Part shown: piece after piece, positions 1 to 64,000 of the stretch
Position numbering within the stretch: the first letter of the stretch is position 1
Layout of the letters: the number at the start of each line of letters is the position of its first letter
From: Candidatus Doudnabacteria bacterium
GTDB lineage: Bacteria > Patescibacteriota > Doudnabacteria > UBA920
DNA: 64,000 nucleotides
Reading direction: 5' to 3'
NCBI GenBank assembly: GCA_963768175.1
Contig: CAVYGQ010000001.1
Coordinates: 318,305-382,304, forward strand
Notes under the pieces: generated by a model
The model's database searches: none
Told to the model about the DNA's origin: nothing
What the model saw: the letters and a program-made list of their open reading frames with translations, nothing else
Translations under genes and position numbers: made by a program

Positions 1-7
1 CCATCCC

Positions 8-541
8 ATGACCACCCACGACGTAAGGAGCGAACAGTATTATTTGGACATGATAAAGCTGCGGCCCAAAAATTTAGCCAACTACGATCTTTTGGGAAAA
101 TTCTATCTGGAGCAATCCAGCTTCACCGACGCCAAAGACATTTACGAATACCTGTGCAACCACGAACCCGGCAATCCGGAATTCCAGGCGCGGTTGGGTT
201 ATTGCTATTACCTGGACAAACAGTTTGCCAAAGCCGTCCAAGCTTATCAAAAATCCCTGGCTCTTGATTCCACCCAGCCAAACCGCTATTATAACCTGGG
301 CCTAAGCTTGGAGGGGGCGGGGAATTTGGCCGAATCGGCAAAGAGTTTTGAAACCGCCATTTCGCTGGAGCCGTCCGTAAAGTATTACGTCAGCCTAAGC
401 AACGTTTATTTAAAACTCAACAGCGGTTTAAAGGCCCGCGAAGTTTTAAAAAAGGCGCAAGCGCTTGACCCGCAAAATGAACTGGTAAAAGCCAAGCTGG
501 AAAAGCTGATGCTGCCGGTCATAGACGTCAATATGAAATAA
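8..541 (+). CDS. TPR (tetratricopeptide) repeat protein
   Basis: Repeated TPR-like helices in the translation (AKDIYEYL..., AKAVQAYQKSLALD..., AESAKSFETAISLEP). The ORF runs uninterrupted from a Met at 8. Confidence 0.55.
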   Translation: MTTHDVRSEQYYLDMIKLRPKNLANYDLLGKFYLEQSSFTDAKDIYEYLCNHEPGNPEFQARLGYCYYLDKQFAKAVQAYQKSLALDSTQPNRYYNLGLSLEGAGNLAESAKSFETAISLEPSVKYYVSLSNVYLKLNSGLKAREVLKKAQALDPQNELVKAKLEKLMLPVIDVNMK

Positions 542-682
542 TAGATTCTATCGTAAAAAAATCAGAATAAAAAAATTCCATTTCCTTGTGCCCAAGTAGC
601 TTCCGCCTTCGTCTGACTCCGGCGGACAAGCAGTTGGCTCCGCACCAAAATAAAAAAATTCCAAAAAATCCAATTATCCAGT

Positions 683-758
683 GCCGACGTAGCTCAGTTG
701 GTAGAGCAATTCCATGGTAAGGAATAGGTCATCGGTTCAATTCCGATCGTCGGCTCCA
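683..758 (+). tRNA. tRNA-Thr (anticodon GGU)
   Basis: 76-nt cloverleaf. Acceptor GCCGACG/CGTCGGC, D-arm GCTCAGTTGGTAGAGC, anticodon stem ATTCC/GGAAT with loop ATGGTAA, T-arm ATCGGTTCAATTCCGAT, encoded CCA. Confidence 0.85.
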
Positions 759-881
759 CTTCTTCGCCAAGGCTACGAAGAACGAGTAGAAGCTTGCGCT
801 GCACGTTGTCAAAGAAGTGACGATAAATTACATCGCAAAGAGGTGTCCTACGTAGGTTTATGCGTAGTAGGACAAAAAATT

Positions 882-913
882 AAATCCCAGATTAATCTGG
901 GATTTTTATTTTA
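882..913 (+). terminator. Intrinsic terminator-like hairpin downstream of the tRNA
   Basis: aaatcccagattaatctgggattt hairpin followed by a T-rich tract. Confidence 0.45.
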
Positions 914-1022
914 GCTTAAAAAATGCTAAAATAAGCCTAAGCGGGAATCTAGATTCCGGATATTTTTTGACTACCGATGATAATCTCTTTTTTAGTCAAA
1001 AATTCCGGAATGACATAAATTT

Positions 1023-1793
1023 ATGCAAAAGAAAAATACTTCCTGGGGCAAAGTTGCCGGCTGGTATAACCGGATGCTGGAAGAAGAGGAAGACACTTAC
1101 CAGGAAAAGCTGATAAAACCGAATTTAACAAGAATACTTTCGCCTAAGCCGGGCGAGGAAATTTTAGACGTCGGCTGCGGACAGGGCTTTTTTGCGCGCG
1201 AACTGGCCAAAAGCTCCGGCGCAAAAGTCGTGGGAATAGATATAGCAGGGGAGCTTATTCGGCTTGCCAAAGAGCAATCGGGAAAAAACGAAACTTACTT
1301 GACGCTCTCGGCGGAAAAGATGGCCGGATTAAATAATGCGCGATTTGACGCCGCCATTTGCATACTCGCCCTGCAAAACATAAAAAATTTACAGGCTGCA
1401 ATTTCCGAAATCTCGCGCGTGCTAAAGCCGGGCGGCAGATGCGTTTTGGTGTTAAATCACCCCGCTTTCCGCATCCCCACCGCTTCCTCTTGGTCTTACG
1501 ATGAAAAGACAAACATCCAATATCGCAATATCTACAAATATCTTTCCGAAATTTCCCAGCAAGTAGACATGACGCAAGGGGAAACCTCCCAAAAAAAGAA
1601 AAAGTTTACCATGTCTTTCCATCATCCGTTGCAGGTTTACTTTAAAGCTTTTGCCAAAGCAGGGCTCAATGTCGTGCGTCTGGAAGAGTGGGTTTCGTAC
1701 AAAACCTCAGATACCGGTCCGCGCAAACAGGCGGAAGATTTGGCCCGCAAAGAAATCCCGCTGTTTATGTGTTTGGAATTAAAAAAAATATGA
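1023..1793 (+). CDS. Class I SAM-dependent methyltransferase
   Basis: Motif I ILDVGCGQGFFARELAK, acidic post-I motif VVGIDIAGE, and motif LKPGG typical of Rossmann-fold methyltransferases. Confidence 0.7.
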   Translation: MQKKNTSWGKVAGWYNRMLEEEEDTYQEKLIKPNLTRILSPKPGEEILDVGCGQGFFARELAKSSGAKVVGIDIAGELIRLAKEQSGKNETYLTLSAEKMAGLNNARFDAAICILALQNIKNLQAAISEISRVLKPGGRCVLVLNHPAFRIPTASSWSYDEKTNIQYRNIYKYLSEISQQVDMTQGETSQKKKKFTMSFHHPLQVYFKAFAKAGLNVVRLEEWVSYKTSDTGPRKQAEDLARKEIPLFMCLELKKI

Positions 1794-2020
1794 ACGAATT
1801 TCCACCCTTAAAGGGCCAGCTTGAAGCGCAGTTGGTTTTAGTCGATAGGGATTTGGCAGGAGTTGAGAAGATAATTAAAGAAAAGGTTTTACAGCTCGGC
1901 AGGGAAAATGACGAAAATGTCAAAAAGCTGATTGCCCTGGAGCTTCTTGAGCACCGCGCCGAAAAGGCACAGCTTTTGGAGGAACAAAAAACACTAAAAA
2001 ATCAAATTAACAACTCATAA
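1790..2020 (+). CDS. Hypothetical protein (coiled-coil-like)
   Basis: ORF 1688..2020 overlaps the upstream gene, so the start was moved to the internal Met MNEFPP at 1790. Charged helical sequence. Confidence 0.35.
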   Translation: MNEFPPLKGQLEAQLVLVDRDLAGVEKIIKEKVLQLGRENDENVKKLIALELLEHRAEKAQLLEEQKTLKNQINNS

Positions 2021-2034
2021 TTAATCCAAAAATT

Positions 2035-2301
2035 ATGGGAACCTACAAAAATTGCCAGAGCTGCGGCATGCCCATGAAAAAAGATCCCCAGGGCGGGGGA
2101 GCAGAGGCAGACGGCAGCAAGAGCGCGATGTATTGCAGTTACTGTTATGCCAACGGCGCGTTTACCGCGCCCAACTGGACCGCGGAGCAAATGCAGGCCT
2201 TTTGCAAATCCAAGCTACAGGAAATGGGCTTTCCCGGTTTTTTGGCCGGCTTTATGACCAAAGGGGTGCCAAAGCTGGAAAGATGGCAGAAGCGGGTTTA
2301 A
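2035..2301 (+). CDS. Zinc-ribbon domain protein
   Basis: CQSCGMPM...CSYCY double CxxC pair characteristic of zinc-ribbon proteins. Confidence 0.5.
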   Translation: MGTYKNCQSCGMPMKKDPQGGGAEADGSKSAMYCSYCYANGAFTAPNWTAEQMQAFCKSKLQEMGFPGFLAGFMTKGVPKLERWQKRV

Positions 2302-2324
2302 TTTTAACGCAATAAAAAAATCAC

Positions 2325-2362
2325 GGCCGGCGCGAAGCGTGCATGCACGCAACGCGCCGGCC
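2325..2362. terminator. GC-rich near-perfect palindrome between convergent genes, likely a bidirectional terminator
   Basis: ggccggcgcg aa gcgtgcatgcacgc aa cgcgccggcc: 10-bp perfect outer arms with a nested 14-bp perfect palindrome. It lies between the stop of 2035..2301(+) and the stop of 2382..2744(-). Confidence 0.45.
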
Positions 2363-2381
2363 TTTGCCGTGGGCATCAAGG

Positions 2382-2744
2382 TCAAACAGGGCTAACCCGC
2401 AAAGCAAAACGGCGAACAGCCCTAAACACCAGGGCAGACAAAGTCAGCTCTCCCCAAAAGAGGTAAAAATAGCGGCGCACCACTACCTTATACCAGTACG
2501 GGGAGATTAATTCTGTATAGCATCTGCCCGGGTGCGGCACCCCGTAACGAAACCACCAAAACTTGTAGGTTGCCCAGACCGCCAGGCAGTACGCAATGCC
2601 AAACGCGAGCGCGCCGGCATAGCGAACAGCCCAGGAAACGGGAATCCACGGGCAGGCCGTTGCCAAGCCGGCAACAGCACCAAGGACGAGCGCCAACGCG
2701 CTCACCCCGGGATTTATGATGCCGAACTTTTTGACGACCAACAT
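2382..2744 (-). CDS. Hypothetical integral membrane protein
   Basis: Multiple hydrophobic helices (ALALVLGAVAGLATA, LAFGIAYCLAVWATY). Confidence 0.45.
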   Translation of the reverse strand: MLVVKKFGIINPGVSALALVLGAVAGLATACPWIPVSWAVRYAGALAFGIAYCLAVWATYKFWWFRYGVPHPGRCYTELISPYWYKVVVRRYFYLFWGELTLSALVFRAVRRFALRVSPV

Positions 2745-2822
2745 AACAGGCCCTCCTTTGCCTTAACTTAATTATCATCCTTAAAAAAGCCCTTTGTCAA
2801 TCATTTTTAAGATATAAAAAAC

Positions 2823-2865
2823 AGGGCCGGGCGCGTACACACACAGTGTACGCGCCCGGCTTTTT
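2823..2865. terminator. Intrinsic terminator (GC-rich palindrome plus T tract)
   Basis: ggccgggcgcgtacac-acaca-gtgtacgcgcccggc with 16-bp perfect arms, followed by ttttt. Sits 3' of the minus-strand gene 2879..3226. Confidence 0.6.
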
Positions 2866-2878
2866 GCGAGGGGCATCT

Positions 2879-3226
2879 TTACCCCCACAGTTTGCGCACA
2901 AACTCATAAAGCAGAATAGCGGCAAACGAGACCACGATGGCCAAGACGTAGTTGAACAAGTGGCTTATGGCCACTTTGCCAAAATTGTGCGACCACTCGG
3001 CCATTTGATCCGGCCACTGCGCTGACTCCCACGGAAAGAAAAACCGGTAGCCCGTGTAGATTACCACCGTGGCCAGTATGCCAACGACCATGGCCATCAG
3101 CAGCAGCCCCACCGGGGACACCTTGGCAATAACCAGCATGGCCGCAAGGTAGCCGAACAACAGCCCGACCGCAACCATTAGCCAGCGGACCACACGGTCC
3201 GCAAAACGGAACGCCTTGTAACTCAT
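2879..3226 (-). CDS. Hypothetical integral membrane protein
   Basis: Three or four predicted TM helices (LMVAVGLLFGYLAAMLVIA, LLLMAMVVGILATVVIY, YVLAIVVSFAAILLY). Confidence 0.5.
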   Translation of the reverse strand: MSYKAFRFADRVVRWLMVAVGLLFGYLAAMLVIAKVSPVGLLLMAMVVGILATVVIYTGYRFFFPWESAQWPDQMAEWSHNFGKVAISHLFNYVLAIVVSFAAILLYEFVRKLWG

Positions 3227-3276
3227 GTCCTATTCCTCCTTAGCCTGAAATTCATTATCGCCCCAAAAAAGGCGCT

Positions 3277-3846
3277 TTGTCAACCAGCCAAAAAAAGTGT
3301 AAAATAAAACCAGAAAATCTTTTTATGCTATTAAAACAAAACAATTACGCTTTCATAGACAGCCAAAATTTAAACCTTGCCATCAGGGAACAAGGATGGT
3401 CTCTGGACTTTGCCCGTTTTCGGGTTTACTTAAAAGAAAAATACAGGGTTAGCAAAGCGTTTTTATTCATTGGTTTTGTGGAAGGCAATAATAGCTTATA
3501 TAAATCTCTTCAGGAAGCGGGTTTTGTTTGCATATTTAAACCAACCCTTAAGTACCAAGACGGTACCACTAAAGGCAACTGCGACGCGGAACTGGTTTTA
3601 CAAGCAATGGTTGAATATCAAAACTACGACAAGGCCGTAATTGTTACGGGAGACGGCGATTTCCACTGTCTGGCTAAGTACCTGCTAGAACAGGGAAAAT
3701 TGCAGGTGATATTAATTCCTAACCGTTTCAAATTTTCCGCACTTCTTAAATTTAAAATATTTAGACCGTATTTAAGATTTATGAACGATTTACAAAGCTT
3801 ATTGGCCTATAAAAAGAAAAGGCCCCATAAGGACGAAACCTCATAG
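3277..3846 (+). CDS. NYN-domain (LabA/PIN-like) protein
   Basis: AFIDSQNL...FLFIGFV...CDAELVLQAM...VIVTGDGDFHCL pattern matches the NYN/LabA-like nuclease fold. Confidence 0.5.
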   Translation: MSTSQKKCKIKPENLFMLLKQNNYAFIDSQNLNLAIREQGWSLDFARFRVYLKEKYRVSKAFLFIGFVEGNNSLYKSLQEAGFVCIFKPTLKYQDGTTKGNCDAELVLQAMVEYQNYDKAVIVTGDGDFHCLAKYLLEQGKLQVILIPNRFKFSALLKFKIFRPYLRFMNDLQSLLAYKKKRPHKDETS

Positions 3847-3914
3847 GGTGAACTTTTCCGTTGGTGATATTAATATTATATCAAATTAAGAGTGTTTGTC
3901 AACCCGTAAAATTG

Positions 3915-3946
3915 GGTGTAAAATAGCCTTAATAAGGCATTTTAAT
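3915..3946 (+). promoter_or_regulatory. Promoter/operator motif shared with the hsdR upstream region
   Basis: ggtgtaaaatagccttaataaggcattttaat is nearly identical to 6167..6200. It contains a -10-like TAAAAT and a small palindrome gcctta-taaggc. A TTGTCA is 17 nt upstream. Confidence 0.45.
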
Positions 3947-3967
3947 TAGTCAGTAAATCGTATTTTT

Positions 3968-4480
3968 ATGCCGGAAACAACTCCCGAACAAGAAGCTTAC
4001 GATAAATATGTAGTACAAGTCGGTAACACTCCCGTAGACCCAAAAGTGGCTAAACGGGAACAGGATGTTTTAGCCAATGCGCAAAGCAGGGGCTATGAAC
4101 CCTTTAGCCACGAAGACCCAACCAGAGATGATTATATAAACGGCTTACCGGAAGGCGAGTTTTATAAAACCGATATGACGGAACCGGAATTGGAACTGGC
4201 CATAAAGGACTTAACCGAAGCTAGGGAAACCCTAACTAAGTTTTTGGAACATTCAACCGCCCCCGAAGTTAAATATCCAAAAGAGACTACGTTATTTGAA
4301 TTTGAGGAAAACATAGAAAAATTTCCGCCTAATATTGCCAAAGCCTTTAGCGACGTAGTAAAGTATTTGGATCCCGAAAGCAATATGGCTCTGTTTGATT
4401 TGCCGGTTTTTATCAAAGAAAATTTGACAAGATACCAAATAATTTTGGAACATAACAAAAAAAAGCAATTAAATAAATAG
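3968..4480 (+). CDS. Hypothetical acidic protein
   Basis: ORF with a good start context and no recognisable motifs. Confidence 0.45.
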   Translation: MPETTPEQEAYDKYVVQVGNTPVDPKVAKREQDVLANAQSRGYEPFSHEDPTRDDYINGLPEGEFYKTDMTEPELELAIKDLTEARETLTKFLEHSTAPEVKYPKETTLFEFEENIEKFPPNIAKAFSDVVKYLDPESNMALFDLPVFIKENLTRYQIILEHNKKKQLNK

Positions 4481-4502
4481 AAATTATTTTTATAATTATA
4501 AT

Positions 4503-4763
4503 ATGGATCAAGAACATTCCCCCGAAAAAGAAAGACAAATGGAGCTGGAAAGTTTAAGGAGTTTGTTGGTTTTATGGAGCCAGCTGGTTGAGGAGGTAAC
4601 AGATTACGGAACCCCGGAGACAATAGGGCGGATGGAAAACATTGCGCAGGAAGTGGAAGAAGAACTTAAGAGGATGCAGGTATCAAAGAGGGAGATTGAG
4701 GCTGACCCGGATTTGGCTGAATTAATGGGGGAGTACAAGGCATATAATGAGGGCCAGGAATAA
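4503..4763 (+). CDS. Hypothetical small acidic protein
   Basis: 86-aa ORF, highly acidic and helical. Confidence 0.35.
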   Translation: MDQEHSPEKERQMELESLRSLLVLWSQLVEEVTDYGTPETIGRMENIAQEVEEELKRMQVSKREIEADPDLAELMGEYKAYNEGQE

Positions 4764-4783
4764 AGTTTGAAATTAAAACCAAA

Positions 4784-5446
4784 ATGCCAATCAAAAATAT
4801 ACATAAAATAGAACAGCCACGCGAAAAGTTAGAAAAGTACGGACCAGGCAGACTTTCCGATGCCGAACTTTTTGCGATTTTACTGCGTACTGGGCCAAAG
4901 GGGACCGGGGTTTTAGAATTATCTAAAAAGATTTTAAAACAATTTCCGGACAGCAAACTGGCTAATGCGAGTTTCAATGAACTAAAAGATATCCACGGGA
5001 TTGGCCCTGCCAAGGCCTGCGAAATTGTAGCGTGCTTCGAATTAGGTCGCCGAATATTGAAAGACAAAAAATCCATCTTAATTTTATCGCCGCGAGAAGT
5101 ATGGGAGCAGTGTAAAGATATCCGCGACAGCAAAAAAGAACATTTTGTTGTATTTTTTCTGGACACGCAAAATCAGGAAATTAAGCGCGAACTAATATCC
5201 ATCGGCACCCTAAACGCCAGCCTCATTCACCCGCGAGAAGTATTTGAGCCCGCGATTAAACATCTGGCATCCCATATAATTCTCGCCCACAACCACCCCA
5301 GCGGCAGCTTGGAGCCGTCCCAAGAAGACCTCACCGTCACCAAACGCCTAACCGACTCCGGCCGGCTCTTGGGCATAGAAGTACTTGACCACGTAATTGT
5401 CACCGGCAGGGGACACGCTAGTTTAAAAGAAAAGAACCTTCTCTAA
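4784..5446 (+). CDS. radC: RadC-family JAB-domain protein
   Basis: N-terminal LSDAELFAILLRTG and HhH GIGPAKA, with the JAB/MPN metalloprotease motif HNHPSG...S..D at the C-terminus. This is the canonical RadC/UPF0758 architecture. Confidence 0.75.
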   Translation: MPIKNIHKIEQPREKLEKYGPGRLSDAELFAILLRTGPKGTGVLELSKKILKQFPDSKLANASFNELKDIHGIGPAKACEIVACFELGRRILKDKKSILILSPREVWEQCKDIRDSKKEHFVVFFLDTQNQEIKRELISIGTLNASLIHPREVFEPAIKHLASHIILAHNHPSGSLEPSQEDLTVTKRLTDSGRLLGIEVLDHVIVTGRGHASLKEKNLL

Positions 5447-5538
5447 TGTCATTCCCGCAGAAGCGGGAATCTTGTCAAAGTTATCCACTTGACAGATGTG
5501 TACATGTACGTTATTATGTACATAAGGAGAATAAACAT

Positions 5539-5910
5539 ATGAACGGTAAAACAACTTTATCTATTACGGACGCGAGAAAGAAGATTTTTGATATTGCGGA
5601 AGATGTCCAGCGGCCGGGTAAATATTATACTTTAACCGAACAGGGGAAGCCCAAAGCCGTTGTTATATCCGCGGATGAGTTTGAAAGTTGGCAGGAAACT
5701 CTGGAAATAATGGAACAATTTCCGGATTTGCCCAAAGATATTGCCCAAGTTGACAAAGACATAAAATCCGGGGCATATAAGAACTATATAACTTTGGAAG
5801 AGCTTTTAGCCAAAGAGGGTTATGTATTAAGCGAAAAAGCAAAGAATAAATATGCCGTATCAAATAAGGCTGGAAAAAAAGGCTCAAAAAGAGCTGGAAA
5901 AACTTCCTGA
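5539..5910 (+). CDS. Type II antitoxin, Phd/YefM family
   Basis: ORF trimmed to the internal Met preceded by an aaggaga RBS. N-terminal ...ITDARKKIFDIAEDV...KPKAVVISADEFESWQETLEI resembles Phd/YefM. It sits immediately upstream of, and overlapping, a RelE/ParE-like gene. Confidence 0.55.
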   Translation: MNGKTTLSITDARKKIFDIAEDVQRPGKYYTLTEQGKPKAVVISADEFESWQETLEIMEQFPDLPKDIAQVDKDIKSGAYKNYITLEELLAKEGYVLSEKAKNKYAVSNKAGKKGSKRAGKTS

Positions 5911-6106
5911 AATATTTAGGCTCAAAGTATTGGCAATTTTGCCGGAAATAGCGGTAAATCCTTTTTTAGGCAAAAAGCTAAAAGGGGAGCTTGCAGGCTC
6001 CTATTCATACCGCGCTTGGCCTTATAGGATTACTTATAAAATATTTAAGCAAGTTTTGGTTGTAGTAGTGGTAAAAGTTGAGCATAGGGGAAGTGCTTAC
6101 AAATAA
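5852..6106 (+). CDS. Type II toxin, RelE/ParE family
   Basis: MPYQIRLEKKAQKELEKLP...YSYRAWPYRITYKI matches the RelE/ParE signature, including the conserved YRIIY-like block. Overlaps the antitoxin gene. Confidence 0.6.
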   Translation: MPYQIRLEKKAQKELEKLPEIFRLKVLAILPEIAVNPFLGKKLKGELAGSYSYRAWPYRITYKIFKQVLVVVVVKVEHRGSAYK

Positions 6107-6120
6107 TAAAGCTTTAAACC

Positions 6121-6146
6121 AAGCCCCGTTTCCACGGGGTTTTGTT
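6121..6146 (+). terminator. Intrinsic terminator after the RelE-like gene
   Basis: aagccccgtttccacggggtttt hairpin plus T tract. Confidence 0.55.
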
Positions 6147-6166
6147 ATAGCCAAAAGGTAAAAAAA

Positions 6167-6200
6167 GGTGTAAAATGGCCTTATAAAAGGCTTTTTTAAT
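6167..6200 (+). promoter_or_regulatory. hsdR promoter/operator motif (second copy of the 3915..3946 motif)
   Basis: ggtgtaaaatggccttataaaaggcttttttaat lies directly upstream of the hsdR ATG at 6201. Confidence 0.45.
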
Positions 6201-8564
6201 ATGTCAAAGAGAGACTTATCAGAACAAGATATCTGTTCCAAGTTTATCCTTCCCGCAGTAACGTCTGCGGGTTGGGATTTGCAAACCCAAATCCGAGAAC
6301 AATATTCGTTTACGGCAGGTCGTATTATTGTGCGAGGAAAAACTATAGCCAGAGGCAAAAGAAAGCGTGTAGATTTTCTTCTTTATTACAAATCAAATTT
6401 TCCAATTGCCGTTATAGAAGCAAAAGAAAATAATTATTCCGTGGGTGCGGGTATACAACAGGCTTTGGGATATGCGGAATCGCTCGATGTACCTTTTGTT
6501 TATAGTTCCAATGGTGATGGATTTTTGGAACACGACAGATTATCAACCAGTGGTCCAAAAGAACAAGAAATTTCTCTGAATAGTTTCCCTTCCCCCAACG
6601 AGCTTTATAAAAGACTAAAGGATTCAAATAAATTATCCCCACAGGCCGAAACTATATTACAGCAAGATTATTTTCAGGAGTTAGGCGGCAAAGAGCCTCG
6701 TTATTTCCAACAGGTTGCTATCAACCGCGCAGTTAAAGCCATTGTTAACGGCCAAAAACGTCTTTTGCTTGTGATGGCAACGGGTACGGGTAAAACTTAT
6801 ACCGCATTTCAAATAATTTGGAGACTGTGGAAGTCTAAATTCAAAAAACGCATTCTTTTTTTGGTTGACAGAAATATTCTTGCGGACCAAGCCATTATGA
6901 ATGATTTTAAACATTTTGGCGATAAAATGGTTAAAATCCAGGATCGTGCAGTAGATAAATCCTATGAAATTTACCTCGCTCTTTACCAGGGCATAACCGG
7001 CAAGGAAGAAGAAAAAAATATTTTTAAACAATTTTCACCAGATTTTTTTGACCTTATTATAGTAGACGAATGTCACCGGGGAAGCGCAAGAGAAAACGCG
7101 CTTTGGCATGATGTTTTGGATTACTATAAAAATGCCACTCAAATAGGATTAACCGCTACCCCAAAAGAAACCAAAGACATTTCCACGCAAACCTATTTCG
7201 GCGAGCCCATTTACACCTATTCTTTGCGCCAAGGCATAGATGACGGATTCCTTGCGCCATATAAAGTTGTTCGTGTAACAATAGACCGGGACGTAGAAGG
7301 CTACCGGCCAGAGCAAGGGAAAATTGACAAGCATGGCAACGAAGTCCCGGACAGAATTTATAACCTGAAAGATTTTGACCGCAACCTTGTTATCGACGAG
7401 CGTACCAAACTTGTTGCCCATAAAATAACAGAGTATTTAAAGGCAACTGACAGAATGCATAAAACCATTGTTTTTTGTGTTGATATAGACCACGCTGAAC
7501 GAATGCGTCAGGCTTTAGTTAACGAAAATCCAGACGAAGTAGCTAAAAATCGCAGGTATGTAGTTAGAATTACCGGCGAAAACCCGGAAGCCCCAATTGA
7601 ACTGGACCATTTTATAGATCCGGAAAGCCCATATCCGGTAATAGCAACCACCTCAAAACTTATGACTACAGGTGTAGACGCTCAAACCTGCAAAATTATT
7701 GCTTTGGACACAAATATACAATCCATGACAGAATTTAAGCAAATCATCGGCCGGGGAACACGCGTGCGGGAAGATTATGGAAAGCTTTTTTTTACGATTT
7801 TAGATTTTAGGGCGGCAACCGAACTTTTTGCTGACCCAAATTTTGACGGCGATCCCGTGGTAATTTACGAACCAAAAAAAGGCGAAAGCATTGTACCGCC
7901 AGAAGAAACGACGCCGGCTGAATTAAATAAAGAGCAGACTGAAGAAGCTGGAAATTTGGATTGGAATCCATTAACAGACGGCGGTCAAATTACGCAGGGA
8001 CCAGTTCAAAAATATTATGTCAATAGTGTTCCGGTTAAAGTTATTAACGAACGTGTACAATACATTGGTGGAGACGGAAAACTTATTACTGAATCATTAA
8101 CAGATTTTACCAAAAAAAGCATCTTGCAGGAATATCGTTCTTTAAATGAGTTTTTAACCGCCTGGTCCCACGCGGAGAAGAAAGAGGCTATAATTAAAGA
8201 ATTGGAAGATCATGGCGTGCTGTTTGAAGCTCTAAAGGAAGAATCGGGAAAAGATTTAGATCCATTTGACTTGGTTTGCCATATTGCTTTTGGTAAACCG
8301 CCGCTCACCCGAAAGGAACGCGCTGAAAATGTAAAAAAGCGTGATTATTTTACAAAATACGAGGGCAAGGCCAGGGAAATAATAGACGCGCTTTTAGAAA
8401 AGTATGCCGATCAGGGCATAACCGCGATTGATGACATTGGTGATTTGGGGGTTGAGCCTTTTTCGGAATTCGGAACGCCTTATGAAATTGTAAATGGTAT
8501 TTTTGGCGGGAGAACACAATATATTAAAGTTATTAATAAAATTCAGGAAGCATTATACGTATAA
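6201..8564 (+). CDS. hsdR: Type I restriction enzyme R subunit (HsdR)
   Basis: N-terminal restriction-endonuclease domain (VDFLLYY...IAVIEAKE), SF2 helicase motifs I (LLLVMATGTGKT) and II (DECHRG), and a typical HsdR C-terminus. Confidence 0.85.
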   Translation: MSKRDLSEQDICSKFILPAVTSAGWDLQTQIREQYSFTAGRIIVRGKTIARGKRKRVDFLLYYKSNFPIAVIEAKENNYSVGAGIQQALGYAESLDVPFVYSSNGDGFLEHDRLSTSGPKEQEISLNSFPSPNELYKRLKDSNKLSPQAETILQQDYFQELGGKEPRYFQQVAINRAVKAIVNGQKRLLLVMATGTGKTYTAFQIIWRLWKSKFKKRILFLVDRNILADQAIMNDFKHFGDKMVKIQDRAVDKSYEIYLALYQGITGKEEEKNIFKQFSPDFFDLIIVDECHRGSARENALWHDVLDYYKNATQIGLTATPKETKDISTQTYFGEPIYTYSLRQGIDDGFLAPYKVVRVTIDRDVEGYRPEQGKIDKHGNEVPDRIYNLKDFDRNLVIDERTKLVAHKITEYLKATDRMHKTIVFCVDIDHAERMRQALVNENPDEVAKNRRYVVRITGENPEAPIELDHFIDPESPYPVIATTSKLMTTGVDAQTCKIIALDTNIQSMTEFKQIIGRGTRVREDYGKLFFTILDFRAATELFADPNFDGDPVVIYEPKKGESIVPPEETTPAELNKEQTEEAGNLDWNPLTDGGQITQGPVQKYYVNSVPVKVINERVQYIGGDGKLITESLTDFTKKSILQEYRSLNEFLTAWSHAEKKEAIIKELEDHGVLFEALKEESGKDLDPFDLVCHIAFGKPPLTRKERAENVKKRDYFTKYEGKAREIIDALLEKYADQGITAIDDIGDLGVEPFSEFGTPYEIVNGIFGGRTQYIKVINKIQEALYV

Positions 8565-8567
8565 AAT

Positions 8568-9995
8568 ATGTCTATTCAAACTGCGGTAAAATCCATTCAA
8601 GATATAATGCGTAAAGATCAAGGCGTGGACGGCGACGCTCAGCGTCTTTCGCAATTGGTGTGGATGTTATTTTTAAAAATTATTGACGACCAGGAAACGC
8701 AGTTTGAACTTGAAAACCCCAAATATAAATCGCCAATCCCTAAAATTTTGCGCTGGCGCGGATGGGCAGCAGACGCAGAAGGCTCCACAGGAGAGGAATT
8801 GTTGGATTTTATAAATAACCATCTTTTTCCAGGACTGAAAAATCTCAAAGTCCAACCTAGTGACAAATTGGGTCAGTTAATTAAAGAGGTGTTTATTGAT
8901 TCAAATAATTACATGAAGTCTGGTACTTTGATTCGCCAGGTCGTAAATAAAATTAATGAGGTTGATTTTAACAAAAAGGACGACCGCCATCATTTTAACG
9001 AAATCTACGAACATCTTTTAAAAGAACTGCAAGGTGCCGGAAATTACGGGGAATTTTATACGCCGCGGCCTTTAACTCGCTTTGTTGTAGAAATGGTTAA
9101 TCCGCAATTAGGAGAAACCGTGCTTGATCCTGCTTGTGGTACCGGCGGATTTTTAGTTAATACTTTGGAATATGTTGGCCATAATCAGGTTAAAAACAGA
9201 AAAGATCAAAGGCTGCTTGAAAGCACTATTCATGGTATGGAGTTAAAGCAATTGCCTTTTACTTTAGCCATTACCAATTTAATTTTGCATGGCGTCCAAA
9301 TGCCCGACCAAATTATCCGCGGCGACGCGCTTTCCAAGCCGTTGCGCGAGTATGGCCCCAAAGACAGGGTAGATGTTATTGTGGCCAATCCTCCTTTTGG
9401 CGGTTCAGTTAAAGACGGTACGGAAGGTAATTTTCCGCTTGAATTTCGTACTAAAGAAACTGCGGATTTATTTTTAGTGCTGTTTATGCATTTACTTAAA
9501 CCCACCGGGCGGGCGGGGATTGTTCTGCCAGATGGCACGCTGTTTGGCGAAGGCGTAAAAACTAAAATTAAAGAAAAATTGCTAGAAGAGTTTAATTTGC
9601 ATACTATTGTGCGTTTACCGCAAGGTGTTTTTAGCCCGTATGCCGGAGTAAACACTAATCTTTTGTTTTTTGAAAAGGGAAACCCGACCAAAGAAATTTG
9701 GTATTATGAACTTCCTTTGCCAGAGGGTATGAAGCAATATACCAAAGGCCGGCCAATTAGAATAGAAGAATTTGACCCGGTAAAAAAATGGTGGAAAAAT
9801 CGTAAAACGAACGGAAATTCCTGGAAAGTTTCCATAAAAGAAATTAAGGATAGAAATTATAACCTGGACTTTAAAAACCCGGCGAAAAAAGAAGATTTAG
9901 CGCATAAAGATCCAAAAGAAATTTTGGGAAATATTTTAGACTTAGAAAACAAGATAATAGGGATTTTAGATACGGTAAAAAAGGAGATTAAGTAA
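8568..9995 (+). CDS. hsdM: Type I restriction-modification methyltransferase subunit (HsdM, N6-adenine)
   Basis: HsdM N-terminal domain, SAM motif LDPACGTGGFL, and catalytic IVANPPFG motif. Confidence 0.85.
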   Translation: MSIQTAVKSIQDIMRKDQGVDGDAQRLSQLVWMLFLKIIDDQETQFELENPKYKSPIPKILRWRGWAADAEGSTGEELLDFINNHLFPGLKNLKVQPSDKLGQLIKEVFIDSNNYMKSGTLIRQVVNKINEVDFNKKDDRHHFNEIYEHLLKELQGAGNYGEFYTPRPLTRFVVEMVNPQLGETVLDPACGTGGFLVNTLEYVGHNQVKNRKDQRLLESTIHGMELKQLPFTLAITNLILHGVQMPDQIIRGDALSKPLREYGPKDRVDVIVANPPFGGSVKDGTEGNFPLEFRTKETADLFLVLFMHLLKPTGRAGIVLPDGTLFGEGVKTKIKEKLLEEFNLHTIVRLPQGVFSPYAGVNTNLLFFEKGNPTKEIWYYELPLPEGMKQYTKGRPIRIEEFDPVKKWWKNRKTNGNSWKVSIKEIKDRNYNLDFKNPAKKEDLAHKDPKEILGNILDLENKIIGILDTVKKEIK

Positions 9996-9996
9996 A

Positions 9997-10239
9997 ATGA
10001 AAAAGAATTGGGATAAATACGACGGGAAGACAAAATATGACGAGGGTGGTCGTGTTTGGGATGGGGTTATTACTTTTGTTCTAAATTTTTTTGCTATTAT
10101 TTTTGTTTTTATTGGATGGATCTTAAAACTTATTTGGAAATTTGTTAAAGATGTTTTACATAGCATGTATGGAAAGGTAGTGGCACTTATTGCGAGTGGC
10201 GTTTTGATATATTTTTTATCTCATTTTTTTAGAAAATAA
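9997..10239 (+). CDS. Small two-TM membrane protein embedded in the R-M operon
   Basis: 80 aa with two hydrophobic helices, between hsdM and the Shedu-like gene. Function unknown. Confidence 0.35.
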   Translation: MKKNWDKYDGKTKYDEGGRVWDGVITFVLNFFAIIFVFIGWILKLIWKFVKDVLHSMYGKVVALIASGVLIYFLSHFFRK

Positions 10240-10254
10240 TTTGGGAATGTTTAT

Positions 10255-11439
10255 TTGATACAAATTATGAATTTTGATTGTAATAATTTCAGAATGATTA
10301 CTTATAACGGATTAAGCCTTTATTTCGATAAAGGTTGTCGTTTTCATGAATACTTTCACCATAGGTTAAAAACAAAAAAATTTCGTTATTACAGAAATGT
10401 TCTCCAATTTTTAGCGGAAAATGTAGAGGCAAGATTATATTTTACTTTGAATGAGGAAGTCAAAAATTTTCAAAAGGTTGAAGGAGGCTTTTTGGTAAAT
10501 ATGGGTTCATATCAAGAGTTTTGTCGTACTATCGGAAGCAAAACAGGTGGAAGGTTAAAAGCTTTTCTCGGACAAAATATTAATTTAAAAGACCTTGATA
10601 TCACTGATATTGAACGAGATAATTTTATTATTGTTCATGCAACTGAGAAAAATATTTTAGAAGCAATAAAAAATTTAAGTGCCGAGGTTCAAATAAATAT
10701 TTTAAACTTTCTAAAGAACTTACACCCTACGGACCAGGGTGGAATAATACCGCCCCAAGAAATAAGTGGCGCCAAACTGATCGAAGCATTGGGAAAGTTT
10801 TTAACAGATAAAAACGTACAGCAGGCTTTTTTTTCAAATTTAACGAAAGTCCAAATTGATATTCTAAAATCACATATTTTATTTTTGAAAAACAATCTAG
10901 ATAAAAATGAGACCTTCATTCAAGACTGGATAGACGAAGATGGTGGTAAATTTAGGAAGCAGCGATGTCTTATATTTGGCCTAGAATATGTGGACCCAAA
11001 GAGGGAAGGGCAAGTGGCGGGAAAATTTTTTGATATTCTAGCCGAACATGATTTAGAACATCATGTTATTTTTGAATTAAAGTCGCCTAAGGACGATACA
11101 TTTAAAGTGGTTGAAAATCAAACACAAGCTGGCGGTATTTCTACTGAATATTCCTTATCTCCACAACTAAGTAGGGCGATACCTGAGGTGCTGGGTTATA
11201 GAAAAATGTATGAAAACGCGCAAGGTGAAGAATTACAAAAATTTGGCGTAAACGTCAAGAAAAAGATTTCAAAATGTGTTATAGTGGTTGGCACACAAAA
11301 AGATGATCTGGTTTGGAAAGAAAATTTTGAGCGCCTTCAGAATAGTTTAAATGGAATCGAATTATTAACATATAACCATCTTATTGACAGACTGCAAAAT
11401 ACCGTAAAAAATTTGGAAGAAAACACTTCAACCCAATGA
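10255..11439 (+). CDS. Shedu-like (DUF4263-like) PD-(D/E)xK nuclease-fold protein embedded between hsdM and hsdS
   Basis: The C-terminal half reads ETFIQDWID...LIFGLEYVD...FDILAEHD...HVIFELKSP...QLSRAIPEVLGY. It has a D...ExK nuclease motif plus a downstream Gln, in an arrangement resembling the DUF4263 domain of Shedu SduA. Called from memory of the family, not from a database search. Confidence 0.4.
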   Translation: MIQIMNFDCNNFRMITYNGLSLYFDKGCRFHEYFHHRLKTKKFRYYRNVLQFLAENVEARLYFTLNEEVKNFQKVEGGFLVNMGSYQEFCRTIGSKTGGRLKAFLGQNINLKDLDITDIERDNFIIVHATEKNILEAIKNLSAEVQINILNFLKNLHPTDQGGIIPPQEISGAKLIEALGKFLTDKNVQQAFFSNLTKVQIDILKSHILFLKNNLDKNETFIQDWIDEDGGKFRKQRCLIFGLEYVDPKREGQVAGKFFDILAEHDLEHHVIFELKSPKDDTFKVVENQTQAGGISTEYSLSPQLSRAIPEVLGYRKMYENAQGEELQKFGVNVKKKISKCVIVVGTQKDDLVWKENFERLQNSLNGIELLTYNHLIDRLQNTVKNLEENTSTQ

Positions 11440-12599
11440 ACAATTGGCCAACAAAAAAATTAGGAGAAATTTGCTCAATAAAAAAAGGAAAAAAACCTGT
11501 ACTGCGAAAAATTGCGATTGCGGGTGATTTGCCATATTTAATTGCAAAATTTTTAAGAGGGACTAAGGAGCCAGAATACGCATCGGCAGACGATAAGGGT
11601 TCGGTAGTGGTACAAGAAAATGAAACAATCATAATTTGTGACGGTTCAAATTCCGGTGATATTTTTACGGGTTTTAAAGGAATATTATCTTCGACAATGG
11701 GTAAAATTAACCATGAAGATAACATTGACACCCAGTACCTTAAAATATTTTTGGTCTCAAATTTTGATTTGTTTAATGGAGCTAAAAAAGGTGCAGCAAT
11801 TCCGCATCTTGATATAAAAGCTTTATACAATCTTAGAATCCCGCTCCCGCCTATTGTAGAACAACAAAAAATTGTAAAAAAAATTGAGGAACTTTTTGGG
11901 GAAATAGATAAGGCGCAAAAATTGCGCGAAGAGGCGCAAAAAGACGCCGCCGCCCTTGTCCCCGCCGCTTTGCATCATATTTTTTCGCGGGGAAAGAAAA
12001 AGGGTTGGAGAGAAATATCATTAGGTGATAAAAAGTATATCAAGATGACAAGTGGGGGGACTCCATCAAGAGGAAATAGATCTTATTATGACGGAAGTAT
12101 TGCCTGGCTAAAGTCTGGCGAATTAAATGATAATCAGAATATTCTGGATTCTGAAGAGCATATTACAGAAGATGCTATAAAAAATTCTAGCGCCAAGGTT
12201 TTCCCGAAAAATACTGTACTATTTGCTATGTACGGTGCTACTGCAGGAAAAACAGGTATTTTGGTTAAAGAAGCAGCTACTAATCAAGCCGTAGCTGGTT
12301 TAATTTGTTCTGAAGAAAGTATTTACTATAGATATGTATTTCAGTGTCTGATGAATATCAGAAACGATGTCATAGCTCAAGCGTGGGGTGGAGCACAACC
12401 AAATTTAAGCCAGACAATCATAAAAAAATTCAAAATTCCACTTCCGTCTCTTCCCGAGCAAAAAAAGATCGTGGAATATTTGGATTCGCTTTCGGAAAAG
12501 ACGAGGAACTTACAGAAGTTGCAGGAGAAGACGGCAGGGGATTTTAAGGCTTTAAAACAATCCATTCTTCACAAAGCCTTCGCGGGAGAATTAATCTAA
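11436..12599 (+). CDS. hsdS: Type I restriction-modification specificity subunit (HsdS)
   Basis: Two target-recognition domains separated by conserved coiled-coil repeats (LPEQKKIVEYLD...). Overlaps the upstream gene by 4 nt. Confidence 0.8.
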   Translation: MNNWPTKKLGEICSIKKGKKPVLRKIAIAGDLPYLIAKFLRGTKEPEYASADDKGSVVVQENETIIICDGSNSGDIFTGFKGILSSTMGKINHEDNIDTQYLKIFLVSNFDLFNGAKKGAAIPHLDIKALYNLRIPLPPIVEQQKIVKKIEELFGEIDKAQKLREEAQKDAAALVPAALHHIFSRGKKKGWREISLGDKKYIKMTSGGTPSRGNRSYYDGSIAWLKSGELNDNQNILDSEEHITEDAIKNSSAKVFPKNTVLFAMYGATAGKTGILVKEAATNQAVAGLICSEESIYYRYVFQCLMNIRNDVIAQAWGGAQPNLSQTIIKKFKIPLPSLPEQKKIVEYLDSLSEKTRNLQKLQEKTAGDFKALKQSILHKAFAGELI

Positions 12600-12691
12600 A
12601 TTTGTAAGCCACAAAACTCATCCTTATAAACTCCAGTATTTAAGGATGATAATTCAAAAAATACTTTTATAAAAGTTAAATAAAATTCTTT

Positions 12692-13141
12692 ATGCCTGTG
12701 AGTTTAGACGAAAAATTTGTCAGAAGAAAAATAATTGACTATTTGGGTAGGCACGGATGGGGACGAAATTTGCGTGAAAAAGCCACCGATGAACACGGAG
12801 TTGATATTTCAGTTTGGCATAATAATTATCAACGCCGATTTTTAGTTGAAGCCAAAGGAAACAGCAAAAATAAAATCAAAGCCCCACGTTCACGAATGGA
12901 AGTAAATTTTAATATTGCTTTAGGGCAAATATTAACAAGAATGAAGACAGAAAAGGCCGATAAGCACTATAAGTACACGCGTAAATATGGCGTTGGTTTT
13001 CCAGATAGCTACCAAGATATTATATTTCGCAGGTTACCCTGGGCAGTATGCGATGTCCTAAATTTATATGTTTTTTTGGTTGACAGTACTGGGAAAGTAA
13101 AAGAATATTGCTGGAGGGATTTAAAAAAATTACAAACGTGA
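12692..13141 (+). CDS. Small PD-(D/E)xK-like hypothetical protein
   Basis: GVDISVW...RRFLVEAKG gives a D-x(n)-E-x-K arrangement in a 149-aa protein immediately after hsdS. Weak. Confidence 0.35.
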   Translation: MPVSLDEKFVRRKIIDYLGRHGWGRNLREKATDEHGVDISVWHNNYQRRFLVEAKGNSKNKIKAPRSRMEVNFNIALGQILTRMKTEKADKHYKYTRKYGVGFPDSYQDIIFRRLPWAVCDVLNLYVFLVDSTGKVKEYCWRDLKKLQT

Positions 13142-13301
13142 ACAGAAGTCGGATAACATTTTAAATTCACGGGTATCCAACCAATAGGCAGGGGACAAAA
13201 GCAGGGGAAGAGGGTTTAACTTTCCATCTAGTAACATCATCCTTAAAAACTGGAGTTTATAAGGATGACTTTTGCCCAAAGTTTGATATTAAACTATATT
13301 T

Positions 13302-13688
13302 ATGAAATTTCTTGGTTTTTTTAAACCAACATGGTTAAAAATTTTAATAACGGCCTGCTTTGGCTTAATTTTTTACGGACTTTTTCAATACGCTGTAGCC
13401 CACGCTATGGATTGCTTTTTGGCATCGTTTTGTCCCAGACCTTGGTATGAAAATTTAATGATGCCGTTAACATATGTTATTTTTGTCCCGGCAATCTGGG
13501 TTGGCTGGCTAGTTGGCGGCATTAGTGGCATAGATGAAGTGCGCCATCAGCAAGCTTACTATACTATGTGCTATATTGGCATTGCAGTTTTTTACTATTT
13601 ATATGCTTGCGTTTTGTACAAAGTTTTTACTTTTTTAAAGAAGCTCTCTGATAAACGGCACACCCGGCCACATAAAAACCTTTTTTAA
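13302..13688 (+). CDS. Hypothetical membrane protein
   Basis: Four hydrophobic helices. Preceded by a copy of the 105-bp repeat. Confidence 0.45.
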   Translation: MKFLGFFKPTWLKILITACFGLIFYGLFQYAVAHAMDCFLASFCPRPWYENLMMPLTYVIFVPAIWVGWLVGGISGIDEVRHQQAYYTMCYIGIAVFYYLYACVLYKVFTFLKKLSDKRHTRPHKNLF

Positions 13689-13816
13689 TCAGATTTGCAC
13701 GGGTATCCAACCAAAAAAGCAAGGGACAAAAGCAGGGGAAGAGGGTTTAACTTTCCCATCTGGTGACATCATCCTTAAAAACTGGAGTTTATAAGGATGT
13801 GGTGTATAATATAAAT

Positions 13817-14101
13817 ATGAAAAAATTAAAGACGGCAAAACAAATGGAGCGGCACCTTAAAGGGATGGCCAACCATTACCGCATCCAAATACTTCTTACT
13901 ATTGCGGGCAGCAAGGGAATAACCCTGGAAAACATTGTCAAAACCCTCCGCGCCAACGAAAAAACCATCGGCGAGCACACCCGGAGGCTGTACGTGGCCG
14001 GGTTGATAGACAAAAAATATCGCGGCAAATTTGTGGAGCATGCCCTTTCGCCATACGGAAAAATATTTGTCGATTTCCTAAAATCATTTCAATCCACATA
14101 A
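13817..14101 (+). CDS. Winged-helix (ArsR/SmtB-like) transcriptional regulator
   Basis: ORF trimmed to MKKLKTAK at 13817. HYRIQILLTIAGSKGITLENIV...LYVAGLIDKKYRGKF resembles ArsR-family HTH. Confidence 0.45.
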   Translation: MKKLKTAKQMERHLKGMANHYRIQILLTIAGSKGITLENIVKTLRANEKTIGEHTRRLYVAGLIDKKYRGKFVEHALSPYGKIFVDFLKSFQST

Positions 14102-14159
14102 CATCATCCTTACATACTTGAGAATATAAGGATGAGTATAACCTGATAAAATAAAGCAT

Positions 14160-14540
14160 ATGGCACAAAAGATAAATAAATTTATATATTGGACGCCAAG
14201 AATTCTGTCAATAATATTTATTCCCTTCTTGATGATATTTTCGCTGGATGTCTTCCAGCCGGGATTAAGCGCTTGGCAAATCGCAATTGGATTATTTATT
14301 CATAATATCCCGGCTTTAATCCTGCTGGCTGTTTTGGTGGTTTCTTGGAGGCACGAAATAGTTGGAGGGATTATTTTTATTCTCGCCGGCATCGCATATA
14401 TTGCATCTATGTTAGCGGCCGGCCGGCTTAAAGGGGGGATGTGGATATCTATTCCGATTATTGCCGGCCCTGCGTTCCTTATAGGAATTTTATTCATTGT
14501 TAATTGGCTAAAAAAGAGAAATAACCATACCGTTCTCTAA
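14160..14540 (+). CDS. Hypothetical membrane protein
   Basis: Four predicted TM helices. Confidence 0.45.
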   Translation: MAQKINKFIYWTPRILSIIFIPFLMIFSLDVFQPGLSAWQIAIGLFIHNIPALILLAVLVVSWRHEIVGGIIFILAGIAYIASMLAAGRLKGGMWISIPIIAGPAFLIGILFIVNWLKKRNNHTVL

Positions 14541-14599
14541 TTCGCTCCAGTTAAATAAAAAATTTAACGGGGTAAACGCGAATAGGAGAACAAAATTAC

Positions 14600-14959
14600 A
14601 TGAAAAAAATTGCGCGAAATAAACTAGGAAGACAAATGAAGCCGGGAAAGCCGAAATTTATGATAATTTATCGCTGCGGCAATTGCGGGCAGGAATTCGG
14701 CAGGACCGAACTGCATACGCCGGTTTGTTCATATTGCGGCTCAAAACAAGGATTCACGGTCATCAAAAAGCAGAAACTCACGCCCAAGGCCATTGCCGAG
14801 AGGCTAAAGGCAAGCACGGATAATATGATGAAGGCGCTAATCGGCGCTTACCAGGCCAGGCCAGAGGGAATTAACGAAAAAGAGCTGCTAAAGGTTATGC
14901 AAAAAGCCAAAGCTTTTGCCGGCAAAGTCCAAAGTCTAAAATTAAAAAAATCAAAATAA
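14600..14959 (+). CDS. Zinc-ribbon protein
   Basis: CGNCGQEF...CSYCGS double CxxC with a basic N-terminus. Preceded by a split copy of the ATTCGC..GCGAAT operator. Confidence 0.5.
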   Translation: MKKIARNKLGRQMKPGKPKFMIIYRCGNCGQEFGRTELHTPVCSYCGSKQGFTVIKKQKLTPKAIAERLKASTDNMMKALIGAYQARPEGINEKELLKVMQKAKAFAGKVQSLKLKKSK

Positions 14960-15005
14960 AATATCGTTCTCTAATTCGCGCGAATGGTAGAATAACTTAT
15001 TTTTT

Positions 15006-15458
15006 ATGAAAAAAGCTGAATTACAAAACGAAGTGGCGAGGATTCGGGCCTTAAGCCCGCAGGAATTCGTAAAAGACTATCAACTTTATGATGCCGAAAT
15101 TCCTGGGGAGAACCAACGAGCTGCCGAGCAAAGGAATAAAAAGTGGCAACTATACCTGGCCTCTGCCACAGACTTGCAGTTGTATTATTTAGCCAAATGT
15201 GAATTCAGAAAGCCCGAACATGGCGGAAAAAAGGACCGGCTGGAAGCCTTTCTGAGATTAAGACTGGGAAACCGCGAGGAGTTTGCCCGCGAGCTTGGAA
15301 TTAAGGCTTATAAAGACAGTGAAGCTTTAAAAGTTGATGTTCGGACATGGGCGGACCAAATCATCAAGGTGCAAAAAGAGGGAGAAGCCATAGCACAAAA
15401 CCCCGAAAAACGTTTGCGGGGACTTTATGAAAATCAAGATTTTGGCCACAGGGCATAA
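15006..15458 (+). CDS. Hypothetical protein
   Basis: 150-aa ORF preceded by the operator palindrome. Confidence 0.45.
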   Translation: MKKAELQNEVARIRALSPQEFVKDYQLYDAEIPGENQRAAEQRNKKWQLYLASATDLQLYYLAKCEFRKPEHGGKKDRLEAFLRLRLGNREEFARELGIKAYKDSEALKVDVRTWADQIIKVQKEGEAIAQNPEKRLRGLYENQDFGHRA

Positions 15459-15551
15459 CATCATCTTAACTTTAAGCTTTAGCATTACCCAAGCTAGTAA
15501 CTATTCGCGCGAATAGTTACCAACTTTAAATAGTAATATAATACATTTACG

Positions 15552-15812
15552 ATGAAAAATTTGGAAAAACAATATAAAGCTTTGGCAAACCGGCGCAGGC
15601 TGGCAATTTTAAAATATCTAAAATCGCACCAACAGGCTACGGTAGGGGATATTGCCAGGGAAATTAAGCTTAAGCTTAAGGCTACGTCCAAACACCTGCG
15701 CATACTCGCCGCCGCGGATTTTGTGGATTTTGAGCAAAAAAGCCTGAATGTATTTTACTTTTTACCGGCTAACAAGCCCGCGGTTTTAAAAAGCACTTTA
15801 CCATTTTTATAA
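15552..15812 (+). CDS. ArsR-family transcriptional regulator
   Basis: LANRRRLAILKYLKSHQQATVGDIAREI...TSKHLRIL is the canonical ArsR/SmtB HTH signature. A perfect 24-bp palindrome lies directly upstream. Confidence 0.65.
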   Translation: MKNLEKQYKALANRRRLAILKYLKSHQQATVGDIAREIKLKLKATSKHLRILAAADFVDFEQKSLNVFYFLPANKPAVLKSTLPFL

Positions 15813-15867
15813 AATAATTAAGTAACCATTCGCGCGAATGGTAGAATGATTTAATTCCTTAGAATTT

Positions 15868-16275
15868 ATGAAAAAAACATTATTTGCATTTGGCCTGGCC
15901 GGAACCTTGTTTTCCGGATACATGAGCGGCGTAAAATTTTTTAGCAAAATTTGCGCGTTTAACGAAACCTGCCCGTACTTTTTGGGCCATCCGGCCTGCT
16001 ATTACGGCTTTACCGTATTTTTAGTTATCGCGATACTTTCCGGTTTGCTGGTTTTTGGGAAAATCAGGGAAAAACAGGCGCTCAACGCCATATTGGCAGT
16101 TTCTTTGCTCGGGATTTTGTTTGCCGGACACTTTAGCGTTAGCGAACTGCCCCTGCTGCTTAAGAACGGTTTTTCGGCCTATGTGTTCGGCCTGCCGACT
16201 TGCATGCTCGGCTTGGTTTTTTACCTCGCCGTGTTTGCGTGTTCCTATTTGGCGCGCTTTGGCAAAAACGGATAA
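15868..16275 (+). CDS. Membrane protein with conserved Cys pairs (possible thiol-disulfide oxidoreductase, VKOR/DsbB-like)
   Basis: Four TM helices. C-x5-C in the first loop and an additional Cys near the TM boundaries. Family assignment is tentative. Confidence 0.35.
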   Translation: MKKTLFAFGLAGTLFSGYMSGVKFFSKICAFNETCPYFLGHPACYYGFTVFLVIAILSGLLVFGKIREKQALNAILAVSLLGILFAGHFSVSELPLLLKNGFSAYVFGLPTCMLGLVFYLAVFACSYLARFGKNG

Positions 16276-16309
16276 ATGTAAGAAGCCGCAATCAATTAAC
16301 TTTTTTGCT

Positions 16310-16738
16310 ATGTACCACCCATTCGAAGACAACAGGATAAAGGCGGAACGGGGACGGGATCCGGAACGGGACCTGGTAGAAAATTTATTTAACCAGCTGG
16401 CCGAAAAATACGGCAGGGGAGCGGTATTAAAATATATTGAAGACCATACCGAAGTAGCCCAGAATGTGGTTAAAAGATGGCTAAATAAAATGGAGCGTCC
16501 AAGCTCGGGCATTTGCAAGGCTATTTTGGCTTACTTGCAAAATTTCCAGCCCGGCGACCTCCCGGAGTTAAAAAAAATACTACGGCCGCCGTTAAAACCA
16601 AAACCAGCCGCCAAGTCGCCTGTTGCCGAAAAAAAACTTAGCCCCCAGGAGCAAAGAAGACAAGACACTATAAAAAGCAACGAGGAACAGTTAAACGCCC
16701 TGATGAAAAAGCTAAAGGACGAAGGCAAAATTTTATAA
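16310..16738 (+). CDS. Hypothetical protein
   Basis: ORF 16055.. overlaps the upstream gene, so it was trimmed to MYHPFED at 16310. Basic, Lys/Pro-rich C-terminus. Confidence 0.4.
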   Translation: MYHPFEDNRIKAERGRDPERDLVENLFNQLAEKYGRGAVLKYIEDHTEVAQNVVKRWLNKMERPSSGICKAILAYLQNFQPGDLPELKKILRPPLKPKPAAKSPVAEKKLSPQEQRRQDTIKSNEEQLNALMKKLKDEGKIL

Positions 16739-16844
16739 AAACCAAAAACCCTGGGCAAAACCCATCCTTATAAACTTGCCTACCCCGTAGTGAACCGTAG
16801 GTTCTGCTACGGGGAGAATGTAAGGATGATAAATTAGATTAGAT

Positions 16845-17240
16845 ATGAATACCTACAACTGCTATCAACAGCTCAAAAAACCCTCCTGGGCTCCGCCGAG
16901 CAGGCTATTTGGCCCGGTATGGTCAGGTTTGTACATTCTAATCGCTGTTTCTTTTGGCAAGGTATTTTTGCTGGCTTGGCAACATAATCTTGCCTTTATT
17001 GTGGCTTTGCCGTTTATATTAAATTTAATTTTTAATTTTGCTTTTACGCCCCTGCAGTTTGGGCTCAAAAATAATTTTTTGGCGGCCATAGACGTTCTGC
17101 TGGTTTTGGCCACCCTGATTTGGGCGATGGTTGCAATTTTCCCATACTTGGGCTGGACGGCCTACATCCAAATCCCATATCTGCTCTGGGTTTGCTTTGC
17201 CACAGTGCTACAACTCACCATTACTTATTTAAACTCCTAA
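16845..17240 (+). CDS. TspO/MBR-family (tryptophan-rich sensory protein-like) membrane protein
   Basis: LKKPSWAPPSRLFGPVWSGLYILIAV matches the conserved TspO N-terminal signature. Somewhat short at 131 aa. Confidence 0.55.
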   Translation: MNTYNCYQQLKKPSWAPPSRLFGPVWSGLYILIAVSFGKVFLLAWQHNLAFIVALPFILNLIFNFAFTPLQFGLKNNFLAAIDVLLVLATLIWAMVAIFPYLGWTAYIQIPYLLWVCFATVLQLTITYLNS

Positions 17241-17419
17241 CCCTTAAACAAACTGATAACCATTCGCGCGAATCCTCCTTCGCTAAAGCTTCGGAGGACG
17301 ATGTAAACGAACAGTCTAAAACCGGGCAAAAAGCCGGTTTTTTGATTGCTTTTAGTTTTAACGATTATTGACAAAAGCGCGAAAAAGCGTATGGTTAATG
17401 ATACGAAAAAGGAGGATAT

Positions 17420-17995
17420 ATGCTGCAGATCGACTGGGGCCTGGACTTTATTGCCTTGGTTGTCTTGTGGTATGTTCTGAACGAAATTGCCGGTCGCTAC
17501 CGGCCTAAACGCCAAAACCGGGACATGGAAGAACTGGACAAGCTCTCCCAGATTCTGACTCGGGAGTTTAATAACAACGCCTTCCTGGAGGAGAAAGGCA
17601 ATGAGTTATATCAGTCGCTTCTGGATGGTATAACACTGAACCCCGATTTTAATTTGCTGCCCGACGGTAGCAAATATTTAGGGTGCGAACAGCTTTTGGC
17701 CAGGTACTGCAGGAACGGGGTGATAAGCGTCCTGGCGGTGGAAGCCGTAGACCAAAGCCAGACGGCTGGACGCGTCCCCATACTGACCGTATGGCTGGAC
17801 GTGAAGGGAGCCAGAATAGTCCGGTACGAACTTTGGCGGAAACAGTACGCCGACTTTGTTCCGGAAGCGATTACAAGCCTGGCTTGGCTGGTGCAGTTCT
17901 TTGTAGCGACGTGGCGGTTTCCCGCGCTACTGGCCAACAAGGAAATAATATCATACCACCCCGGCGTAGTAGCTAAATTAAGGCAACAGCCTTAA
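17420..17995 (+). CDS. Hypothetical protein
   Basis: 191-aa ORF with one N-terminal hydrophobic segment. Confidence 0.45.
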   Translation: MLQIDWGLDFIALVVLWYVLNEIAGRYRPKRQNRDMEELDKLSQILTREFNNNAFLEEKGNELYQSLLDGITLNPDFNLLPDGSKYLGCEQLLARYCRNGVISVLAVEAVDQSQTAGRVPILTVWLDVKGARIVRYELWRKQYADFVPEAITSLAWLVQFFVATWRFPALLANKEIISYHPGVVAKLRQQP

Positions 17996-18295
17996 ATCCC
18001 CCCTGGACCGTATTTTGGTTCCAGGGGATTCGTTTATAATAAAATAAATTGTTATTGAACTAAAACCGGATTTGGTGATATAGTTATAAAGACCTCTTGC
18101 GAGATAACATTTTGGCTAATTTCCCCAAACTTCGGGTTTGAGCCGGCACTGGCGAAGCCAGATGCCATCAAAGCTCTGCAAAACCCTCAAAACTCCTCCG
18201 CTTAGCTACTTAGCTAAACATCGTCGTTTGTTCGGGTTTTTCGCTCGAAGTTTGTAAAAATTATTTCAAAAGCTTATCTCGCAAGACGTCTTAGT

Positions 18296-18859
18296 ATGGA
18301 AGAAATTTTGGATTCGGAACTAATTAAGCAATATTTTAAAGGAGACGAACGGGCGCTAGACACTTTGGTCCGGCGCTATTTTAAGCAGGTATTCTTTTTT
18401 GCCAAGACTTACGTAAAAAATGACGCCGAAGCCGAAGACATAACCCAGGAGGTGTTCGTTAAAGCCTGGAAAAATTTAAGCAAATTTGAGCCGGACAAAA
18501 AATTCAAAACCTGGCTGTTCCAAATTACCAAAAATACCTGCATTGACTTTTTACGCAAGCACAAAAATTTTGTGGCCTCCGAGTCCTTAGACGAGCAGCA
18601 AATGGCGGAAAATTTGGAAAGGATTATAGACAAAGCCCCTTTGCCGGAGGAACTGTTTTTGGCCGCGGAGTTTTCCCAAAAACTGGATGAGGTTTTAAGC
18701 CGCCTGCCCAAAATTTACGAAACGGTGGTGGTTTTGCATTTGCAGCACGATTTAACTTTTCAGGAAATTTCCGAAGTCTTAGACGAGTCTATAAATACCA
18801 TTAAAAGCCGCTATAGGCGCGCTTTACTTATAATTAGGGAAGGTTTTGAGCAACATTAA
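18296..18859 (+). CDS. RNA polymerase sigma-70 family ECF sigma factor
   Basis: Region 2 (DAEDITQEVFVKAWKNL...WLFQITKNTCIDFLR) and region 4 HTH (TFQEISEVLDESINTIKSRYRRAL). Confidence 0.8.
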   Translation: MEEILDSELIKQYFKGDERALDTLVRRYFKQVFFFAKTYVKNDAEAEDITQEVFVKAWKNLSKFEPDKKFKTWLFQITKNTCIDFLRKHKNFVASESLDEQQMAENLERIIDKAPLPEELFLAAEFSQKLDEVLSRLPKIYETVVVLHLQHDLTFQEISEVLDESINTIKSRYRRALLIIREGFEQH

Positions 18860-18924
18860 GCTTAAAAACGGTTATTTTTGCACCAAAAAGCCAAAAATAT
18901 CGTATAATTAATAAGGTTAAGACT

Positions 18925-19395
18925 ATGAAAATAACTTCCCAACAACCCGACCAGGACCAAACGGCTTTAGAGCAGGCTATTAAAAGGCATCTTGAGCAAA
19001 ACCATTTGCCCGATTTTGGCAATTACCTTTTGGACGAAGTCTTAAACCGCCTGGATTACGAACGCGAGCTGAAAATTTTAAAGCCCAAACTTTGGACGGC
19101 CGTAGGTATTTTTCTGGCCGGCCTAGGGCTCTTGGCCTTAGCCGCCGGCATCTCCTGGCAAGCTTTCGCCCAAACCCCCACCCAGCATTATTTTTCTTTA
19201 ATATTCACCGATTTTAATTCAATAATAATCAACTGGCAGGACTATACTTTAGGAGTTTTGGAAAGCTTACCTTTGGGGGCACTGGCAATCCTGCTATCCA
19301 GTCTGCTTGGCAGTATTGTACTGGTGGATTTAGCCACGCACCGTCTGTTGAATTTTCGCAAAGCCTTAAACGCCGCCCATTACGTGCACCGTTAA
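18925..19395 (+). CDS. Membrane protein, candidate anti-sigma factor
   Basis: Immediately downstream of the ECF sigma gene, with TM helices. Lacks an obvious zf-HC2 motif, so the call rests on position only. Confidence 0.3.
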   Translation: MKITSQQPDQDQTALEQAIKRHLEQNHLPDFGNYLLDEVLNRLDYERELKILKPKLWTAVGIFLAGLGLLALAAGISWQAFAQTPTQHYFSLIFTDFNSIIINWQDYTLGVLESLPLGALAILLSSLLGSIVLVDLATHRLLNFRKALNAAHYVHR

Positions 19396-19446
19396 AAATT
19401 GGCGGAAGATTAGACATCCATCCTTTGAAGTATTAACTATAAATAT

Positions 19447-19953
19447 ATGGAGATCCCTAACGGGGCAAAAAATAACCCCCCCGACGACAAACCCAAAGGC
19501 AGCGCTTTAAGCCCGGTTTTTAACAAAACTCCGCACTCTAAAACATTCAAATTTATTATAGTGTTTTTGGCGGAACTGATCCTTTTGGTAGGAGTCTTCT
19601 CCCTGGGTGTAAATGTCGGGATTAAAAAGGCCGGCTTTACTTACGCCTGGAGCCAAAATTATTTTAACAACTTTGGCGGACGCAGCCCCCTTGTCCCGCC
19701 GCCTCCCAGCGGCCAGTTTTTTAATGCCCACGGGTTGGACGGCACCATTTTGACGCTCGACAAAAATACCGTAATTATCAAGGACGAAGACAACAACGAA
19801 AAAACTTTGGTAATTTCACCGCAAACTACCATACGGCAAAACTTCCAGAACATCCAAGCCGGTAATTTAAAAATTGGCGAAGAAATAATTGTCATCGGCG
19901 AGCCGAACCCGCAGGGCCAAATTGACGCTAAACTAATAAGAGTTTTAAACTAA
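19447..19953 (+). CDS. Membrane-anchored hypothetical protein
   Basis: Single N-terminal TM, Pro-rich linker, C-terminal beta-rich domain. Confidence 0.4.
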   Translation: MEIPNGAKNNPPDDKPKGSALSPVFNKTPHSKTFKFIIVFLAELILLVGVFSLGVNVGIKKAGFTYAWSQNYFNNFGGRSPLVPPPPSGQFFNAHGLDGTILTLDKNTVIIKDEDNNEKTLVISPQTTIRQNFQNIQAGNLKIGEEIIVIGEPNPQGQIDAKLIRVLN

Positions 19954-19962
19954 CAAAAAAAT

Positions 19963-21738
19963 ATGCCAAACGACATCCCCGCCAAAGGCGGAAAAACATT
20001 TTTTAAATCTTTGCTCTCCGGCAAAAAAAAGTATATGGTCTTAATTGTTTTGCTTATTGCCGGCTATTTTATTTATAAGCACTATTCGGGCTCCGGCGCC
20101 CCCACGCGCTATGTTTTAGGCCAGGCCAGCACACAAACTATTGTCACTTCCGTTTCCGGGACCGGACAGGTCTCGCAAAACAGGACGGTTAACATAACCG
20201 CGCCAAGTTCCGGCAAACTTACGGCTATAAGCGTAATACAGGGCCAGCAAATTAAAGCCGGACAAACCATAGCAATAGTAGATGAAACCAACAACACCAT
20301 TGCGCTAAACCAGGCTAAGGCATCCCTTGCCAGCGCCCAAGCCAGTTACGACCAGGTTATGGCCGGAGCCACCAGCCAAAGCATCCAGCTGTCCCAGCTT
20401 ACCGTGCAGTCCGACCAGCAGGCTTTGGATAATGCCAGTACCAGTTTGGCAACCGTAATCAAACAACAAGACCAGGCCGTGGCCAACGCGCTAAGCGCCT
20501 ACTTAAACGCGGGATTACAGGCCGTTCCGAGTTCCGGCAACAACAGCAACGGAACCATCGCCATTTCAGGAACCTATACCGGCACCGACCAGGGCGCATA
20601 TACCATTACCACCTACAACACCGGCGGGGGATTGGAATACGTAGTCAGCGGGCTGGAAACGGCCAGCGGGCCCATAAACAAAGTCTCGCCCATAGCTTTG
20701 GGAACCAAAGTCCTGTTTATGCAATTTACCGGAAATTTTTTGAACAACGACAGCTGGACGGTCTCTATCCCAAACTTATTGGCCTCAAGCTACAGCTCCG
20801 CTTATAACGCTTACCAAAATGCCTTAACCAGCCAGACCTCGGCGGAAGCCACCGCCCAAAACCAGGTACAAAGCGCCCAGAACAAACTACAGCAGGACCA
20901 AATAAACCTAAGTGTCCTTGAGGAGCCGCCCACCAACCAGCAGGTAGAAAGCGCCCAAGCTTCTTTGACGCAGGCCCAAGCCCAGCTGCAAAACGCGCAA
21001 ATCGCCTACCAAAATAATATTTTAAGTTCTCCTTTTGACGGCCAAGTCGCGCAGTTAAACAACCAGGTCGGCGACCAGGTTACCGCCTCCACAATTATCG
21101 CGGTGGTGGTCAGCCCGCAGTCGTTGGCCGTAATACCGCTTAACGAAGTGGACGTGGCAAAAGTTAAACTCAGCGATAAAGCCACTATGACTTTTGATGC
21201 CGTGAACGGCCTGACCATTACCGGCACCGTGGTGGAAATTGACAACATCGGCACGGTCAGCCAGGGAGTGGTAAACTATAACGTAAAAATTGCTTTTGAC
21301 ACCGAAGATCCGCGCGTTAAACCGGGTATGAGCGTAAATGTTTCTGTCATTACCGATATCCAAGCCGACGTTTTGGCCGTGCCCAACTCGGCCATCCAGA
21401 CCCAAGGAACCCAAAACTATGTGCAAATTTTGGATCCGACCAAAACCCAAAGTACTACGGGCGTAACCGGCGTAACCTCATCTGTGATACCGACTAATGT
21501 AGTCGTGCAAACCGGCGCCTCCGACGACACCTACACGCAAATTACCAGCGGCAGCCTGAAAGCCGGCGATACCGTGGTCACGCAAACCATTGCGACCACC
21601 GCGACTAAATCCGCGGCCTCCACGGCAACCAGCGCTTTAAGGCTCGGCGGTGGCGGAGGATTCGGCGGCGGAGGCGGAGCCGCGGTCATAAGAACAACCA
21701 CGGGCGGCAGCGCAGCTCCAGCAGCGGCGGGAAGATAG
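19963..21738 (+). CDS. Efflux periplasmic adaptor (HlyD/MacA family) with Gly-rich C-terminus
   Basis: N-terminal TM, long coiled-coil (QAKASLASAQASYDQ..., LTQAQAQLQNAQIAY), and biotinyl-lipoyl-like and beta-barrel segments typical of membrane fusion proteins. Confidence 0.7.
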   Translation: MPNDIPAKGGKTFFKSLLSGKKKYMVLIVLLIAGYFIYKHYSGSGAPTRYVLGQASTQTIVTSVSGTGQVSQNRTVNITAPSSGKLTAISVIQGQQIKAGQTIAIVDETNNTIALNQAKASLASAQASYDQVMAGATSQSIQLSQLTVQSDQQALDNASTSLATVIKQQDQAVANALSAYLNAGLQAVPSSGNNSNGTIAISGTYTGTDQGAYTITTYNTGGGLEYVVSGLETASGPINKVSPIALGTKVLFMQFTGNFLNNDSWTVSIPNLLASSYSSAYNAYQNALTSQTSAEATAQNQVQSAQNKLQQDQINLSVLEEPPTNQQVESAQASLTQAQAQLQNAQIAYQNNILSSPFDGQVAQLNNQVGDQVTASTIIAVVVSPQSLAVIPLNEVDVAKVKLSDKATMTFDAVNGLTITGTVVEIDNIGTVSQGVVNYNVKIAFDTEDPRVKPGMSVNVSVITDIQADVLAVPNSAIQTQGTQNYVQILDPTKTQSTTGVTGVTSSVIPTNVVVQTGASDDTYTQITSGSLKAGDTVVTQTIATTATKSAASTATSALRLGGGGGFGGGGGAAVIRTTTGGSAAPAAAGR

Positions 21739-21849
21739 GACAAATGACAAAAATGACATAAATTAAAAAAATAATAAAAATTATCCGCGACCTTGCAGTT
21801 TATTTTTGTCATTCTTGTTCATTTTTGTTCATTTTTGTCATTACTCTTT

Positions 21850-22554
21850 ATGATTGAAGTCCAAAATGTTACAAAAACTTATACAAGCGGCGATAACTCA
21901 ACCCAGGCGCTAAAAGGCGTAACCTTTACAATTAAAGACGGCGAGTTTGTGGCAATTATGGGGCCTTCCGGCAGCGGCAAATCCACGCTCATGCATATTA
22001 TCGGCGCGCTGGACACGCCGACTTCGGGCAAATATTTCCTGGACGGCAAGGATGTTTCCGAACTTAGCGAAGAGCAGTTGGCGGAAATCCGCAAAGACAA
22101 AATCGGTTTTGTTTTCCAATCCTTTAACCTCTTGCCAAGGACTACGGTTTTAAGGAACGTGGAATTACCCTTAATGTATGCCGAAGTGCCAAAGGCAAAG
22201 CGTGAAGAACTGGCCAAGCAAGCACTTTTGGCCGCCGGCATGGATGAAGAGCACTTTTCCCACTTTTCCAACCAACTTTCCGGCGGGCAAATGCAAAGAG
22301 TAGCCATAGCCCGGGCTTTAGTAAACAACCCTACTTTAATTTTGGCGGATGAGCCCACCGGCAATTTGGACACTAAAACCGGGGAAATTGTGCTTGGCAC
22401 CTTCCAAAAATTAAACAAAGAAGGCCATACGGTTATTTTAATTACCCACGAACGCGACGTGGCCGAACACGCGCAAAGAATCATCCACATCCGCGACGGG
22501 GTGGTACAAAATGACGGGAACTCGCACCAACCAAAAATTATTAATCTTAATTAA
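21850..22554 (+). CDS. ABC transporter ATP-binding protein (MacB/LolD-like)
   Basis: Trimmed to MIEVQNVTKTY. Walker A GPSGSGKST, signature LSGGQMQRVAIARAL, Walker B ILADEPTGNLD. Confidence 0.8.
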   Translation: MIEVQNVTKTYTSGDNSTQALKGVTFTIKDGEFVAIMGPSGSGKSTLMHIIGALDTPTSGKYFLDGKDVSELSEEQLAEIRKDKIGFVFQSFNLLPRTTVLRNVELPLMYAEVPKAKREELAKQALLAAGMDEEHFSHFSNQLSGGQMQRVAIARALVNNPTLILADEPTGNLDTKTGEIVLGTFQKLNKEGHTVILITHERDVAEHAQRIIHIRDGVVQNDGNSHQPKIINLN

Positions 22555-22628
22555 TCCGCCTTAGGCAGGCCGGTTGTAATTTTTATCAATTACCGTAAAA
22601 ACGCAATCAAGCAAAAAATCTAACAATT

Positions 22629-23858
22629 ATGTTGAACAAAGATTTATTTGAAGAAACCTACTGGGCGCTATCCGCCAACAAAGTCAGGACTTCCCTGACT
22701 ATGCTGGGCATTATTATTGGCATCGGCTCGGTTATTGCCATGATAGCCGTCGGCCAAGGCTCGCAAGCCAGCATTGCCTCCAGCATCCAGGCTTCCGGCG
22801 CCAATTTGCTGACCGTAACGCCGGGCGCGGTCAGGGGAGTCGGCACGCAAGTCAGCGCCGGCCGCGGCAGCGCGCAAACTTTGTTGCAAACCGATGCCGA
22901 CGCCATTTCCAGCGGCGTGGCTCTGGTCAAGGAAGTATCCCCGGAATTTGCCACGCGCGACCAAATTACCGCCAAAGGCACCAATACCAACACGCAGGTC
23001 ATCGGCAGCACGCAAAATTATATAGATGTCCATAACGTACAAATTGACCAGGGTGCCTTTATTACCGCCCAGGAAAACACCTCTTTGGCCAAGGTCGCCG
23101 TTTTGGGGCCCACAACGGCGGGCGACTTATTCGGCGTGGGAGCCAACGCGGTAGGCCAAACCATAAAAATCAACAGCCAAGAATTTAAAGTCATCGGCGT
23201 AACCGTGGCCAAAGGAGGTACCGGTTTTAATAACCCGGACACTGCCGTGTTTATTCCGCTGGACACAGTTGAGCACTTTTTGGCCGGCGATACGACCGGT
23301 TATTTAACCAGCATTGCCGTCCAGGTACAGGACGCCAACTCCATGGACGCGGCGCAAAACCAAATTACCAACTTGCTGCTTAGCCGCCATCAAATTACCG
23401 ATCCGACACTTGCGGATTTTAGCATTATTAACCAGGCAGACATTTTAGCCAGCGCCTCCACCGTTACGGGCACATTCACGATTTTGCTGGCCTCGGTCGC
23501 GGCTATTTCGCTTTTGGTCGGCGGTATTGGCATTATGAACATGATGCTGACCACGGTAACCGAACGCACCCGGGAAATCGGGCTTAGAAAAGCCATTGGC
23601 GCGCAGAAAAACGACATTACCAAACAATTCCTAAGCGAAGCCATAGCTTTAACTTTTTTGGGCGGTATTATTGGAATTGTTTTTGGCTGGCTTTTGGCTT
23701 TAGGCGTGCAGCATTTCGCCAACATTGCCGCGCAGGTTTCCTTGTCTTCCATCTTTTTGGCTTTCGGGGTTTCCGCCGCCATCGGTATAATATTCGGCTA
23801 CTATCCGGCGCGACGCGCCGCGGCACTGAACCCAATAGAAGCGTTGAGGTACGAATAA
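22629..23858 (+). CDS. ABC transporter permease (FtsX/MacB-like)
   Basis: N-terminal TM, large periplasmic domain, and C-terminal four-helix FtsX-like permease domain (LTTVTERTREIGLRKAIGA). Confidence 0.8.
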   Translation: MLNKDLFEETYWALSANKVRTSLTMLGIIIGIGSVIAMIAVGQGSQASIASSIQASGANLLTVTPGAVRGVGTQVSAGRGSAQTLLQTDADAISSGVALVKEVSPEFATRDQITAKGTNTNTQVIGSTQNYIDVHNVQIDQGAFITAQENTSLAKVAVLGPTTAGDLFGVGANAVGQTIKINSQEFKVIGVTVAKGGTGFNNPDTAVFIPLDTVEHFLAGDTTGYLTSIAVQVQDANSMDAAQNQITNLLLSRHQITDPTLADFSIINQADILASASTVTGTFTILLASVAAISLLVGGIGIMNMMLTTVTERTREIGLRKAIGAQKNDITKQFLSEAIALTFLGGIIGIVFGWLLALGVQHFANIAAQVSLSSIFLAFGVSAAIGIIFGYYPARRAAALNPIEALRYE

Positions 23859-23966
23859 ATCATGTAAGCATTTAAGCATACAAACATTTTAACACTCGGG
23901 TAAATTCGCGATGCTTAAATGTTTACATGTTTAGATGTTTAAATGAATAATTAACTAAGGACCAAC

Positions 23967-24413
23967 ATGACAAGCAAACAATGGATTATCTTGATAGTGG
24001 TTGCGGTAGTTTTCGCGGGCGGCGGTTTTTTTGGCGGGATGAAATACCAGGCCTCTAAGACTCCGGCTGTAGCCGTAAGGACAAGCACGGCTGGCGCCGC
24101 AGGAGCGGCGGGAGCTTTTGCCGGACGCAGAAGTGGTACAGGAGCCAACGCCAGCTTTATTAGCGGTGACGTGCTTAGCGTAAACGGCAATACCATTACC
24201 GTTAAGTTGGCAAGCGGCGGCTCGCAAGTCGCGGTACTCGCCCCTTCCACCCAATACCGCAAAGCGGTTGACGGCACAAGCGCGGACGTGGCCGTAGGCA
24301 GCCAGGTTACCATAACCGGCACCACCAATTCCGACGGCAGTTTAACGGCCCAAAGCGTGCAAATCCGCACGGCAAGTTCAACCTCTCCCGGTATGGGAAT
24401 GCCTCCGCAATAG
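23967..24413 (+). CDS. Secreted/membrane-anchored Ala-Gly-rich hypothetical protein
   Basis: N-terminal hydrophobic helix and AGAAGAAGAFAG low-complexity region. Confidence 0.4.
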   Translation: MTSKQWIILIVVAVVFAGGGFFGGMKYQASKTPAVAVRTSTAGAAGAAGAFAGRRSGTGANASFISGDVLSVNGNTITVKLASGGSQVAVLAPSTQYRKAVDGTSADVAVGSQVTITGTTNSDGSLTAQSVQIRTASSTSPGMGMPPQ

Positions 24414-24556
24414 CATTTTTAAAAATCCCCGTCACGGTGAATCGGGGCGGGGATTTATGCTATAATAGAAGTATTAAACTTATATTAGCTCCTCGGCTCG
24501 GAAACTTAAAAGTCAAACTTTTAAGTTTCTCTCGCTCTACGTCGCTAATAAAAAGC

Positions 24557-25222
24557 ATGGATACACACCCAACGGCAGGAATCGTCCAAAGATACCTCTC
24601 CCTAAAATCGCATAAAGTTTTTTACCTCCAGCTAGTTACGGGAATTTTATTTTTGTCCCTTAGCCTGTTTTTCAATTACTACGCGCAGGCCTACACCGCC
24701 ACCCACTCCACCAACAACTCCGTCAGCGATATTATTTTAGACCACTTGCCGGCCAAAAACGTGGACGACGTGTTTTTGGAAGGCTTTATGATTTTTATCG
24801 CTTTTGTCACGGTGCTGGCCATCCACAAACCCAGCCGTATTCCGTTTATCCTCAAAGCCTCGGCTTTGTTTATTTTTACCCGCGCAATTTTTATTACCTT
24901 AACGCATTTGGCGCCGCCCGCCCACATGACCACGGTCAACGCGGTAAGTTTTTGGGAAAGATTGCTTTCCGGTTCCGGGGATGACCTATTTTTTTCCGGC
25001 CATACGGGGTTTCCGTATTTAATGGCGTTGATTTTTTGGCAAAACAAATACCTGCGCTGGCTGTTTTTGGCAACTGCCGTCTTTTTTGGCGGAGCGGTGC
25101 TTTTGGGGCACCTGCACTATTCTATAGACGTTTTTTCGGCCTTCTTTATAACCTACGGCATTTTCAACATTGCCAAGCGCATATTTAAAAAAGATTACGA
25201 ATTTTTTCCTTATCATAAATGA
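24557..25222 (+). CDS. PAP2-like membrane phosphatase (tentative)
   Basis: Trimmed to MDTHP at 24557. FFSGHTG and GHLHYSIDVF resemble the PSGH and SR..H...D motifs of PAP2 phosphatases. Multiple TM helices. Confidence 0.4.
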   Translation: MDTHPTAGIVQRYLSLKSHKVFYLQLVTGILFLSLSLFFNYYAQAYTATHSTNNSVSDIILDHLPAKNVDDVFLEGFMIFIAFVTVLAIHKPSRIPFILKASALFIFTRAIFITLTHLAPPAHMTTVNAVSFWERLLSGSGDDLFFSGHTGFPYLMALIFWQNKYLRWLFLATAVFFGGAVLLGHLHYSIDVFSAFFITYGIFNIAKRIFKKDYEFFPYHK

Positions 25223-25235
25223 GACAACCAGGCAT

Positions 25236-25970
25236 ATGGAAAATAACGAACATTCAATTATCCATCACTTAATCTCGGAAAAACGCCGCATAGGCAGAAT
25301 CTCCCAAATTAGGGAACTAATATTCGGGGCCCAGGACGGTTTATTAACTTCCATAATTATTGTATCTACGGTGGCAGGGGCTTTTACCGACAGCCGCGTG
25401 GTGTTAATAACAGGCGTTGCACAAGGCCTGGCCGGCGCCATTTCCATGGGTACGGGAGCTTTTCTGGCCTCCGAGGCGGAACATCAAGTTCAACATGCCG
25501 AGCTTATAAAAGAGAGGGCTGCCAACAGACATTCACCGGAAGAAGAAAAAGAAGAAATGTTATTATTGTTTGAGCATGAAGACGTGCCTAAGCATAATGC
25601 TACGGTAATCGTTGAAAATTTGATGACCAGCGAAAAAGCTTTCTTTAATACCATGGTACAAAAGGAATTCGGCATTGACCCGGCGCCTTCTACCACACCT
25701 TTGGCCGACAGCTTTGTAGTTGGGACATCGTATCTTATTACTTCATTTGTGCCGCTTCTGCCTTACTTTTTTTTACCGGTTAAACACGCGCTTTTTTACT
25801 CCATATCATTTACCATTTTTACATTATTCGGATTGGGGGCATTGAAAGCCAAATTCGCCAAGTTGCATTATATCAAAAGCGGCTTGCAAATAGTCGTTAT
25901 CGGAGCCTTATCCGGCCTGGGAGGCTACTTGCTCGGCACAGTTTTGCCGAGGGTGTTGGGAATTAAATAG
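25236..25970 (+). CDS. VIT1/CCC1-family (iron/manganese transporter-like) membrane protein
   Basis: Trimmed to MENNEH at 25236. ELIFGAQDGLLTSIIIVSTVAGA is the characteristic VIT-family signature. Confidence 0.6.
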   Translation: MENNEHSIIHHLISEKRRIGRISQIRELIFGAQDGLLTSIIIVSTVAGAFTDSRVVLITGVAQGLAGAISMGTGAFLASEAEHQVQHAELIKERAANRHSPEEEKEEMLLLFEHEDVPKHNATVIVENLMTSEKAFFNTMVQKEFGIDPAPSTTPLADSFVVGTSYLITSFVPLLPYFFLPVKHALFYSISFTIFTLFGLGALKAKFAKLHYIKSGLQIVVIGALSGLGGYLLGTVLPRVLGIK

Positions 25971-25995
25971 CCAAAATAAGTTCTTACTAAATAAA

Positions 25996-26023
25996 AAGAC
26001 TCTGCCTGGCGCGGAGTCTTTTT
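25996..26023 (+). terminator. Intrinsic terminator
   Basis: agactctgcctggcgcggagtct hairpin plus ttttt. Confidence 0.6.
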
Positions 26024-26073
26024 ATGGTGGGCACTATTTGACAAAGTTGGAACAGAAATAGCTAAAAATATGG

Positions 26074-26736
26074 CTACAGTTTTTTAATTTCGGCAGTTGC
26101 TGTTCCGGATTTTTTATTAATTTTGTAAGGCCCAATCTTATAGCCCATTTCTTTTGCCAAAACTCGGTACATTGATGCTTTGGCTTTTTCATCTTCAGCA
26201 AAATTTTCTCCTTCAACAAAAAATTGAACAATGTTTCTTCCGCTACTTACAGCGTCCAAAATATTTTCTCTGTACCCTTCTCTCTTTTTTGCAATTTCTT
26301 CAGGTGGACTGCCTTTGTCAGCTAAAAGCTGCCAATATTTTTCAGAGTATTGACTGTCTCTGTCGGTCGCTATTTCCGCAGCCCCTAGTTGTTGCCTTAA
26401 TCTTGCAATTTCAGCAGCGTCTTCATTTCGTCTTTGGGCATGTGCTTCGGCCTTAAAAGGTTTTAAAATTCTGCGTTCGCCATTTTGACCAACGGCCACG
26501 GCTTCAAAATCTGTGCCTTCTCCCTTGTTTATTACAAAACTTTCTCCTTCGTTCAACGGGATAAAATTCCCTTCAGGATCCCTTACTCCTGTTTCTTTAC
26601 CGTTTTCAATTCTTGGTTGCCATAACTGCCTTTCTGATAAAGCCGAGCCGGGTCGGCGCAAGTTTGTTGTTGAATTTTTAGAAGGTTGATTATTTTTATC
26701 CTGAAAATCAGGGTTATCAAATTGTCCTGGGCGCAT
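26074..26736 (-). CDS. Hypothetical protein
   Basis: 220-aa ORF with no recognisable motifs. Confidence 0.4.
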   Translation of the reverse strand: MRPGQFDNPDFQDKNNQPSKNSTTNLRRPGSALSERQLWQPRIENGKETGVRDPEGNFIPLNEGESFVINKGEGTDFEAVAVGQNGERRILKPFKAEAHAQRRNEDAAEIARLRQQLGAAEIATDRDSQYSEKYWQLLADKGSPPEEIAKKREGYRENILDAVSSGRNIVQFFVEGENFAEDEKAKASMYRVLAKEMGYKIGPYKINKKSGTATAEIKKL

Positions 26737-26813
26737 ATAAAAAAATTTAATGCTAAAATCCTTTGCTTAAAATATAGCAAATTTTGGCTTAAAATAACAG
26801 GTGGATAAGGCCT

Positions 26814-26842
26814 TTGACACATCCAAATTGTTCAGGTATAAT
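26814..26842 (+). promoter_or_regulatory. Consensus sigma-70 promoter (TTGACA-N17-TATAAT) with no ORF downstream
   Basis: ttgaca at 26814..26819 and tataat at 26837..26842, with an exact 17-nt spacer. Confidence 0.55.
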
Positions 26843-26848
26843 TCTTAT

Positions 26849-26950
26849 GTGCTTGTGGACCTAGTCCTGTTCGGCTAAGGCAATAGCCAGTAAGCCGAAA
26901 AGCAAGCACACAATAGAATAATTTTAAAACGACCAGGCTGGTCGTTTTTT
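26849..26950 (+). ncRNA. Candidate small RNA (promoter to terminator unit)
   Basis: About 100 nt between the consensus promoter and the intrinsic terminator aaacgaccaggctggtcgttttttt. Internal pairing gtgcttg/caagcac and a hairpin ggctaaggcaatagcc. The only possible ORF is 5 codons. Confidence 0.35.
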
Positions 26951-26958
26951 TATATTCT

Positions 26959-27423
26959 TCATTCGTCGCTCATCCGGACAGAACCGAATACCTTATGCCC
27001 GTTTATTTCCGTCCAATAGGGCATTACGCTCCAAAAGTTATACTGTCCATTTTCGACCTGCCTTACAATCGCTTTCACCCTGGTTTTTTTATTCAAGACA
27101 GCCCAAAATGCGTAGTAATGAACTTTAACTGCCGGTCGCAATCCTTGCGCATCTTTTAAGCCGGCGGCTTCTAAAGTGGCCCGGTATTCCTGAATAGTTG
27201 ACGATAATTTTATTGTCTCAACCGCGGCAGCGATATGCGATAGTTTATTTCTGCGTTCCAGCTTACTCCTTTCCTTAAGAGAGCGGTCATAGCGAAGATG
27301 GTGAAACCCTTCAGAAGTAAAATGTACCTCGGCATTTAAAGCTGGGCATTTTACTTTATCAATTTTTTTATAAAACTCTTTTGCTTCAAAGAGTAACTTT
27401 TTAAATGGGTCGTTGGCGTCCAT
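26959..27423 (-). CDS. Hypothetical protein
   Basis: 154-aa ORF. Confidence 0.45.
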   Translation of the reverse strand: MDANDPFKKLLFEAKEFYKKIDKVKCPALNAEVHFTSEGFHHLRYDRSLKERSKLERRNKLSHIAAAVETIKLSSTIQEYRATLEAAGLKDAQGLRPAVKVHYYAFWAVLNKKTRVKAIVRQVENGQYNFWSVMPYWTEINGHKVFGSVRMSDE

Positions 27424-27523
27424 ATCGCTTTTTTGGAAAACTACTCTTATTTTTGCACCTTATTACCTAAAAGTCAAAATATTACTTAAAGCAAAAGCCG
27501 CCAAATATTTTGGCGGCTTTTGC

Positions 27524-27611
27524 TGGTGGGCAGGGAGGGATTCGAACCCCCGTAGCCAGTGAAGGCGTCGCGTCTACAGCGCGATGTAATTGACCGCTCT
27601 ACCACCTGCCC
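27524..27611 (-). tRNA. tRNA-Tyr (anticodon GUA), long variable arm
   Basis: Reverse complement gives acceptor GGGCAGG/CCTGCCC, anticodon stem-loop TCGCG-CTGTAGA-CGCGA, long variable arm, T-arm GGTTCGAATCC, and CCA. Followed 3' by hairpin gcaaaagccgcc...ggcggcttttgc. Confidence 0.8.
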
Positions 27612-27699
27612 AAACATTACTTATTCTATCATTTATCGGACAATTTGGTCAATCCTGCCTGAGACTAAGCTTACTTTGATTATAAAAATATTTCAGTAA

Positions 27700-28143
27700 T
27701 TATCCAATTTGCTCGGTATGAATTTCCGGCAAACCCTCATCCCCATGGCCTATGATTTCCACAAAAACCGTCTTGACTTCCAAATCCGGATGCTTAGTTA
27801 ATATTGCGAGTCGGGCAGAATATAAAGAATCGACGATAACTTTTTTCTCGGCAGTCGGGTCTTTAGGCGCGCCTTTTAAGGCAAAGCCGCCGCAGTTGCT
27901 GTGGCCGACGATAATAACTTGGCTAATACCATGCACCTTTAACGAAACATTTTGCAAAAGCCACCAAAAACTATCGGGGTCATACGGCTGATGAGGCTCG
28001 GTCATCCACAAAGACGGCCCGGCGTAAGTTAAAACTTCGTATTCGCCCGATGTTAAGCTAACTTTTTGGGCAATTTTTATTTCATTTTCCCCCTGAAGCC
28101 GGGGATCCATACAGTTAATTAGGAGCGCGCGATAGGTATGCAT
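27700..28143 (-). CDS. Beta-class carbonic anhydrase-like protein
   Basis: CMDPR and GHSNCGG correspond to the beta-CA zinc-ligand motifs (C-x-D-x-R, H-x-x-C-G). 147 aa is short for the family. Confidence 0.45.
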   Translation of the reverse strand: MHTYRALLINCMDPRLQGENEIKIAQKVSLTSGEYEVLTYAGPSLWMTEPHQPYDPDSFWWLLQNVSLKVHGISQVIIVGHSNCGGFALKGAPKDPTAEKKVIVDSLYSARLAILTKHPDLEVKTVFVEIIGHGDEGLPEIHTEQIG

Positions 28144-28197
28144 CTTTTTTGAAATCTAATCACTTAGCACTAAGCACTAAGCACTAACAACTTCCCC

Positions 28198-29478
28198 TTA
28201 CGTTCCTTCCTGCCAACTCGCCAAATACTTTTTTTGCGCAGGGGTTAAAACGTCAATTTTAACCCCAATTGATTTCAGCTTTAATTTGGAAACACGCTCA
28301 TCAATTTCGGCAGGTACATCATAAACTTGATTTTGAAGCTCCTGATAATGTTTAACCAGCCAGTCACAAGTTAGCGCTTGGTCGGCAAACGACATATCCA
28401 TAACGGCGGAAGGATGCCCTTCGGCCGCGGCCAGGTTCATGAGGCGGCCTTCAGCGATGAGGAAAAGTTTGCGCCCGTCTTTCATAGTATACTCCATCAA
28501 GCTATCCCTGACCTGCTTCATGCTTTTTGCTTCATGCTTCATGTCCTTCACATTTATTTCCACGTTAAAATGCCCGCTGTTGCCCAAAATCGCCCCATCT
28601 TTCATCAATTTAAAATGTTGCTTGGTAAGAACGTCTTTATCTCCGGTAGCGGTCAAAAATATATCGCCAATTTTTGCCGCCTTGGGCATTGGCATAACAT
28701 CAAAACCGTCCATGGCGGCCTGAAGCGCCGGCAGGGGATCTACCTCTGTGACAATCACGCGCGCGCCCAAACCCTTAGCCCTAAGTGCCATGCCCTTGCC
28801 GCAGTAACCGTAGCCGGCCACAACCAAAATTTTTCCGGCCAAAAGGATGTTGGTGGCGCGGAGCAAACCGTCCATAGTGCTCTGGCCGGTGCCATAATAA
28901 TTATCAAACATGTGCTTGGTCGGGGTGTCGTTTATGGCCACAACCGGATATTTTAACGCGCCGTCTTTGGCCATGGCCTTTAGCCGGATTATGCCGGTAG
29001 TGGTTTCTTCCTGGCCGGCCCAGACGGTTTTTAAAAGCTCGCTTCGTCCGGAATGGATAAGCGATATCAAGTCCGCGCCGTCGTCTATGGTAATCTGCGG
29101 TTTAAAATCCAAAACTTTATTTAGCGCCCAATAATAATCTTTCTTGGAAATATGCTTCCAGGCAAAAACGTTAATGTTCAGCTCCGCCAAAGCCGCGGCT
29201 ACGTCATCCTGCGTAGACAGGGGATTAGAGGCGCACAAGGCCATTTTTGCCCCGCCCGCCGCCAAAGCCTTCATTAGCACCGCGGTCTCTTTGGTCACGT
29301 GGAGACACGCCGCTATGGTTATGCCTTCAAAAGGCCGCCGCTTTTTTCCGCCAGAGGCGGATCCGCCTTTGGCGGAGAAATCTTCCGCGATAATCCGCAA
29401 AACCGGCATTTCCCGCTCGGCCAAAGCAATATTAATATGCCCTTGCTTGGCCAGTTTAATGTCTTTTACTTTGTGCAT
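28198..29478 (-). CDS. ahcY: Adenosylhomocysteinase
   Basis: NAD-binding GYGxxGKG (VVAGYGYCGKGMA), conserved LHVTKETAVL and HFNVEI blocks, and length 426 aa. Contains an in-frame GGSASGG palindromic insertion. Confidence 0.85.
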   Translation of the reverse strand: MHKVKDIKLAKQGHINIALAEREMPVLRIIAEDFSAKGGSASGGKKRRPFEGITIAACLHVTKETAVLMKALAAGGAKMALCASNPLSTQDDVAAALAELNINVFAWKHISKKDYYWALNKVLDFKPQITIDDGADLISLIHSGRSELLKTVWAGQEETTTGIIRLKAMAKDGALKYPVVAINDTPTKHMFDNYYGTGQSTMDGLLRATNILLAGKILVVAGYGYCGKGMALRAKGLGARVIVTEVDPLPALQAAMDGFDVMPMPKAAKIGDIFLTATGDKDVLTKQHFKLMKDGAILGNSGHFNVEINVKDMKHEAKSMKQVRDSLMEYTMKDGRKLFLIAEGRLMNLAAAEGHPSAVMDMSFADQALTCDWLVKHYQELQNQVYDVPAEIDERVSKLKLKSIGVKIDVLTPAQKKYLASWQEGT

Positions 29479-29645
29479 CTTGTGGTTGATTATTTTTAAG
29501 CTTTAAAAAGTATAGCAAATAATGGCCACCATTGCGAATGCAGATTGGGCTCGCAGCCCAAGGATGCCCCTCGGACAAAGGAATCTCCGGCCGAGGGGCA
29601 TCCTTGGTTGAACAACGCTGGTAAAAAATCCCGGATGACGAAACG

Positions 29646-30125
29646 CTACCGTCCCAACTTCCTGGTCAAATAATTATATTCGTGCCAAATTACAATTACG
29701 AACAGGGCGTCAAAAATGGTAAGCAGGGACAGTAAAAGGGAATGGTTTACGGCAATCCTAAAAATTTGATAGAGCATAAACGAACACAACACGCCGATGG
29801 CAACCAAATAAGCCCAAGTTTTTTCTTTGACCAGTCCCAAAACCAAAAGCAGGTTAATAATTCCGTGGGCTAAAATGTAAAGGCCGGCAAAATTTTTGAT
29901 TCCCACCGTTAAGTGGTTAAGATACTGGTGCGCGTAAACAAGGAAAAAATCCCGCGGGTCTTCCAGTTGCTCACCGCGGGAAAGCCGGCTTAAAATTCCC
30001 GTTAAAACCGCCGGGCTTAAATACACGAGCAAAAAACCGCTGGCCGTTTCCACCAAGCCGGTTAAGGTTTTTATGCAAATACTGATGATAAAAAATTCGT
30101 GCCAGTATTTTTCTTTGAGCTTCAT
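29646..30125 (-). CDS. Hypothetical membrane protein
   Basis: Four TM helices. Confidence 0.45.
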   Translation of the reverse strand: MKLKEKYWHEFFIISICIKTLTGLVETASGFLLVYLSPAVLTGILSRLSRGEQLEDPRDFFLVYAHQYLNHLTVGIKNFAGLYILAHGIINLLLVLGLVKEKTWAYLVAIGVLCSFMLYQIFRIAVNHSLLLSLLTIFDALFVIVIWHEYNYLTRKLGR

Positions 30126-30142
30126 ATATTCTTAAACGCACT

Positions 30143-30178
30143 TGAGGACAGTCCTCTGGACGTCCAGAGGACTGTCCT
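30143..30178. repeat. 36-bp perfect GC-rich palindrome (intergenic)
   Basis: gaggacagtcctctggac|gtccagaggactgtcctc: perfect 18+18 arms with nested sub-palindromes. Confidence 0.7.
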
Positions 30179-30327
30179 CGCTTGATGTTCACTAACACCA
30201 ATTATATCAAAAAAACTTCTTATTTAAAAGCCTTTTAAAACCGATTTTAGCCCTAACATAAGCCGGAAAAAAACTGAAACAATCTTTTGAACAATTACGT
30301 ATTAATTTATACAAGGAGCTAGTTGAT

Positions 30328-31302
30328 ATGAAATTTAAACCAAATATTTTAAATTTCCCCTTAACTTTGGGTTTAATACTGGCGACAGCGTTAACACTCG
30401 GGCAAAATACGGCTTTAGCCCAAACCGCACAAGCCACCGCTCCCAATTCCGGAGCGGGAGCAAACTCTTCCTATAACTGGGCCGGTTATGTTGCCACGGG
30501 AGGCAGCTTTACTTCTGTTACCGGCAGCTGGGTAATTCCGCAAATTCCCGCAACTTCCGGCCTTACGGGCGACGCAACTTGGATTGGCATTGGCGGGGTA
30601 ACCAGCACCGAGTTAATCCAAACCGGCACCCAGGCCTTGACTAATACCAACGGCTCGGCTGTTAGTTACGAAGCCTGGTACGAAGCTTTGCCCGGATATT
30701 CCCAACCCATATCCATTACGGTTAATCCCGGAGACTTAATTACGGCAAGCGTAACCGAACAAGCCCAAAACCAGTGGGCCATTACGTTACGCGATAACAC
30801 CAACGGCCAAAACTTCCAAACCGTCATCCCTTACAATTCTTCCATGTCGAGTGCCGAATGGATAGAAGAAATGCCCAGCCAACAAAGCGGCGCTTTTATC
30901 CCATTGGATAATTTCGGCACAATGCAGTTTAGCGCCGGCACCACGGTAAAAAACGGCCAAACATTAACCATCGCCCAGGCGGGCGCTCAACCTATGACTA
31001 TGGTTAACTCCTCCCAGCAAGCCTTGGCTACGCCATCGGCGCTAGGCTCTGACGGCGCAAGCTTTAGCGTTTCGCGCGGCAGCACCGCCGCCACTTCGCC
31101 CAATACCGTTCCTTACGGCAGCCGCGGATGGACAAGGACAGGTGTAGGGATACGGGGTTTTGGAGGATTTTCAACAAGGCCGCAAAGCCTTAGACGGTCT
31201 TATTACAATCATTTTTTAAGACTTAGAACCAGGATGTTTACCCCGTTAAAGAATACCGCCAACAAAGTTGGTGGCATAGAAAAGATTTTTTGGAACCGAT
31301 GA
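30328..31302 (+). CDS. Secreted protein with peptidase A4/G1 (eqolisin)-like N-terminal domain (tentative)
   Basis: Signal peptide, then NWAGYVATGGSFTSVTGSWVIPQ...DATWIGIGGV...LIQTGTQ resembles the conserved blocks of scytalidoglutamic peptidases. Confidence 0.35.
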   Translation: MKFKPNILNFPLTLGLILATALTLGQNTALAQTAQATAPNSGAGANSSYNWAGYVATGGSFTSVTGSWVIPQIPATSGLTGDATWIGIGGVTSTELIQTGTQALTNTNGSAVSYEAWYEALPGYSQPISITVNPGDLITASVTEQAQNQWAITLRDNTNGQNFQTVIPYNSSMSSAEWIEEMPSQQSGAFIPLDNFGTMQFSAGTTVKNGQTLTIAQAGAQPMTMVNSSQQALATPSALGSDGASFSVSRGSTAATSPNTVPYGSRGWTRTGVGIRGFGGFSTRPQSLRRSYYNHFLRLRTRMFTPLKNTANKVGGIEKIFWNR

Positions 31303-31599
31303 TGGTTTTAATGCCGCCATCGGTTCTCTAACGAGGTTTACCCGCGAATCTTTTAAAAAATAATTAATAACAGGACTTACGCATTGAGCCAAGTTCGAGG
31401 CATTTTCCGAGGATTTTATGAGACGTACTTTAGGTACGACGAATAAAACCGCAGGAAAATAACGAAGAAATTGGCCAAAGCCGCTTTGAGGGTCGGGCTC
31501 AAAAGCGATGACTTTTGGCTCCGCCAAAAGGCAAGCTCGTTCTGCCCGCCCAAAAAGCGGCGGTGCGGAAGTCCTGAATAAGATAATTAATCCCTTTGC

Positions 31600-31680
31600 G
31601 TTGGAGCAAGGGGGCTAGGAGGGGGTGCGAGAGCAAGCAGTCTTGTTCCCACTCCTCCTAACCTCCTCGCTCCAGCCAAA
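31600..31680 (+). ncRNA. Candidate SRP RNA (4.5S-like) or other structured RNA
   Basis: Long imperfect helix ggagcaagggggctaggaggg...cctcctaacctcctcgctcc closing an apical GNRA-like gaga tetraloop followed by agcaag. This partly resembles SRP RNA domain IV. A strong intrinsic terminator lies at 31742..31772. Confidence 0.25.
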
Positions 31681-31741
31681 ATTAGAGTGAGGATAAATCT
31701 GCAAGGGTGGCCAAAATCACCCAAATTTTTGTTTCTCACAA

Positions 31742-31772
31742 AAACCCCGCCTTCCGCAATGGCGGGGTTTTT
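31742..31772 (+). terminator. Strong intrinsic terminator
   Basis: aaaccccgccttccgcaatggcggggttttt. Confidence 0.7.
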
Positions 31773-31867
31773 GTACAGATTTTAAAACGCCTACCCTAAC
31801 GTACATTTGTTTGGTATAATAAAAGCGAAAGAATATATTTAAAACAAAGATTAATCAATTATTTATT

Positions 31868-33061
31868 ATGGGATATATACTAAAAGTTCCCATGAGCACA
31901 AAGGCTTTAGCCACTTTGGCCTGTTTTGGCATTTTAGCGGTTGCCGCTATATTTGCCCCTCGCGTTTCTGCTTTAACCATGTCCGATATTTTAAATCAGC
32001 CGAAGATTTTAGGGGATACTACATCAAACCCATATCCTTACCCCACCGCCAGTCTGGTCAACGACAACGGGACGATTTATTTTATCAGCGGTACCACAAA
32101 AATCCCTTTTACCAATTACAAAGCTTTTACCGGACTGGGTTATTCTTTGCGCAATGTGGTAAAAGGAGATTTAAGCAGCTACAACCCGTCGCAAAGTTAT
32201 GCAATTAATACCGCTAACGCCGCCCATCCCTGGGGGAGCTGGATAAGTTACAACAAAGTGGTTTATTATTCCGCCCAAACCGGAATGATTGGCGTACCCA
32301 GCGCCGAAGTATTTTTGTCCAACGGCGGCGAATGGAACCTGGTGGTTAAAGCCAATAAGTACGACCTTGCCCTTTTAAAAACCGGCGGGGCGCCGGCTGT
32401 GTTAACCGATAACGACCCGCGGGTTGCCGGCCAACCAACCCTACGATTTAACGGCTCCACCCCTTCCCAAAATAATCCTGCGAATTTGAGTTCCGGCTCC
32501 GGCGGTTCTTCCGCAAACAATACAGTCCCCACGAGTACGCTGTCGGTTATTATCCCTCAAAATATTTACGCCAGCTCTACGGCGACTTTTAACGTAACCT
32601 CCGCAGACCCTAACTTGCCTTTGATCTATACTTTTGCCTGGGACGACGGCTCGCCCAGCAATTCGGTTACGGCAAATTCCGTAGTCCATACCTACTATCT
32701 TCCCGGTTTGTATTATCTTTCGCTGACACAAACCGACTTCCAAAATAATACGGTCGCAACCACTATCCCGCTGACCGTTCTTTTACCTCCCAACCAAACT
32801 CCTTCGGTACCGCAGTTTAGCCTGCCTACCGGCATAATTATTGGGCAGCAAGTCACTGTTAACGCCAGCGCCTACGATCCGCAAAGCCTGCCTATAAATT
32901 ATACTTTTTCCTGGGGGGACGGCTCTCCCGACACAACAGCCCCGGCCAATTACGCCACTCACGTTTACAGCACTTCCGATAATTTCACGGTAACAGTTAC
33001 GGTTACCAACAGCCTGGGTTTTTCCAGCTCGGCCTCTAATTACATTTACATCGCGCCGTAA
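31868..33061 (+). CDS. Secreted PKD-domain repeat protein
   Basis: Signal peptide. Two C-terminal repeats carry the PKD signature (WDDGSPSNSV...HTY, WGDGSPDT...HVY). Confidence 0.6.
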   Translation: MGYILKVPMSTKALATLACFGILAVAAIFAPRVSALTMSDILNQPKILGDTTSNPYPYPTASLVNDNGTIYFISGTTKIPFTNYKAFTGLGYSLRNVVKGDLSSYNPSQSYAINTANAAHPWGSWISYNKVVYYSAQTGMIGVPSAEVFLSNGGEWNLVVKANKYDLALLKTGGAPAVLTDNDPRVAGQPTLRFNGSTPSQNNPANLSSGSGGSSANNTVPTSTLSVIIPQNIYASSTATFNVTSADPNLPLIYTFAWDDGSPSNSVTANSVVHTYYLPGLYYLSLTQTDFQNNTVATTIPLTVLLPPNQTPSVPQFSLPTGIIIGQQVTVNASAYDPQSLPINYTFSWGDGSPDTTAPANYATHVYSTSDNFTVTVTVTNSLGFSSSASNYIYIAP

Positions 33062-33093
33062 CAAACCAAGCTTTACGCGGCATTATCCATACA

Positions 33094-33121
33094 AAAAATC
33101 CCTCTAGCGAGGGATTTTTTA
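33094..33121. terminator. Bidirectional intrinsic terminator between convergent genes
   Basis: aaatccctctagcgagggattttt. Confidence 0.6.
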
Positions 33122-33145
33122 GCAGTTCCACTTAGCAAAAATTGT

Positions 33146-33772
33146 TTAATACTTTGGGGCGTTTGGATTTAAACAATCATTAACACTAAAAGTGCCGGGG
33201 GAAAAAGTATATAACGACCAACCTTGATAAACACCTTTTAAAATTATATGATACGCTGCGTTAGGAGGGATATCACTTCCTACCGTCCAGGGGTAATTGC
33301 CTTTGCCATCATTCTTTGGGGATTTATACGAGGCGGGGAATGTCCCAAGATTGTAAATTGGCGGTTGGTCATCGGCGGTTACAACATCTAAGCTTAAGGA
33401 AAGCATGTCTGAAGGAACCTGCCACTTAATGTCAACCGGCTGGCCAATGCACAATTTTGCGCCGTTTAGGGGTGTTAGTAAATGAATTTTGGCGTTTAAA
33501 TCCAAACCCTGCTGCCTAATTGCATCTGCTTCCGATTGAGCCGAAGAGCTTGGATTTGATACTGTTGAACTGCTATTGTTTGTTTGGTTTGGTTGGGCTT
33601 CCGGTACTGTTGGGCTCGCCGGTGCTGGAGCGCTGGCTTGAGGCTGAATTTGGGAAGCCGGAGCTGAGTTTGTATTTGGAGCAACCGGAGTTTGATAACC
33701 GGCCTGCTGGAGCGAACTGCATCCGGCGGCTAATAAGACGATGATTGGGAAAGCACAAAATATTTTTTTCAT
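33146..33772 (-). CDS. Lipoprotein with low-complexity linker
   Basis: Lipobox LLAAGCSS, then a Pro/Ser/Gln-rich linker and a C-terminal globular domain. Confidence 0.5.
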   Translation of the reverse strand: MKKIFCAFPIIVLLAAGCSSLQQAGYQTPVAPNTNSAPASQIQPQASAPAPASPTVPEAQPNQTNNSSSTVSNPSSSAQSEADAIRQQGLDLNAKIHLLTPLNGAKLCIGQPVDIKWQVPSDMLSLSLDVVTADDQPPIYNLGTFPASYKSPKNDGKGNYPWTVGSDIPPNAAYHIILKGVYQGWSLYTFSPGTFSVNDCLNPNAPKY

Positions 33773-33995
33773 AAATCATTGTTAATTAAGGCCATTATAC
33801 TTCTTTTTACCGCACCTTACAACCCGCTATAGTTTTAGCTCTATTTCCACGAATATTTACAAAAAATCGCCCACAAATGTGGACGATTTTTGCATACCCA
33901 TTTTTATGATTTAAAATTTTCATTCATTTGCTTAAAATAAGTATTTAATATAAAATTAACTTGTAGTTAATCCAAACAGGAGGATTTAGCTTTAC

Positions 33996-34409
33996 ATGAC
34001 CGACCCCACTCAGAGGCCGATTTTTGTTTTAACGCTAATGGACTTGCAAGATTATTACCAGTTCAAGCATTGCTTGAAGAGTAAACGCTTCCAGGTGCTG
34101 AACTTGACGGAACAAGTCGCTTTGGAGTATTTACGGACACACCACGTATCTGTGGTAATCTATGACAACGACCGCTACCACCATCACTGGCGTAGATTTT
34201 TCGCACAAACCCGGACGATCAATAACATGCCCCCAAAAATAATCGTGGCTTCCCGCCACGCCGATGAGCGGTTTTGGACAGAAGTCCTGAATGTGGGAGG
34301 CCCTGACATGGACGTTTTGGCCATACCTTTCCACAAAGACGAACTGTTCATTATTGCATCGATGGACCACCATTGGCGGCATCCGGGCGGACACCCAAAA
34401 CAGAAATAA
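33996..34409 (+). CDS. Receiver-like (CheY-like, possibly degenerate) domain protein
   Basis: VVIYDND...PKIIVASRHADE...GGPDMDVLAIPFHKDEL mirrors the receiver-domain beta3/beta4/beta5 blocks. The N-terminal acidic pocket is unclear. Confidence 0.3.
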   Translation: MTDPTQRPIFVLTLMDLQDYYQFKHCLKSKRFQVLNLTEQVALEYLRTHHVSVVIYDNDRYHHHWRRFFAQTRTINNMPPKIIVASRHADERFWTEVLNVGGPDMDVLAIPFHKDELFIIASMDHHWRHPGGHPKQK

Positions 34410-34610
34410 GGGTTGGCGCGATGCGGCTTGGGAAGAACGATTGAGAACATCAATCTGACCCGGCCGCTTTGTTTTTGGCCAAAATTAGTAACCTTTACCC
34501 GAAACATCGGGTGTTTTTGTCTGGCAGCCCCTGTGGGATGCCGTTCAAACGGAATTAGTTAAAATGGCAGGACGTTGTTAGGGATATTAGAACTTTGATT
34601 AGGCAACGCA

Positions 34611-34643
34611 AAATCCGAGAACTTTACCGCTCTCGGATTTTTT
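34611..34643. terminator. Intrinsic terminator
   Basis: aaatccgagaactttaccgctctcggatttttt. Confidence 0.55.
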
Positions 34644-34660
34644 AAACACCCTTTTATCTT

Positions 34661-34915
34661 TTACTCCACACCCGTATTACTATCTGTTTCCATGGCGCTG
34701 CTAATTTCCTCGGCAAGCTGCACTGGGTCTGTGGTTTCATCGTAACTGATATTATTATCGTCCGCCAGTTCGTGTAAACGCTCGATGGATTCCGAGGTAC
34801 CGGCTTGGGCCAGTTTTATCAATTGCTCGTAGCCTACCTGCCCATGATCGCCGAGCCAATTATACGCATGGCCTATTGGTTCTTGGTCGGAAGGGTTTTG
34901 GTTCAAGCCAGACAT
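34661..34915 (-). CDS. Small acidic hypothetical protein
   Basis: 84-aa ORF flanked by 23-bp direct repeats. Confidence 0.35.
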   Translation of the reverse strand: MSGLNQNPSDQEPIGHAYNWLGDHGQVGYEQLIKLAQAGTSESIERLHELADDNNISYDETTDPVQLAEEISSAMETDSNTGVE

Positions 34916-35014
34916 AAAATTGTTTTTAATTTAAGCTGATTAGCTCAAACGTGGCTTATGTATTCTTTGGCAGCGGTTATGGGATAGCGTTCAAGCGGAA
35001 ATTTTCAAAATATA

Positions 35015-35533
35015 TTAACTTTTATCTCCAATTTTAGCAGTATTTTGGCTTTCTAGGCCGCCTAAAATTTGTTGTTTAAGCTCTTGCATGTCATAGTTTT
35101 CCTTTGGTTTTATATGCAAAATGTTTAAATCGGAGGCTTTTACGGCTTCATTTACGAAACTATCTCTTTGCCTTCGTTCAGGCTGATTATGGCTAGGGTC
35201 ATCTAGTTCAATAGCCAGTAGAGCATTTAAATTTTGTTTATCAAAGATTACAAAATCAAAAGATTTCCTGATGATTTTATTAAACCAAGCCATAAAGTTT
35301 GGCTGTCCCTTTATGACTTCTAGAACGCTGGCTATATGGACTTGGGGAAAGACAAAATATTGGTCATTAACGATTTGCAGCAATACCTCAAAAAAGGCTC
35401 TCTCATTAGGAGTAAGGAAATACTTTTTCTTTTGATAAGGATAAATTTCTTTCTTCTTAGATAAGTTACTCAAAATAACGACCACGATTGCGATTACTAC
35501 TAGGATGACCGCAAAGATATACAGTTTAGACAT
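35015..35533 (-). CDS. DUF2726-like (PD-(D/E)xK nuclease-fold) membrane-anchored protein
   Basis: N-terminal TM, then LTPNERAFFEVLLQIV...YFVFPQV...IIRKSFDFVIFDKQNLNALLAIELDD, typical of DUF2726. Confidence 0.5.
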   Translation of the reverse strand: MSKLYIFAVILVVIAIVVVILSNLSKKKEIYPYQKKKYFLTPNERAFFEVLLQIVNDQYFVFPQVHIASVLEVIKGQPNFMAWFNKIIRKSFDFVIFDKQNLNALLAIELDDPSHNQPERRQRDSFVNEAVKASDLNILHIKPKENYDMQELKQQILGGLESQNTAKIGDKS

Positions 35534-35543
35534 TATATTTTAT

Positions 35544-36179
35544 TTAATTATTATTGAAGGATGTTAAATTTCTGACGTCTTGGTTGTGTATTTTAAGAGC
35601 TTCTTTATCTTGGATATTGGCATTTACCAGAATCTCATATATCTTGTCTCGGTCAGAGTCGGAGAGCACTGGAACAGTAAACTCTTCTATTTTATCAAGC
35701 ATATCTTCAGCATATCCTACGGAATCTGTCCCAGAAATTTCAAGTTTACCTGCGGATGGAAATACCACAAAGGAGGAAATAGGAACTTTGGGATATAAAG
35801 GACTAACTAAAGCCTCTATAGCTTTGGTGTGGGCATAATTTTGTCGTAATGGGTTATAAAACCTTTGTCTATAGTTATATATGACTTGAGTCCAATATTG
35901 CTGATGGGCACCGCCGAAAATCCACCCTTCGTAGTCTTTTGTCTCAATACAAAAAATACCATAATTTGAAATAACAACGTGGTCAATCTGCGTGGTATCT
36001 GTGTTTCCCAGAGATGGCAAAAGTAGATTATTTAAAACCTTATAATGTACAGGGTCTAATTGTAATAGGTCATTTGCTACAAACTCTTCGCCCATTCTGC
36101 CTTTCCAGACTGGATATTTTATTTTAACCCAAATTGCTATTACAAATATTACAATAGCAATAAAAAATAAAAAGCCCAT
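35544..36179 (-). CDS. NERD-domain membrane-anchored protein
   Basis: N-terminal TM, then GRMGEEFVANDL...IDHVVISNYGIFCIETKDYEGWIFG matches NERD (nuclease-related domain) conserved blocks. Confidence 0.6.
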   Translation of the reverse strand: MGFLFFIAIVIFVIAIWVKIKYPVWKGRMGEEFVANDLLQLDPVHYKVLNNLLLPSLGNTDTTQIDHVVISNYGIFCIETKDYEGWIFGGAHQQYWTQVIYNYRQRFYNPLRQNYAHTKAIEALVSPLYPKVPISSFVVFPSAGKLEISGTDSVGYAEDMLDKIEEFTVPVLSDSDRDKIYEILVNANIQDKEALKIHNQDVRNLTSFNNN

Positions 36180-36331
36180 ATAAAAATTTATTTATTAGAA
36201 ATTGTCCTTAAATAATCAACTAATTGGTCATATTGTCCACGCAAAAGAGGTGCTGGTGCCCGGCTCCATAATTAATCGATTCAGCAAAAACCTTAGCATA
36301 CTCCCGGTTTTTAGGTTCCAACTAATTCTGT

Positions 36332-36526
36332 TTACCGTTTTCTAACCTGATTATCAACCCAACCCATTCCTGCTGAAATTATGATAAATATTACCCATAC
36401 TTTCCAGAGGCGGATAAAATACAAATAAACAAGAAATTTTAACACGGGCCAGGTATAAATAGCAACGTTTTTCGTAAATTCCCAATAACTAGGGAGATTC
36501 ACTAACGCCGGTGTTGTTGTAGCCAT
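36332..36526 (-). CDS. Small hydrophobic ORF (doubtful)
   Basis: 64 aa with a weak codon signal. Confidence 0.2.
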   Translation of the reverse strand: MATTTPALVNLPSYWEFTKNVAIYTWPVLKFLVYLYFIRLWKVWVIFIIISAGMGWVDNQVRKR

Positions 36527-36793
36527 TTTCTTATTTTAATTTTCAAAGAGCCGGCACAAGAAACACAAAGCCCCGCGCCAGCAGGTTTTTAAGCCCCAGC
36601 TTTTTTAGAAACGGACTCTAAAATCATTATTTACACCCTAAGAATACGCTTATTCAAAACAAATGTAAACCCCGCACCACGCCTTTACAGGCGTGGTCTT
36701 GGGGAATTACGCTGCGCGTTTTTATAGCATTCAGCCCCATCTTTACAGATGGGGCTTTCTGCGTGGTGCGGGGTAAATATCTTACTCTTAATA

Positions 36794-36822
36794 AAACAAA
36801 AACAGCCGCTTTAACGGCTGTC
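36794..36822 (-). terminator. Intrinsic terminator on the minus strand, downstream of tRNA-Trp
   Basis: The reverse complement reads acagccgttaaagcggctgtttttgtttt. Confidence 0.5.
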
Positions 36823-36830
36823 ATTACACA

Positions 36831-36866
36831 ATGGCAGGGGGTTGAAGGAGTCGAACCCGCACAATT
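36831..36866 (-). pseudogene. Duplicated 3'-end fragment of tRNA-Trp (pseudo-tRNA)
   Basis: tggcagggggttgaaggagtcgaacc repeats the T-arm and acceptor 3' end of the intact tRNA 60 bp away. The upstream part does not fold as a tRNA. Confidence 0.45.
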
Positions 36867-36891
36867 GTCAATTTTTTATTATCACCCTTTT

Positions 36892-36965
36892 TGGCAGGGG
36901 ATGAAGGAGTCGAACCTTCGCAATTGGTTTTGGAGACCAATGTACTACCGTTATACGAACCCCCC
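36892..36965 (-). tRNA. tRNA-Trp (anticodon CCA)
   Basis: Reverse complement gives anticodon stem-loop TTGGT-CTCCAAA-ACCAA, T-arm GAAGGTTCGACTCCTTC, and CCA end. The acceptor stem contains G-U pairs and the exact 5' boundary is uncertain by 1-2 nt. Confidence 0.65.
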
Positions 36966-37125
36966 ACCAAAAAGGTTGATTTATTTAAATAGAGTTTTGT
37001 CCCGATGTCCGCTTAGCGGAATCGGGATCCCGACTGAAACGTCGGGAGAGACCACTGTGATACCGTTTCACCAAGCCCCCAGGGGGAAGGAATATTGAAT
37101 TTAGAATATTGAATATTGACGAACG

Positions 37126-37512
37126 CTAACCTTTTAAAAATTCCTTAGTCTTTTTAATTAATCCCGATAGAAGTTTGCTAACGACAACTATCTGATTGTT
37201 TAACTTACTGAATAATTCGCCTTTTATATAACTTAGGTCTTTTGCTATTATAAGTTGGTTTTCAATTTCGGTCAGCGAACCAAGCGCTACGCAATAAAAC
37301 TGCAGTTTATCTTTGTAAGTATTCCTGCTAAAGCCTTCCGCTATATTTGAAGTCAAAGAGACAGAAGCCCGTCTCAGTTGGGAGATTAATCCAAAAATTT
37401 CTGATTTTGGGAAAGCTTCCGTCTCTTTATATATTAGCAGCACAAGAGCATGCGCTTCTTTCCAGGAATTTAAATCTTTGAACGATTGAATTCTTTTTGG
37501 TTCAATATTCAT
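37126..37512 (-). CDS. Four-helix-bundle protein (23S rRNA intervening-sequence-protein family)
   Basis: LISQLRRASVSLTSNIAEGFSRNTYKDKLQFYCVALGSLTEIENQLIIA matches the conserved core of this family (TIGR02436-like). Confidence 0.6.
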   Translation of the reverse strand: MNIEPKRIQSFKDLNSWKEAHALVLLIYKETEAFPKSEIFGLISQLRRASVSLTSNIAEGFSRNTYKDKLQFYCVALGSLTEIENQLIIAKDLSYIKGELFSKLNNQIVVVSKLLSGLIKKTKEFLKG

Positions 37513-37942
37513 AATTCAAGATTCTAAATTCTTGCTACTTCGTTTCTTTGTGCGCAGTTTTCTTTTTGCAGAATTTGCAGAATTTTTGCAGTTCCAGACG
37601 CTTAGCGGTATTTTTTTTGTTCTTCGTGGTTTGATAATTCAAATTATGGCAAATCGTGCATTCCATATTTATCAGGTTATCTTGGGACATAGGAGATTAG
37701 ATTTAAGATTAAAGATTTGTGATTTAGGGTTTTCCTGGGCGTCAGGAAAATCCAAATGTATCATTTTGATCCATTAGAGATGAAGGCGCTTGCACTTCGT
37801 AGTCACCCGCAGGGTGACGAAGAGGTGGAGCCAGCTGTCGGACTCACCACAGTCATCCGACGTGGCTCCCTATCGAATGATAGGGCGAACCGACGAACTA
37901 TTTACCCCGCACCATTTATCAAAAAATCAACTTAAAATTTAG

Positions 37943-38018
37943 TGGAGCCGATGGTCGGGCTTGAACCGACGACCTACGGTTTACAAAACCGTTGCTCTAC
38001 CAACTGAGCTACATCGGC
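37943..38018 (-). tRNA. tRNA-Thr (anticodon UGU)
   Basis: Reverse complement gives GCCGATGTAGCTCAGTTGGTAGAGCAACGGTTTTGTAAACCGTAGGTCGTCGGTTCAAGCCCGACCATCGGCTCCA. This is a perfect cloverleaf with anticodon loop TTTGTAA. Confidence 0.85.
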
Positions 38019-38322
38019 AATATGACCGATGATATAATTGATAAATGGTGCGGGGCGGTTTACCCGCCTTCGCCAAGGCTCTAGCGGACTTTCAGCAAAA
38101 CCGTTGCTCTACTTCACCCCGTTAAATAATTCCAACTTATGTTGGAATGCCGCGAAGCGGCATTTAACGGGGCAAGGATGAGCTAAGCTGGCAAGCTTTA
38201 TATATTTTACTATAAATAACCCAAATTGTCCATACACATACGGCTAAAAAACCTTTATCCCAGACAAGTTATTTGCTATAATTAGCTTATATCCAGCTTA
38301 GATTACTATTAAACTTACACTT

Positions 38323-38679
38323 ATGTCACAAATGGATCAAGCGCCAACTCCTTTGCCACCGGAAGAGCAAACAAAATTAGTAGAAGCTTTTATAGCTCAA
38401 AATTTTTCCAGCTTTGAAGAACTTATTTCGGGATTAAGAAGACTAGAACAGCAGGGAGTAAAGACCTTAATGGGCAGCCATGGAAAACCTCATGAGCTAT
38501 CTTCTCAAATCCAAAAATTGGAAGAATTCTTACAGCAACTCAGAAGATCTGCGGAATCACCAACAAGAGCGTCTGATGCCCAAAAATTTACTATTTATAC
38601 AATAAAAAAATTTTATGGCATCACCGAACTGATTGCCAAAAAACTAATGCCTTTGATGGACGAATATTACAAACAGTAA
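38323..38679 (+). CDS. Hypothetical protein
   Basis: 118-aa helical ORF. Confidence 0.4.
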   Translation: MSQMDQAPTPLPPEEQTKLVEAFIAQNFSSFEELISGLRRLEQQGVKTLMGSHGKPHELSSQIQKLEEFLQQLRRSAESPTRASDAQKFTIYTIKKFYGITELIAKKLMPLMDEYYKQ

Positions 38680-38855
38680 AGGGTTAAATAAACAGGCAAA
38701 AATCCGATGAACACAGAAAGTTTTTTACTATAATACAATTATGGACGTTAAAGATAAAGTTATAATTATTTCCGAAAAGCCCGAAGCCATGATGTAATCC
38801 TATAATCATCCTTACATTCTTAAGTATGTAAGGATGATGTCTAAAATTTAAAAAT

Positions 38856-40385
38856 ATGCCAAATCCTGTTTGCCTCATAATTCTTGACGGCTGGGGCTAT
38901 CGCGAAAATCCGGAAAACAACGCCATCGCGCAGGCCAAGACGGCCTTTTTTGACGCTCTGCTAAAAAAATATCCGCACACGCAGCTTTTCGCCAGCGAAG
39001 AACACGTGGGCCTACCCAAAGGACAAATCGGCAACAGCGAAATCGGCCATATGACCATGGGCACCGGCCAGGTTTTGGACGTGGATTTGGTAAAAATCAA
39101 CAAAGCGGCGCAAAAAGGCGAATTCCACACTAATCCCGCCTTTTTGCAACTTTTTGACCACGTCAAGCAATACAATTCCACTCTACATGTCGTAGGTATG
39201 GTAAGCCCTGGCGGAGTCCACAGCCATCAGGACCATTTGCACGAATTCCTAAAAGCCGCCAAAACTGCCGGCGTAGAAAAAGTCGCCATTCACGCCATTA
39301 CCGACGGGCGTGATTTGCCTCCGCAAAGCGGCGCCCAATACCTAAAAGACCTGGAAAAAGTTTTGGCCGATTTAAAAATCGGTTTTATCGCCACCGTACA
39401 CGGGCGTTTTTACGCGATGGACCGAGACAAAAACTGGGAACGCTTGGCAAAAACCGAAGCTGCTATTTTTGAAAGCAAAGGCAAGGTCGTGCGGGCAAAA
39501 AAACCGTCCGAAGTCCTAAATGAGCTTTACAAACAAGGGGTTGTGGACGAGCATGTTGAACCGATAGTATTTTTGGACGAAACCGGCAAAGGCTGGCCCA
39601 TTTCGCAAAACGACGGCGTGTTCTTTTTTAACTACCGGCCCGACCGCGCCAGGCAGCTGGCCAAAAAAATCCTGGAAAAAAAGCAGACCCACAACCTGTG
39701 TTTTGTCACGCTTACCGAGTACGACAAAACTTTTGAAACGCTGGTTGCTTTTCCGCAAAGCAAAATCGATACATCTTTGGCCGCGGAAATATCCAAAGCC
39801 GGCTTAAAACAGTCACACATCGCGGAAACGGAAAAATACGCGCACGTAACTTACTTTTTTAACGGCGGACACGAACAGCCTCATAAAAACGAACACTTCT
39901 TTTTAATAGACAGCCGGCGAGACGTACCGACCCACGATTTGGCGCCGGAAATGCGCGCGCACGAAATTGCGGACAAAACCGTGGAAAGAATAAAGGCCGG
40001 CGACAATTTTTTGGTTATTAACTTTGCCAACGCCGACATGGTCGGCCACACGGCTAACCAAAGCGCGATTATAACGGCCGTGGAAACCGTAGACAGGGAA
40101 CTAAAAAGGGTGGTTGAAGAAGTTACAAAACACGATGGAATAGCTATTGTTACCGCGGACCACGGCAACGCCGAAGTAAATATAGACGAAAAAACCGGCG
40201 AAAAGCATACCGCCCACACCACCAACTTAGTCCCATTTATCTTGGTCAGTAATGTCATTCCCGCGAAAGCGGGAATCTTGCGCCCATTGGGCACCCTCGC
40301 CGACATCGCTCCCACCATTTTGGAGCTGATGAATTTAAAAAAACCCGCCTCAATGACGGGAAAAAGTTTAATTGTGTTAAATTAA
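38856..40385 (+). CDS. gpmI: 2,3-bisphosphoglycerate-independent phosphoglycerate mutase
   Basis: Conserved CLIILDGWG, NSEIGHMTMGTG, DGRD, ADHGNAE and C-terminal ADIAPTIL blocks. Contains a 30-bp palindromic element in-frame near the C-terminus. Confidence 0.9.
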   Translation: MPNPVCLIILDGWGYRENPENNAIAQAKTAFFDALLKKYPHTQLFASEEHVGLPKGQIGNSEIGHMTMGTGQVLDVDLVKINKAAQKGEFHTNPAFLQLFDHVKQYNSTLHVVGMVSPGGVHSHQDHLHEFLKAAKTAGVEKVAIHAITDGRDLPPQSGAQYLKDLEKVLADLKIGFIATVHGRFYAMDRDKNWERLAKTEAAIFESKGKVVRAKKPSEVLNELYKQGVVDEHVEPIVFLDETGKGWPISQNDGVFFFNYRPDRARQLAKKILEKKQTHNLCFVTLTEYDKTFETLVAFPQSKIDTSLAAEISKAGLKQSHIAETEKYAHVTYFFNGGHEQPHKNEHFFLIDSRRDVPTHDLAPEMRAHEIADKTVERIKAGDNFLVINFANADMVGHTANQSAIITAVETVDRELKRVVEEVTKHDGIAIVTADHGNAEVNIDEKTGEKHTAHTTNLVPFILVSNVIPAKAGILRPLGTLADIAPTILELMNLKKPASMTGKSLIVLN

Positions 40386-40430
40386 TACACACTGGAATTT
40401 ATACTCATTATTGAATTTTACATGGCAGAG

Positions 40431-40850
40431 AGGTCGACGGCGCGCCTCTCTGCCATGCGTGCTACAGGACGGTGCCCTACTCCTGACCGGCCCAAGCGGC
40501 TTGGCCGAGCTGGACGCCCTGAGTGACATGGGCGGCCTGGGTGGTGTCGGTAGTTGTGCCAACCAACTCCGGGTTCTTCAGCTTCAACTGCAAGATCCCC
40601 GAAGACGGCTCCTGGCAGGGTTCGAAGACCGGGATACCAGTTCTCGTGAACTTGAGCTGGTACATATCCGATCCGCTGGGCGATCTTTTGCCCCTGGCGT
40701 ATACGACCCCGGAGATCACACAAGCCTCTCCGGCATTCATTTGCTTCACTGCTTCCCGAACCTGCTCTTCTAGGCTACTAGTAGCGCTGGGCACTATGGA
40801 ATTCCTCCGTAGATAAAATTTAATCTTAAATAACTTTTTTGTCAACATCC
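40431..40850. other. GC-rich (about 60% GC) anomalous island with no convincing gene, opening with a 37-bp palindrome
   Basis: catggcagagagg-tcgacggcgcg-cctctctgccatg at 40431..40467. The overlapping ORFs on both strands have implausible composition. GC is far above the window mean. Confidence 0.4.
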
Positions 40851-40878
40851 CAAATTCCCACTATAATAACTAATAAAT

Positions 40879-42630
40879 ATGAAATCCCTAACCCGCAAAA
40901 CTTTTGATATTTTTGCCCAGCACTCCAAGCCGTACAAAAAAATGATTATGTTGGTGCTGCTCGGACTGGTTTTCGGCGTGGCTTTTGACACCTACCAGCC
41001 GTTTTTATATAAGGCGTTATTTAATCTTTTAGCCGCGGGCAACATTGCGGCAACCGGGCAAATGCTCAATATTGTCTGGAAAGTTTTGGCGATAAGTTTG
41101 TTTTCCTGGGCGGCTTGGCGGACTTCGCAATTTGCCCTGAATTTTTACGAAGCCAACGTCATGTCGGATTTGCTGAATACCTGTTTCGCGTATTTGCAAA
41201 ATCATTCTTATGGGTTTTTTTCCAACAATTTTTCCGGCAGTTTGGTACGCAAAGTCAACCGCTACAGCCGGACTTTTGAAGATTTATCCGACATCTTTTT
41301 CCAGAATATGCTGCAGACCGCCCTGCAGGTTATGATTATTATAGTTGTGCTGTTTATTTACTTCCGCCCCTTGGGCTGGATAGTCCTAATCTGGTCTTTG
41401 CTCTACATTTACTTTAACTACCGTTTTGCCTTGTGGAAAATAAAATATGATGTCGCCCGGGCCGCACAGGATACCAAAGTCAGCGGCCAGTTGGCCGATA
41501 CGGTAAGCAACAACATCAACCTTAAGCTGTTTAACGGCCTAAAAAAGGAAACCGAAGATTATAAAAGTTTGACTGGCGAGCTTTACCGTTTGCGTCTGCT
41601 CGGCTGGAATTTGGGGCAGATCTCCGAAACCGTGCAGGGGGCGCTGGTGGTCATTTTGGAATTCGGCGTAATGTACGCCGCGGTTTTGCTGTGGCAAAAA
41701 CATCTGCTGACCGTCGGTGATTTTGCTTTGCTGCAGGCTTACCTTATCCAAATTTTCCAGCAGCTTTGGAATTTCGGCCGCTTTGTCCGCCGCATTTACG
41801 AAAGCGTGGCCGATGCCAACGAGATGACGGAAATTTTGAAAATGCCGCATGAAGTACAGGATATTCCCAACGCCGATAATTTGCGCGTAAACAAGGGAAA
41901 AATTGAACTTCGTGGCGTGGACTTTGCTTATGAAAACAATCCGCCGGTGCTAAAAAACTTTAATTTGATTATTTCGCCCGGCGAACGCGCGGCGCTTATC
42001 GGCCCTTCCGGCGGCGGCAAATCCACCATTGTAAAACTGCTTTTGCGCTTTACGGACATCCAAGGCGGCGAAATCCTGATTGACGAACAGAACATTGCCA
42101 AGGTTGTCCAGGAGTTTTTGCGCGCCAACATTTCCCTGGTGCCGCAGGAACCGATTCTTTTTCATCGCAGCCTGATGGAAAATATCCGTTACGGCAAGCC
42201 ACAAGCTACGGAAGAACAAATTATCGCGGCGGCTAAGCTGGCCCATGCCGATGAGTTTATAACCAAGTTTCCCCAGGGCTACCAGACTTTTGTTGGGGAG
42301 CGGGGGATTAAGCTTTCGGGTGGGGAACGCCAGCGCGTGGCCATTGCCAGGGCCATACTGAAAAACGCGCCCATTTTAATTTTGGACGAAGCGACTTCCT
42401 CACTTGATTCCGAAAGTGAACACTTTATCCAGGATGCGTTAAAAAATTTAATGCAAGGCAAAACCGTTATTGTCATCGCCCACCGCCTAAGCACCATTAT
42501 GCAAATGGATAGGATTATTGTTTTGCAAGACGGCAAAATTACCGAACAAGGCAAACACGAAGAGCTGCTCAAAGTTGAACAGGGCACCTACCAAAAATTG
42601 TGGCAAATCCAGGCGGGGGGATTTGCTTAA
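40879..42630 (+). CDS. ABC transporter permease/ATP-binding fusion protein (type I exporter, MsbA-like)
   Basis: Six-TM N-terminal domain, Walker A GPSGGGKST, signature LSGGERQRVAIARA, Walker B ILILDEATS. Confidence 0.85.
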   Translation: MKSLTRKTFDIFAQHSKPYKKMIMLVLLGLVFGVAFDTYQPFLYKALFNLLAAGNIAATGQMLNIVWKVLAISLFSWAAWRTSQFALNFYEANVMSDLLNTCFAYLQNHSYGFFSNNFSGSLVRKVNRYSRTFEDLSDIFFQNMLQTALQVMIIIVVLFIYFRPLGWIVLIWSLLYIYFNYRFALWKIKYDVARAAQDTKVSGQLADTVSNNINLKLFNGLKKETEDYKSLTGELYRLRLLGWNLGQISETVQGALVVILEFGVMYAAVLLWQKHLLTVGDFALLQAYLIQIFQQLWNFGRFVRRIYESVADANEMTEILKMPHEVQDIPNADNLRVNKGKIELRGVDFAYENNPPVLKNFNLIISPGERAALIGPSGGGKSTIVKLLLRFTDIQGGEILIDEQNIAKVVQEFLRANISLVPQEPILFHRSLMENIRYGKPQATEEQIIAAAKLAHADEFITKFPQGYQTFVGERGIKLSGGERQRVAIARAILKNAPILILDEATSSLDSESEHFIQDALKNLMQGKTVIVIAHRLSTIMQMDRIIVLQDGKITEQGKHEELLKVEQGTYQKLWQIQAGGFA

Positions 42631-42814
42631 GGGTTGATAGGCATCTTCGGTTGAAGGGAGTCTCTTACTACAAAATTAGCCGGCCGATTTCTGTTAGTTT
42701 GATTACAAATAAAAAATAATCTTGTTATCCATAACGAAGACTCCCTTCAATCCTGGTTTTAAAAAACCTCCGCTCTCGCAAACTTAGATTTTTTTGTTTT
42801 GATTACGATATAAT

Positions 42815-43672
42815 TTGTTTGTGGCTAAAGCCGACTTACAATTTAACTTTTTGGCTTTCCTCAAAGGCCTTTGGCTGCTCAAAGAAAAGCCGTTACGCTA
42901 TGGCACCAAAAAATTCATTTTGGCTTTTTGGAAATACTATCTGCGCATACAATACTCAAACTTGGGCAAGCCGATTGTGGTTTCCTTACCGATTGACAAA
43001 AAAATTCCGTCCATACCTTCGGCAATAAAAACTTACAATAGCTATTTGCCGGTTTTTGGGGGCTGCGCTTACTGGGCCAGCCGTGAATTCGGAAAAAGAT
43101 CGTTGCAAGACATCGGCAAATTTTTTGAAGGGCTTAATGAATATTACAAGGATGCCGCGATAATTTTTAAAAACGCGCCCACAACCTGCGGCAGATCCGG
43201 ATATGGCGGAATTTTAACGGGAATAATAAGGCTTTTTGACCGCGACCTAAACGCGGCGCCAAGCCTCCATGTAGTATTGGTTGCCAGCTGGTACATGAAT
43301 TTTACGGAGATGATAAATACTTATGCCAACAGCTCCACTTCTTATGACGGCATCAAACAAAAAATTTTTAACCAAACCGTCAAAATAATTGAATCAACTT
43401 TGTTAACCAAACAGCACTGCGTAATGGATATCGCCCTGGCTTTTACCTTTCTTTCATGTCGTGACAGAAACTTTACCCAAGAGCGGGCAAAAAAATTTAC
43501 ATACGCTCTGTTTTCCCAATTTGATTATAGGATGGGCAAACAAACTGTGGCGGAAATCCAATCGGCAATTTTGGACATTTATTCCCAAACCTTAGCATTA
43601 TGCGAAGCCAGCGGGGATAAAAAAGGCCTTAATATCATAATCCCATTCCTTCAAGGATTACGCACTACGTAG
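42815..43672 (+). CDS. Hypothetical protein
   Basis: 285-aa ORF. Confidence 0.4.
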   Translation: MFVAKADLQFNFLAFLKGLWLLKEKPLRYGTKKFILAFWKYYLRIQYSNLGKPIVVSLPIDKKIPSIPSAIKTYNSYLPVFGGCAYWASREFGKRSLQDIGKFFEGLNEYYKDAAIIFKNAPTTCGRSGYGGILTGIIRLFDRDLNAAPSLHVVLVASWYMNFTEMINTYANSSTSYDGIKQKIFNQTVKIIESTLLTKQHCVMDIALAFTFLSCRDRNFTQERAKKFTYALFSQFDYRMGKQTVAEIQSAILDIYSQTLALCEASGDKKGLNIIIPFLQGLRTT

Positions 43673-43790
43673 ATTTTAGCTAAAGTAACCGGCACCTGCA
43701 TTTATAGGAAAAAAATAGCAACCAAAACAGTGGAGGAAGCGCCTTCTGGGCGCTTTTTATTTTCAAAAATGCTATAATACTTTTATTAAT

Positions 43791-44465
43791 ATGGATTACC
43801 TTGCCGAGATTGCCAAAACTAAGCTGCCTTTTGAACCTGTAGATATGCCTTTGGCCAAACGGGTTTTTGACATTATTATGGCGTGTCTGTTAACCCTGCT
43901 TTTGTCTCCGCTAATTTTATTGATTTTAATTTTATTTTTTCTTGAACAAATATTTGTGCCTCCCAGCCGGGGACCGCTGTTTTATTCGGAAACGAGAATC
44001 TCCAAAGGCCGGCCGTTTACTATTTTTAAATTTAGGATTTTTAAAATCCGAAGCAGCGGGGATTATTTTAAACAGCACGGTTATGTAGAAACCAAAGCTT
44101 TGGAAAACAACAAAAATAATTTAACCCTAACCGGCAAAATTCTCAAACAAATTTACATGGATGAATTTCCCCAGCTTTATAACGTACTGAGAGGGGATAT
44201 GACACTGGTGGGACCGCGCCCTTCCAACGTGGTGGTTACCTGGCAGGACGGCCAAAACGGCCGTTTCCAAAGATATTTGTTTACCGGCGGAATTACCGGC
44301 CCGTTCCAGGTGGTAAAAGATTCCGAGACGGTCCATAACCAAAGCCAAATCGACATGGACTACATCCAGTTTTGCAAAAACAACCCCGGCTGGAAAGTAG
44401 TGCTTAAAGACCTAAAATGCCTGCTTAGCACGATTTTTACGGTTATCCGGGCCAAGGGGGTTTAA
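43791..44465 (+). CDS. Polyprenyl-phosphate sugar phosphotransferase (bacterial sugar transferase family)
   Basis: KRVFDIIMACLLTLLLSPL TM segment and conserved DEFPQLYNVLRGDMTLVGPRP. Confidence 0.75.
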   Translation: MDYLAEIAKTKLPFEPVDMPLAKRVFDIIMACLLTLLLSPLILLILILFFLEQIFVPPSRGPLFYSETRISKGRPFTIFKFRIFKIRSSGDYFKQHGYVETKALENNKNNLTLTGKILKQIYMDEFPQLYNVLRGDMTLVGPRPSNVVVTWQDGQNGRFQRYLFTGGITGPFQVVKDSETVHNQSQIDMDYIQFCKNNPGWKVVLKDLKCLLSTIFTVIRAKGV

Positions 44466-44528
44466 ATAATTTGCCAAAAAAGCTATTGTGAATTATTATA
44501 ATAGTGAACTATCGTATACTATTAAAAT

Positions 44529-45701
44529 ATGGAACCGCTAGCCAATAAAATTCGCCCGACGTCGCTTAAAGGATTTGTCGGCCAACAGCATCTGGTCGGG
44601 CCGGATAAACCTTTAAAGATTGCCGTTGAACAAAAACATTTGTTCAGCTTTATTTTTTGGGGCCCGCCGGGGGTAGGGAAAACCACCCTGGCGCGGATTT
44701 ATGCCAAAGCGGTTAACGCGGAATATTTTGAACTGTCCGCTGTTTCCGCGGGTAAAGATGACATCCGGAAAATTGTTGACCGCCCGCCGATGATGGGACA
44801 GCCGAAAATATTGTTCCTTGATGAAATCCACCGCTTTAACAAAGCCCAGCAGGATTATCTATTGCCGTTTGTGGAAACCGGCAAATTATATTTAATCGGC
44901 GCCACCACGGAAAATCCTTCGTTTGAAGTGATCCCGCCTTTGCTTTCCCGTTGCAGGGTGTTTGTGCTAAACGAGTTGGCCGATGACGAAATCGAAAAAA
45001 TCATCGTTCAGGCCTGCAGAAGTGTCCCCTCTGCTGCAGAGGGGACACTTCTGCCAAAGAACAAAATAGATAAAAAATCCAAAGACTGGCTGGTACAAAT
45101 GGCTAACGGCGACGCTCGCCAGGCCATCAGCATGATAGAAAACACGGTAAATCTATACGGAAAAATTACCGTTGAAACCTTAAAAGACACCCTGCAATCC
45201 AAATTTTTGCGCTACGATAAAGCCGGTGAAGAACACTACAATATCATCAGTGCGTTTATAAAAAGTATGCGCGCCAGCCAGCCGGACGCGGCGCTCTATT
45301 ATATGTGCCGGATGATTGCTGCCGGCGAAGATCCGCTGTTCATCGCGCGGCGCATGGTGATTTTCGCCAGCGAGGACATCGGCTTAGCCCAGCCCACGGC
45401 CTTGGTGGTCGCCAACGCCGTATTCCGCGCCTGCGAAACCATCGGCTACCCCGAATGCGCCGAGAACCTTGCCCACGGGACCGTTTATCTGGCGCTGGCC
45501 AAAAAGGACCGCAGCGCCTACAACGCCTACCTGGCCGCGATGAAGGATGCCAAGGAATACGGCAACCTGCCCGTGCCGCTTAAAATCCGCAACGCACCCA
45601 CCAAGCTTATGAAAGAATTAAAATATGGGGAAGGTTATGAAAGTTATGATAAAGATGATTATCTGCCGGAAAAATTAAAAAGGAAAAAATATCTAATTTA
45701 G
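44529..45701 (+). CDS. rarA: Replication-associated recombination protein A (AAA+ ATPase)
   Basis: Walker [12 protein letters not shown], Walker [13 protein letters not shown], and conserved [10 protein letters not shown] and [11 protein letters not shown] blocks. Carries a 37-bp perfect palindrome in-frame. Confidence 0.85.
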
Positions 45702-45718
45702 GCAAAAAAGCTCCATCG

Positions 45719-46771
45719 ATGACGCAACTTAAAAAATTTTTAAAAAAATACGCCTATCGACTGCCATCGGAACTAGTTGCGCAAACTCCGGCCAAACCGC
45801 GCGATGCTGCGCGGCTTTTGGTTTACAATCGACGGTCAAAAAAAATAAAATTTGATCGATTTTTTAATCTTGCGGGATATTTACCCAAAAACGCCGTCCT
45901 GGTCTTTAACCAAACCAAAGTCTGGCCGGCGCGGCTAACAATAATCAAACCAACCGGTGGCAAAGTCAAAATTTTGTACATTGATGCCGATAAAAAAAGC
46001 GGGCTTATAAAAATTATCAGCAACAAGCATCTCCCAGTAGGGGAGCGTGTTGATTTTTTGCGCGGCCGCGCAAAAAATCAACACCTTAAAGTCATCGGCA
46101 AAAAAAACGGCTTTTATTATTTAAGACCAAATTTTCCAATATCCCAAATCACCAAAATCATGACAAAATACGGCGTAACGCCGCTACCACCTTACATTAA
46201 AAATTCCCCTTTATCGGAAATCCAACGCCGCAAAGAGTACCAATCGGTCTTTGCAAAAACCGGTTTATCGGTAGCCGCGCCCACAGCGAGTTTGCATTTT
46301 ACCAAACGATTAATCAACCAGCTTCAAAAGCAGGGGATAGGCATCGCTTTTGTTCAGCTTGATGTAAACTTAGGAACTTTTGCGCCTTTGCGCGAAGAAC
46401 AAATTAAATCTGGAAAACTTCACCAGGAGTTTTACCGGATAAATAAATCAACGGCGCGATTTTTGAATCAAGCCAAAGCGGCTGGCCGTCCCATTATTGC
46501 CGTTGGCACCACCGTGGTCCGCACCCTGGAATCCGCTGCAAAAAATCAACGGCTGACAAAACTAACGGGGAATACAGATCTGTTTATTAAAGAAAATTAT
46601 AAGTTTAAATTTGTTGACGGCCTTATTACCAACTTCCATGTTCCCAAATCCAGCCTGCTGATGCTCACTTCCGCCTTTGTCGGCCGAAAAAAATTATTTG
46701 ATCTATACAAGCAGGCCATCAGTAAAAACTTCCGCTTCTTCTCCTTCGGCGACGGCATGTTAATTTTTTAG
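45719..46771 (+). CDS. queA: S-adenosylmethionine:tRNA ribosyltransferase-isomerase
   Basis: YRLPSELVAQTPAKPRDAARLLVY N-terminus plus conserved GTTVVRTLES and HVPKSSLLML blocks of QueA. Confidence 0.8.
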   Translation: MTQLKKFLKKYAYRLPSELVAQTPAKPRDAARLLVYNRRSKKIKFDRFFNLAGYLPKNAVLVFNQTKVWPARLTIIKPTGGKVKILYIDADKKSGLIKIISNKHLPVGERVDFLRGRAKNQHLKVIGKKNGFYYLRPNFPISQITKIMTKYGVTPLPPYIKNSPLSEIQRRKEYQSVFAKTGLSVAAPTASLHFTKRLINQLQKQGIGIAFVQLDVNLGTFAPLREEQIKSGKLHQEFYRINKSTARFLNQAKAAGRPIIAVGTTVVRTLESAAKNQRLTKLTGNTDLFIKENYKFKFVDGLITNFHVPKSSLLMLTSAFVGRKKLFDLYKQAISKNFRFFSFGDGMLIF

Positions 46772-46786
46772 TGATATAATACTTTT

Positions 46787-47122
46787 ATGAACATAGTCTA
46801 TTCCACTCCCGCCTTTGCCTGGCTACTGGTTTCGGTGGCGTTTTTCGCGGTAGGAGAATATTTTTCCAAAAAATTCGCGCTGGGGCCGAGCTGGCAATAT
46901 GTCTTGTTGATCTTAACTGCATATATTTTAGGAACTTTGGCCTGGTTACCGGCGATTTTACAAAAAAATCAGTTATCCGTAACCGGAACAATTTGGTCCG
47001 TGCTTTCGGTTTTGGCAACAATCAGTATTGGCATATTAATATTCAAAGAACATTTAAATGCTTTGCAGATAACTGGTCTAATCTTGGCCATAGTGGCTTT
47101 AGCTTTGTTAAATTACCGCTAA
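46787..47122 (+). CDS. Small four-TM DMT/SMR-like transporter
   Basis: 111 aa with four TM helices resembling an EamA half-domain. Confidence 0.4.
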   Translation: MNIVYSTPAFAWLLVSVAFFAVGEYFSKKFALGPSWQYVLLILTAYILGTLAWLPAILQKNQLSVTGTIWSVLSVLATISIGILIFKEHLNALQITGLILAIVALALLNYR

Positions 47123-47343
47123 ATTGTGGATATCTTTTTTACCTCTAAATTTCTTTTAAGCTCAGTAAAATTAGGGTAAATCAAAATTCTCTTATACTTA
47201 AGCCCGTTTTAAAAGATTAACCATTAGCCAAATCTTTTAAATTTCCGGAAAACTCTTGACACTTTGGGAAAAACGCTTGATTTTATTGGCTTTTTTAGTT
47301 AATATGTAATCGTTAAAGAAATTAATAAAAGGGAGACAAAAAT

Positions 47344-47616
47344 ATGACGAAGTCAGAAATCTTGCAGGCCCTGGCTGAAAAGCTGGGAATAACCCGCAAA
47401 CAGGTTAGTGAGTTCATGGACGCCATGGTCGAAATGGCTTACACCGTAACCAAAAAAGAAGGCGAATTCGTTATTCCTGGCATGGGAAAACTCCAAAAAA
47501 AGCACCGTGAAGCCAGAATGGGCCGCAACCCAGCTACCGGCGCTTCCATCCAGATCCCGGCTAAAACCGTCTTAAAGTTCCGCGTTGCCAAACAGGCCAA
47601 AGACGCAATCCTGTAA
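47344..47616 (+). CDS. hup: HU-family DNA-binding protein
   Basis: MTKSEILQALAEKLGITRKQV...RMGRNPATGASIQIPAKTVLKFRVAK is the classic HU/IHF fold signature. Confidence 0.85.
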   Translation: MTKSEILQALAEKLGITRKQVSEFMDAMVEMAYTVTKKEGEFVIPGMGKLQKKHREARMGRNPATGASIQIPAKTVLKFRVAKQAKDAIL

Positions 47617-47632
47617 TCTAATTGTTGTTAAT

Positions 47633-47668
47633 AACCCCGTTTCTTTAGAGAGGCGGGGTTTTGTTTGC
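47633..47668 (+). terminator. Intrinsic terminator
   Basis: aaccccgtttctttagagaggcggggttttgtttgc. Confidence 0.6.
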
Positions 47669-47715
47669 TTTTTTATGGTATAATATACAGGAAAGCATAT
47701 TAAACACAAATTCAA

Positions 47716-48156
47716 ATGCAAAACTTTTTAAAGAAAATCACTTTGGAAACAAAAAAACAGTTTGAAATAATAGACATTACCGACCACGTAAAAAAAATTG
47801 TCGCTGAAAGCGGCGTTAAAGAAGGCATCGCGGTAATTTTTTGCCCGCATACAACGGCCGCGGTTCGGCTTAACCATAACGAGCCGCTGCTTATGCAGGA
47901 TATTATGAAAATGCTTTACAGGCTAGTGCCCATAGATACCAGTTACAGCCACGATTTGTTTGAAGTCAGGCAAAATGTGTCACCCAATGAGCGCAGCAAC
48001 GGGCACGCGCACGTTAAAGCTTTTTTATTGGGATCGTCCGAAACTTTGCCGGTCGAAAAATCCAGTTTGGCCTTGGGCGCCAAACAAAGTATCTTTTTTG
48101 TGGAATTGGATGGCGGCCGGGGCCGTGAAGTCCTGGTTAAAATTTTAGGCGAATAA
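47716..48156 (+). CDS. YjbQ-family (UPF0047, secondary thiamine-phosphate synthase-like) protein
   Basis: Conserved GIAVIFCPHTTAAVRLNHNE and NGHAHVKAFLLGSSETLPV blocks. Confidence 0.6.
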   Translation: MQNFLKKITLETKKQFEIIDITDHVKKIVAESGVKEGIAVIFCPHTTAAVRLNHNEPLLMQDIMKMLYRLVPIDTSYSHDLFEVRQNVSPNERSNGHAHVKAFLLGSSETLPVEKSSLALGAKQSIFFVELDGGRGREVLVKILGE

Positions 48157-48333
48157 AAAACTTAAGTGGTCGGTCTTAAGAAAAATTTGTCAGACAAAAA
48201 AACTTGATACCTAAATCAAAATAAAGGTTACTCGGAGCAGAGCTGTGAGGTATTGAACCTGTATTAGCTCCTCGGCTCGGTCTCCCTTCGGGAGACTCTC
48301 GCTCTACGTCGCTAATAAATAGAAAGGAACAAA

Positions 48334-49017
48334 ATGGATTACACAACATATCAGGCTGTAGTGATTCAGGCTTTGGGGGATTTATATTCCAAAACCCTAA
48401 CCTACCTGCCTAATCTTGTTGCCGCAATTATAGTTGTAATTATTGGCTGGCTGTTGGCCATATTCTTAAGCAAGGTAATTTACAAAATTTTAGAGATCAT
48501 TAAAATCGATCAGTTAGCCAACCAGCTTGGCTTAAAAAATCTCTCCGAAAAAGCCGGCAGAAAATTAAGCCTGGTCGCTTTGGGCGCTTGGCTGGTAAAA
48601 TGGTTCTTCTTCTTGGGCAGCTTTATTGCCGCCGCCGACATCTTGGGCCTTCAGGAAGTTTCAACCTTCCTCTACCAGGATGTGTTAAATTACGCCGGGC
48701 ATGTGGTCGTGGCAATGGCCATTCTGCTTTTGGGTATTCTGGCTGCAAACTTCTTTGCGAATATTGTTGTAAGCACGGTTAAAGCCAGCGGTCTGCATAA
48801 GGGCGAATCTTTGGGCACCCTTACCAAGTGGGCGATCTTAGTTTTTACCGCAATAGCCGCTCTGTCCCAGCTCCAAATTGCCACCGCGTTTTTGCAGGAC
48901 TTGTTCAGGGCTGTAGTTGCCATGCTAGCCATTGCTGGTGGTTTGGCCTTTGGCTTGGGCGGCAGGGATCATGCAAAAAAAGTCTTGGATAATATAGAAA
49001 ACGGCTTAAAGTCTTAG
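48334..49017 (+). CDS. Membrane protein with duplicated TM-helix repeat (mechanosensitive-channel-associated type)
   Basis: Two similar halves each with a TM helix. Preceded by the conserved leader motif. Confidence 0.45.
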   Translation: MDYTTYQAVVIQALGDLYSKTLTYLPNLVAAIIVVIIGWLLAIFLSKVIYKILEIIKIDQLANQLGLKNLSEKAGRKLSLVALGAWLVKWFFFLGSFIAAADILGLQEVSTFLYQDVLNYAGHVVVAMAILLLGILAANFFANIVVSTVKASGLHKGESLGTLTKWAILVFTAIAALSQLQIATAFLQDLFRAVVAMLAIAGGLAFGLGGRDHAKKVLDNIENGLKS

Positions 49018-49094
49018 TAAAAAAATACAAAATAGTTTATAATACAGAAACGACGCTTTTTGTGCCGTAATATTTTATTGTAATTTTACCAAGA

Positions 49095-49916
49095 ATGATA
49101 AAAAAATTTCTGATCGTTTTTATTATTTTTCTTCTTTTTTTAGGCTGTTTTGGTATTTACGGAGCTATAAAATACCGGAATCAGGTTAGGCAGGAAAGGC
49201 AGACGGCAAAAGCGCCGCAAATTAGCGTAACTTTTTTGGAAGGCTGGAGCAACCAGGATATCGCCCAATATTTAGAAAAAAATCAGATTGTTTCTTCCGC
49301 GGATTTTTTGGCTGCGGTTAAAAATTTTGACAGCTCAAACTATCAAAGCCAGTCGTTTAAACCGCAAACCCCTGACTTGGAGGGTTACTTGTTTCCCGAT
49401 ACTTATTTTATACCCAAAAACCCGCCGGCCGGCCAAAACATCAACAACATTATTATAGAAAAGGCTTTAAATAATTTTACGCAAAAAATTACGCCAGAAA
49501 TGCTCGCGCAAGCCCAAAATGAAGGCATGAGCTTATACCAAATTATCACACTGGCGTCCATTATAGAAAAAGAATCGGGCGGAAACCAGGACGACCGGAA
49601 AACAATCGCCGGAGTCTTTTACAACCGTTTAAAAGCCGGCATGCCTTTGGAAAGCGACGCCACCGTAAGTTTTGTAACGGGAACTTCGCCGATAAGCGCG
49701 GCGGACACGCTAATTGATTCGCCCTACAATACCTACAAATACAAAGGCCTGCCGCCGGGACCAATTTGCAACCCCGGGCTAAATTCCATTATGGCGGCGC
49801 TTTACCCGACGCCAAGCGATTATTTTTATTTCCTCACAAACCCGCAAACCGGCCGCGCGGTGTTTGCCCAAACCTTCGCTGAACATCAAAAAAATAAAGC
49901 GCAATACTTAAAGTAA
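49095..49916 (+). CDS. mltG: Endolytic murein transglycosylase MltG (YceG family)
   Basis: N-terminal TM. Conserved LASIIEKESG...AGVFYNRLKAGMPLESDATV...YNTYKYKGLPPGPI. Confidence 0.75.
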   Translation: MIKKFLIVFIIFLLFLGCFGIYGAIKYRNQVRQERQTAKAPQISVTFLEGWSNQDIAQYLEKNQIVSSADFLAAVKNFDSSNYQSQSFKPQTPDLEGYLFPDTYFIPKNPPAGQNINNIIIEKALNNFTQKITPEMLAQAQNEGMSLYQIITLASIIEKESGGNQDDRKTIAGVFYNRLKAGMPLESDATVSFVTGTSPISAADTLIDSPYNTYKYKGLPPGPICNPGLNSIMAALYPTPSDYFYFLTNPQTGRAVFAQTFAEHQKNKAQYLK

Positions 49917-49920
49917 TTAA

Positions 49921-49953
49921 AAAACCCCCGTCCTTTAAAAGAGGCGGGGTTTT
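49921..49953. terminator. Bidirectional intrinsic terminator
   Basis: aaaacccccgtcctttaaaagaggcggggtttt. Confidence 0.6.
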
Positions 49954-49954
49954 G

Positions 49955-50935
49955 TTATCCCAGACGACTTCCAATAAATTGCGGATAGCCGTTTAAAAAG
50001 TCGCCGATGGCAACTTCCGATTTCCCCTCAAGCTGAAGTTGTTTAATTTGCAAAAAAGTATTACTGCCGCAAACCGCCACTCCGTTTTCAAGCACTGTGC
50101 CCGGCATTCGTGTCATTCGTGTGCTATTCGTGTCATTCGTGTCGCTTAAAATACAATCGGTAATCTTTAAAATTTTACCGTTCCAAGTTGTCCAAATTCC
50201 AGGCCAAATATAAAAAGCGCGAAATTGATTATAAATTTCCGGAGATGTGCGCTGCCAATCAACTTTGCCGTCGGCTTTACTGATTATTTTGGTATAAGAA
50301 GCTTTGACTTCATCCTGGGGCAGGGGAGTAATTTTGCCGCTGGCATAATCCTCAACAACCCGATTAATCAACCGGGCGGACAGTCTGGCTAGCTTGTCGG
50401 ACAAAGTGAAATAGTTATCATCGGGATCAATTCCAACTATTTCCTGTGCCAGCAGCGGGCCGCCATCAATTTTTTGGTCCAACAAAAATATAGACGTGCC
50501 GGTTTGCTGGTCGCCATTAAGCAAAGCAAACTGGATGGGCGAAGGGCCACGATACTTTGGCAAAATTGAAAAGTGGACGTTAATCGTTTTGTATCGAGGC
50601 AGGCCGATAATTTCCGCCGGCAAAATTTTGCCGTAAGCCACCACTACAAAAATATCCGCGTTTAAATTTTGCAGCTGCCGTAAAAATTCCGGATTCTCCT
50701 TCAAATTTTCCGGCTTTAAAACAAACAGCTTTAAATCTTTTGCCAAAGCCGAAACCGGGCTTTCCTGCAAGTCCTGCGACCTTCCCGCTTCAGCGTCCGG
50801 CTTGGTAACCACAGCTAAAATTTTGTGCTGTTTATTTAAAGTTTCCAATACCGGCAAAGCTTCGTTAGCCGTGCCAAAAAATACAATTTTTCCGCCAAAG
50901 GCGGACCCGCCTCCGGCGGGCATTTTCTCATTCAT
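49955..50935 (-). CDS. fmt: Methionyl-tRNA formyltransferase
   Basis: N-terminal KIVFFGT, formyltransferase core (HFSILPKYRGPSPIQ), and C-terminal domain. Carries a GGSAFGG palindromic element at the 5' end and an in-frame tandem repeat. Confidence 0.85.
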   Translation of the reverse strand: MNEKMPAGGGSAFGGKIVFFGTANEALPVLETLNKQHKILAVVTKPDAEAGRSQDLQESPVSALAKDLKLFVLKPENLKENPEFLRQLQNLNADIFVVVAYGKILPAEIIGLPRYKTINVHFSILPKYRGPSPIQFALLNGDQQTGTSIFLLDQKIDGGPLLAQEIVGIDPDDNYFTLSDKLARLSARLINRVVEDYASGKITPLPQDEVKASYTKIISKADGKVDWQRTSPEIYNQFRAFYIWPGIWTTWNGKILKITDCILSDTNDTNSTRMTRMPGTVLENGVAVCGSNTFLQIKQLQLEGKSEVAIGDFLNGYPQFIGSRLG

Positions 50936-51498
50936 AATTTCCTCATTACTTTTCTTAAAACTTCCGCCTCCAACCGACAGTCAACCAAAGCGTTGTGCAA
51001 CTGGTTTTTACCGATTTTTATTTTAAATATTTTAATTAAATACTCCAGCCCAAAACCGGCAAAGTCTTTTTTGGAATTAAGCTTGTTGCGTTTGGCCAAA
51101 AAGCCGTAAAATAGAGCCCACAAATCAAAATAATGGTAGTCAAACGGCCACTTAACTCCAGCTTTTTTATAAGCATCCGTTAAAATCCGTTTGTCGTTAA
51201 AACCCACATAAAAAGCCTGGGTTACGTTGTGGGGAAACGCGCGGTTGAACTTTTTTATCGCCTGGCTCAAAGTCGGCGCGTCTTTGACCATTTCCCAGGT
51301 AATTTTATTCACCGCCATGGACTTAAGGTCGCGGCTTTTCCACTTGGACGGTTTGACGTAAGTGCTAAAATATTTTTTTTCTTTTAAAGTTTTTTTGTCC
51401 AAAAGCACCGCGGCGATTTGCAGCAAATCGTGCTTTTTGGGAACATCAAAACCGGAAAACTCGGTATCAATTAGCAGTAAATCCTTGTGAAAGTTCAT
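50932..51498 (-). CDS. DEDDh 3'-5' exonuclease (DnaQ-like)
   Basis: Exo I LLIDTEFSGFD, Exo II FNDKRILTD, Exo III HNALVDC. Confidence 0.65.
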   Translation of the reverse strand: MNFHKDLLLIDTEFSGFDVPKKHDLLQIAAVLLDKKTLKEKKYFSTYVKPSKWKSRDLKSMAVNKITWEMVKDAPTLSQAIKKFNRAFPHNVTQAFYVGFNDKRILTDAYKKAGVKWPFDYHYFDLWALFYGFLAKRNKLNSKKDFAGFGLEYLIKIFKIKIGKNQLHNALVDCRLEAEVLRKVMRKL

Positions 51499-51566
51499 AG
51501 ATAGTGGATAGTGGTCAGTGGATAGTGGTCAGTCCTGTCCACTGATCACTGTACACTGTCCACTTT

Positions 51567-52103
51567 TTAAACTTCTTTAATTATTCTCCTGAATATTTCC
51601 GCCGCCAGCCTGACTTTTTCCAGCATATCGTAAGGATTTTTTTGCTTTAACCTGAAATAATCCAGTAAAGTCTGGAACGTCGGCATTTTATTTAACCCGT
51701 AATTTAAAGTGTAAATATACCCTAAAGTCCAAAGCTGTATCACATGATAGTCGTAATCGTAAGTTACGGCCGCTTTTTTAAAGGCATTTTTTAAAAACCA
51801 AAGGTTGTTTGAGCTGTGGGTGGCCAGAAGCAAATCCGCGCCGAATTTTTTATGGAAATTTTTTATGGCATCATAGACTTTTGGGCTTTTGCGCAAGGTT
51901 TCGTAATCGGTATGTAAAATTTTTGCGTGTTCGTTGATAATGCTGTCCAAATAACTTATCCTGATAAAAGTATTAAAATTATTTTTTTCCAGCAGGTTAT
52001 CTTTATCCAGCAAAACCGCGGAAAGCTGGATTATGGAATCTTTGTCCGGGTCGTGCCCGGTGGTCTGGATTTCAAAAAATAAAATGTCTTTGATAAATTT
52101 CAC
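51567..52103 (-). CDS. DnaQ-like exonuclease paralog with substituted catalytic residues
   Basis: Same fold as the adjacent gene, but Exo I reads FFEIQTTG (D to E, E to Q) and Exo III reads YDMLEKV (H to Y, D to E). Confidence 0.5.
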   Translation of the reverse strand: MKFIKDILFFEIQTTGHDPDKDSIIQLSAVLLDKDNLLEKNNFNTFIRISYLDSIINEHAKILHTDYETLRKSPKVYDAIKNFHKKFGADLLLATHSSNNLWFLKNAFKKAAVTYDYDYHVIQLWTLGYIYTLNYGLNKMPTFQTLLDYFRLKQKNPYDMLEKVRLAAEIFRRIIKEV

Positions 52104-52194
52104 AACATAATCCTAATGCCCCGAATTAGTATCCGAATGCTCCAAATACTTCCCTTTCGGGTCATTTGGATTGTATCTATTCGGGTAATTCGGA

Positions 52195-52698
52195 TTATAA
52201 CAATTTTTCTTTCTTCCACCGGTTAACAATCTCTCCGCCTTGCGTATATTTTTTTATTAAATCGATAATTAAACGCCCGTTGATATGGTCAATTTCGTGC
52301 TGGGTGACACGGGCAAACCAGCCGTCATCCGTAAATTGCACGGTTTTGCCTTCGGCTGTTTGCGCCTCGAAGGTAACTTTTTTTGGCCGTTTGACCATAC
52401 CAAAGACATCTGGAATCGACAAACAGCCTTCTTCAATTTCGGTCTTGGTAAAACTTTTGGAAATTATTTTAGGGTTGTAAAAAACGACCAGCGGAATACC
52501 GCTTTTTTCCAGATTGACGATTATTACCTTAACCGGTTTTCCTACCTGCGGCGCGGCCAGACCAATACCGTCGGCCTTGCGCACGGTGTCTACCATGTCC
52601 CGAGTCAACTTTTTTATTTCCTTGGACAAAGGGAAAACTACCGGCTGGGTCGGCTGTCTTAAAACAGAATCGGGATAAATTTTTATTGGAAGAATCAT
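52195..52698 (-). CDS. def: Peptide deformylase
   Basis: GIGLAAPQVG, EGCLSIP and HEIDHING motifs. Confidence 0.9.
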   Translation of the reverse strand: MILPIKIYPDSVLRQPTQPVVFPLSKEIKKLTRDMVDTVRKADGIGLAAPQVGKPVKVIIVNLEKSGIPLVVFYNPKIISKSFTKTEIEEGCLSIPDVFGMVKRPKKVTFEAQTAEGKTVQFTDDGWFARVTQHEIDHINGRLIIDLIKKYTQGGEIVNRWKKEKLL

Positions 52699-52771
52699 AG
52701 CGATACTAATACACTAATTTATACGAATGACACTAATCCGCAATTCGTATTATTCGTATGCCATTCGTGGA

Positions 52772-53200
52772 TTAGTGTCGCTTTTCTTCATTATACTTTT
52801 TAATCAAATAAGCAAACAGTTTCCCCGGGCTCTTTACATCTTTTCCCTCCAAAACCTGCCCTAACAAATTTCTTAAAAAATTATGGTCATACAAAGTGGC
52901 CATTTTTAAATAAAAACCGAAATGCTTTTTATCGTTCAACTTTTGACATAACTCGTCGGCCAACAAATGGGCAGGGGAGTGCAAGTGGGCATCTTTTTTG
53001 GCCAACCTTTTAATATCATATAGATGGCCATCCTCCGAAGCCTTGGCGGAGGAGGATGGCTTGGCCGAAGAAAATTTGGCGATTTTACCCAAGCGCTCCA
53101 TAAAGCTAATGAACAAAAGGGACGGGAATGACAAAAATGAGCAAAAACGGCAGATTGCTGCCGTCCCGAACAAAGTGAGGGATCCCTCTCTCGGCTGCAC
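52772..53200 (-). CDS. Hypothetical protein
   Basis: 142-aa ORF containing an imperfect GC-rich palindrome at 53027..53060. Confidence 0.35.
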   Translation of the reverse strand: MQPREGSLTLFGTAAICRFCSFLSFPSLLFISFMERLGKIAKFSSAKPSSSAKASEDGHLYDIKRLAKKDAHLHSPAHLLADELCQKLNDKKHFGFYLKMATLYDHNFLRNLLGQVLEGKDVKSPGKLFAYLIKKYNEEKRH

Positions 53201-53347
53201 TCGCTCGGGATGACAACTATATTAGAAAATAGTTGTTTGTCATTTTCGTCGTTTTTGTCATTTTTTTAATTTTTGTCGTTAATATATTATACAGGATTTT
53301 GTGGATTTTGGCTATCAAATCGGGCTAAAATGAGCTATAATCCAAAT

Positions 53348-54682
53348 ATGACAAAAATAGACATAGCAGGGTTAAAAGTTGACGCTATAACTAAAAAGGA
53401 ATTACTTGATAGTGTTCTCGGCCGAATAAAAAACGGACAAAAAACTTTTATTATAACCCCCTATTCCGAATTTTTATACCACGGTTTTCAGGACCCAAAA
53501 ATTTTGAAGATTTTTAACCAAGCCGATCTCTCCGTGGCCGACGGCATCGGCCTGTTTTGGGCCAAACGATTTTTGGATATCCCGCTGACCGCCAAAAGCT
53601 ACTGGGGAAAAGTTTTGCAGGCGGCTTGGCAAATCAAATTCAGCTTGGCGGCGATTATATTCTACCCGCGATGGATTAAATCGGCATTGCCGGAAAAGAT
53701 TGTCGGCGCGGATTTAGTCTGGGATTTGGCAAAACTGGCCGCCGATAATAATTTGTCAGTTTATCTGCTTGGCGGCTTTGGCAACATTCCGCAACTCGCG
53801 GCAGAAAAACTATCTACTGCTATAAACCGCGGCCGCGGTTTTAACGAGTATTTAAAAATTGCGGGGTCGTCGAATAAAAATTCTGACGATCCGGCAATCA
53901 TTGACGGCATTAATATGGCTAATCCCGACCTCCTGTTTGTTGCTTTTGGCCCGATTAAACAGGAACAATGGATAGCCGAAAATCTATCTAAGCTAAATAT
54001 TAAACTCGCAATTGGCCTGGGCGGAAGCTTTGATTATATTGCCGAAAAAAAATCCACGCCGCCCAAATTTATCCGCTACATTGGGCTTGAGTGGCTGTGG
54101 CGCTTAATTACCCAACCTTACCGCCTAAAAAGGATTTTTAACGCGACTTTCGGGCTAATATCGCGTTTGTGGCGCTATAAAGTCTTTATGAGCCTGCCTT
54201 ATAGGCCAAACGTGGTTTCTATAATCCTAAACAGCCAAAACGACATTTTAATTGCCTTAAGAAATCCTGCAGATAAAGACTTACGTGACGTCGGCGATTT
54301 TGACATGGTAAAATTTAAAAACTATTGGCAGTTTTCCCAGGGAGGCGTTGAGGCCGATGAAAATTTGGAAACCGGCGCCAGACGTGAAATTTTTGAAGAA
54401 TTGGGTATTAAGAATCTTAAATTTTTATTCCGTTCCAGCCAAACGCCAAACTATTTCTGGAAGAACGGCCTTCGCCCATTTTTTAATATTTACCATTACA
54501 AAGGCCAGCAGCAGCAAATACTTTACTTCAAGTTTACCGGCGAGGACAGTGAAATTAAATTGGATAATCAGGAATTTATCCAATATAAATGGGCTAAGCT
54601 TAAAGATCTGGATAAACTTATACATCCGGAAAGGCTGCCCTTGGCAAAAATCGTCCAGGAAGATTTGAAGGATTTGGCTTAA
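53348..54682 (+). CDS. WecB/TagA/CpsF-family glycosyltransferase fused to a C-terminal NUDIX hydrolase domain
   Basis: N-terminal GADLVWDLAKLAADNNLSVYLLGG...FVAFGPIKQE resembles WecB/TagA. The C-terminus has the Nudix box GGVEADENLETGARREIFEELGI. Trimmed to the Met at 53348. Confidence 0.55.
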   Translation: MTKIDIAGLKVDAITKKELLDSVLGRIKNGQKTFIITPYSEFLYHGFQDPKILKIFNQADLSVADGIGLFWAKRFLDIPLTAKSYWGKVLQAAWQIKFSLAAIIFYPRWIKSALPEKIVGADLVWDLAKLAADNNLSVYLLGGFGNIPQLAAEKLSTAINRGRGFNEYLKIAGSSNKNSDDPAIIDGINMANPDLLFVAFGPIKQEQWIAENLSKLNIKLAIGLGGSFDYIAEKKSTPPKFIRYIGLEWLWRLITQPYRLKRIFNATFGLISRLWRYKVFMSLPYRPNVVSIILNSQNDILIALRNPADKDLRDVGDFDMVKFKNYWQFSQGGVEADENLETGARREIFEELGIKNLKFLFRSSQTPNYFWKNGLRPFFNIYHYKGQQQQILYFKFTGEDSEIKLDNQEFIQYKWAKLKDLDKLIHPERLPLAKIVQEDLKDLA

Positions 54683-54762
54683 AATGATAGAATAACTCAA
54701 GCCAATGGGCATCTTTGGTCTAAGATGGTGCCCAGTCCAAAGATGCCCATTGGAGCTAATTT

Positions 54763-56328
54763 ATGACGAATAAAAATCCACAAATCCGCACCCGTTTCGC
54801 TCCCAGCCCCACCGGGTTTGTCCACATTGGCAATCTGCGCACCGCGCTGTTTAGTTTTTTGTTCGCGCGCCATAACGGCGGCGTCCACGTTTTACGGATT
54901 GAAGACACCGACCAAAACAGAAAAATGGAAGGAGCTTTGATAAACTTATTGGGCGTCATGAAAGTTATGGGTGTGGAATTTGACGAAGGCTATTGCTTAA
55001 AAGACAACCGCGAAATAGGGGAGAGGGGAGATTATGGCCCTTACCTGCAATCAAAAAGACTTGATAAATACCAGCGGCATGCCCAAGAGCTCATTGAAAA
55101 GGGCAAAGCTTATTACTGTTTTTGCTCCGAACAACGGCTGGAAGATTTGCGCAAAGAGCAAACCGCGCTAAAAAAACCGCCGATGTACGACCGGCACTGC
55201 CGCAATTTAACGGACGGCGAAGTTAAAAAATTGCGCAATGAATTTGCGGCGGCGGGCAAAAACCCGGTAATCCGTTTTGCCATTCCTCTGGAAGGGCAAA
55301 CCGTAATCCACGATTTGGTTTACGGCGACATAACTTATGAGCATAAAATTTTGGACGACCAGGTAATCATAAAGTCCGACGGCTTTCCGACTTACCATTT
55401 GGCCGTAGTCATAGACGACCATTACATGAAAATTTCCCACGTTATCCGCGGCGAAGAATGGATTCCTTCCACGCCAAAACATCTGTTGATTTACCAAGCG
55501 CTGGGCTGGGAGCCAACGCAGTTCGCCCATTTGCCACTGATAGTCAACCCGGACAAAACCAAACTTAGCAAACGTCAAGGCGATGTTAGTGTGGAAGACT
55601 TTATCCAAAAAGGATATTTGAAAGAAGCGCTAATTAACTTTGTGGCGTTTTTAGGTTGGAACCCAAAAACCGAGCAGGAATTATTTTCCATGCAAGACCT
55701 GATTAAGCAGTTTGATTTAGCAAAAATCAACAAATCCGGCGCGGTTTTTGACATCAACAAACTGGACTGGCTAAACAGCCACTATATCCGCCAAATGCCA
55801 ATTAAGGAATTAACCGAACGTCTGATTCCTTATTGGCAGGAGGCTAAATTGGCCATACACAAATTTTTGCAAAAAAAAGATTACTTGGCGGCAATTGCGA
55901 ATTTGGAAAGAGACCGCCTTAAAAAACTTTCCGAAATAGGGGAGAGGACAAAGTATTTTTTTGCGACACCCGAATATGACCAAAGCCTGCTCATTTGGAA
56001 AAAGTCCGATAAGAAAAAAATCAAACAGGCGTTGTTGGATTTAGTAAACTTGTTCGAAAATATGGACTTATCCGCCTTCGCTAAAGCTACGGCGGATGAC
56101 CCTCTACATTTTGTCTCGGCTACCGCCGAGACTATAGAAAAGTGGATCAAAAAAATGATTTCGGATAAAGGCTACGACAACGGCTCCGCGCTTTGGCCGC
56201 TTCGGGTGGCTTTAACCGGATTGTCCGCCAGCCCCGGACCTTTTGAAGTTTGCGCCACCATAGCCTTGGGCTTGGGCAAAGAAGAAATTTTAAAAAGGCT
56301 GAATGCCGCAATAGCAAAATTAGGCTGA
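54763..56328 (+). CDS. gltX: Glutamate--tRNA ligase
   Basis: HIGH motif (FVHIGNLRTALF), KMSKS motif (KLSKRQG), and class I catalytic core. Confidence 0.9.
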   Translation: MTNKNPQIRTRFAPSPTGFVHIGNLRTALFSFLFARHNGGVHVLRIEDTDQNRKMEGALINLLGVMKVMGVEFDEGYCLKDNREIGERGDYGPYLQSKRLDKYQRHAQELIEKGKAYYCFCSEQRLEDLRKEQTALKKPPMYDRHCRNLTDGEVKKLRNEFAAAGKNPVIRFAIPLEGQTVIHDLVYGDITYEHKILDDQVIIKSDGFPTYHLAVVIDDHYMKISHVIRGEEWIPSTPKHLLIYQALGWEPTQFAHLPLIVNPDKTKLSKRQGDVSVEDFIQKGYLKEALINFVAFLGWNPKTEQELFSMQDLIKQFDLAKINKSGAVFDINKLDWLNSHYIRQMPIKELTERLIPYWQEAKLAIHKFLQKKDYLAAIANLERDRLKKLSEIGERTKYFFATPEYDQSLLIWKKSDKKKIKQALLDLVNLFENMDLSAFAKATADDPLHFVSATAETIEKWIKKMISDKGYDNGSALWPLRVALTGLSASPGPFEVCATIALGLGKEEILKRLNAAIAKLG

Positions 56329-56547
56329 TTTTTTGTGAAGCTCTAGCAAGAACTTGGCGACTTCACTGCGTATCCGCCTTCGCTAAAAGCTTCGACGGAT
56401 CACCAGCCTAACTTGCGGAACCAGCCGCAGCTAAACTTAAAAAGTCTGATAAGTTTACAATATCCGTACCGCTTTCAGCCGCGGGAAGAACCCGCGGCCT
56501 TCAGCGGAGGCTGGTGAAAATCGGCCTTTTTTGGTATAATATAGCAG

Positions 56548-57903
56548 ATGTTAAAGCTATATGACACCAAAACAAAAGTTCACCCCGTTAAATTCAGACA
56601 AAAAGAATTTGTCTTGATTTTAAAAACATTTAACGGGGTAAAAATTGCCTTAGGCTTAATTTTCGCCTTAGTTTTAACTGTAAACTTTAATTTTGCTTTA
56701 GGTGATACAATATCCGACCAGCTGACGGCCAGCCAGCAAAAGTTACTGCAAATTAACCAACAAATAAAAGGATACCAACAGCAGGTCGCCGACACCCAGG
56801 CTAAAGCGAGTTCCTTAAAAAACGAAATCTCTATTTACAACGACCAAATTTCCTCGCTGGAGCTGGAAATAGAAGCCAACCAAACCCAAATAGACGACGC
56901 TAATCTACAAATCAGCCAGCTGCAACTGTTGATTAACCAAAAAAACCAGGAAATTTCCGACAACAAAAATATTCTTGGGCAACTAATTGTGGAACTGAAT
57001 GAATATGACGACCGGTATGCTTTACAGACAACTGTGGGCAGCAATAATTTATCCGATTTTTTGGATCAACTTCAATATACCCAAAACCTTCAGGACAAAA
57101 TTTACCAGCTGGTAAAAAAAATTGAAGATTTAAAAACCCAGCTCCAAAGCGAGCAGCACGACTTGCAAGTCCAAGCCACCCAACTGGAGCAGGCTAAAAA
57201 CCAACTGATAATAAGCCAAAGCTCTTTAACCACAGTCAGAAATCAAAAACAGCAGCTATATAACCAAACACAGGGCCTGGAAAAAAATTTCCAAAAACTC
57301 TTGGCTTCCAGCAAACAGGACGCGGCAAACTTACAAAAAGAAATTGAGGACTTGGACGCGCAAGCCCGCGCGAAGGTAGGCAAAAATATTATTACTGGGA
57401 CACCAGGGCTCCTGGCTTGGCCAATGGATGGAATAATTACCCAAGGTTACGGCAACACCGGCTTTACTGCCTTGGGATATGACTTCCATAACGGGATTGA
57501 TATTGCCGGGCCGCCCGGACAGCCGATTTACGCCGCGGCCGACGGCGATGTGCTTTACACCGACCAAAGCGACGCCGATTTCGGCAATTGGGTGGCGCTA
57601 AAAAGCACGCTTGCTATTACCAAAGGCGCCGCGCAAATTATTACGCTTTACGGCCATATGCAGAGTTTTAAGGTCCAAGTCGGCCAGCACCTTTCGCAAG
57701 GGAATTTAATCGGTTATGAAGGCAACACCGGTAACACAACCCGTTTAATTTACGGGCCGGAGAGGGGATACCATCTGCACTTTGGAGTCTATGATGCTAA
57801 CGGTTTTGGCGTAAGCCAAGGCAAATACACCAGCGTCTATGGCAATTATAAAGTGCCTTACGGCTATACTTATAACCCCTTGGACTTTTTGAGTCCCGAT
57901 TAA
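56548..57903 (+). CDS. M23-family peptidoglycan metalloendopeptidase with N-terminal coiled coil (EnvC-like)
   Basis: Long Gln-rich coiled coil. C-terminal HNGIDIAGPPGQPIYAAADGDV...GYHLHFGVY M23 motifs. Confidence 0.7.
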   Translation: MLKLYDTKTKVHPVKFRQKEFVLILKTFNGVKIALGLIFALVLTVNFNFALGDTISDQLTASQQKLLQINQQIKGYQQQVADTQAKASSLKNEISIYNDQISSLELEIEANQTQIDDANLQISQLQLLINQKNQEISDNKNILGQLIVELNEYDDRYALQTTVGSNNLSDFLDQLQYTQNLQDKIYQLVKKIEDLKTQLQSEQHDLQVQATQLEQAKNQLIISQSSLTTVRNQKQQLYNQTQGLEKNFQKLLASSKQDAANLQKEIEDLDAQARAKVGKNIITGTPGLLAWPMDGIITQGYGNTGFTALGYDFHNGIDIAGPPGQPIYAAADGDVLYTDQSDADFGNWVALKSTLAITKGAAQIITLYGHMQSFKVQVGQHLSQGNLIGYEGNTGNTTRLIYGPERGYHLHFGVYDANGFGVSQGKYTSVYGNYKVPYGYTYNPLDFLSPD

Positions 57904-58853
57904 TGCGCTATAATAAAGCCACTATGACAAAAATAAAAAAATGCTTCTTCACCTTACTGCTTTTGGAATTGTTTTTTGCCTATGTGCCGGCTTTTGCCCA
58001 AACCACCCCGCCACCTTACGATTATGGTGCAAATGCAGGCGTTTCCAAACAGATTGAAGCCTACCTCTGCAATCCCACGGCAAGCGGCAGCGGGATTTTA
58101 TACCAGTGCATTAACCAACTCTACAAATTTGCCATAATTTTAGCCTGCGTTCTTGGCGTACTTTTTATAGTCGTTGCCGGCTATGTTTATATGTCAGCCG
58201 AAGGCAATTCCGAGTCCATAGACAAAGCCAAAAGTATCCTAGAAAGCACTATTACCGCCCTGGTTATCCTTTTTGCAGGTTACCTTCTGCTTTCCACCAT
58301 AAACCCCGACCTGGTGCAATTCCACGGCAATACCTTGCAGCCGGTCAACATAACCGGGCCTTCGGGTACTGGTGGAGGAGGAGGGCAATGCCAAGCGCCA
58401 ACTGTTGGTCCCGCCACAGCTTCGGCTCTAGCACAAACCTGCTTTGGCATTAACGCAAACAATGCCGCCATGATTGCCGGTAAAGAAACCGGGGGCAACT
58501 CTACTATTGGCAGTACAGTCGATATATGCCAAGACCAAAACGGCAATAAAGTTCCGTATACAGGCCAATATTCATCATATTCCAACAAATACGCTTCTGT
58601 ATCTTGGGGCCTGTTCCAAATTAATCTATCAGCTCATCCTATTGTAACATCAAGCGGGACTACTTTGCCCTGTCCAACCGCTTTTAGCTCGCAATATTCG
58701 GGTTCAAATAAAAAATGCACAATCACAAATATGCCCTTATATGAACAATGTATAGGAGCGGCCATAGATGCGACGACAAACATTAATAATGCTTGCCAAA
58801 TCTCAAACAACGGAACAAACTGGAGCCAATGGCAAAATGAGTGCGGTTTTTAA
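57903..58853 (+). CDS. Membrane protein with two-TM pilin-like N-terminus and lytic-transglycosylase-like Cys-rich C-terminus (tentative)
   Basis: Signal peptide. Two adjacent TM helices separated by a short polar loop, in a VirB2/TrbC-like topology. C-terminal ...KETGGNST...SWGLFQIN resembles the E...GLMQ core of SLT/GH23 lytic transglycosylases. Confidence 0.3.
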   Translation: MRYNKATMTKIKKCFFTLLLLELFFAYVPAFAQTTPPPYDYGANAGVSKQIEAYLCNPTASGSGILYQCINQLYKFAIILACVLGVLFIVVAGYVYMSAEGNSESIDKAKSILESTITALVILFAGYLLLSTINPDLVQFHGNTLQPVNITGPSGTGGGGGQCQAPTVGPATASALAQTCFGINANNAAMIAGKETGGNSTIGSTVDICQDQNGNKVPYTGQYSSYSNKYASVSWGLFQINLSAHPIVTSSGTTLPCPTAFSSQYSGSNKKCTITNMPLYEQCIGAAIDATTNINNACQISNNGTNWSQWQNECGF

Positions 58854-58873
58854 ATTATAACTATACCTAATAT

Positions 58874-59326
58874 ATGAACAAAATTAACAAAATTATTATC
58901 ACAATATTTATTATCTTGATAATTTTTGGTTTGGCGGCTATTTTTACCATTTTAAAAAATAATCGGCCAACCAAAAGTGTTCCTGGGACAAAAACTATCC
59001 AAACATCCCAAGGGCCAGTTACCGTAAACGATTACACCCAACATCCGGCAGCAACAACCAGCGATGCCACGATTATTGAAGAAAACAGTGAATTCCAAAT
59101 TTTGAATTATAAAATAGACGGTTCTTTCTTAATTACACTTTTATCAACTCCATTAAAAAAAGCCCGGACAGATGCCGAAAACACCTTTCTGAAGGATCTA
59201 AACATTAATCAAACACAAGCTTGCAGCTTAAAGTCATCAGTGGTCGTACCACAAAGCATAGATACTAATTACTCAGGCAAGGAGTTGGGTATGGATTTTT
59301 GCCCTAATTCAGCAACTTTACCCTAA
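58874..59326 (+). CDS. Membrane-anchored hypothetical protein
   Basis: N-terminal TM and a 150-aa ORF. Confidence 0.4.
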   Translation: MNKINKIIITIFIILIIFGLAAIFTILKNNRPTKSVPGTKTIQTSQGPVTVNDYTQHPAATTSDATIIEENSEFQILNYKIDGSFLITLLSTPLKKARTDAENTFLKDLNINQTQACSLKSSVVVPQSIDTNYSGKELGMDFCPNSATLP

Positions 59327-59643
59327 ATAGGTCAAATCAACACCATAGAAACAATACCTATATTTAAGGCGTCTCAATTTAGTACGTCGTAAAAGTTACC
59401 TTATGCGACCTTATAAATATTGAACTTTCTAAGACCCCCTTCTAACAAACAAGCCGTCCTATATAGGAACGGCTTATTTGTTATTTATCGAAATATTTTT
59501 CAATTTAAAATTTTCATTCAGTTATGTAGGATTAAAATCGCTTTTTTTAAACTGAATTTTATCTAAACATAGTTTATCCCCTAATTCAGCTTTTGGTTTA
59601 CGAAATTTAGGCCGCCCGTATTGAATAAAAAGTACGCATTTAA

Positions 59644-60861
59644 TCAAGCCCTCATTTTTCGCATTTCGGCAACTATTCCGGATAAAACTCTTAATACATA
59701 GTCTAAATTGGCTTTTGTGGTGCTTTTGCCCAAGCTAAACCTTATACTGCTTAAAGCGGCCTTTTTTGACCGCCCAATGGCCAATAAGACATGGGACGCA
59801 TCACTACTGCCGGTACTACAGGCACTGCCGGTGGAAACGGCAATCCCGTAACTATCCAAATACAACATTAACGCTTCGCCTTCAACGCCTTTAATGGTAA
59901 CGTTGATATTATTTGCCAAGCGTCTATTACCATCGCTGCCTGGCCCATTTAACTCAACCCCCGAAAGTTTAACCAATCTGGAAATAAAGTAGTGTTGCAG
60001 TTTTCCGATCCTCCGATTTTCCGATTCTCTAATTTCCTGAACCGACTCCAAAGCCTTGGCCAAACCGACAATGCCGGGAACATTTTCCGTGCCGCTTCGC
60101 AAATCACGCTCCTGCCCGCCACCGTAAATAAGAGGCTCTAAATCCACGCCGTTTTTTACAAATAAAAAGCCTGTCTGTTTTGGGCCGTAAATTTTGCTGC
60201 CGTTTAGCGACATCAAATTTACGCCCAAACGGTTAACATTAACATCAAGATACCCGGCCGCTTGGCAGGCGTCCGTATGGAAGATTATTCGCGACTGATG
60301 TTTTTGCCCACGCTTTTGGTTTTCGCTTCTAAGCCACTTCCCTATCTCCGCAATAGGCTCTATTGTGCCAATTTCGTTATTGGCATACATTACGGAAACT
60401 AAAATTGTTTCCGGACGGACGGCCTGTTGTAAAGTTTTTAGATTTACAAAGCCGTATTTATCTACGCCGAGGATAGTCAGGCCAAACCCCTCCCCTACTA
60501 GCGATTTTGCGGGATTGATTACCGCGTGGTGTTCAATGGCGGAAATAATTATATGCGGCTCAAAAATTTTTGTGGGTTTATATTTTTTAGCAGTGCCCAA
60601 AATTGCCAAGTTACAACTCTCCGTGCCGCCGGCAGTAAAAATAATTTCTTCCTGCCGCGCCCCGATTATATCAGCTATCTTTTTTCTTGAACAATCAACC
60701 GCTTTTTTGGCCTCTCTCCCCTGCTTATACAAACTTGACGGGTTGCCAAAAGACTTGCCCCAAAACGGCTGCATGGCTTTTGCAACTTTTGGGTCAACCG
60801 GCGTGGCGGCGGCATAATCCAAATAAATGGGGCTCACTAATTTTTTTTCTTTGGGAAACAT
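59644..60861 (-). CDS. Cysteine desulfurase (class V aminotransferase, IscS/NifS-like)
   Basis: PLP-lysine region SLNGSKIYGPKQTGFLFV, HHAVINPA, and C-terminal active-site Cys loop GSACSTGS. Confidence 0.85.
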   Translation of the reverse strand: MFPKEKKLVSPIYLDYAAATPVDPKVAKAMQPFWGKSFGNPSSLYKQGREAKKAVDCSRKKIADIIGARQEEIIFTAGGTESCNLAILGTAKKYKPTKIFEPHIIISAIEHHAVINPAKSLVGEGFGLTILGVDKYGFVNLKTLQQAVRPETILVSVMYANNEIGTIEPIAEIGKWLRSENQKRGQKHQSRIIFHTDACQAAGYLDVNVNRLGVNLMSLNGSKIYGPKQTGFLFVKNGVDLEPLIYGGGQERDLRSGTENVPGIVGLAKALESVQEIRESENRRIGKLQHYFISRLVKLSGVELNGPGSDGNRRLANNINVTIKGVEGEALMLYLDSYGIAVSTGSACSTGSSDASHVLLAIGRSKKAALSSIRFSLGKSTTKANLDYVLRVLSGIVAEMRKMRA

Positions 60862-60899
60862 AGGTGGATTATAGCAAAAAACGGCGAATAAAAAAACCG

Positions 60900-61380
60900 C
60901 TCATTTATACTGGGCGGCGAAAGGAGGCAAGGCACATAAAAGCCGGGTCAGCTTAAAGTGTCTTGTGATTGCTACGAATTCCTCCTTTCGCCGCAACAGG
61001 ATAAAACAAGGCCACCCCCTGTTCTTCGGACTCAGCCTTCTCGCTGATCACCCGTGTCCTCGCCCGCCTGTTACAGCAGGTTTCGTTGAGCCCCCCAACT
61101 GAAGAACAGCAAAATTGGCCGGGGACTCAACAAAGATACAGAAGAAAAACCCTGGTTATCCTGTTCTTCCGAACCTGTCCAACGGACAAGACGGGGCCCA
61201 TTCCAAGCCTGGGCAACAGCCTCGGGCCAAGTAGGCACAGAATTCCCAAGATCCTTTTTGCATAATCATCACCCCGATTTTACGGGGCCACCCGCTACCG
61301 GCCTCTAGGTCATGCAAAAAAGAAACTAGGCTCACGAATTCCTACCTTCCCAAACTAAAATCAAAAAACTCTAATAAACT
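60900..61380. other. 480-nt GC-enriched non-coding island with no 60-aa ORF in any frame
   Basis: Contains a 14-bp inverted repeat gcggcgaaaggagg / cctcctttcgccgc enclosing about 60 nt, and acgaattcct repeated twice. Function unknown. Confidence 0.3.
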
Positions 61381-61405
61381 ATTATAATTACTCTATCAAG
61401 CCCTG

Positions 61406-61816
61406 TCAACGGCTGGATTTCACAAACCCGGCAGCCAAGGCTTCGGCTTCAGTGTTAAAACACTGCTCGGGTTTTACTCTGTTATAAAACGCCCCGCCCT
61501 GTACGTGGTAAATTTTCTTGCCAGTGGAAGATATATTTCCCTTTACCACGCACGTTGAAGCCTGGGTGCTGGAGGCTGCTGTTGTCGTCTTCCCCAAAAC
61601 TTGGCCTTGGGTGGAAGTCGCGGTATTAGCTGGTTTTTTGGCCGCAGCCGTGGTATAATTCGCCTGAGGTTTGCTGCTGTCTCTCCGTGTCTCGCGCACG
61701 TAGCTGCCCGCGCCAAAACCCACTATAAAGACCAATACAAAACTAAGCCCCAGCACGAGCTTATCTTTATTTTCTTTTTGTTTCAGCCAATCTTTTACTT
61801 TTTCGTAAAAAGACAT
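61406..61816 (-). CDS. Membrane-anchored hypothetical protein with conserved C-terminal domain
   Basis: N-terminal TM, Thr/Ala-rich linker, C-terminal KIYHVQGGAFYNRV...CFNTEAEALAAGF block. Confidence 0.4.
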   Translation of the reverse strand: MSFYEKVKDWLKQKENKDKLVLGLSFVLVFIVGFGAGSYVRETRRDSSKPQANYTTAAAKKPANTATSTQGQVLGKTTTAASSTQASTCVVKGNISSTGKKIYHVQGGAFYNRVKPEQCFNTEAEALAAGFVKSSR

Positions 61817-61934
61817 TTGCTTAATTATAGCACAGATTTAATGACAAGAGCGGCATGATTTAAATGATTGACAAGATTTGGTGCAATTAATTCATGTCAT
61901 TCTTGTCAATCGTGTCATTCTTGTCAATTATTCT

Positions 61935-63308
61935 ATGAAATACGCTTTTATTTTAGGGAGGGTTTATACTTTATCGGTGGCCGAACTTTTGGCTGTTTTG
62001 GAAAAAACAGACGCCTCTTTAGGCTTAACGGGTGAACCTGTGCAAATTTTGGAAGCCTCGGAAGAAGTTTTAATCGTAGAAACCGGAAAACCCCTTAACG
62101 TGGAAAGGCTGCAAAAAAAGCTCGGCGGGGTAATTAAGATTCTTGAGGTAGTTGATGTGATAAAAAAACGCGAACGGGATTCCATTAATTTTGCCCTAAA
62201 ACATTATTTTAAGCCCGGCATCCTTAAAAAACAGTTTTTTAAGGACTACAAAGGCAAAGTGCAGTTCGGCCTGAGCATTTATATTTTAGATATGGATCTG
62301 CTTAAACGCCCCGGGCCGAATCCGAGGGACAAAAACCAAGGAGTTTTTTCCGCCGGAGGCGGATCCGCCTTCGGCGGAAATTCTGTTTTTAGCGAGCCCA
62401 AAAGAGTAGGCATGATGATAAAAAACGGGCTTACCGAAAGCGGCGCCAGCGTCAGGCTGGTCTTGCCCGAATACAATTCCCTATCGCTGGCTTCGGTAGT
62501 GGTAACAAAAAATTTGCTTCTGCAAAAAGGCGCGGAGATTTGCATCTTGGCCGCCAAAGACAATATTTTTACGGCTAAAACTTTAACAGTGCAGGACTTT
62601 GAAGATTACGGCCGCAGGGATTATCAACGGCCTGCCAGGGACGAGAAACAAGGCATGATCCCCCCAAAAGTGGCGCAAATTATGCTTAACCTCTCGGGCT
62701 GCAAATCCGGGGACAGCATTTTAGACCCGTTCTGCGGCGTCGGCACAATTATCCAGGAAGGCTTGTTGCTTGGCTTCCGCATGATTGGCAGCGATATAAA
62801 TAAGCAGGCCATAAAAGGCAGCGAACAAAATTTGGAATGGTTCAGAAACCGCTACAAAATCGCTCCGGGAAAATACGGAGTGGAGGTTTCCAACGCCGCC
62901 AAGGTCGCCGATTTGATAGATAAATCCAAAAGCCAAATTTCCGCCATTGTCACCGAAGGCACCCTGGGGCCAATATACGGCCAATACCCCAAAGCCGACG
63001 AGATTGCCAAAAATTTTAAGGACCTGGAAAAACTTTATAAAGCCAGTTTTAAAGAATTTGCCAAATTTCTCCCCAAACAAGCCAAAATTGTCATGTGCCT
63101 GCCGGCTTACCGGAAAAGCCGCGACCAATACGAAATGTTCCCCAGCCTTGACTTCGCCCAAGCTTTAGGATATAATTTAGTGGATATTATTTCCCCATCT
63201 GTTGTAAAAAAACTTAAATTCCTCAAACTGACGACCAGAAACACGGCTATTTATGATCGCAAAGATCAGATTGTTGCGAGAGAGATAGTAATCTTTGAAA
63301 AAATATAA
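61935..63308 (+). CDS. THUMP-domain class I SAM-dependent RNA methyltransferase (Trm11/RlmL-like)
   Basis: Trimmed to MKYAF at 61935. Motif I ILDPFCGVGTIIQEG and acidic motif II MIGSDIN. Carries a GGSAFGG palindromic element in-frame. Confidence 0.5.
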   Translation: MKYAFILGRVYTLSVAELLAVLEKTDASLGLTGEPVQILEASEEVLIVETGKPLNVERLQKKLGGVIKILEVVDVIKKRERDSINFALKHYFKPGILKKQFFKDYKGKVQFGLSIYILDMDLLKRPGPNPRDKNQGVFSAGGGSAFGGNSVFSEPKRVGMMIKNGLTESGASVRLVLPEYNSLSLASVVVTKNLLLQKGAEICILAAKDNIFTAKTLTVQDFEDYGRRDYQRPARDEKQGMIPPKVAQIMLNLSGCKSGDSILDPFCGVGTIIQEGLLLGFRMIGSDINKQAIKGSEQNLEWFRNRYKIAPGKYGVEVSNAAKVADLIDKSKSQISAIVTEGTLGPIYGQYPKADEIAKNFKDLEKLYKASFKEFAKFLPKQAKIVMCLPAYRKSRDQYEMFPSLDFAQALGYNLVDIISPSVVKKLKFLKLTTRNTAIYDRKDQIVAREIVIFEKI

Positions 63309-63394
63309 TTATCCACGAATTCACTAATTATCACGAATTACACAAAACGATTATTCGTGAAATTAGTAAAAATTCGTGAATTAGTGGAGAACGT

Positions 63395-63676
63395 ATGGCA
63401 CATAAAAAAGCAGGCGGCAGTACAGCACTAGGCCGCGATAGCGTATCCAAAAGATTAGGCGTTAAGATTTTCGGCAACCAAGCCGTCAAATGTGGCCAAA
63501 TAATTGTCCGCCAAAAAGGCACCAAATACCACCCCGGCAAGAATGTTGGCATTGGCGGCGACTCCACCCTGTATTCTCTGGCCGATGGATTGGTCCAATT
63601 CCAACACAAGATGACTAAACGCTTCCACGGCAATTTGCGCAAGACCAAGATTGTAAACGTGGTACCTGCCAAATAG
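63395..63676 (+). CDS. rpmA: 50S ribosomal protein L27
   Basis: [29 protein letters not shown]...[24 protein letters not shown] is a near-canonical L27. Confidence 0.9.
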
Positions 63677-63767
63677 GTCTTATACGACCAATCCGACCGA
63701 TTTTAAGCCCCGTCACTTAAGCGGGGCTTTATGTTTGGCTATCGTCTCTCTTAAAAACTTTTCAATC

Positions 63768-63989
63768 TCACCATTCGGAAAATCTAAAAATTCCGGAGGT
63801 ATTGCGCCAGACCCCCCCACATAACGAATGGTAAAGCATGCAGTGTTGGTATTCTTCAGGATATTTGGCATGTATTTCTCTTGCCTTTGCCTTGCATTCT
63901 TCCCATAAACCCAGATGATATAATTCCCGCCGTAAGGAATCTAATTCTTTAAATTTTTGCAATTGCTCGTCCTCTGGAAATTCTCCCAT
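63768..63989 (-). CDS. Hypothetical small protein
   Basis: 73-aa ORF at the window edge. Confidence 0.25.
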   Translation of the reverse strand: MGEFPEDEQLQKFKELDSLRRELYHLGLWEECKAKAREIHAKYPEEYQHCMLYHSLCGGVWRNTSGIFRFSEW

Positions 63990-64000
63990 AAATCAACTTC

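What the first reader, a model, noticed from the sequence alone, without database searches (positions are those of the whole stretch)
62338..62383. Copy 3 of the GGSAFGG palindromic element inside the THUMP-methyltransferase gene
The plus-strand reading gga gtt ttt tcc gcc gga ggc gga tcc gcc ttc ggc gga aat gives GVFSAGGGSAFGGN. It lies between the THUMP-like N-terminal region and the methyltransferase core. The peptide and frame are the same as the ahcY and fmt copies even though the genes are on different strands.
Basis: seen in the sequence. Interest (0 to 1): 0.55.

Follow-up and report, generated by a model that had tools for sequence, protein, structure and literature searches.

The report
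Tiny palindromic DNA insert inside genes
A 30-base double-hairpin DNA palindrome has been inserted, seamlessly and in frame, into a floppy loop of a tRNA-methyltransferase gene; it belongs to a previously undescribed family of such inserts found inside essential genes of many uncultivated bacterial phyla.

Summary
Window 62349-62378 is TCCGCCggaGGCGGA|TCCGCCttcGGCGGA, two abutting 15-nt mini-hairpins, read in frame as SAGGGSAFGG.

- **Insertion.** It is an exact 30-nt insertion with no target duplication, between TTT and AAT. It is absent from 116 of the 120 best homologues, including one 93% identical, and is decaying in the three other carriers.
- **Position.** It lies in a disordered loop (residues 139-148) inside the N-terminal NFLD/THUMP module of a Trm11-like methyltransferase. 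That is about 90 residues before the methyltransferase core.
- **Other copies.** Two more full copies sit in ahcY and fmt, and a half copy in a HlyD-like gene.
- **Family.** The same 30-mer occurs in at least 120 loci from Patescibacteria, Omnitrophota, PVC phyla, Ignavibacteriota and others. Its flanks favour TTT|AAA. In long ORFs, 58 of 69 copies use the SAxGG frame. Hosts include DnaG, UvrA/B, Mfd and aminoacyl-tRNA synthetases.
- **Recurrence.** In ahcY and fmt it occupies identical sites in orthologues only 66-76% identical. The stems are perfect there while sister lineages have clean empty sites.

Best reading: a selfish, hairpin-dependent mobile element that inserts and excises without a footprint. 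The enzyme is unknown. I found no published description.

The parts
62349..62378 (.). The element: a 30-nt palindrome TCCGCCGGAGGCGGATCCGCCTTCGGCGGA, translated on the + strand as SAGGGSAFGG (residues 139-148 of the methyltransferase).
   Evidence: Exact 30-nt insertion relative to the empty orthologous sites in L121 and L122. Folds at -25 to -30 kcal/mol, z -4.7 to -5.1.
62349..62363 (.). Mini-hairpin unit 1: stem TCCGCC/GGCGGA, loop GGA (the NGA-type loop).
   Evidence: The outer pair covaries T..A to C..G within a unit in 20 copies, against 1 for the long-hairpin pairing.
62364..62378 (.). Mini-hairpin unit 2: stem TCCGCC/GGCGGA, loop TTC (the TTN-type loop).
   Evidence: The NGA..TTN asymmetry is conserved across the family, p 3e-6.
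62346..62348 (.). Left target flank TTT. It pre-exists in the empty sites and is not part of the insert.
   Evidence: Empty site L121 is GGAGTCTTT|AATTCTG. Family-wide flank frequencies are T 0.70/0.89/0.67 at -3/-2/-1.
62379..62381 (.). Right target flank AAT. It pre-exists in the empty sites.
   Evidence: Family-wide frequencies are A 0.58/0.79/0.48 at +1/+2/+3.
61935..63308 (+). Host gene: Trm11-like (NFLD + THUMP + UPF0020/RFM) methyltransferase, 457 aa from ATG 61935. The ORF list starts it at TTG 61878.
29347..29376 (.). Second copy, in ahcY (gene 28198-29478, minus strand). The protein reads SAKGGSASGG. This is the opposite element orientation relative to the gene.
   Evidence: Exact 10-aa insertion relative to the solved SAHH/SIHH structures 7r3a and 7r37. 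The empty orthologous site in L128 is GATTTC|AAAAAG.
50891..50920 (.). Third copy, in fmt (gene 49955-50935, minus strand), right after the ancestral start codon. The protein reads M|PAGGGSAFGG|KIVFFG. One unit is the C..G variant.
19978..19992 (.). A single 15-nt unit, CCCGCCAAAGGCGGA, in frame (PAKGG) at the N-terminus of a HlyD-like protein (19963-21738, + strand). It may be a monomer or a chance match.
43181..43210 (.). Possible decayed copy (18 of 24 stem positions) in the same codon register inside ORF 42815-43672.
   Evidence: About 0.1 sites per window reach 17 of 24 or more by chance, so this is weak.

Best explanation
The segment is one copy of a very small, non-coding, selfish DNA element. 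The element is a 30-bp palindrome made of two abutting 15-nt hairpin units, canonically TCCGCC-NGA-GGCGGA TCCGCC-TTN-GGCGGA.

Shown:
- It enters DNA seamlessly, as exactly 30 bp with no target-site duplication, at junctions resembling TTT|AAA.
- It has no stop codon in the register TCC GCC nnn GGC GGA on either strand, and 30 is a multiple of 3. A copy landing in that register in a surface loop, linker or terminus only adds a flexible ten-residue loop (SAxGGSAxGG).

Inferred:
- Such copies survive purifying selection even in essential genes, while copies in other registers or in structured regions are purged.
- Here it landed in a disordered, indel-rich loop of a Trm11-like tRNA methyltransferase in the recent ancestry of this Doudnabacteria-like lineage. 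It is probably neutral for the enzyme.
- Propagation depends on the two mini-hairpins, presumably in single-stranded DNA, because stems stay perfect and covary while loops drift.
- Both insertion and excision leave no footprint. This would explain why the same permissive sites are filled with pristine copies in distant relatives, cleanly empty in sister lineages, and occupied by decayed fossils in others.
- This behaviour resembles the single-strand 'peel-and-paste' of HUH/Y1 transposases (IS200/IS605, REP-RAYT). No mobilising enzyme has been identified.
For: - **Insertion.** The orthologous empty sites are precise. For the methyltransferase, GGAGTCTTT|AATTCTG against GGAGTTTTT[30 nt]AATTCTG. 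For ahcY, GATTTC|AAAAAG. For fmt, ATG|AAAATT. There is no duplication, and for the methyltransferase site, where boundary shifts were tested, the boundary is unambiguous.
- **Distribution among homologues.** Only 4 of the 120 best methyltransferase homologues carry the insert. The closest non-carriers are 91-93% identical.
- **Decay.** The L123 copy is TCCGCCGGAGGCGGATCGTCCCTTGGCGGA. P0003 reads SAEGGFGFGG. Several Fmt N-termini hold decayed copies.
- **Family.** At least 120 loci were found by a pattern that left positions 1, 15, 16 and 30 free. In genomes below 60% GC these read T, A, T, A in 78 of 112 copies.
- **Hairpin unit.** C..G covariation within a 15-nt unit occurs in 20 copies, against 1 for the alternative long-hairpin pairing.
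- **Translation.** In open frames of 150 aa or more, 58 of 69 copies use the SAxGG register. Registers are about random in short-ORF contexts. Loops containing stop codons lie almost only outside long ORFs.
- **Tolerated positions.** The methyltransferase copy is in a loop with pLDDT below 50. The ahcY copy lies between conserved blocks of the solved structures. Many copies are within 20 residues of an N-terminus or at a C-terminus.
- **Hosts elsewhere.** They include DnaG, UvrA, UvrB, Mfd, PheT, class I and II aminoacyl-tRNA synthetases and ArsA.
- **Mobility.** There are three different insertion sites in AhcY of related genomes. Carriers are scattered on the tree next to empty sisters.
- **Young copies at shared sites.** Stems are perfect in genes 66-76% identical. 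Four-fold degenerate sites are identical at 8/9, 9/9 and 8/9 (ahcY) and 9/9, 8/8 and 8/8 (fmt) inside the element, against 41-46% outside it.
- **Mosaic pattern.** The window has the methyltransferase, AhcY-A and Fmt inserts. The genome inferred for P0002, P0122 and P0249 has the first two but not Fmt. The genome inferred for P0028 and P0243 has Fmt but not the methyltransferase insert. Both genome assignments rest on matching contig lengths.
- **Defined polarity.** Positions 8 and 23 are anti-correlated, p 3e-6. This fits copying from a template rather than de novo palindrome formation.
Against: - No transposase or other mobilising gene was found. None is in the window. No gene family recurs next to the element in about 105 loci. 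Whole genomes could not be searched.
- Perfect stems at the same site in deeply diverged orthologues, including a shared C..G variant in three fmt copies, could instead reflect selection on a functional hairpin.
- The target is roughly symmetric. IS200/IS605 targets are one-sided.
- Identity of a 30-mer across phyla is unusual for REP-like repeats, which are normally species-specific.
- Translation of the insert is inferred from frame statistics only. There is no proteomic evidence.
Confidence: 0.7

Rival explanations
1. A functional structured element. The double hairpin, as mRNA or DNA, is a binding or regulatory site kept by selection, for example for a conserved protein, for ribosome pausing between domains, or for mRNA stability. 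The coding copies are then adaptive.
For: - Stems are perfectly conserved, with compensatory C..G variants and free loops, at identical sites in orthologues 66-76% identical.
- The stem sequence itself is conserved across phyla.
- The RNA fold is strong, -24 to -30 kcal/mol, z -3.3 to -5.1.
Against: - It is absent from most orthologues, including the nearest ones: 116 of 120 methyltransferases, about 100 of 120 Fmt, and most AhcY.
- It decays freely in several lineages.
- It sits in unrelated genes at whatever loop or terminus tolerates it.
- Non-coding and other-frame copies exist.
- There is no Rfam match.
- The T-run is upstream and the A-run downstream on both strands, which is unlike a terminator.
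Confidence: 0.13
2. Spread without a dedicated enzyme. Copies arise by replication template switching or microhomology-mediated copying from an existing copy. The TTT and AAA flanks serve as microhomology, and the hairpin stalls the polymerase.
For: - There is no target duplication. The flanks TTT|AAA pre-exist in the target and match the flanks of other copies.
- No linked transposase was seen.
- The window holds other perfect palindromes of unrelated sequence inside genes. This hints at palindrome-tolerant or palindrome-generating replication.
Against: - Two or three nucleotides of microhomology are very little for the repeated, exact hits seen at the same codon junctions in several lineages.
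- It does not explain clean loss in sister lineages.
- It does not explain the near-identity of the 30-mer across phyla.
Confidence: 0.12
3. A protein-level motif. A Gly/Ser/Ala-rich linker (GGSAFGG) is selected for its properties and acquired convergently.
For: The peptide is a plausible flexible linker. It sits in loops and termini.
Against: - Codon usage is fixed at the DNA level (TCC GCC nnn GGC GGA) in unrelated genes and phyla.
- The same DNA occurs in non-coding regions and in other frames.
- The peptide differs with orientation, SAKGGSASGG against SAGGGSAFGG.
- Nearest orthologues function without it.
Confidence: 0.02
4. The 30 nt are not translated. They are cut out of the mRNA or skipped by the ribosome, as with gene 60 of phage T4 or the mitochondrial 'byps'.
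For: It is a GC-rich hairpin insert in coding sequence, as in the mitochondrial cases. A stable hairpin sits at the site.
Against: - There is a strong register bias, 58 of 69.
- In-gene copies have stop-free loops.
- The length is a multiple of 3.
- None of these would be needed if the segment were removed or bypassed.
- Decayed copies remain in frame as ordinary codons.
Confidence: 0.03

Closest known systems
Rickettsia palindromic elements (RPE)
   Same: Palindromic repeats inserted in frame into functional protein-coding genes and translated as extra surface segments. No known transposase. (Background in PMC3733652 and my own knowledge of Ogata et al. 2000.)
   Different: RPEs are roughly 100-150 bp, belong to several sequence families and are confined to Rickettsia. 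This element is 30 bp, has a double-hairpin architecture, and occurs with the same stem sequence in many phyla.
REP / REPIN elements mobilised by RAYT (Y1 HUH) transposases, including intragenic REPs
   Same: - GC-rich palindromes of 20-40 bp.
- The propagating unit is an inverted pair of hairpin units.
- A hairpin-dependent, single-strand mechanism without target duplication is the best mechanistic analogy.
- REPs inside genes, often replication and repair genes, have been reported (PMC3733652). Here UvrA, UvrB, Mfd and DnaG are hosts.
   Different: - There is no GTAG or CGTC tag at an end.
- Copies are mostly intragenic in Patescibacteria, not extragenic.
- The units abut with no spacer.
- The sequence is shared across phyla rather than being species-specific.
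- No RAYT gene was seen near copies.
Mitochondrial repetitive hairpin elements: yeast GC clusters and Allomyces double-hairpin elements
   Same: Short GC-rich single or double hairpins in an AT-richer genome. They are found in variable regions of protein and rRNA genes and are not removed from transcripts. Allomyces elements lack flanking duplications (PMC2800124).
   Different: Those are organellar and lineage-restricted. Their sequences are unrelated. Yeast GC clusters are thought to duplicate their target.
IS200/IS605-derived miniature elements (PATEs) and their peel-and-paste transposition
   Same: Seamless insertion and seamless excision with no target duplication. Dependence on DNA hairpins. 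Both are inferred here from clean empty sites.
   Different: Those elements carry distinct left and right ends with guide and cleavage sequences outside the hairpins, and insert 3' of a one-sided tetra- or pentanucleotide. Here the hairpins reach the very ends and the target is roughly symmetric.
Translational-bypass inserts (T4 gene 60, 'byps' of Magnusiomyces mitochondria)
   Same: Short structured inserts inside coding sequences that do not destroy the protein.
   Different: Those are skipped by the ribosome and need no frame or stop-codon constraint. Here the register and stop-codon statistics indicate translation.

Membership tests
Rickettsia palindromic elements (RPE) | Palindromic repeat inserted in frame in protein-coding genes that remain intact. 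| tested here: met
   Exact in-frame insertions in a Trm11-like methyltransferase, AhcY and Fmt. 58 of 69 family copies in long ORFs share one register.
Rickettsia palindromic elements (RPE) | Length about 100-150 bp, RPE sequence families, genus Rickettsia. | tested here: not met
   The element is 30 bp. Hosts are Patescibacteria, Omnitrophota, PVC phyla, Ignavibacteriota and others, by record titles. The RPE features are from my own knowledge and PMC3733652.
REP / REPIN (RAYT-associated) | Short (20-40 bp) GC-rich imperfect palindrome, often as inverted doublets. | tested here: met
   30 bp made of two inverted 15-nt hairpin units.
REP / REPIN (RAYT-associated) | Conserved GTAG or CGTC tetranucleotide at one end. 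| tested here: not met
   The oriented flank profile shows only TTT on the left and AAA on the right.
REP / REPIN (RAYT-associated) | Predominantly extragenic location. | tested here: not met
   All three full copies in the window are intragenic. Of the copies classified from genomes below 60% GC, window included, 69 lie in open frames of 150 aa or more. Intergenic copies do occur in Omnitrophota and Kiritimatiellae.
REP / REPIN (RAYT-associated) | A RAYT (Y1 HUH transposase) gene flanked by the repeats in the same genome. | tested here: inconclusive
   No transposase domain was found in the window ORFs scanned. No gene family recurs in about 105 loci of 8 kb. Whole genomes were not available.
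MITE | Terminal inverted repeats plus a target-site duplication; 50-500 bp. | tested here: not met
   No duplication at three filled/empty comparisons. Length is 30 bp.
IS200/IS605-type single-strand elements (PATE-like) | Insertion and excision without duplication or footprint. | tested here: met
   Clean empty sites in orthologues. Carriers are patchily distributed and hold pristine copies. Excision is inferred, not observed.
IS200/IS605-type single-strand elements (PATE-like) | One-sided target tetra- or pentanucleotide 5' of the left end; distinct left and right ends with guide sequences. | tested here: not met
   Both flanks are constrained (T 0.70/0.89/0.67 and A 0.58/0.79/0.48). The hairpins reach the element ends.
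Mitochondrial double-hairpin / GC-cluster elements | Short GC-rich hairpin or double hairpin dispersed in the genome, also in variable parts of genes, retained in transcripts. | tested here: inconclusive
   The architecture and the location in variable loops match. Retention in RNA is not testable here. Those families are organellar (PMC2800124).
Intrinsic terminator | GC-rich hairpin followed by a T-run on the transcribed strand. | tested here: not met
   The T-run precedes and the A-run follows the hairpins on both strands. The copies lie inside genes.
Programmed translational bypass insert | The insert is skipped, so there is no constraint on its frame or stop codons. | tested here: not met
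   Register bias of 58 of 69. Stop-containing loops lie outside long ORFs.
Trm11 / THUMP-domain methyltransferase (host gene) | N-terminal ferredoxin-like plus THUMP module followed by a Rossmann-fold methyltransferase (UPF0020). | tested here: met
   PF01170 at residues 236-400. The AlphaFold model has pLDDT 85. The best structural matches are aTrm11 5e71 and 6zxw, E 4e-22 and 1e-20. The Pfam THUMP model itself did not hit.

The most novel reading that the evidence does not exclude
A pan-phylum class of ultra-small (30-bp) double-hairpin mobile elements is actively and seamlessly inserted into, and excised from, the same codon junctions of essential genes in uncultivated bacteria (Patescibacteria, Omnitrophota, PVC phyla, Ignavibacteriota). 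This would imply an undiscovered, widely distributed, sequence-specific DNA insertion and excision machinery. The proteins of these organisms would carry a layer of element-derived ten-residue loops.
Probability: 0.35. Interest if true: 0.85.

Novelty: new variant of a known kind. Interest (0 to 1): 0.66.

Why it matters
**For mobile-DNA biology.**
- If this is right, it would be among the smallest DNA elements that behave as mobile. It leaves no duplication or footprint.
- It is shared almost unchanged by several bacterial phyla known mainly from metagenomes.
- It would point to an unknown hairpin-recognising insertion and excision activity.

**For annotation and protein analysis.**
- It offers a ready marker (SAxGGSAxGG, or TCCGCCnnnGGCGGA twice) for cleaning alignments and annotations of proteins from the Candidate Phyla Radiation.
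- Recurrent hits mark loops and termini that tolerate insertions in essential enzymes such as AhcY, Fmt, Trm11, UvrA/B, DnaG and aminoacyl-tRNA synthetases.
- Gene callers and phylogenies may misread these 10-residue indels as lineage-specific features. Their patchy, recurrent distribution makes them poor phylogenetic characters.

Tried and rejected
- **Known RNA families.** Rfam at gathering thresholds over the window found only four tRNAs. A permissive scan of the site found nothing credible.
- **Literature.** Searches for the sequence, the peptides, and palindromic or REP/RPE elements in Patescibacteria gave no description. Hits to GGCGGATCCGCC appear from their titles to be cloning primers with a BamHI site; I did not open them.
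- **Phage or plasmid vector.** There are only 2 exact copies in 2.9 million viral contigs. Only chance-level partial matches occur in PLSDB plasmids and INPHARED phages.
- **Linked mobilising gene.**
  - All-against-all clustering of ORFs in about 105 loci found no recurrent neighbour.
  - Pfam on most window ORFs of 110 aa or more found a type I restriction-modification system with a Shedu-like insert.
  - It also found NYN, NERD, RadC and Phd domains, but no transposase.
- **Symmetric end-addition at a double-strand break.** In this model each half is synthesised independently. I rejected it because positions 8 and 23 are strongly anti-correlated (76% asymmetric configuration against 50% expected). 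That indicates one defined asymmetric sequence.
- **Monomer as the basic unit.** Most apparent single units in the loci are decayed dimers.
- **Other perfect palindromes as the same kind of insert.** Those in queA (46047-46084) and the rarA-like gene (45016-45054) are not clean insertions relative to solved homologues.
- **Artefact.** I rejected assembly or adaptor artefacts. Copies occur in independent short-read, long-read and single-cell assemblies, and they decay along with their host genes.
Full report
**1. The observation**

The quoted sequence is present. The fourteen codons occupy 62340-62381, two bases inside each stated limit. They are in the frame of an ORF that I take to start at ATG 61935, giving a 457-aa protein. 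The ORF list starts it at an upstream TTG.

The core is 62349-62378, TCCGCCggaGGCGGA|TCCGCCttcGGCGGA. It consists of two abutting 15-nt mini-palindromes that together form a 30-nt near-perfect palindrome centred on GGATCC.

It is far from chance:
- The 15-nt unit with at most one mismatch occurs 6 times in the window, against 0.16 expected.
- The 21-mer spanning the unit junction gives 6 matches against 0.00 expected.

The other copies are:
- 29347-29376 in ahcY, a minus-strand gene;
- 50891-50920 in fmt, a minus-strand gene;
- a single unit at 19978-19992 at the N-terminus of a HlyD-like protein;
- a weak possible relic at 43181-43210, also in register.

As RNA the segment folds at -24 to -30 kcal/mol, z -3.3 to -5.1.

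**2. It is an insertion, and where it sits**

The 120 best of 614 homologues of the host protein come from Doudnabacteria-like Patescibacteria. Only the window protein (P0001) and P0002-P0004 carry the ten residues. Their versions are SAGGGSAFGG, SAGGGSSLGG, SAEGGFGFGG and AAGGGSAFGG. P0008 keeps two extra residues at this point and may be a remnant. All others lack the segment, including P0006 at 93% identity, which reads GVF|NSVF.

At the DNA level:
- The empty sites are GGAGTCTTT|AATTCTG (L121) and GGAGTCTAT|AATTCGG (L122).
- The filled site is GGAGTTTTT[30 nt]AATTCTG.
- Shifting the boundary by one base in either direction adds mismatches. The insert is therefore exactly the palindrome, with no target duplication.
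- The copy in L123 has three substitutions that break the second hairpin.

The host protein has PF01170 at residues 236-400. The AlphaFold model has mean pLDDT 85. The insert, residues 139-148, falls in the only long disordered loop (124-150, pLDDT below 50 at 135-148). This loop lies between strand 108-117 with helix 120-123 and helix 151-168. A second disordered linker, 224-235, precedes the methyltransferase domain.

Foldseek places the model with archaeal Trm11 (5e71, 6zxw), then Trm14, TrmN and RlmKL. The insert, however, is inside the N-terminal module and not at the THUMP-methyltransferase junction.

**3. The two other copies in the window**

AhcY aligns end to end with solved SAHH/SIHH structures, except for exactly ten extra residues: iaedf[SAKGGSASGG]kkrrpfeg.

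In Fmt, similarity to solved structures starts at residue 16. About 100 of the 120 best homologues start MKIVFFG or MNIVFFG. Carriers read M-x-x-x-M|PAGGGSAFGG|KIVFFG. The element therefore sits between the ancestral start codon and codon 2.

The AhcY protein carries GGSASGG, not GGSAFGG. This is because the element has two distinguishable orientations, described next.

**4. The family**

A scan of one genome per species used the pattern CCGCCNNNGGCGGNNCCGCCNNNGGCGG.

By record title the carriers include:
- many Patescibacteria lineages;
- Omnitrophota, including a single-cell genome;
- Kiritimatiellae, Verrucomicrobia, Lentisphaerae and Planctomycetes;
- Ignavibacteriota on 1.6-Mb long-read contigs, which excludes mis-binning;
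- Chloroflexota, Bacteroidota and MAGs labelled Gammaproteobacteria.

Hits in cultured high-GC actinomycetes and similar organisms have non-canonical ends and look like chance matches.

In genomes below 60% GC the family shows these features:
- The four unspecified positions read T, A, T, A in 78 of 112 copies. The variants C..G covary within a 15-nt unit in 20 copies, against 1 for the long-hairpin pairing. The mini-hairpin is therefore the constrained unit.
- Loop 1 is mostly NRA and loop 2 mostly TYN. Position 7 C goes with position 24 G (odds ratio 8), which marks a subfamily.
- Positions 8 and 23 are strongly anti-correlated: 41 G/T plus 27 A/C, against 10 G/C and 12 A/T (p 3e-6).
- G/T and A/C are the same configuration seen from opposite strands. 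The element therefore has an intrinsic polarity, TCCGCC-NGA-GGCGGA TCCGCC-TTN-GGCGGA.
- Read one way it encodes SA[R/G]GGSA[F/L]GG. Read the other way it encodes SA[K/E/Q]GGSASGG. In genes the second is about twice as common, 26 against 12.
- The flanks favour TTT on the left (T 0.70/0.89/0.67) and AAA on the right (A 0.58/0.79/0.48). These bases pre-exist in empty sites, so they reflect target preference.

**5. Evidence that in-gene copies are translated and filtered by selection**

All three registers of the element are free of stop codons apart from the loops. Even so, in open frames of 150 aa or more, 58 of 69 copies use the register TCC GCC nnn GGC GGA. In short-ORF contexts the registers are about even.

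Loops that would be stop codons occur almost only outside long ORFs.

Many copies lie within 20 residues of an N-terminus or at a C-terminus.

Hosts include DnaG, UvrA, UvrB, Mfd, PheT, class I and II aminoacyl-tRNA synthetases, ArsA and an amylase. If the 30 nt were removed from the mRNA or skipped by the ribosome, none of these constraints would be expected.

**6. Evidence for repeated, seamless gain (and probably loss)**

Among the 120 best AhcY homologues the element occupies three different sites:
- site A, DF|..|KK, in 5 proteins;
- site B, PF|..|KN, in 1 protein;
- site C, YTM|..|KDGRK, in 4 proteins, plus a half copy.

On a neighbour-joining tree the carriers are scattered, with empty sisters next to them.

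At site A, the copies in L126 and L127 have perfect stems and differ from the window copy only in loop bases. Their genes are 73% identical to the window gene. The closer L128, at 85%, is cleanly empty. Four-fold degenerate sites are 44-46% identical outside the element but 8/9, 9/9 and 8/9 inside it.

The fmt site shows the same pattern. The window, L129 (76% gene identity) and L130 (67.5%) all have CCCGCCnnnGGCGGG|TCCGCCnnnGGCGGA with perfect stems. L131 is empty. Four-fold sites are 41-43% identical outside the element, against 9/9, 8/8 and 8/8 inside.

Other Fmt homologues hold decayed versions: PREAGSAFGG, SAGGESAFGG, SPYGGSPVGG and TPTAESRFAG.

Presence is mosaic among three related genomes. 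Two of the genome assignments are inferred from matching contig lengths.

| Genome | Methyltransferase | AhcY site A | Fmt |
|---|---|---|---|
| Window | + | + | + |
| Genome of P0002, P0122, P0249 | + | + | - |
| Genome of P0028, P0243 | - | not determined | + |

Neutral vertical inheritance cannot give perfect stems at saturated synonymous divergence. Two explanations remain:
- pristine copies are repeatedly placed at, and removed from, the few sites that combine the target preference with structural tolerance;
- or the stems are maintained by selection at some sites.

Clean empty sisters and decayed fossils favour the first explanation.

**7. Mechanism: what is shown and what is inferred**

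Shown:
- exact 30-bp insertion without duplication;
- a TTT|AAA-like target;
- constraint at the level of the hairpin unit;
- a defined polarity;
- filtering by reading frame;
- decay in some lineages and pristine copies at the same sites in others.

Inferred:
- propagation through single-stranded hairpin DNA;
- footprint-free excision and reinsertion, by analogy with HUH/Y1 transposition of IS200/IS605 elements and REP/REPIN elements (PMC3733652).

The analogy is imperfect:
- There is no GTAG or CGTC tag.
- The target is two-sided.
- The hairpins reach the ends of the element.
- No transposase was seen in the window or near about 105 copies.
- Copies are almost absent from viral contigs, phages and plasmids.

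In Omnitrophota and Kiritimatiellae the same 30-mer forms the tip of longer intergenic palindromes or composite repeats. The core may therefore be the recognised module in several contexts.

**8. Comparison with known elements**

Functionally the element behaves like Rickettsia RPEs and intragenic REPs (PMC3733652). Architecturally it resembles the mitochondrial double-hairpin and GC-cluster elements. Those also sit in variable parts of genes and stay in transcripts, and in Allomyces they lack flanking duplications (PMC2800124).

It fails defining features of each family, namely size, end tags, extragenic location, target duplication or organellar restriction. I found no paper describing it.

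I therefore file it as a new variant of a known kind: selfish palindromic repeats tolerated inside genes. Three properties are unusual. It is minimal in size. Its sequence is nearly identical across phyla. It repeatedly and seamlessly occupies identical codon junctions.

**9. Verdict**

The finding is real and correctly recognised as a palindromic insert. Its position within the protein and the claim of identical peptides need correction.

For this gene the insert is most likely a neutral passenger. The family it belongs to is the interesting part.

Noticed in passing
window 46047-46084 (queA, ORF 45719-46771) and 45016-45054 (rarA/mgsA-like, ORF 44529-45701): Two perfect palindromes of unrelated sequence inside genes. 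One is 38 nt (19-nt arms, no spacer) and the other 39 nt (19-nt arms, 1-nt spacer). Against solved homologues they lie in variable stretches but are not clean insertions.
   Followed up: partly
window 30144-30179: An intergenic 36-nt perfect palindrome, GAGGACAGTCCTCTGGAC|GTCCAGAGGACTGTCCTC. It also contains two internal mini-palindromes, so it has a double-hairpin architecture with a different sequence.
   Followed up: no
window 19978-19992: A single 15-nt unit (CCCGCCAAAGGCGGA, PAKGG) in frame at residues 6-10 of a HlyD-like protein. A half copy (PAYGG) also occurs at AhcY site C in P0194. Monomers therefore exist, or arise when a dimer loses one unit.
   Followed up: partly
window 43181-43210: A possible decayed copy (ACAACCTGCGGCAGATCCGGATATGGCGGA, 18 of 24 stem positions) in the same codon register inside ORF 42815-43672, which has no Pfam match.
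   Followed up: partly
homologue alignments: P0013, P0030, P0040, P0043 (methyltransferase linker); P0150, P0198, P0219 (AhcY): Other short peptides recur as lineage-specific inserts: SFAKA[ST]EGKP-like, RSTGSGQV and LRQGSGPAV. They may be the translated traces of other families of small insert elements in these genomes.
   Followed up: no
L009 4438-4765 and 6259-6586, L004, L079, L043: In one Kiritimatiellae MAG the 30-mer is the first module of a composite intergenic repeat of about 190 nt. The repeat also contains a second long hairpin (GTCATTCCGAGCG...CAGGATGAC). A Verrucomicrobia MAG (L043) shares only the flanks immediately around the 30-mer.
   Followed up: partly
L052, L086 (6107, 7397), L112 (713, 2425): In one Omnitrophota MAG the 30-mer is the tip of a longer intergenic palindrome (GGTTACAGGTTT...AAACCTGTAACC). 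This predicts a T-shaped hairpin reminiscent of parvovirus terminal repeats.
   Followed up: partly
L125 390-419: One of only two viral-contig copies lies in frame at the C-terminal end of a group II intron-type reverse transcriptase ORF (YADD motif).
   Followed up: no
window 6201-12599: A type I restriction-modification operon (HsdR, HsdM, HsdS). A protein with a Shedu SduA_C nuclease domain is inserted between hsdM and hsdS.
   Followed up: no
window 50920-50950: In carriers of the fmt insert, the fmt ORF begins four codons upstream of the ancestral ATG and overlaps the RNase T-like gene by ATGA. In the empty relative L131 the upstream region is unrelated and the RNase T-like gene ends 88 nt before fmt. 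The strong hairpin right after the old start codon may have shifted initiation.
   Followed up: partly
window 28160-28190: A tandem heptamer (AGCACTA, about 3.5 copies) in the spacer downstream of the ahcY stop codon (28198), between ahcY and the start (28143) of the carbonic-anhydrase-like ORF 27700-28143.
   Followed up: no
window 37126-37512: A gene for a '23S rRNA intervening sequence protein' family member (PF05635), near tRNA-Trp and tRNA-Thr. No rRNA gene is in the window.
   Followed up: no
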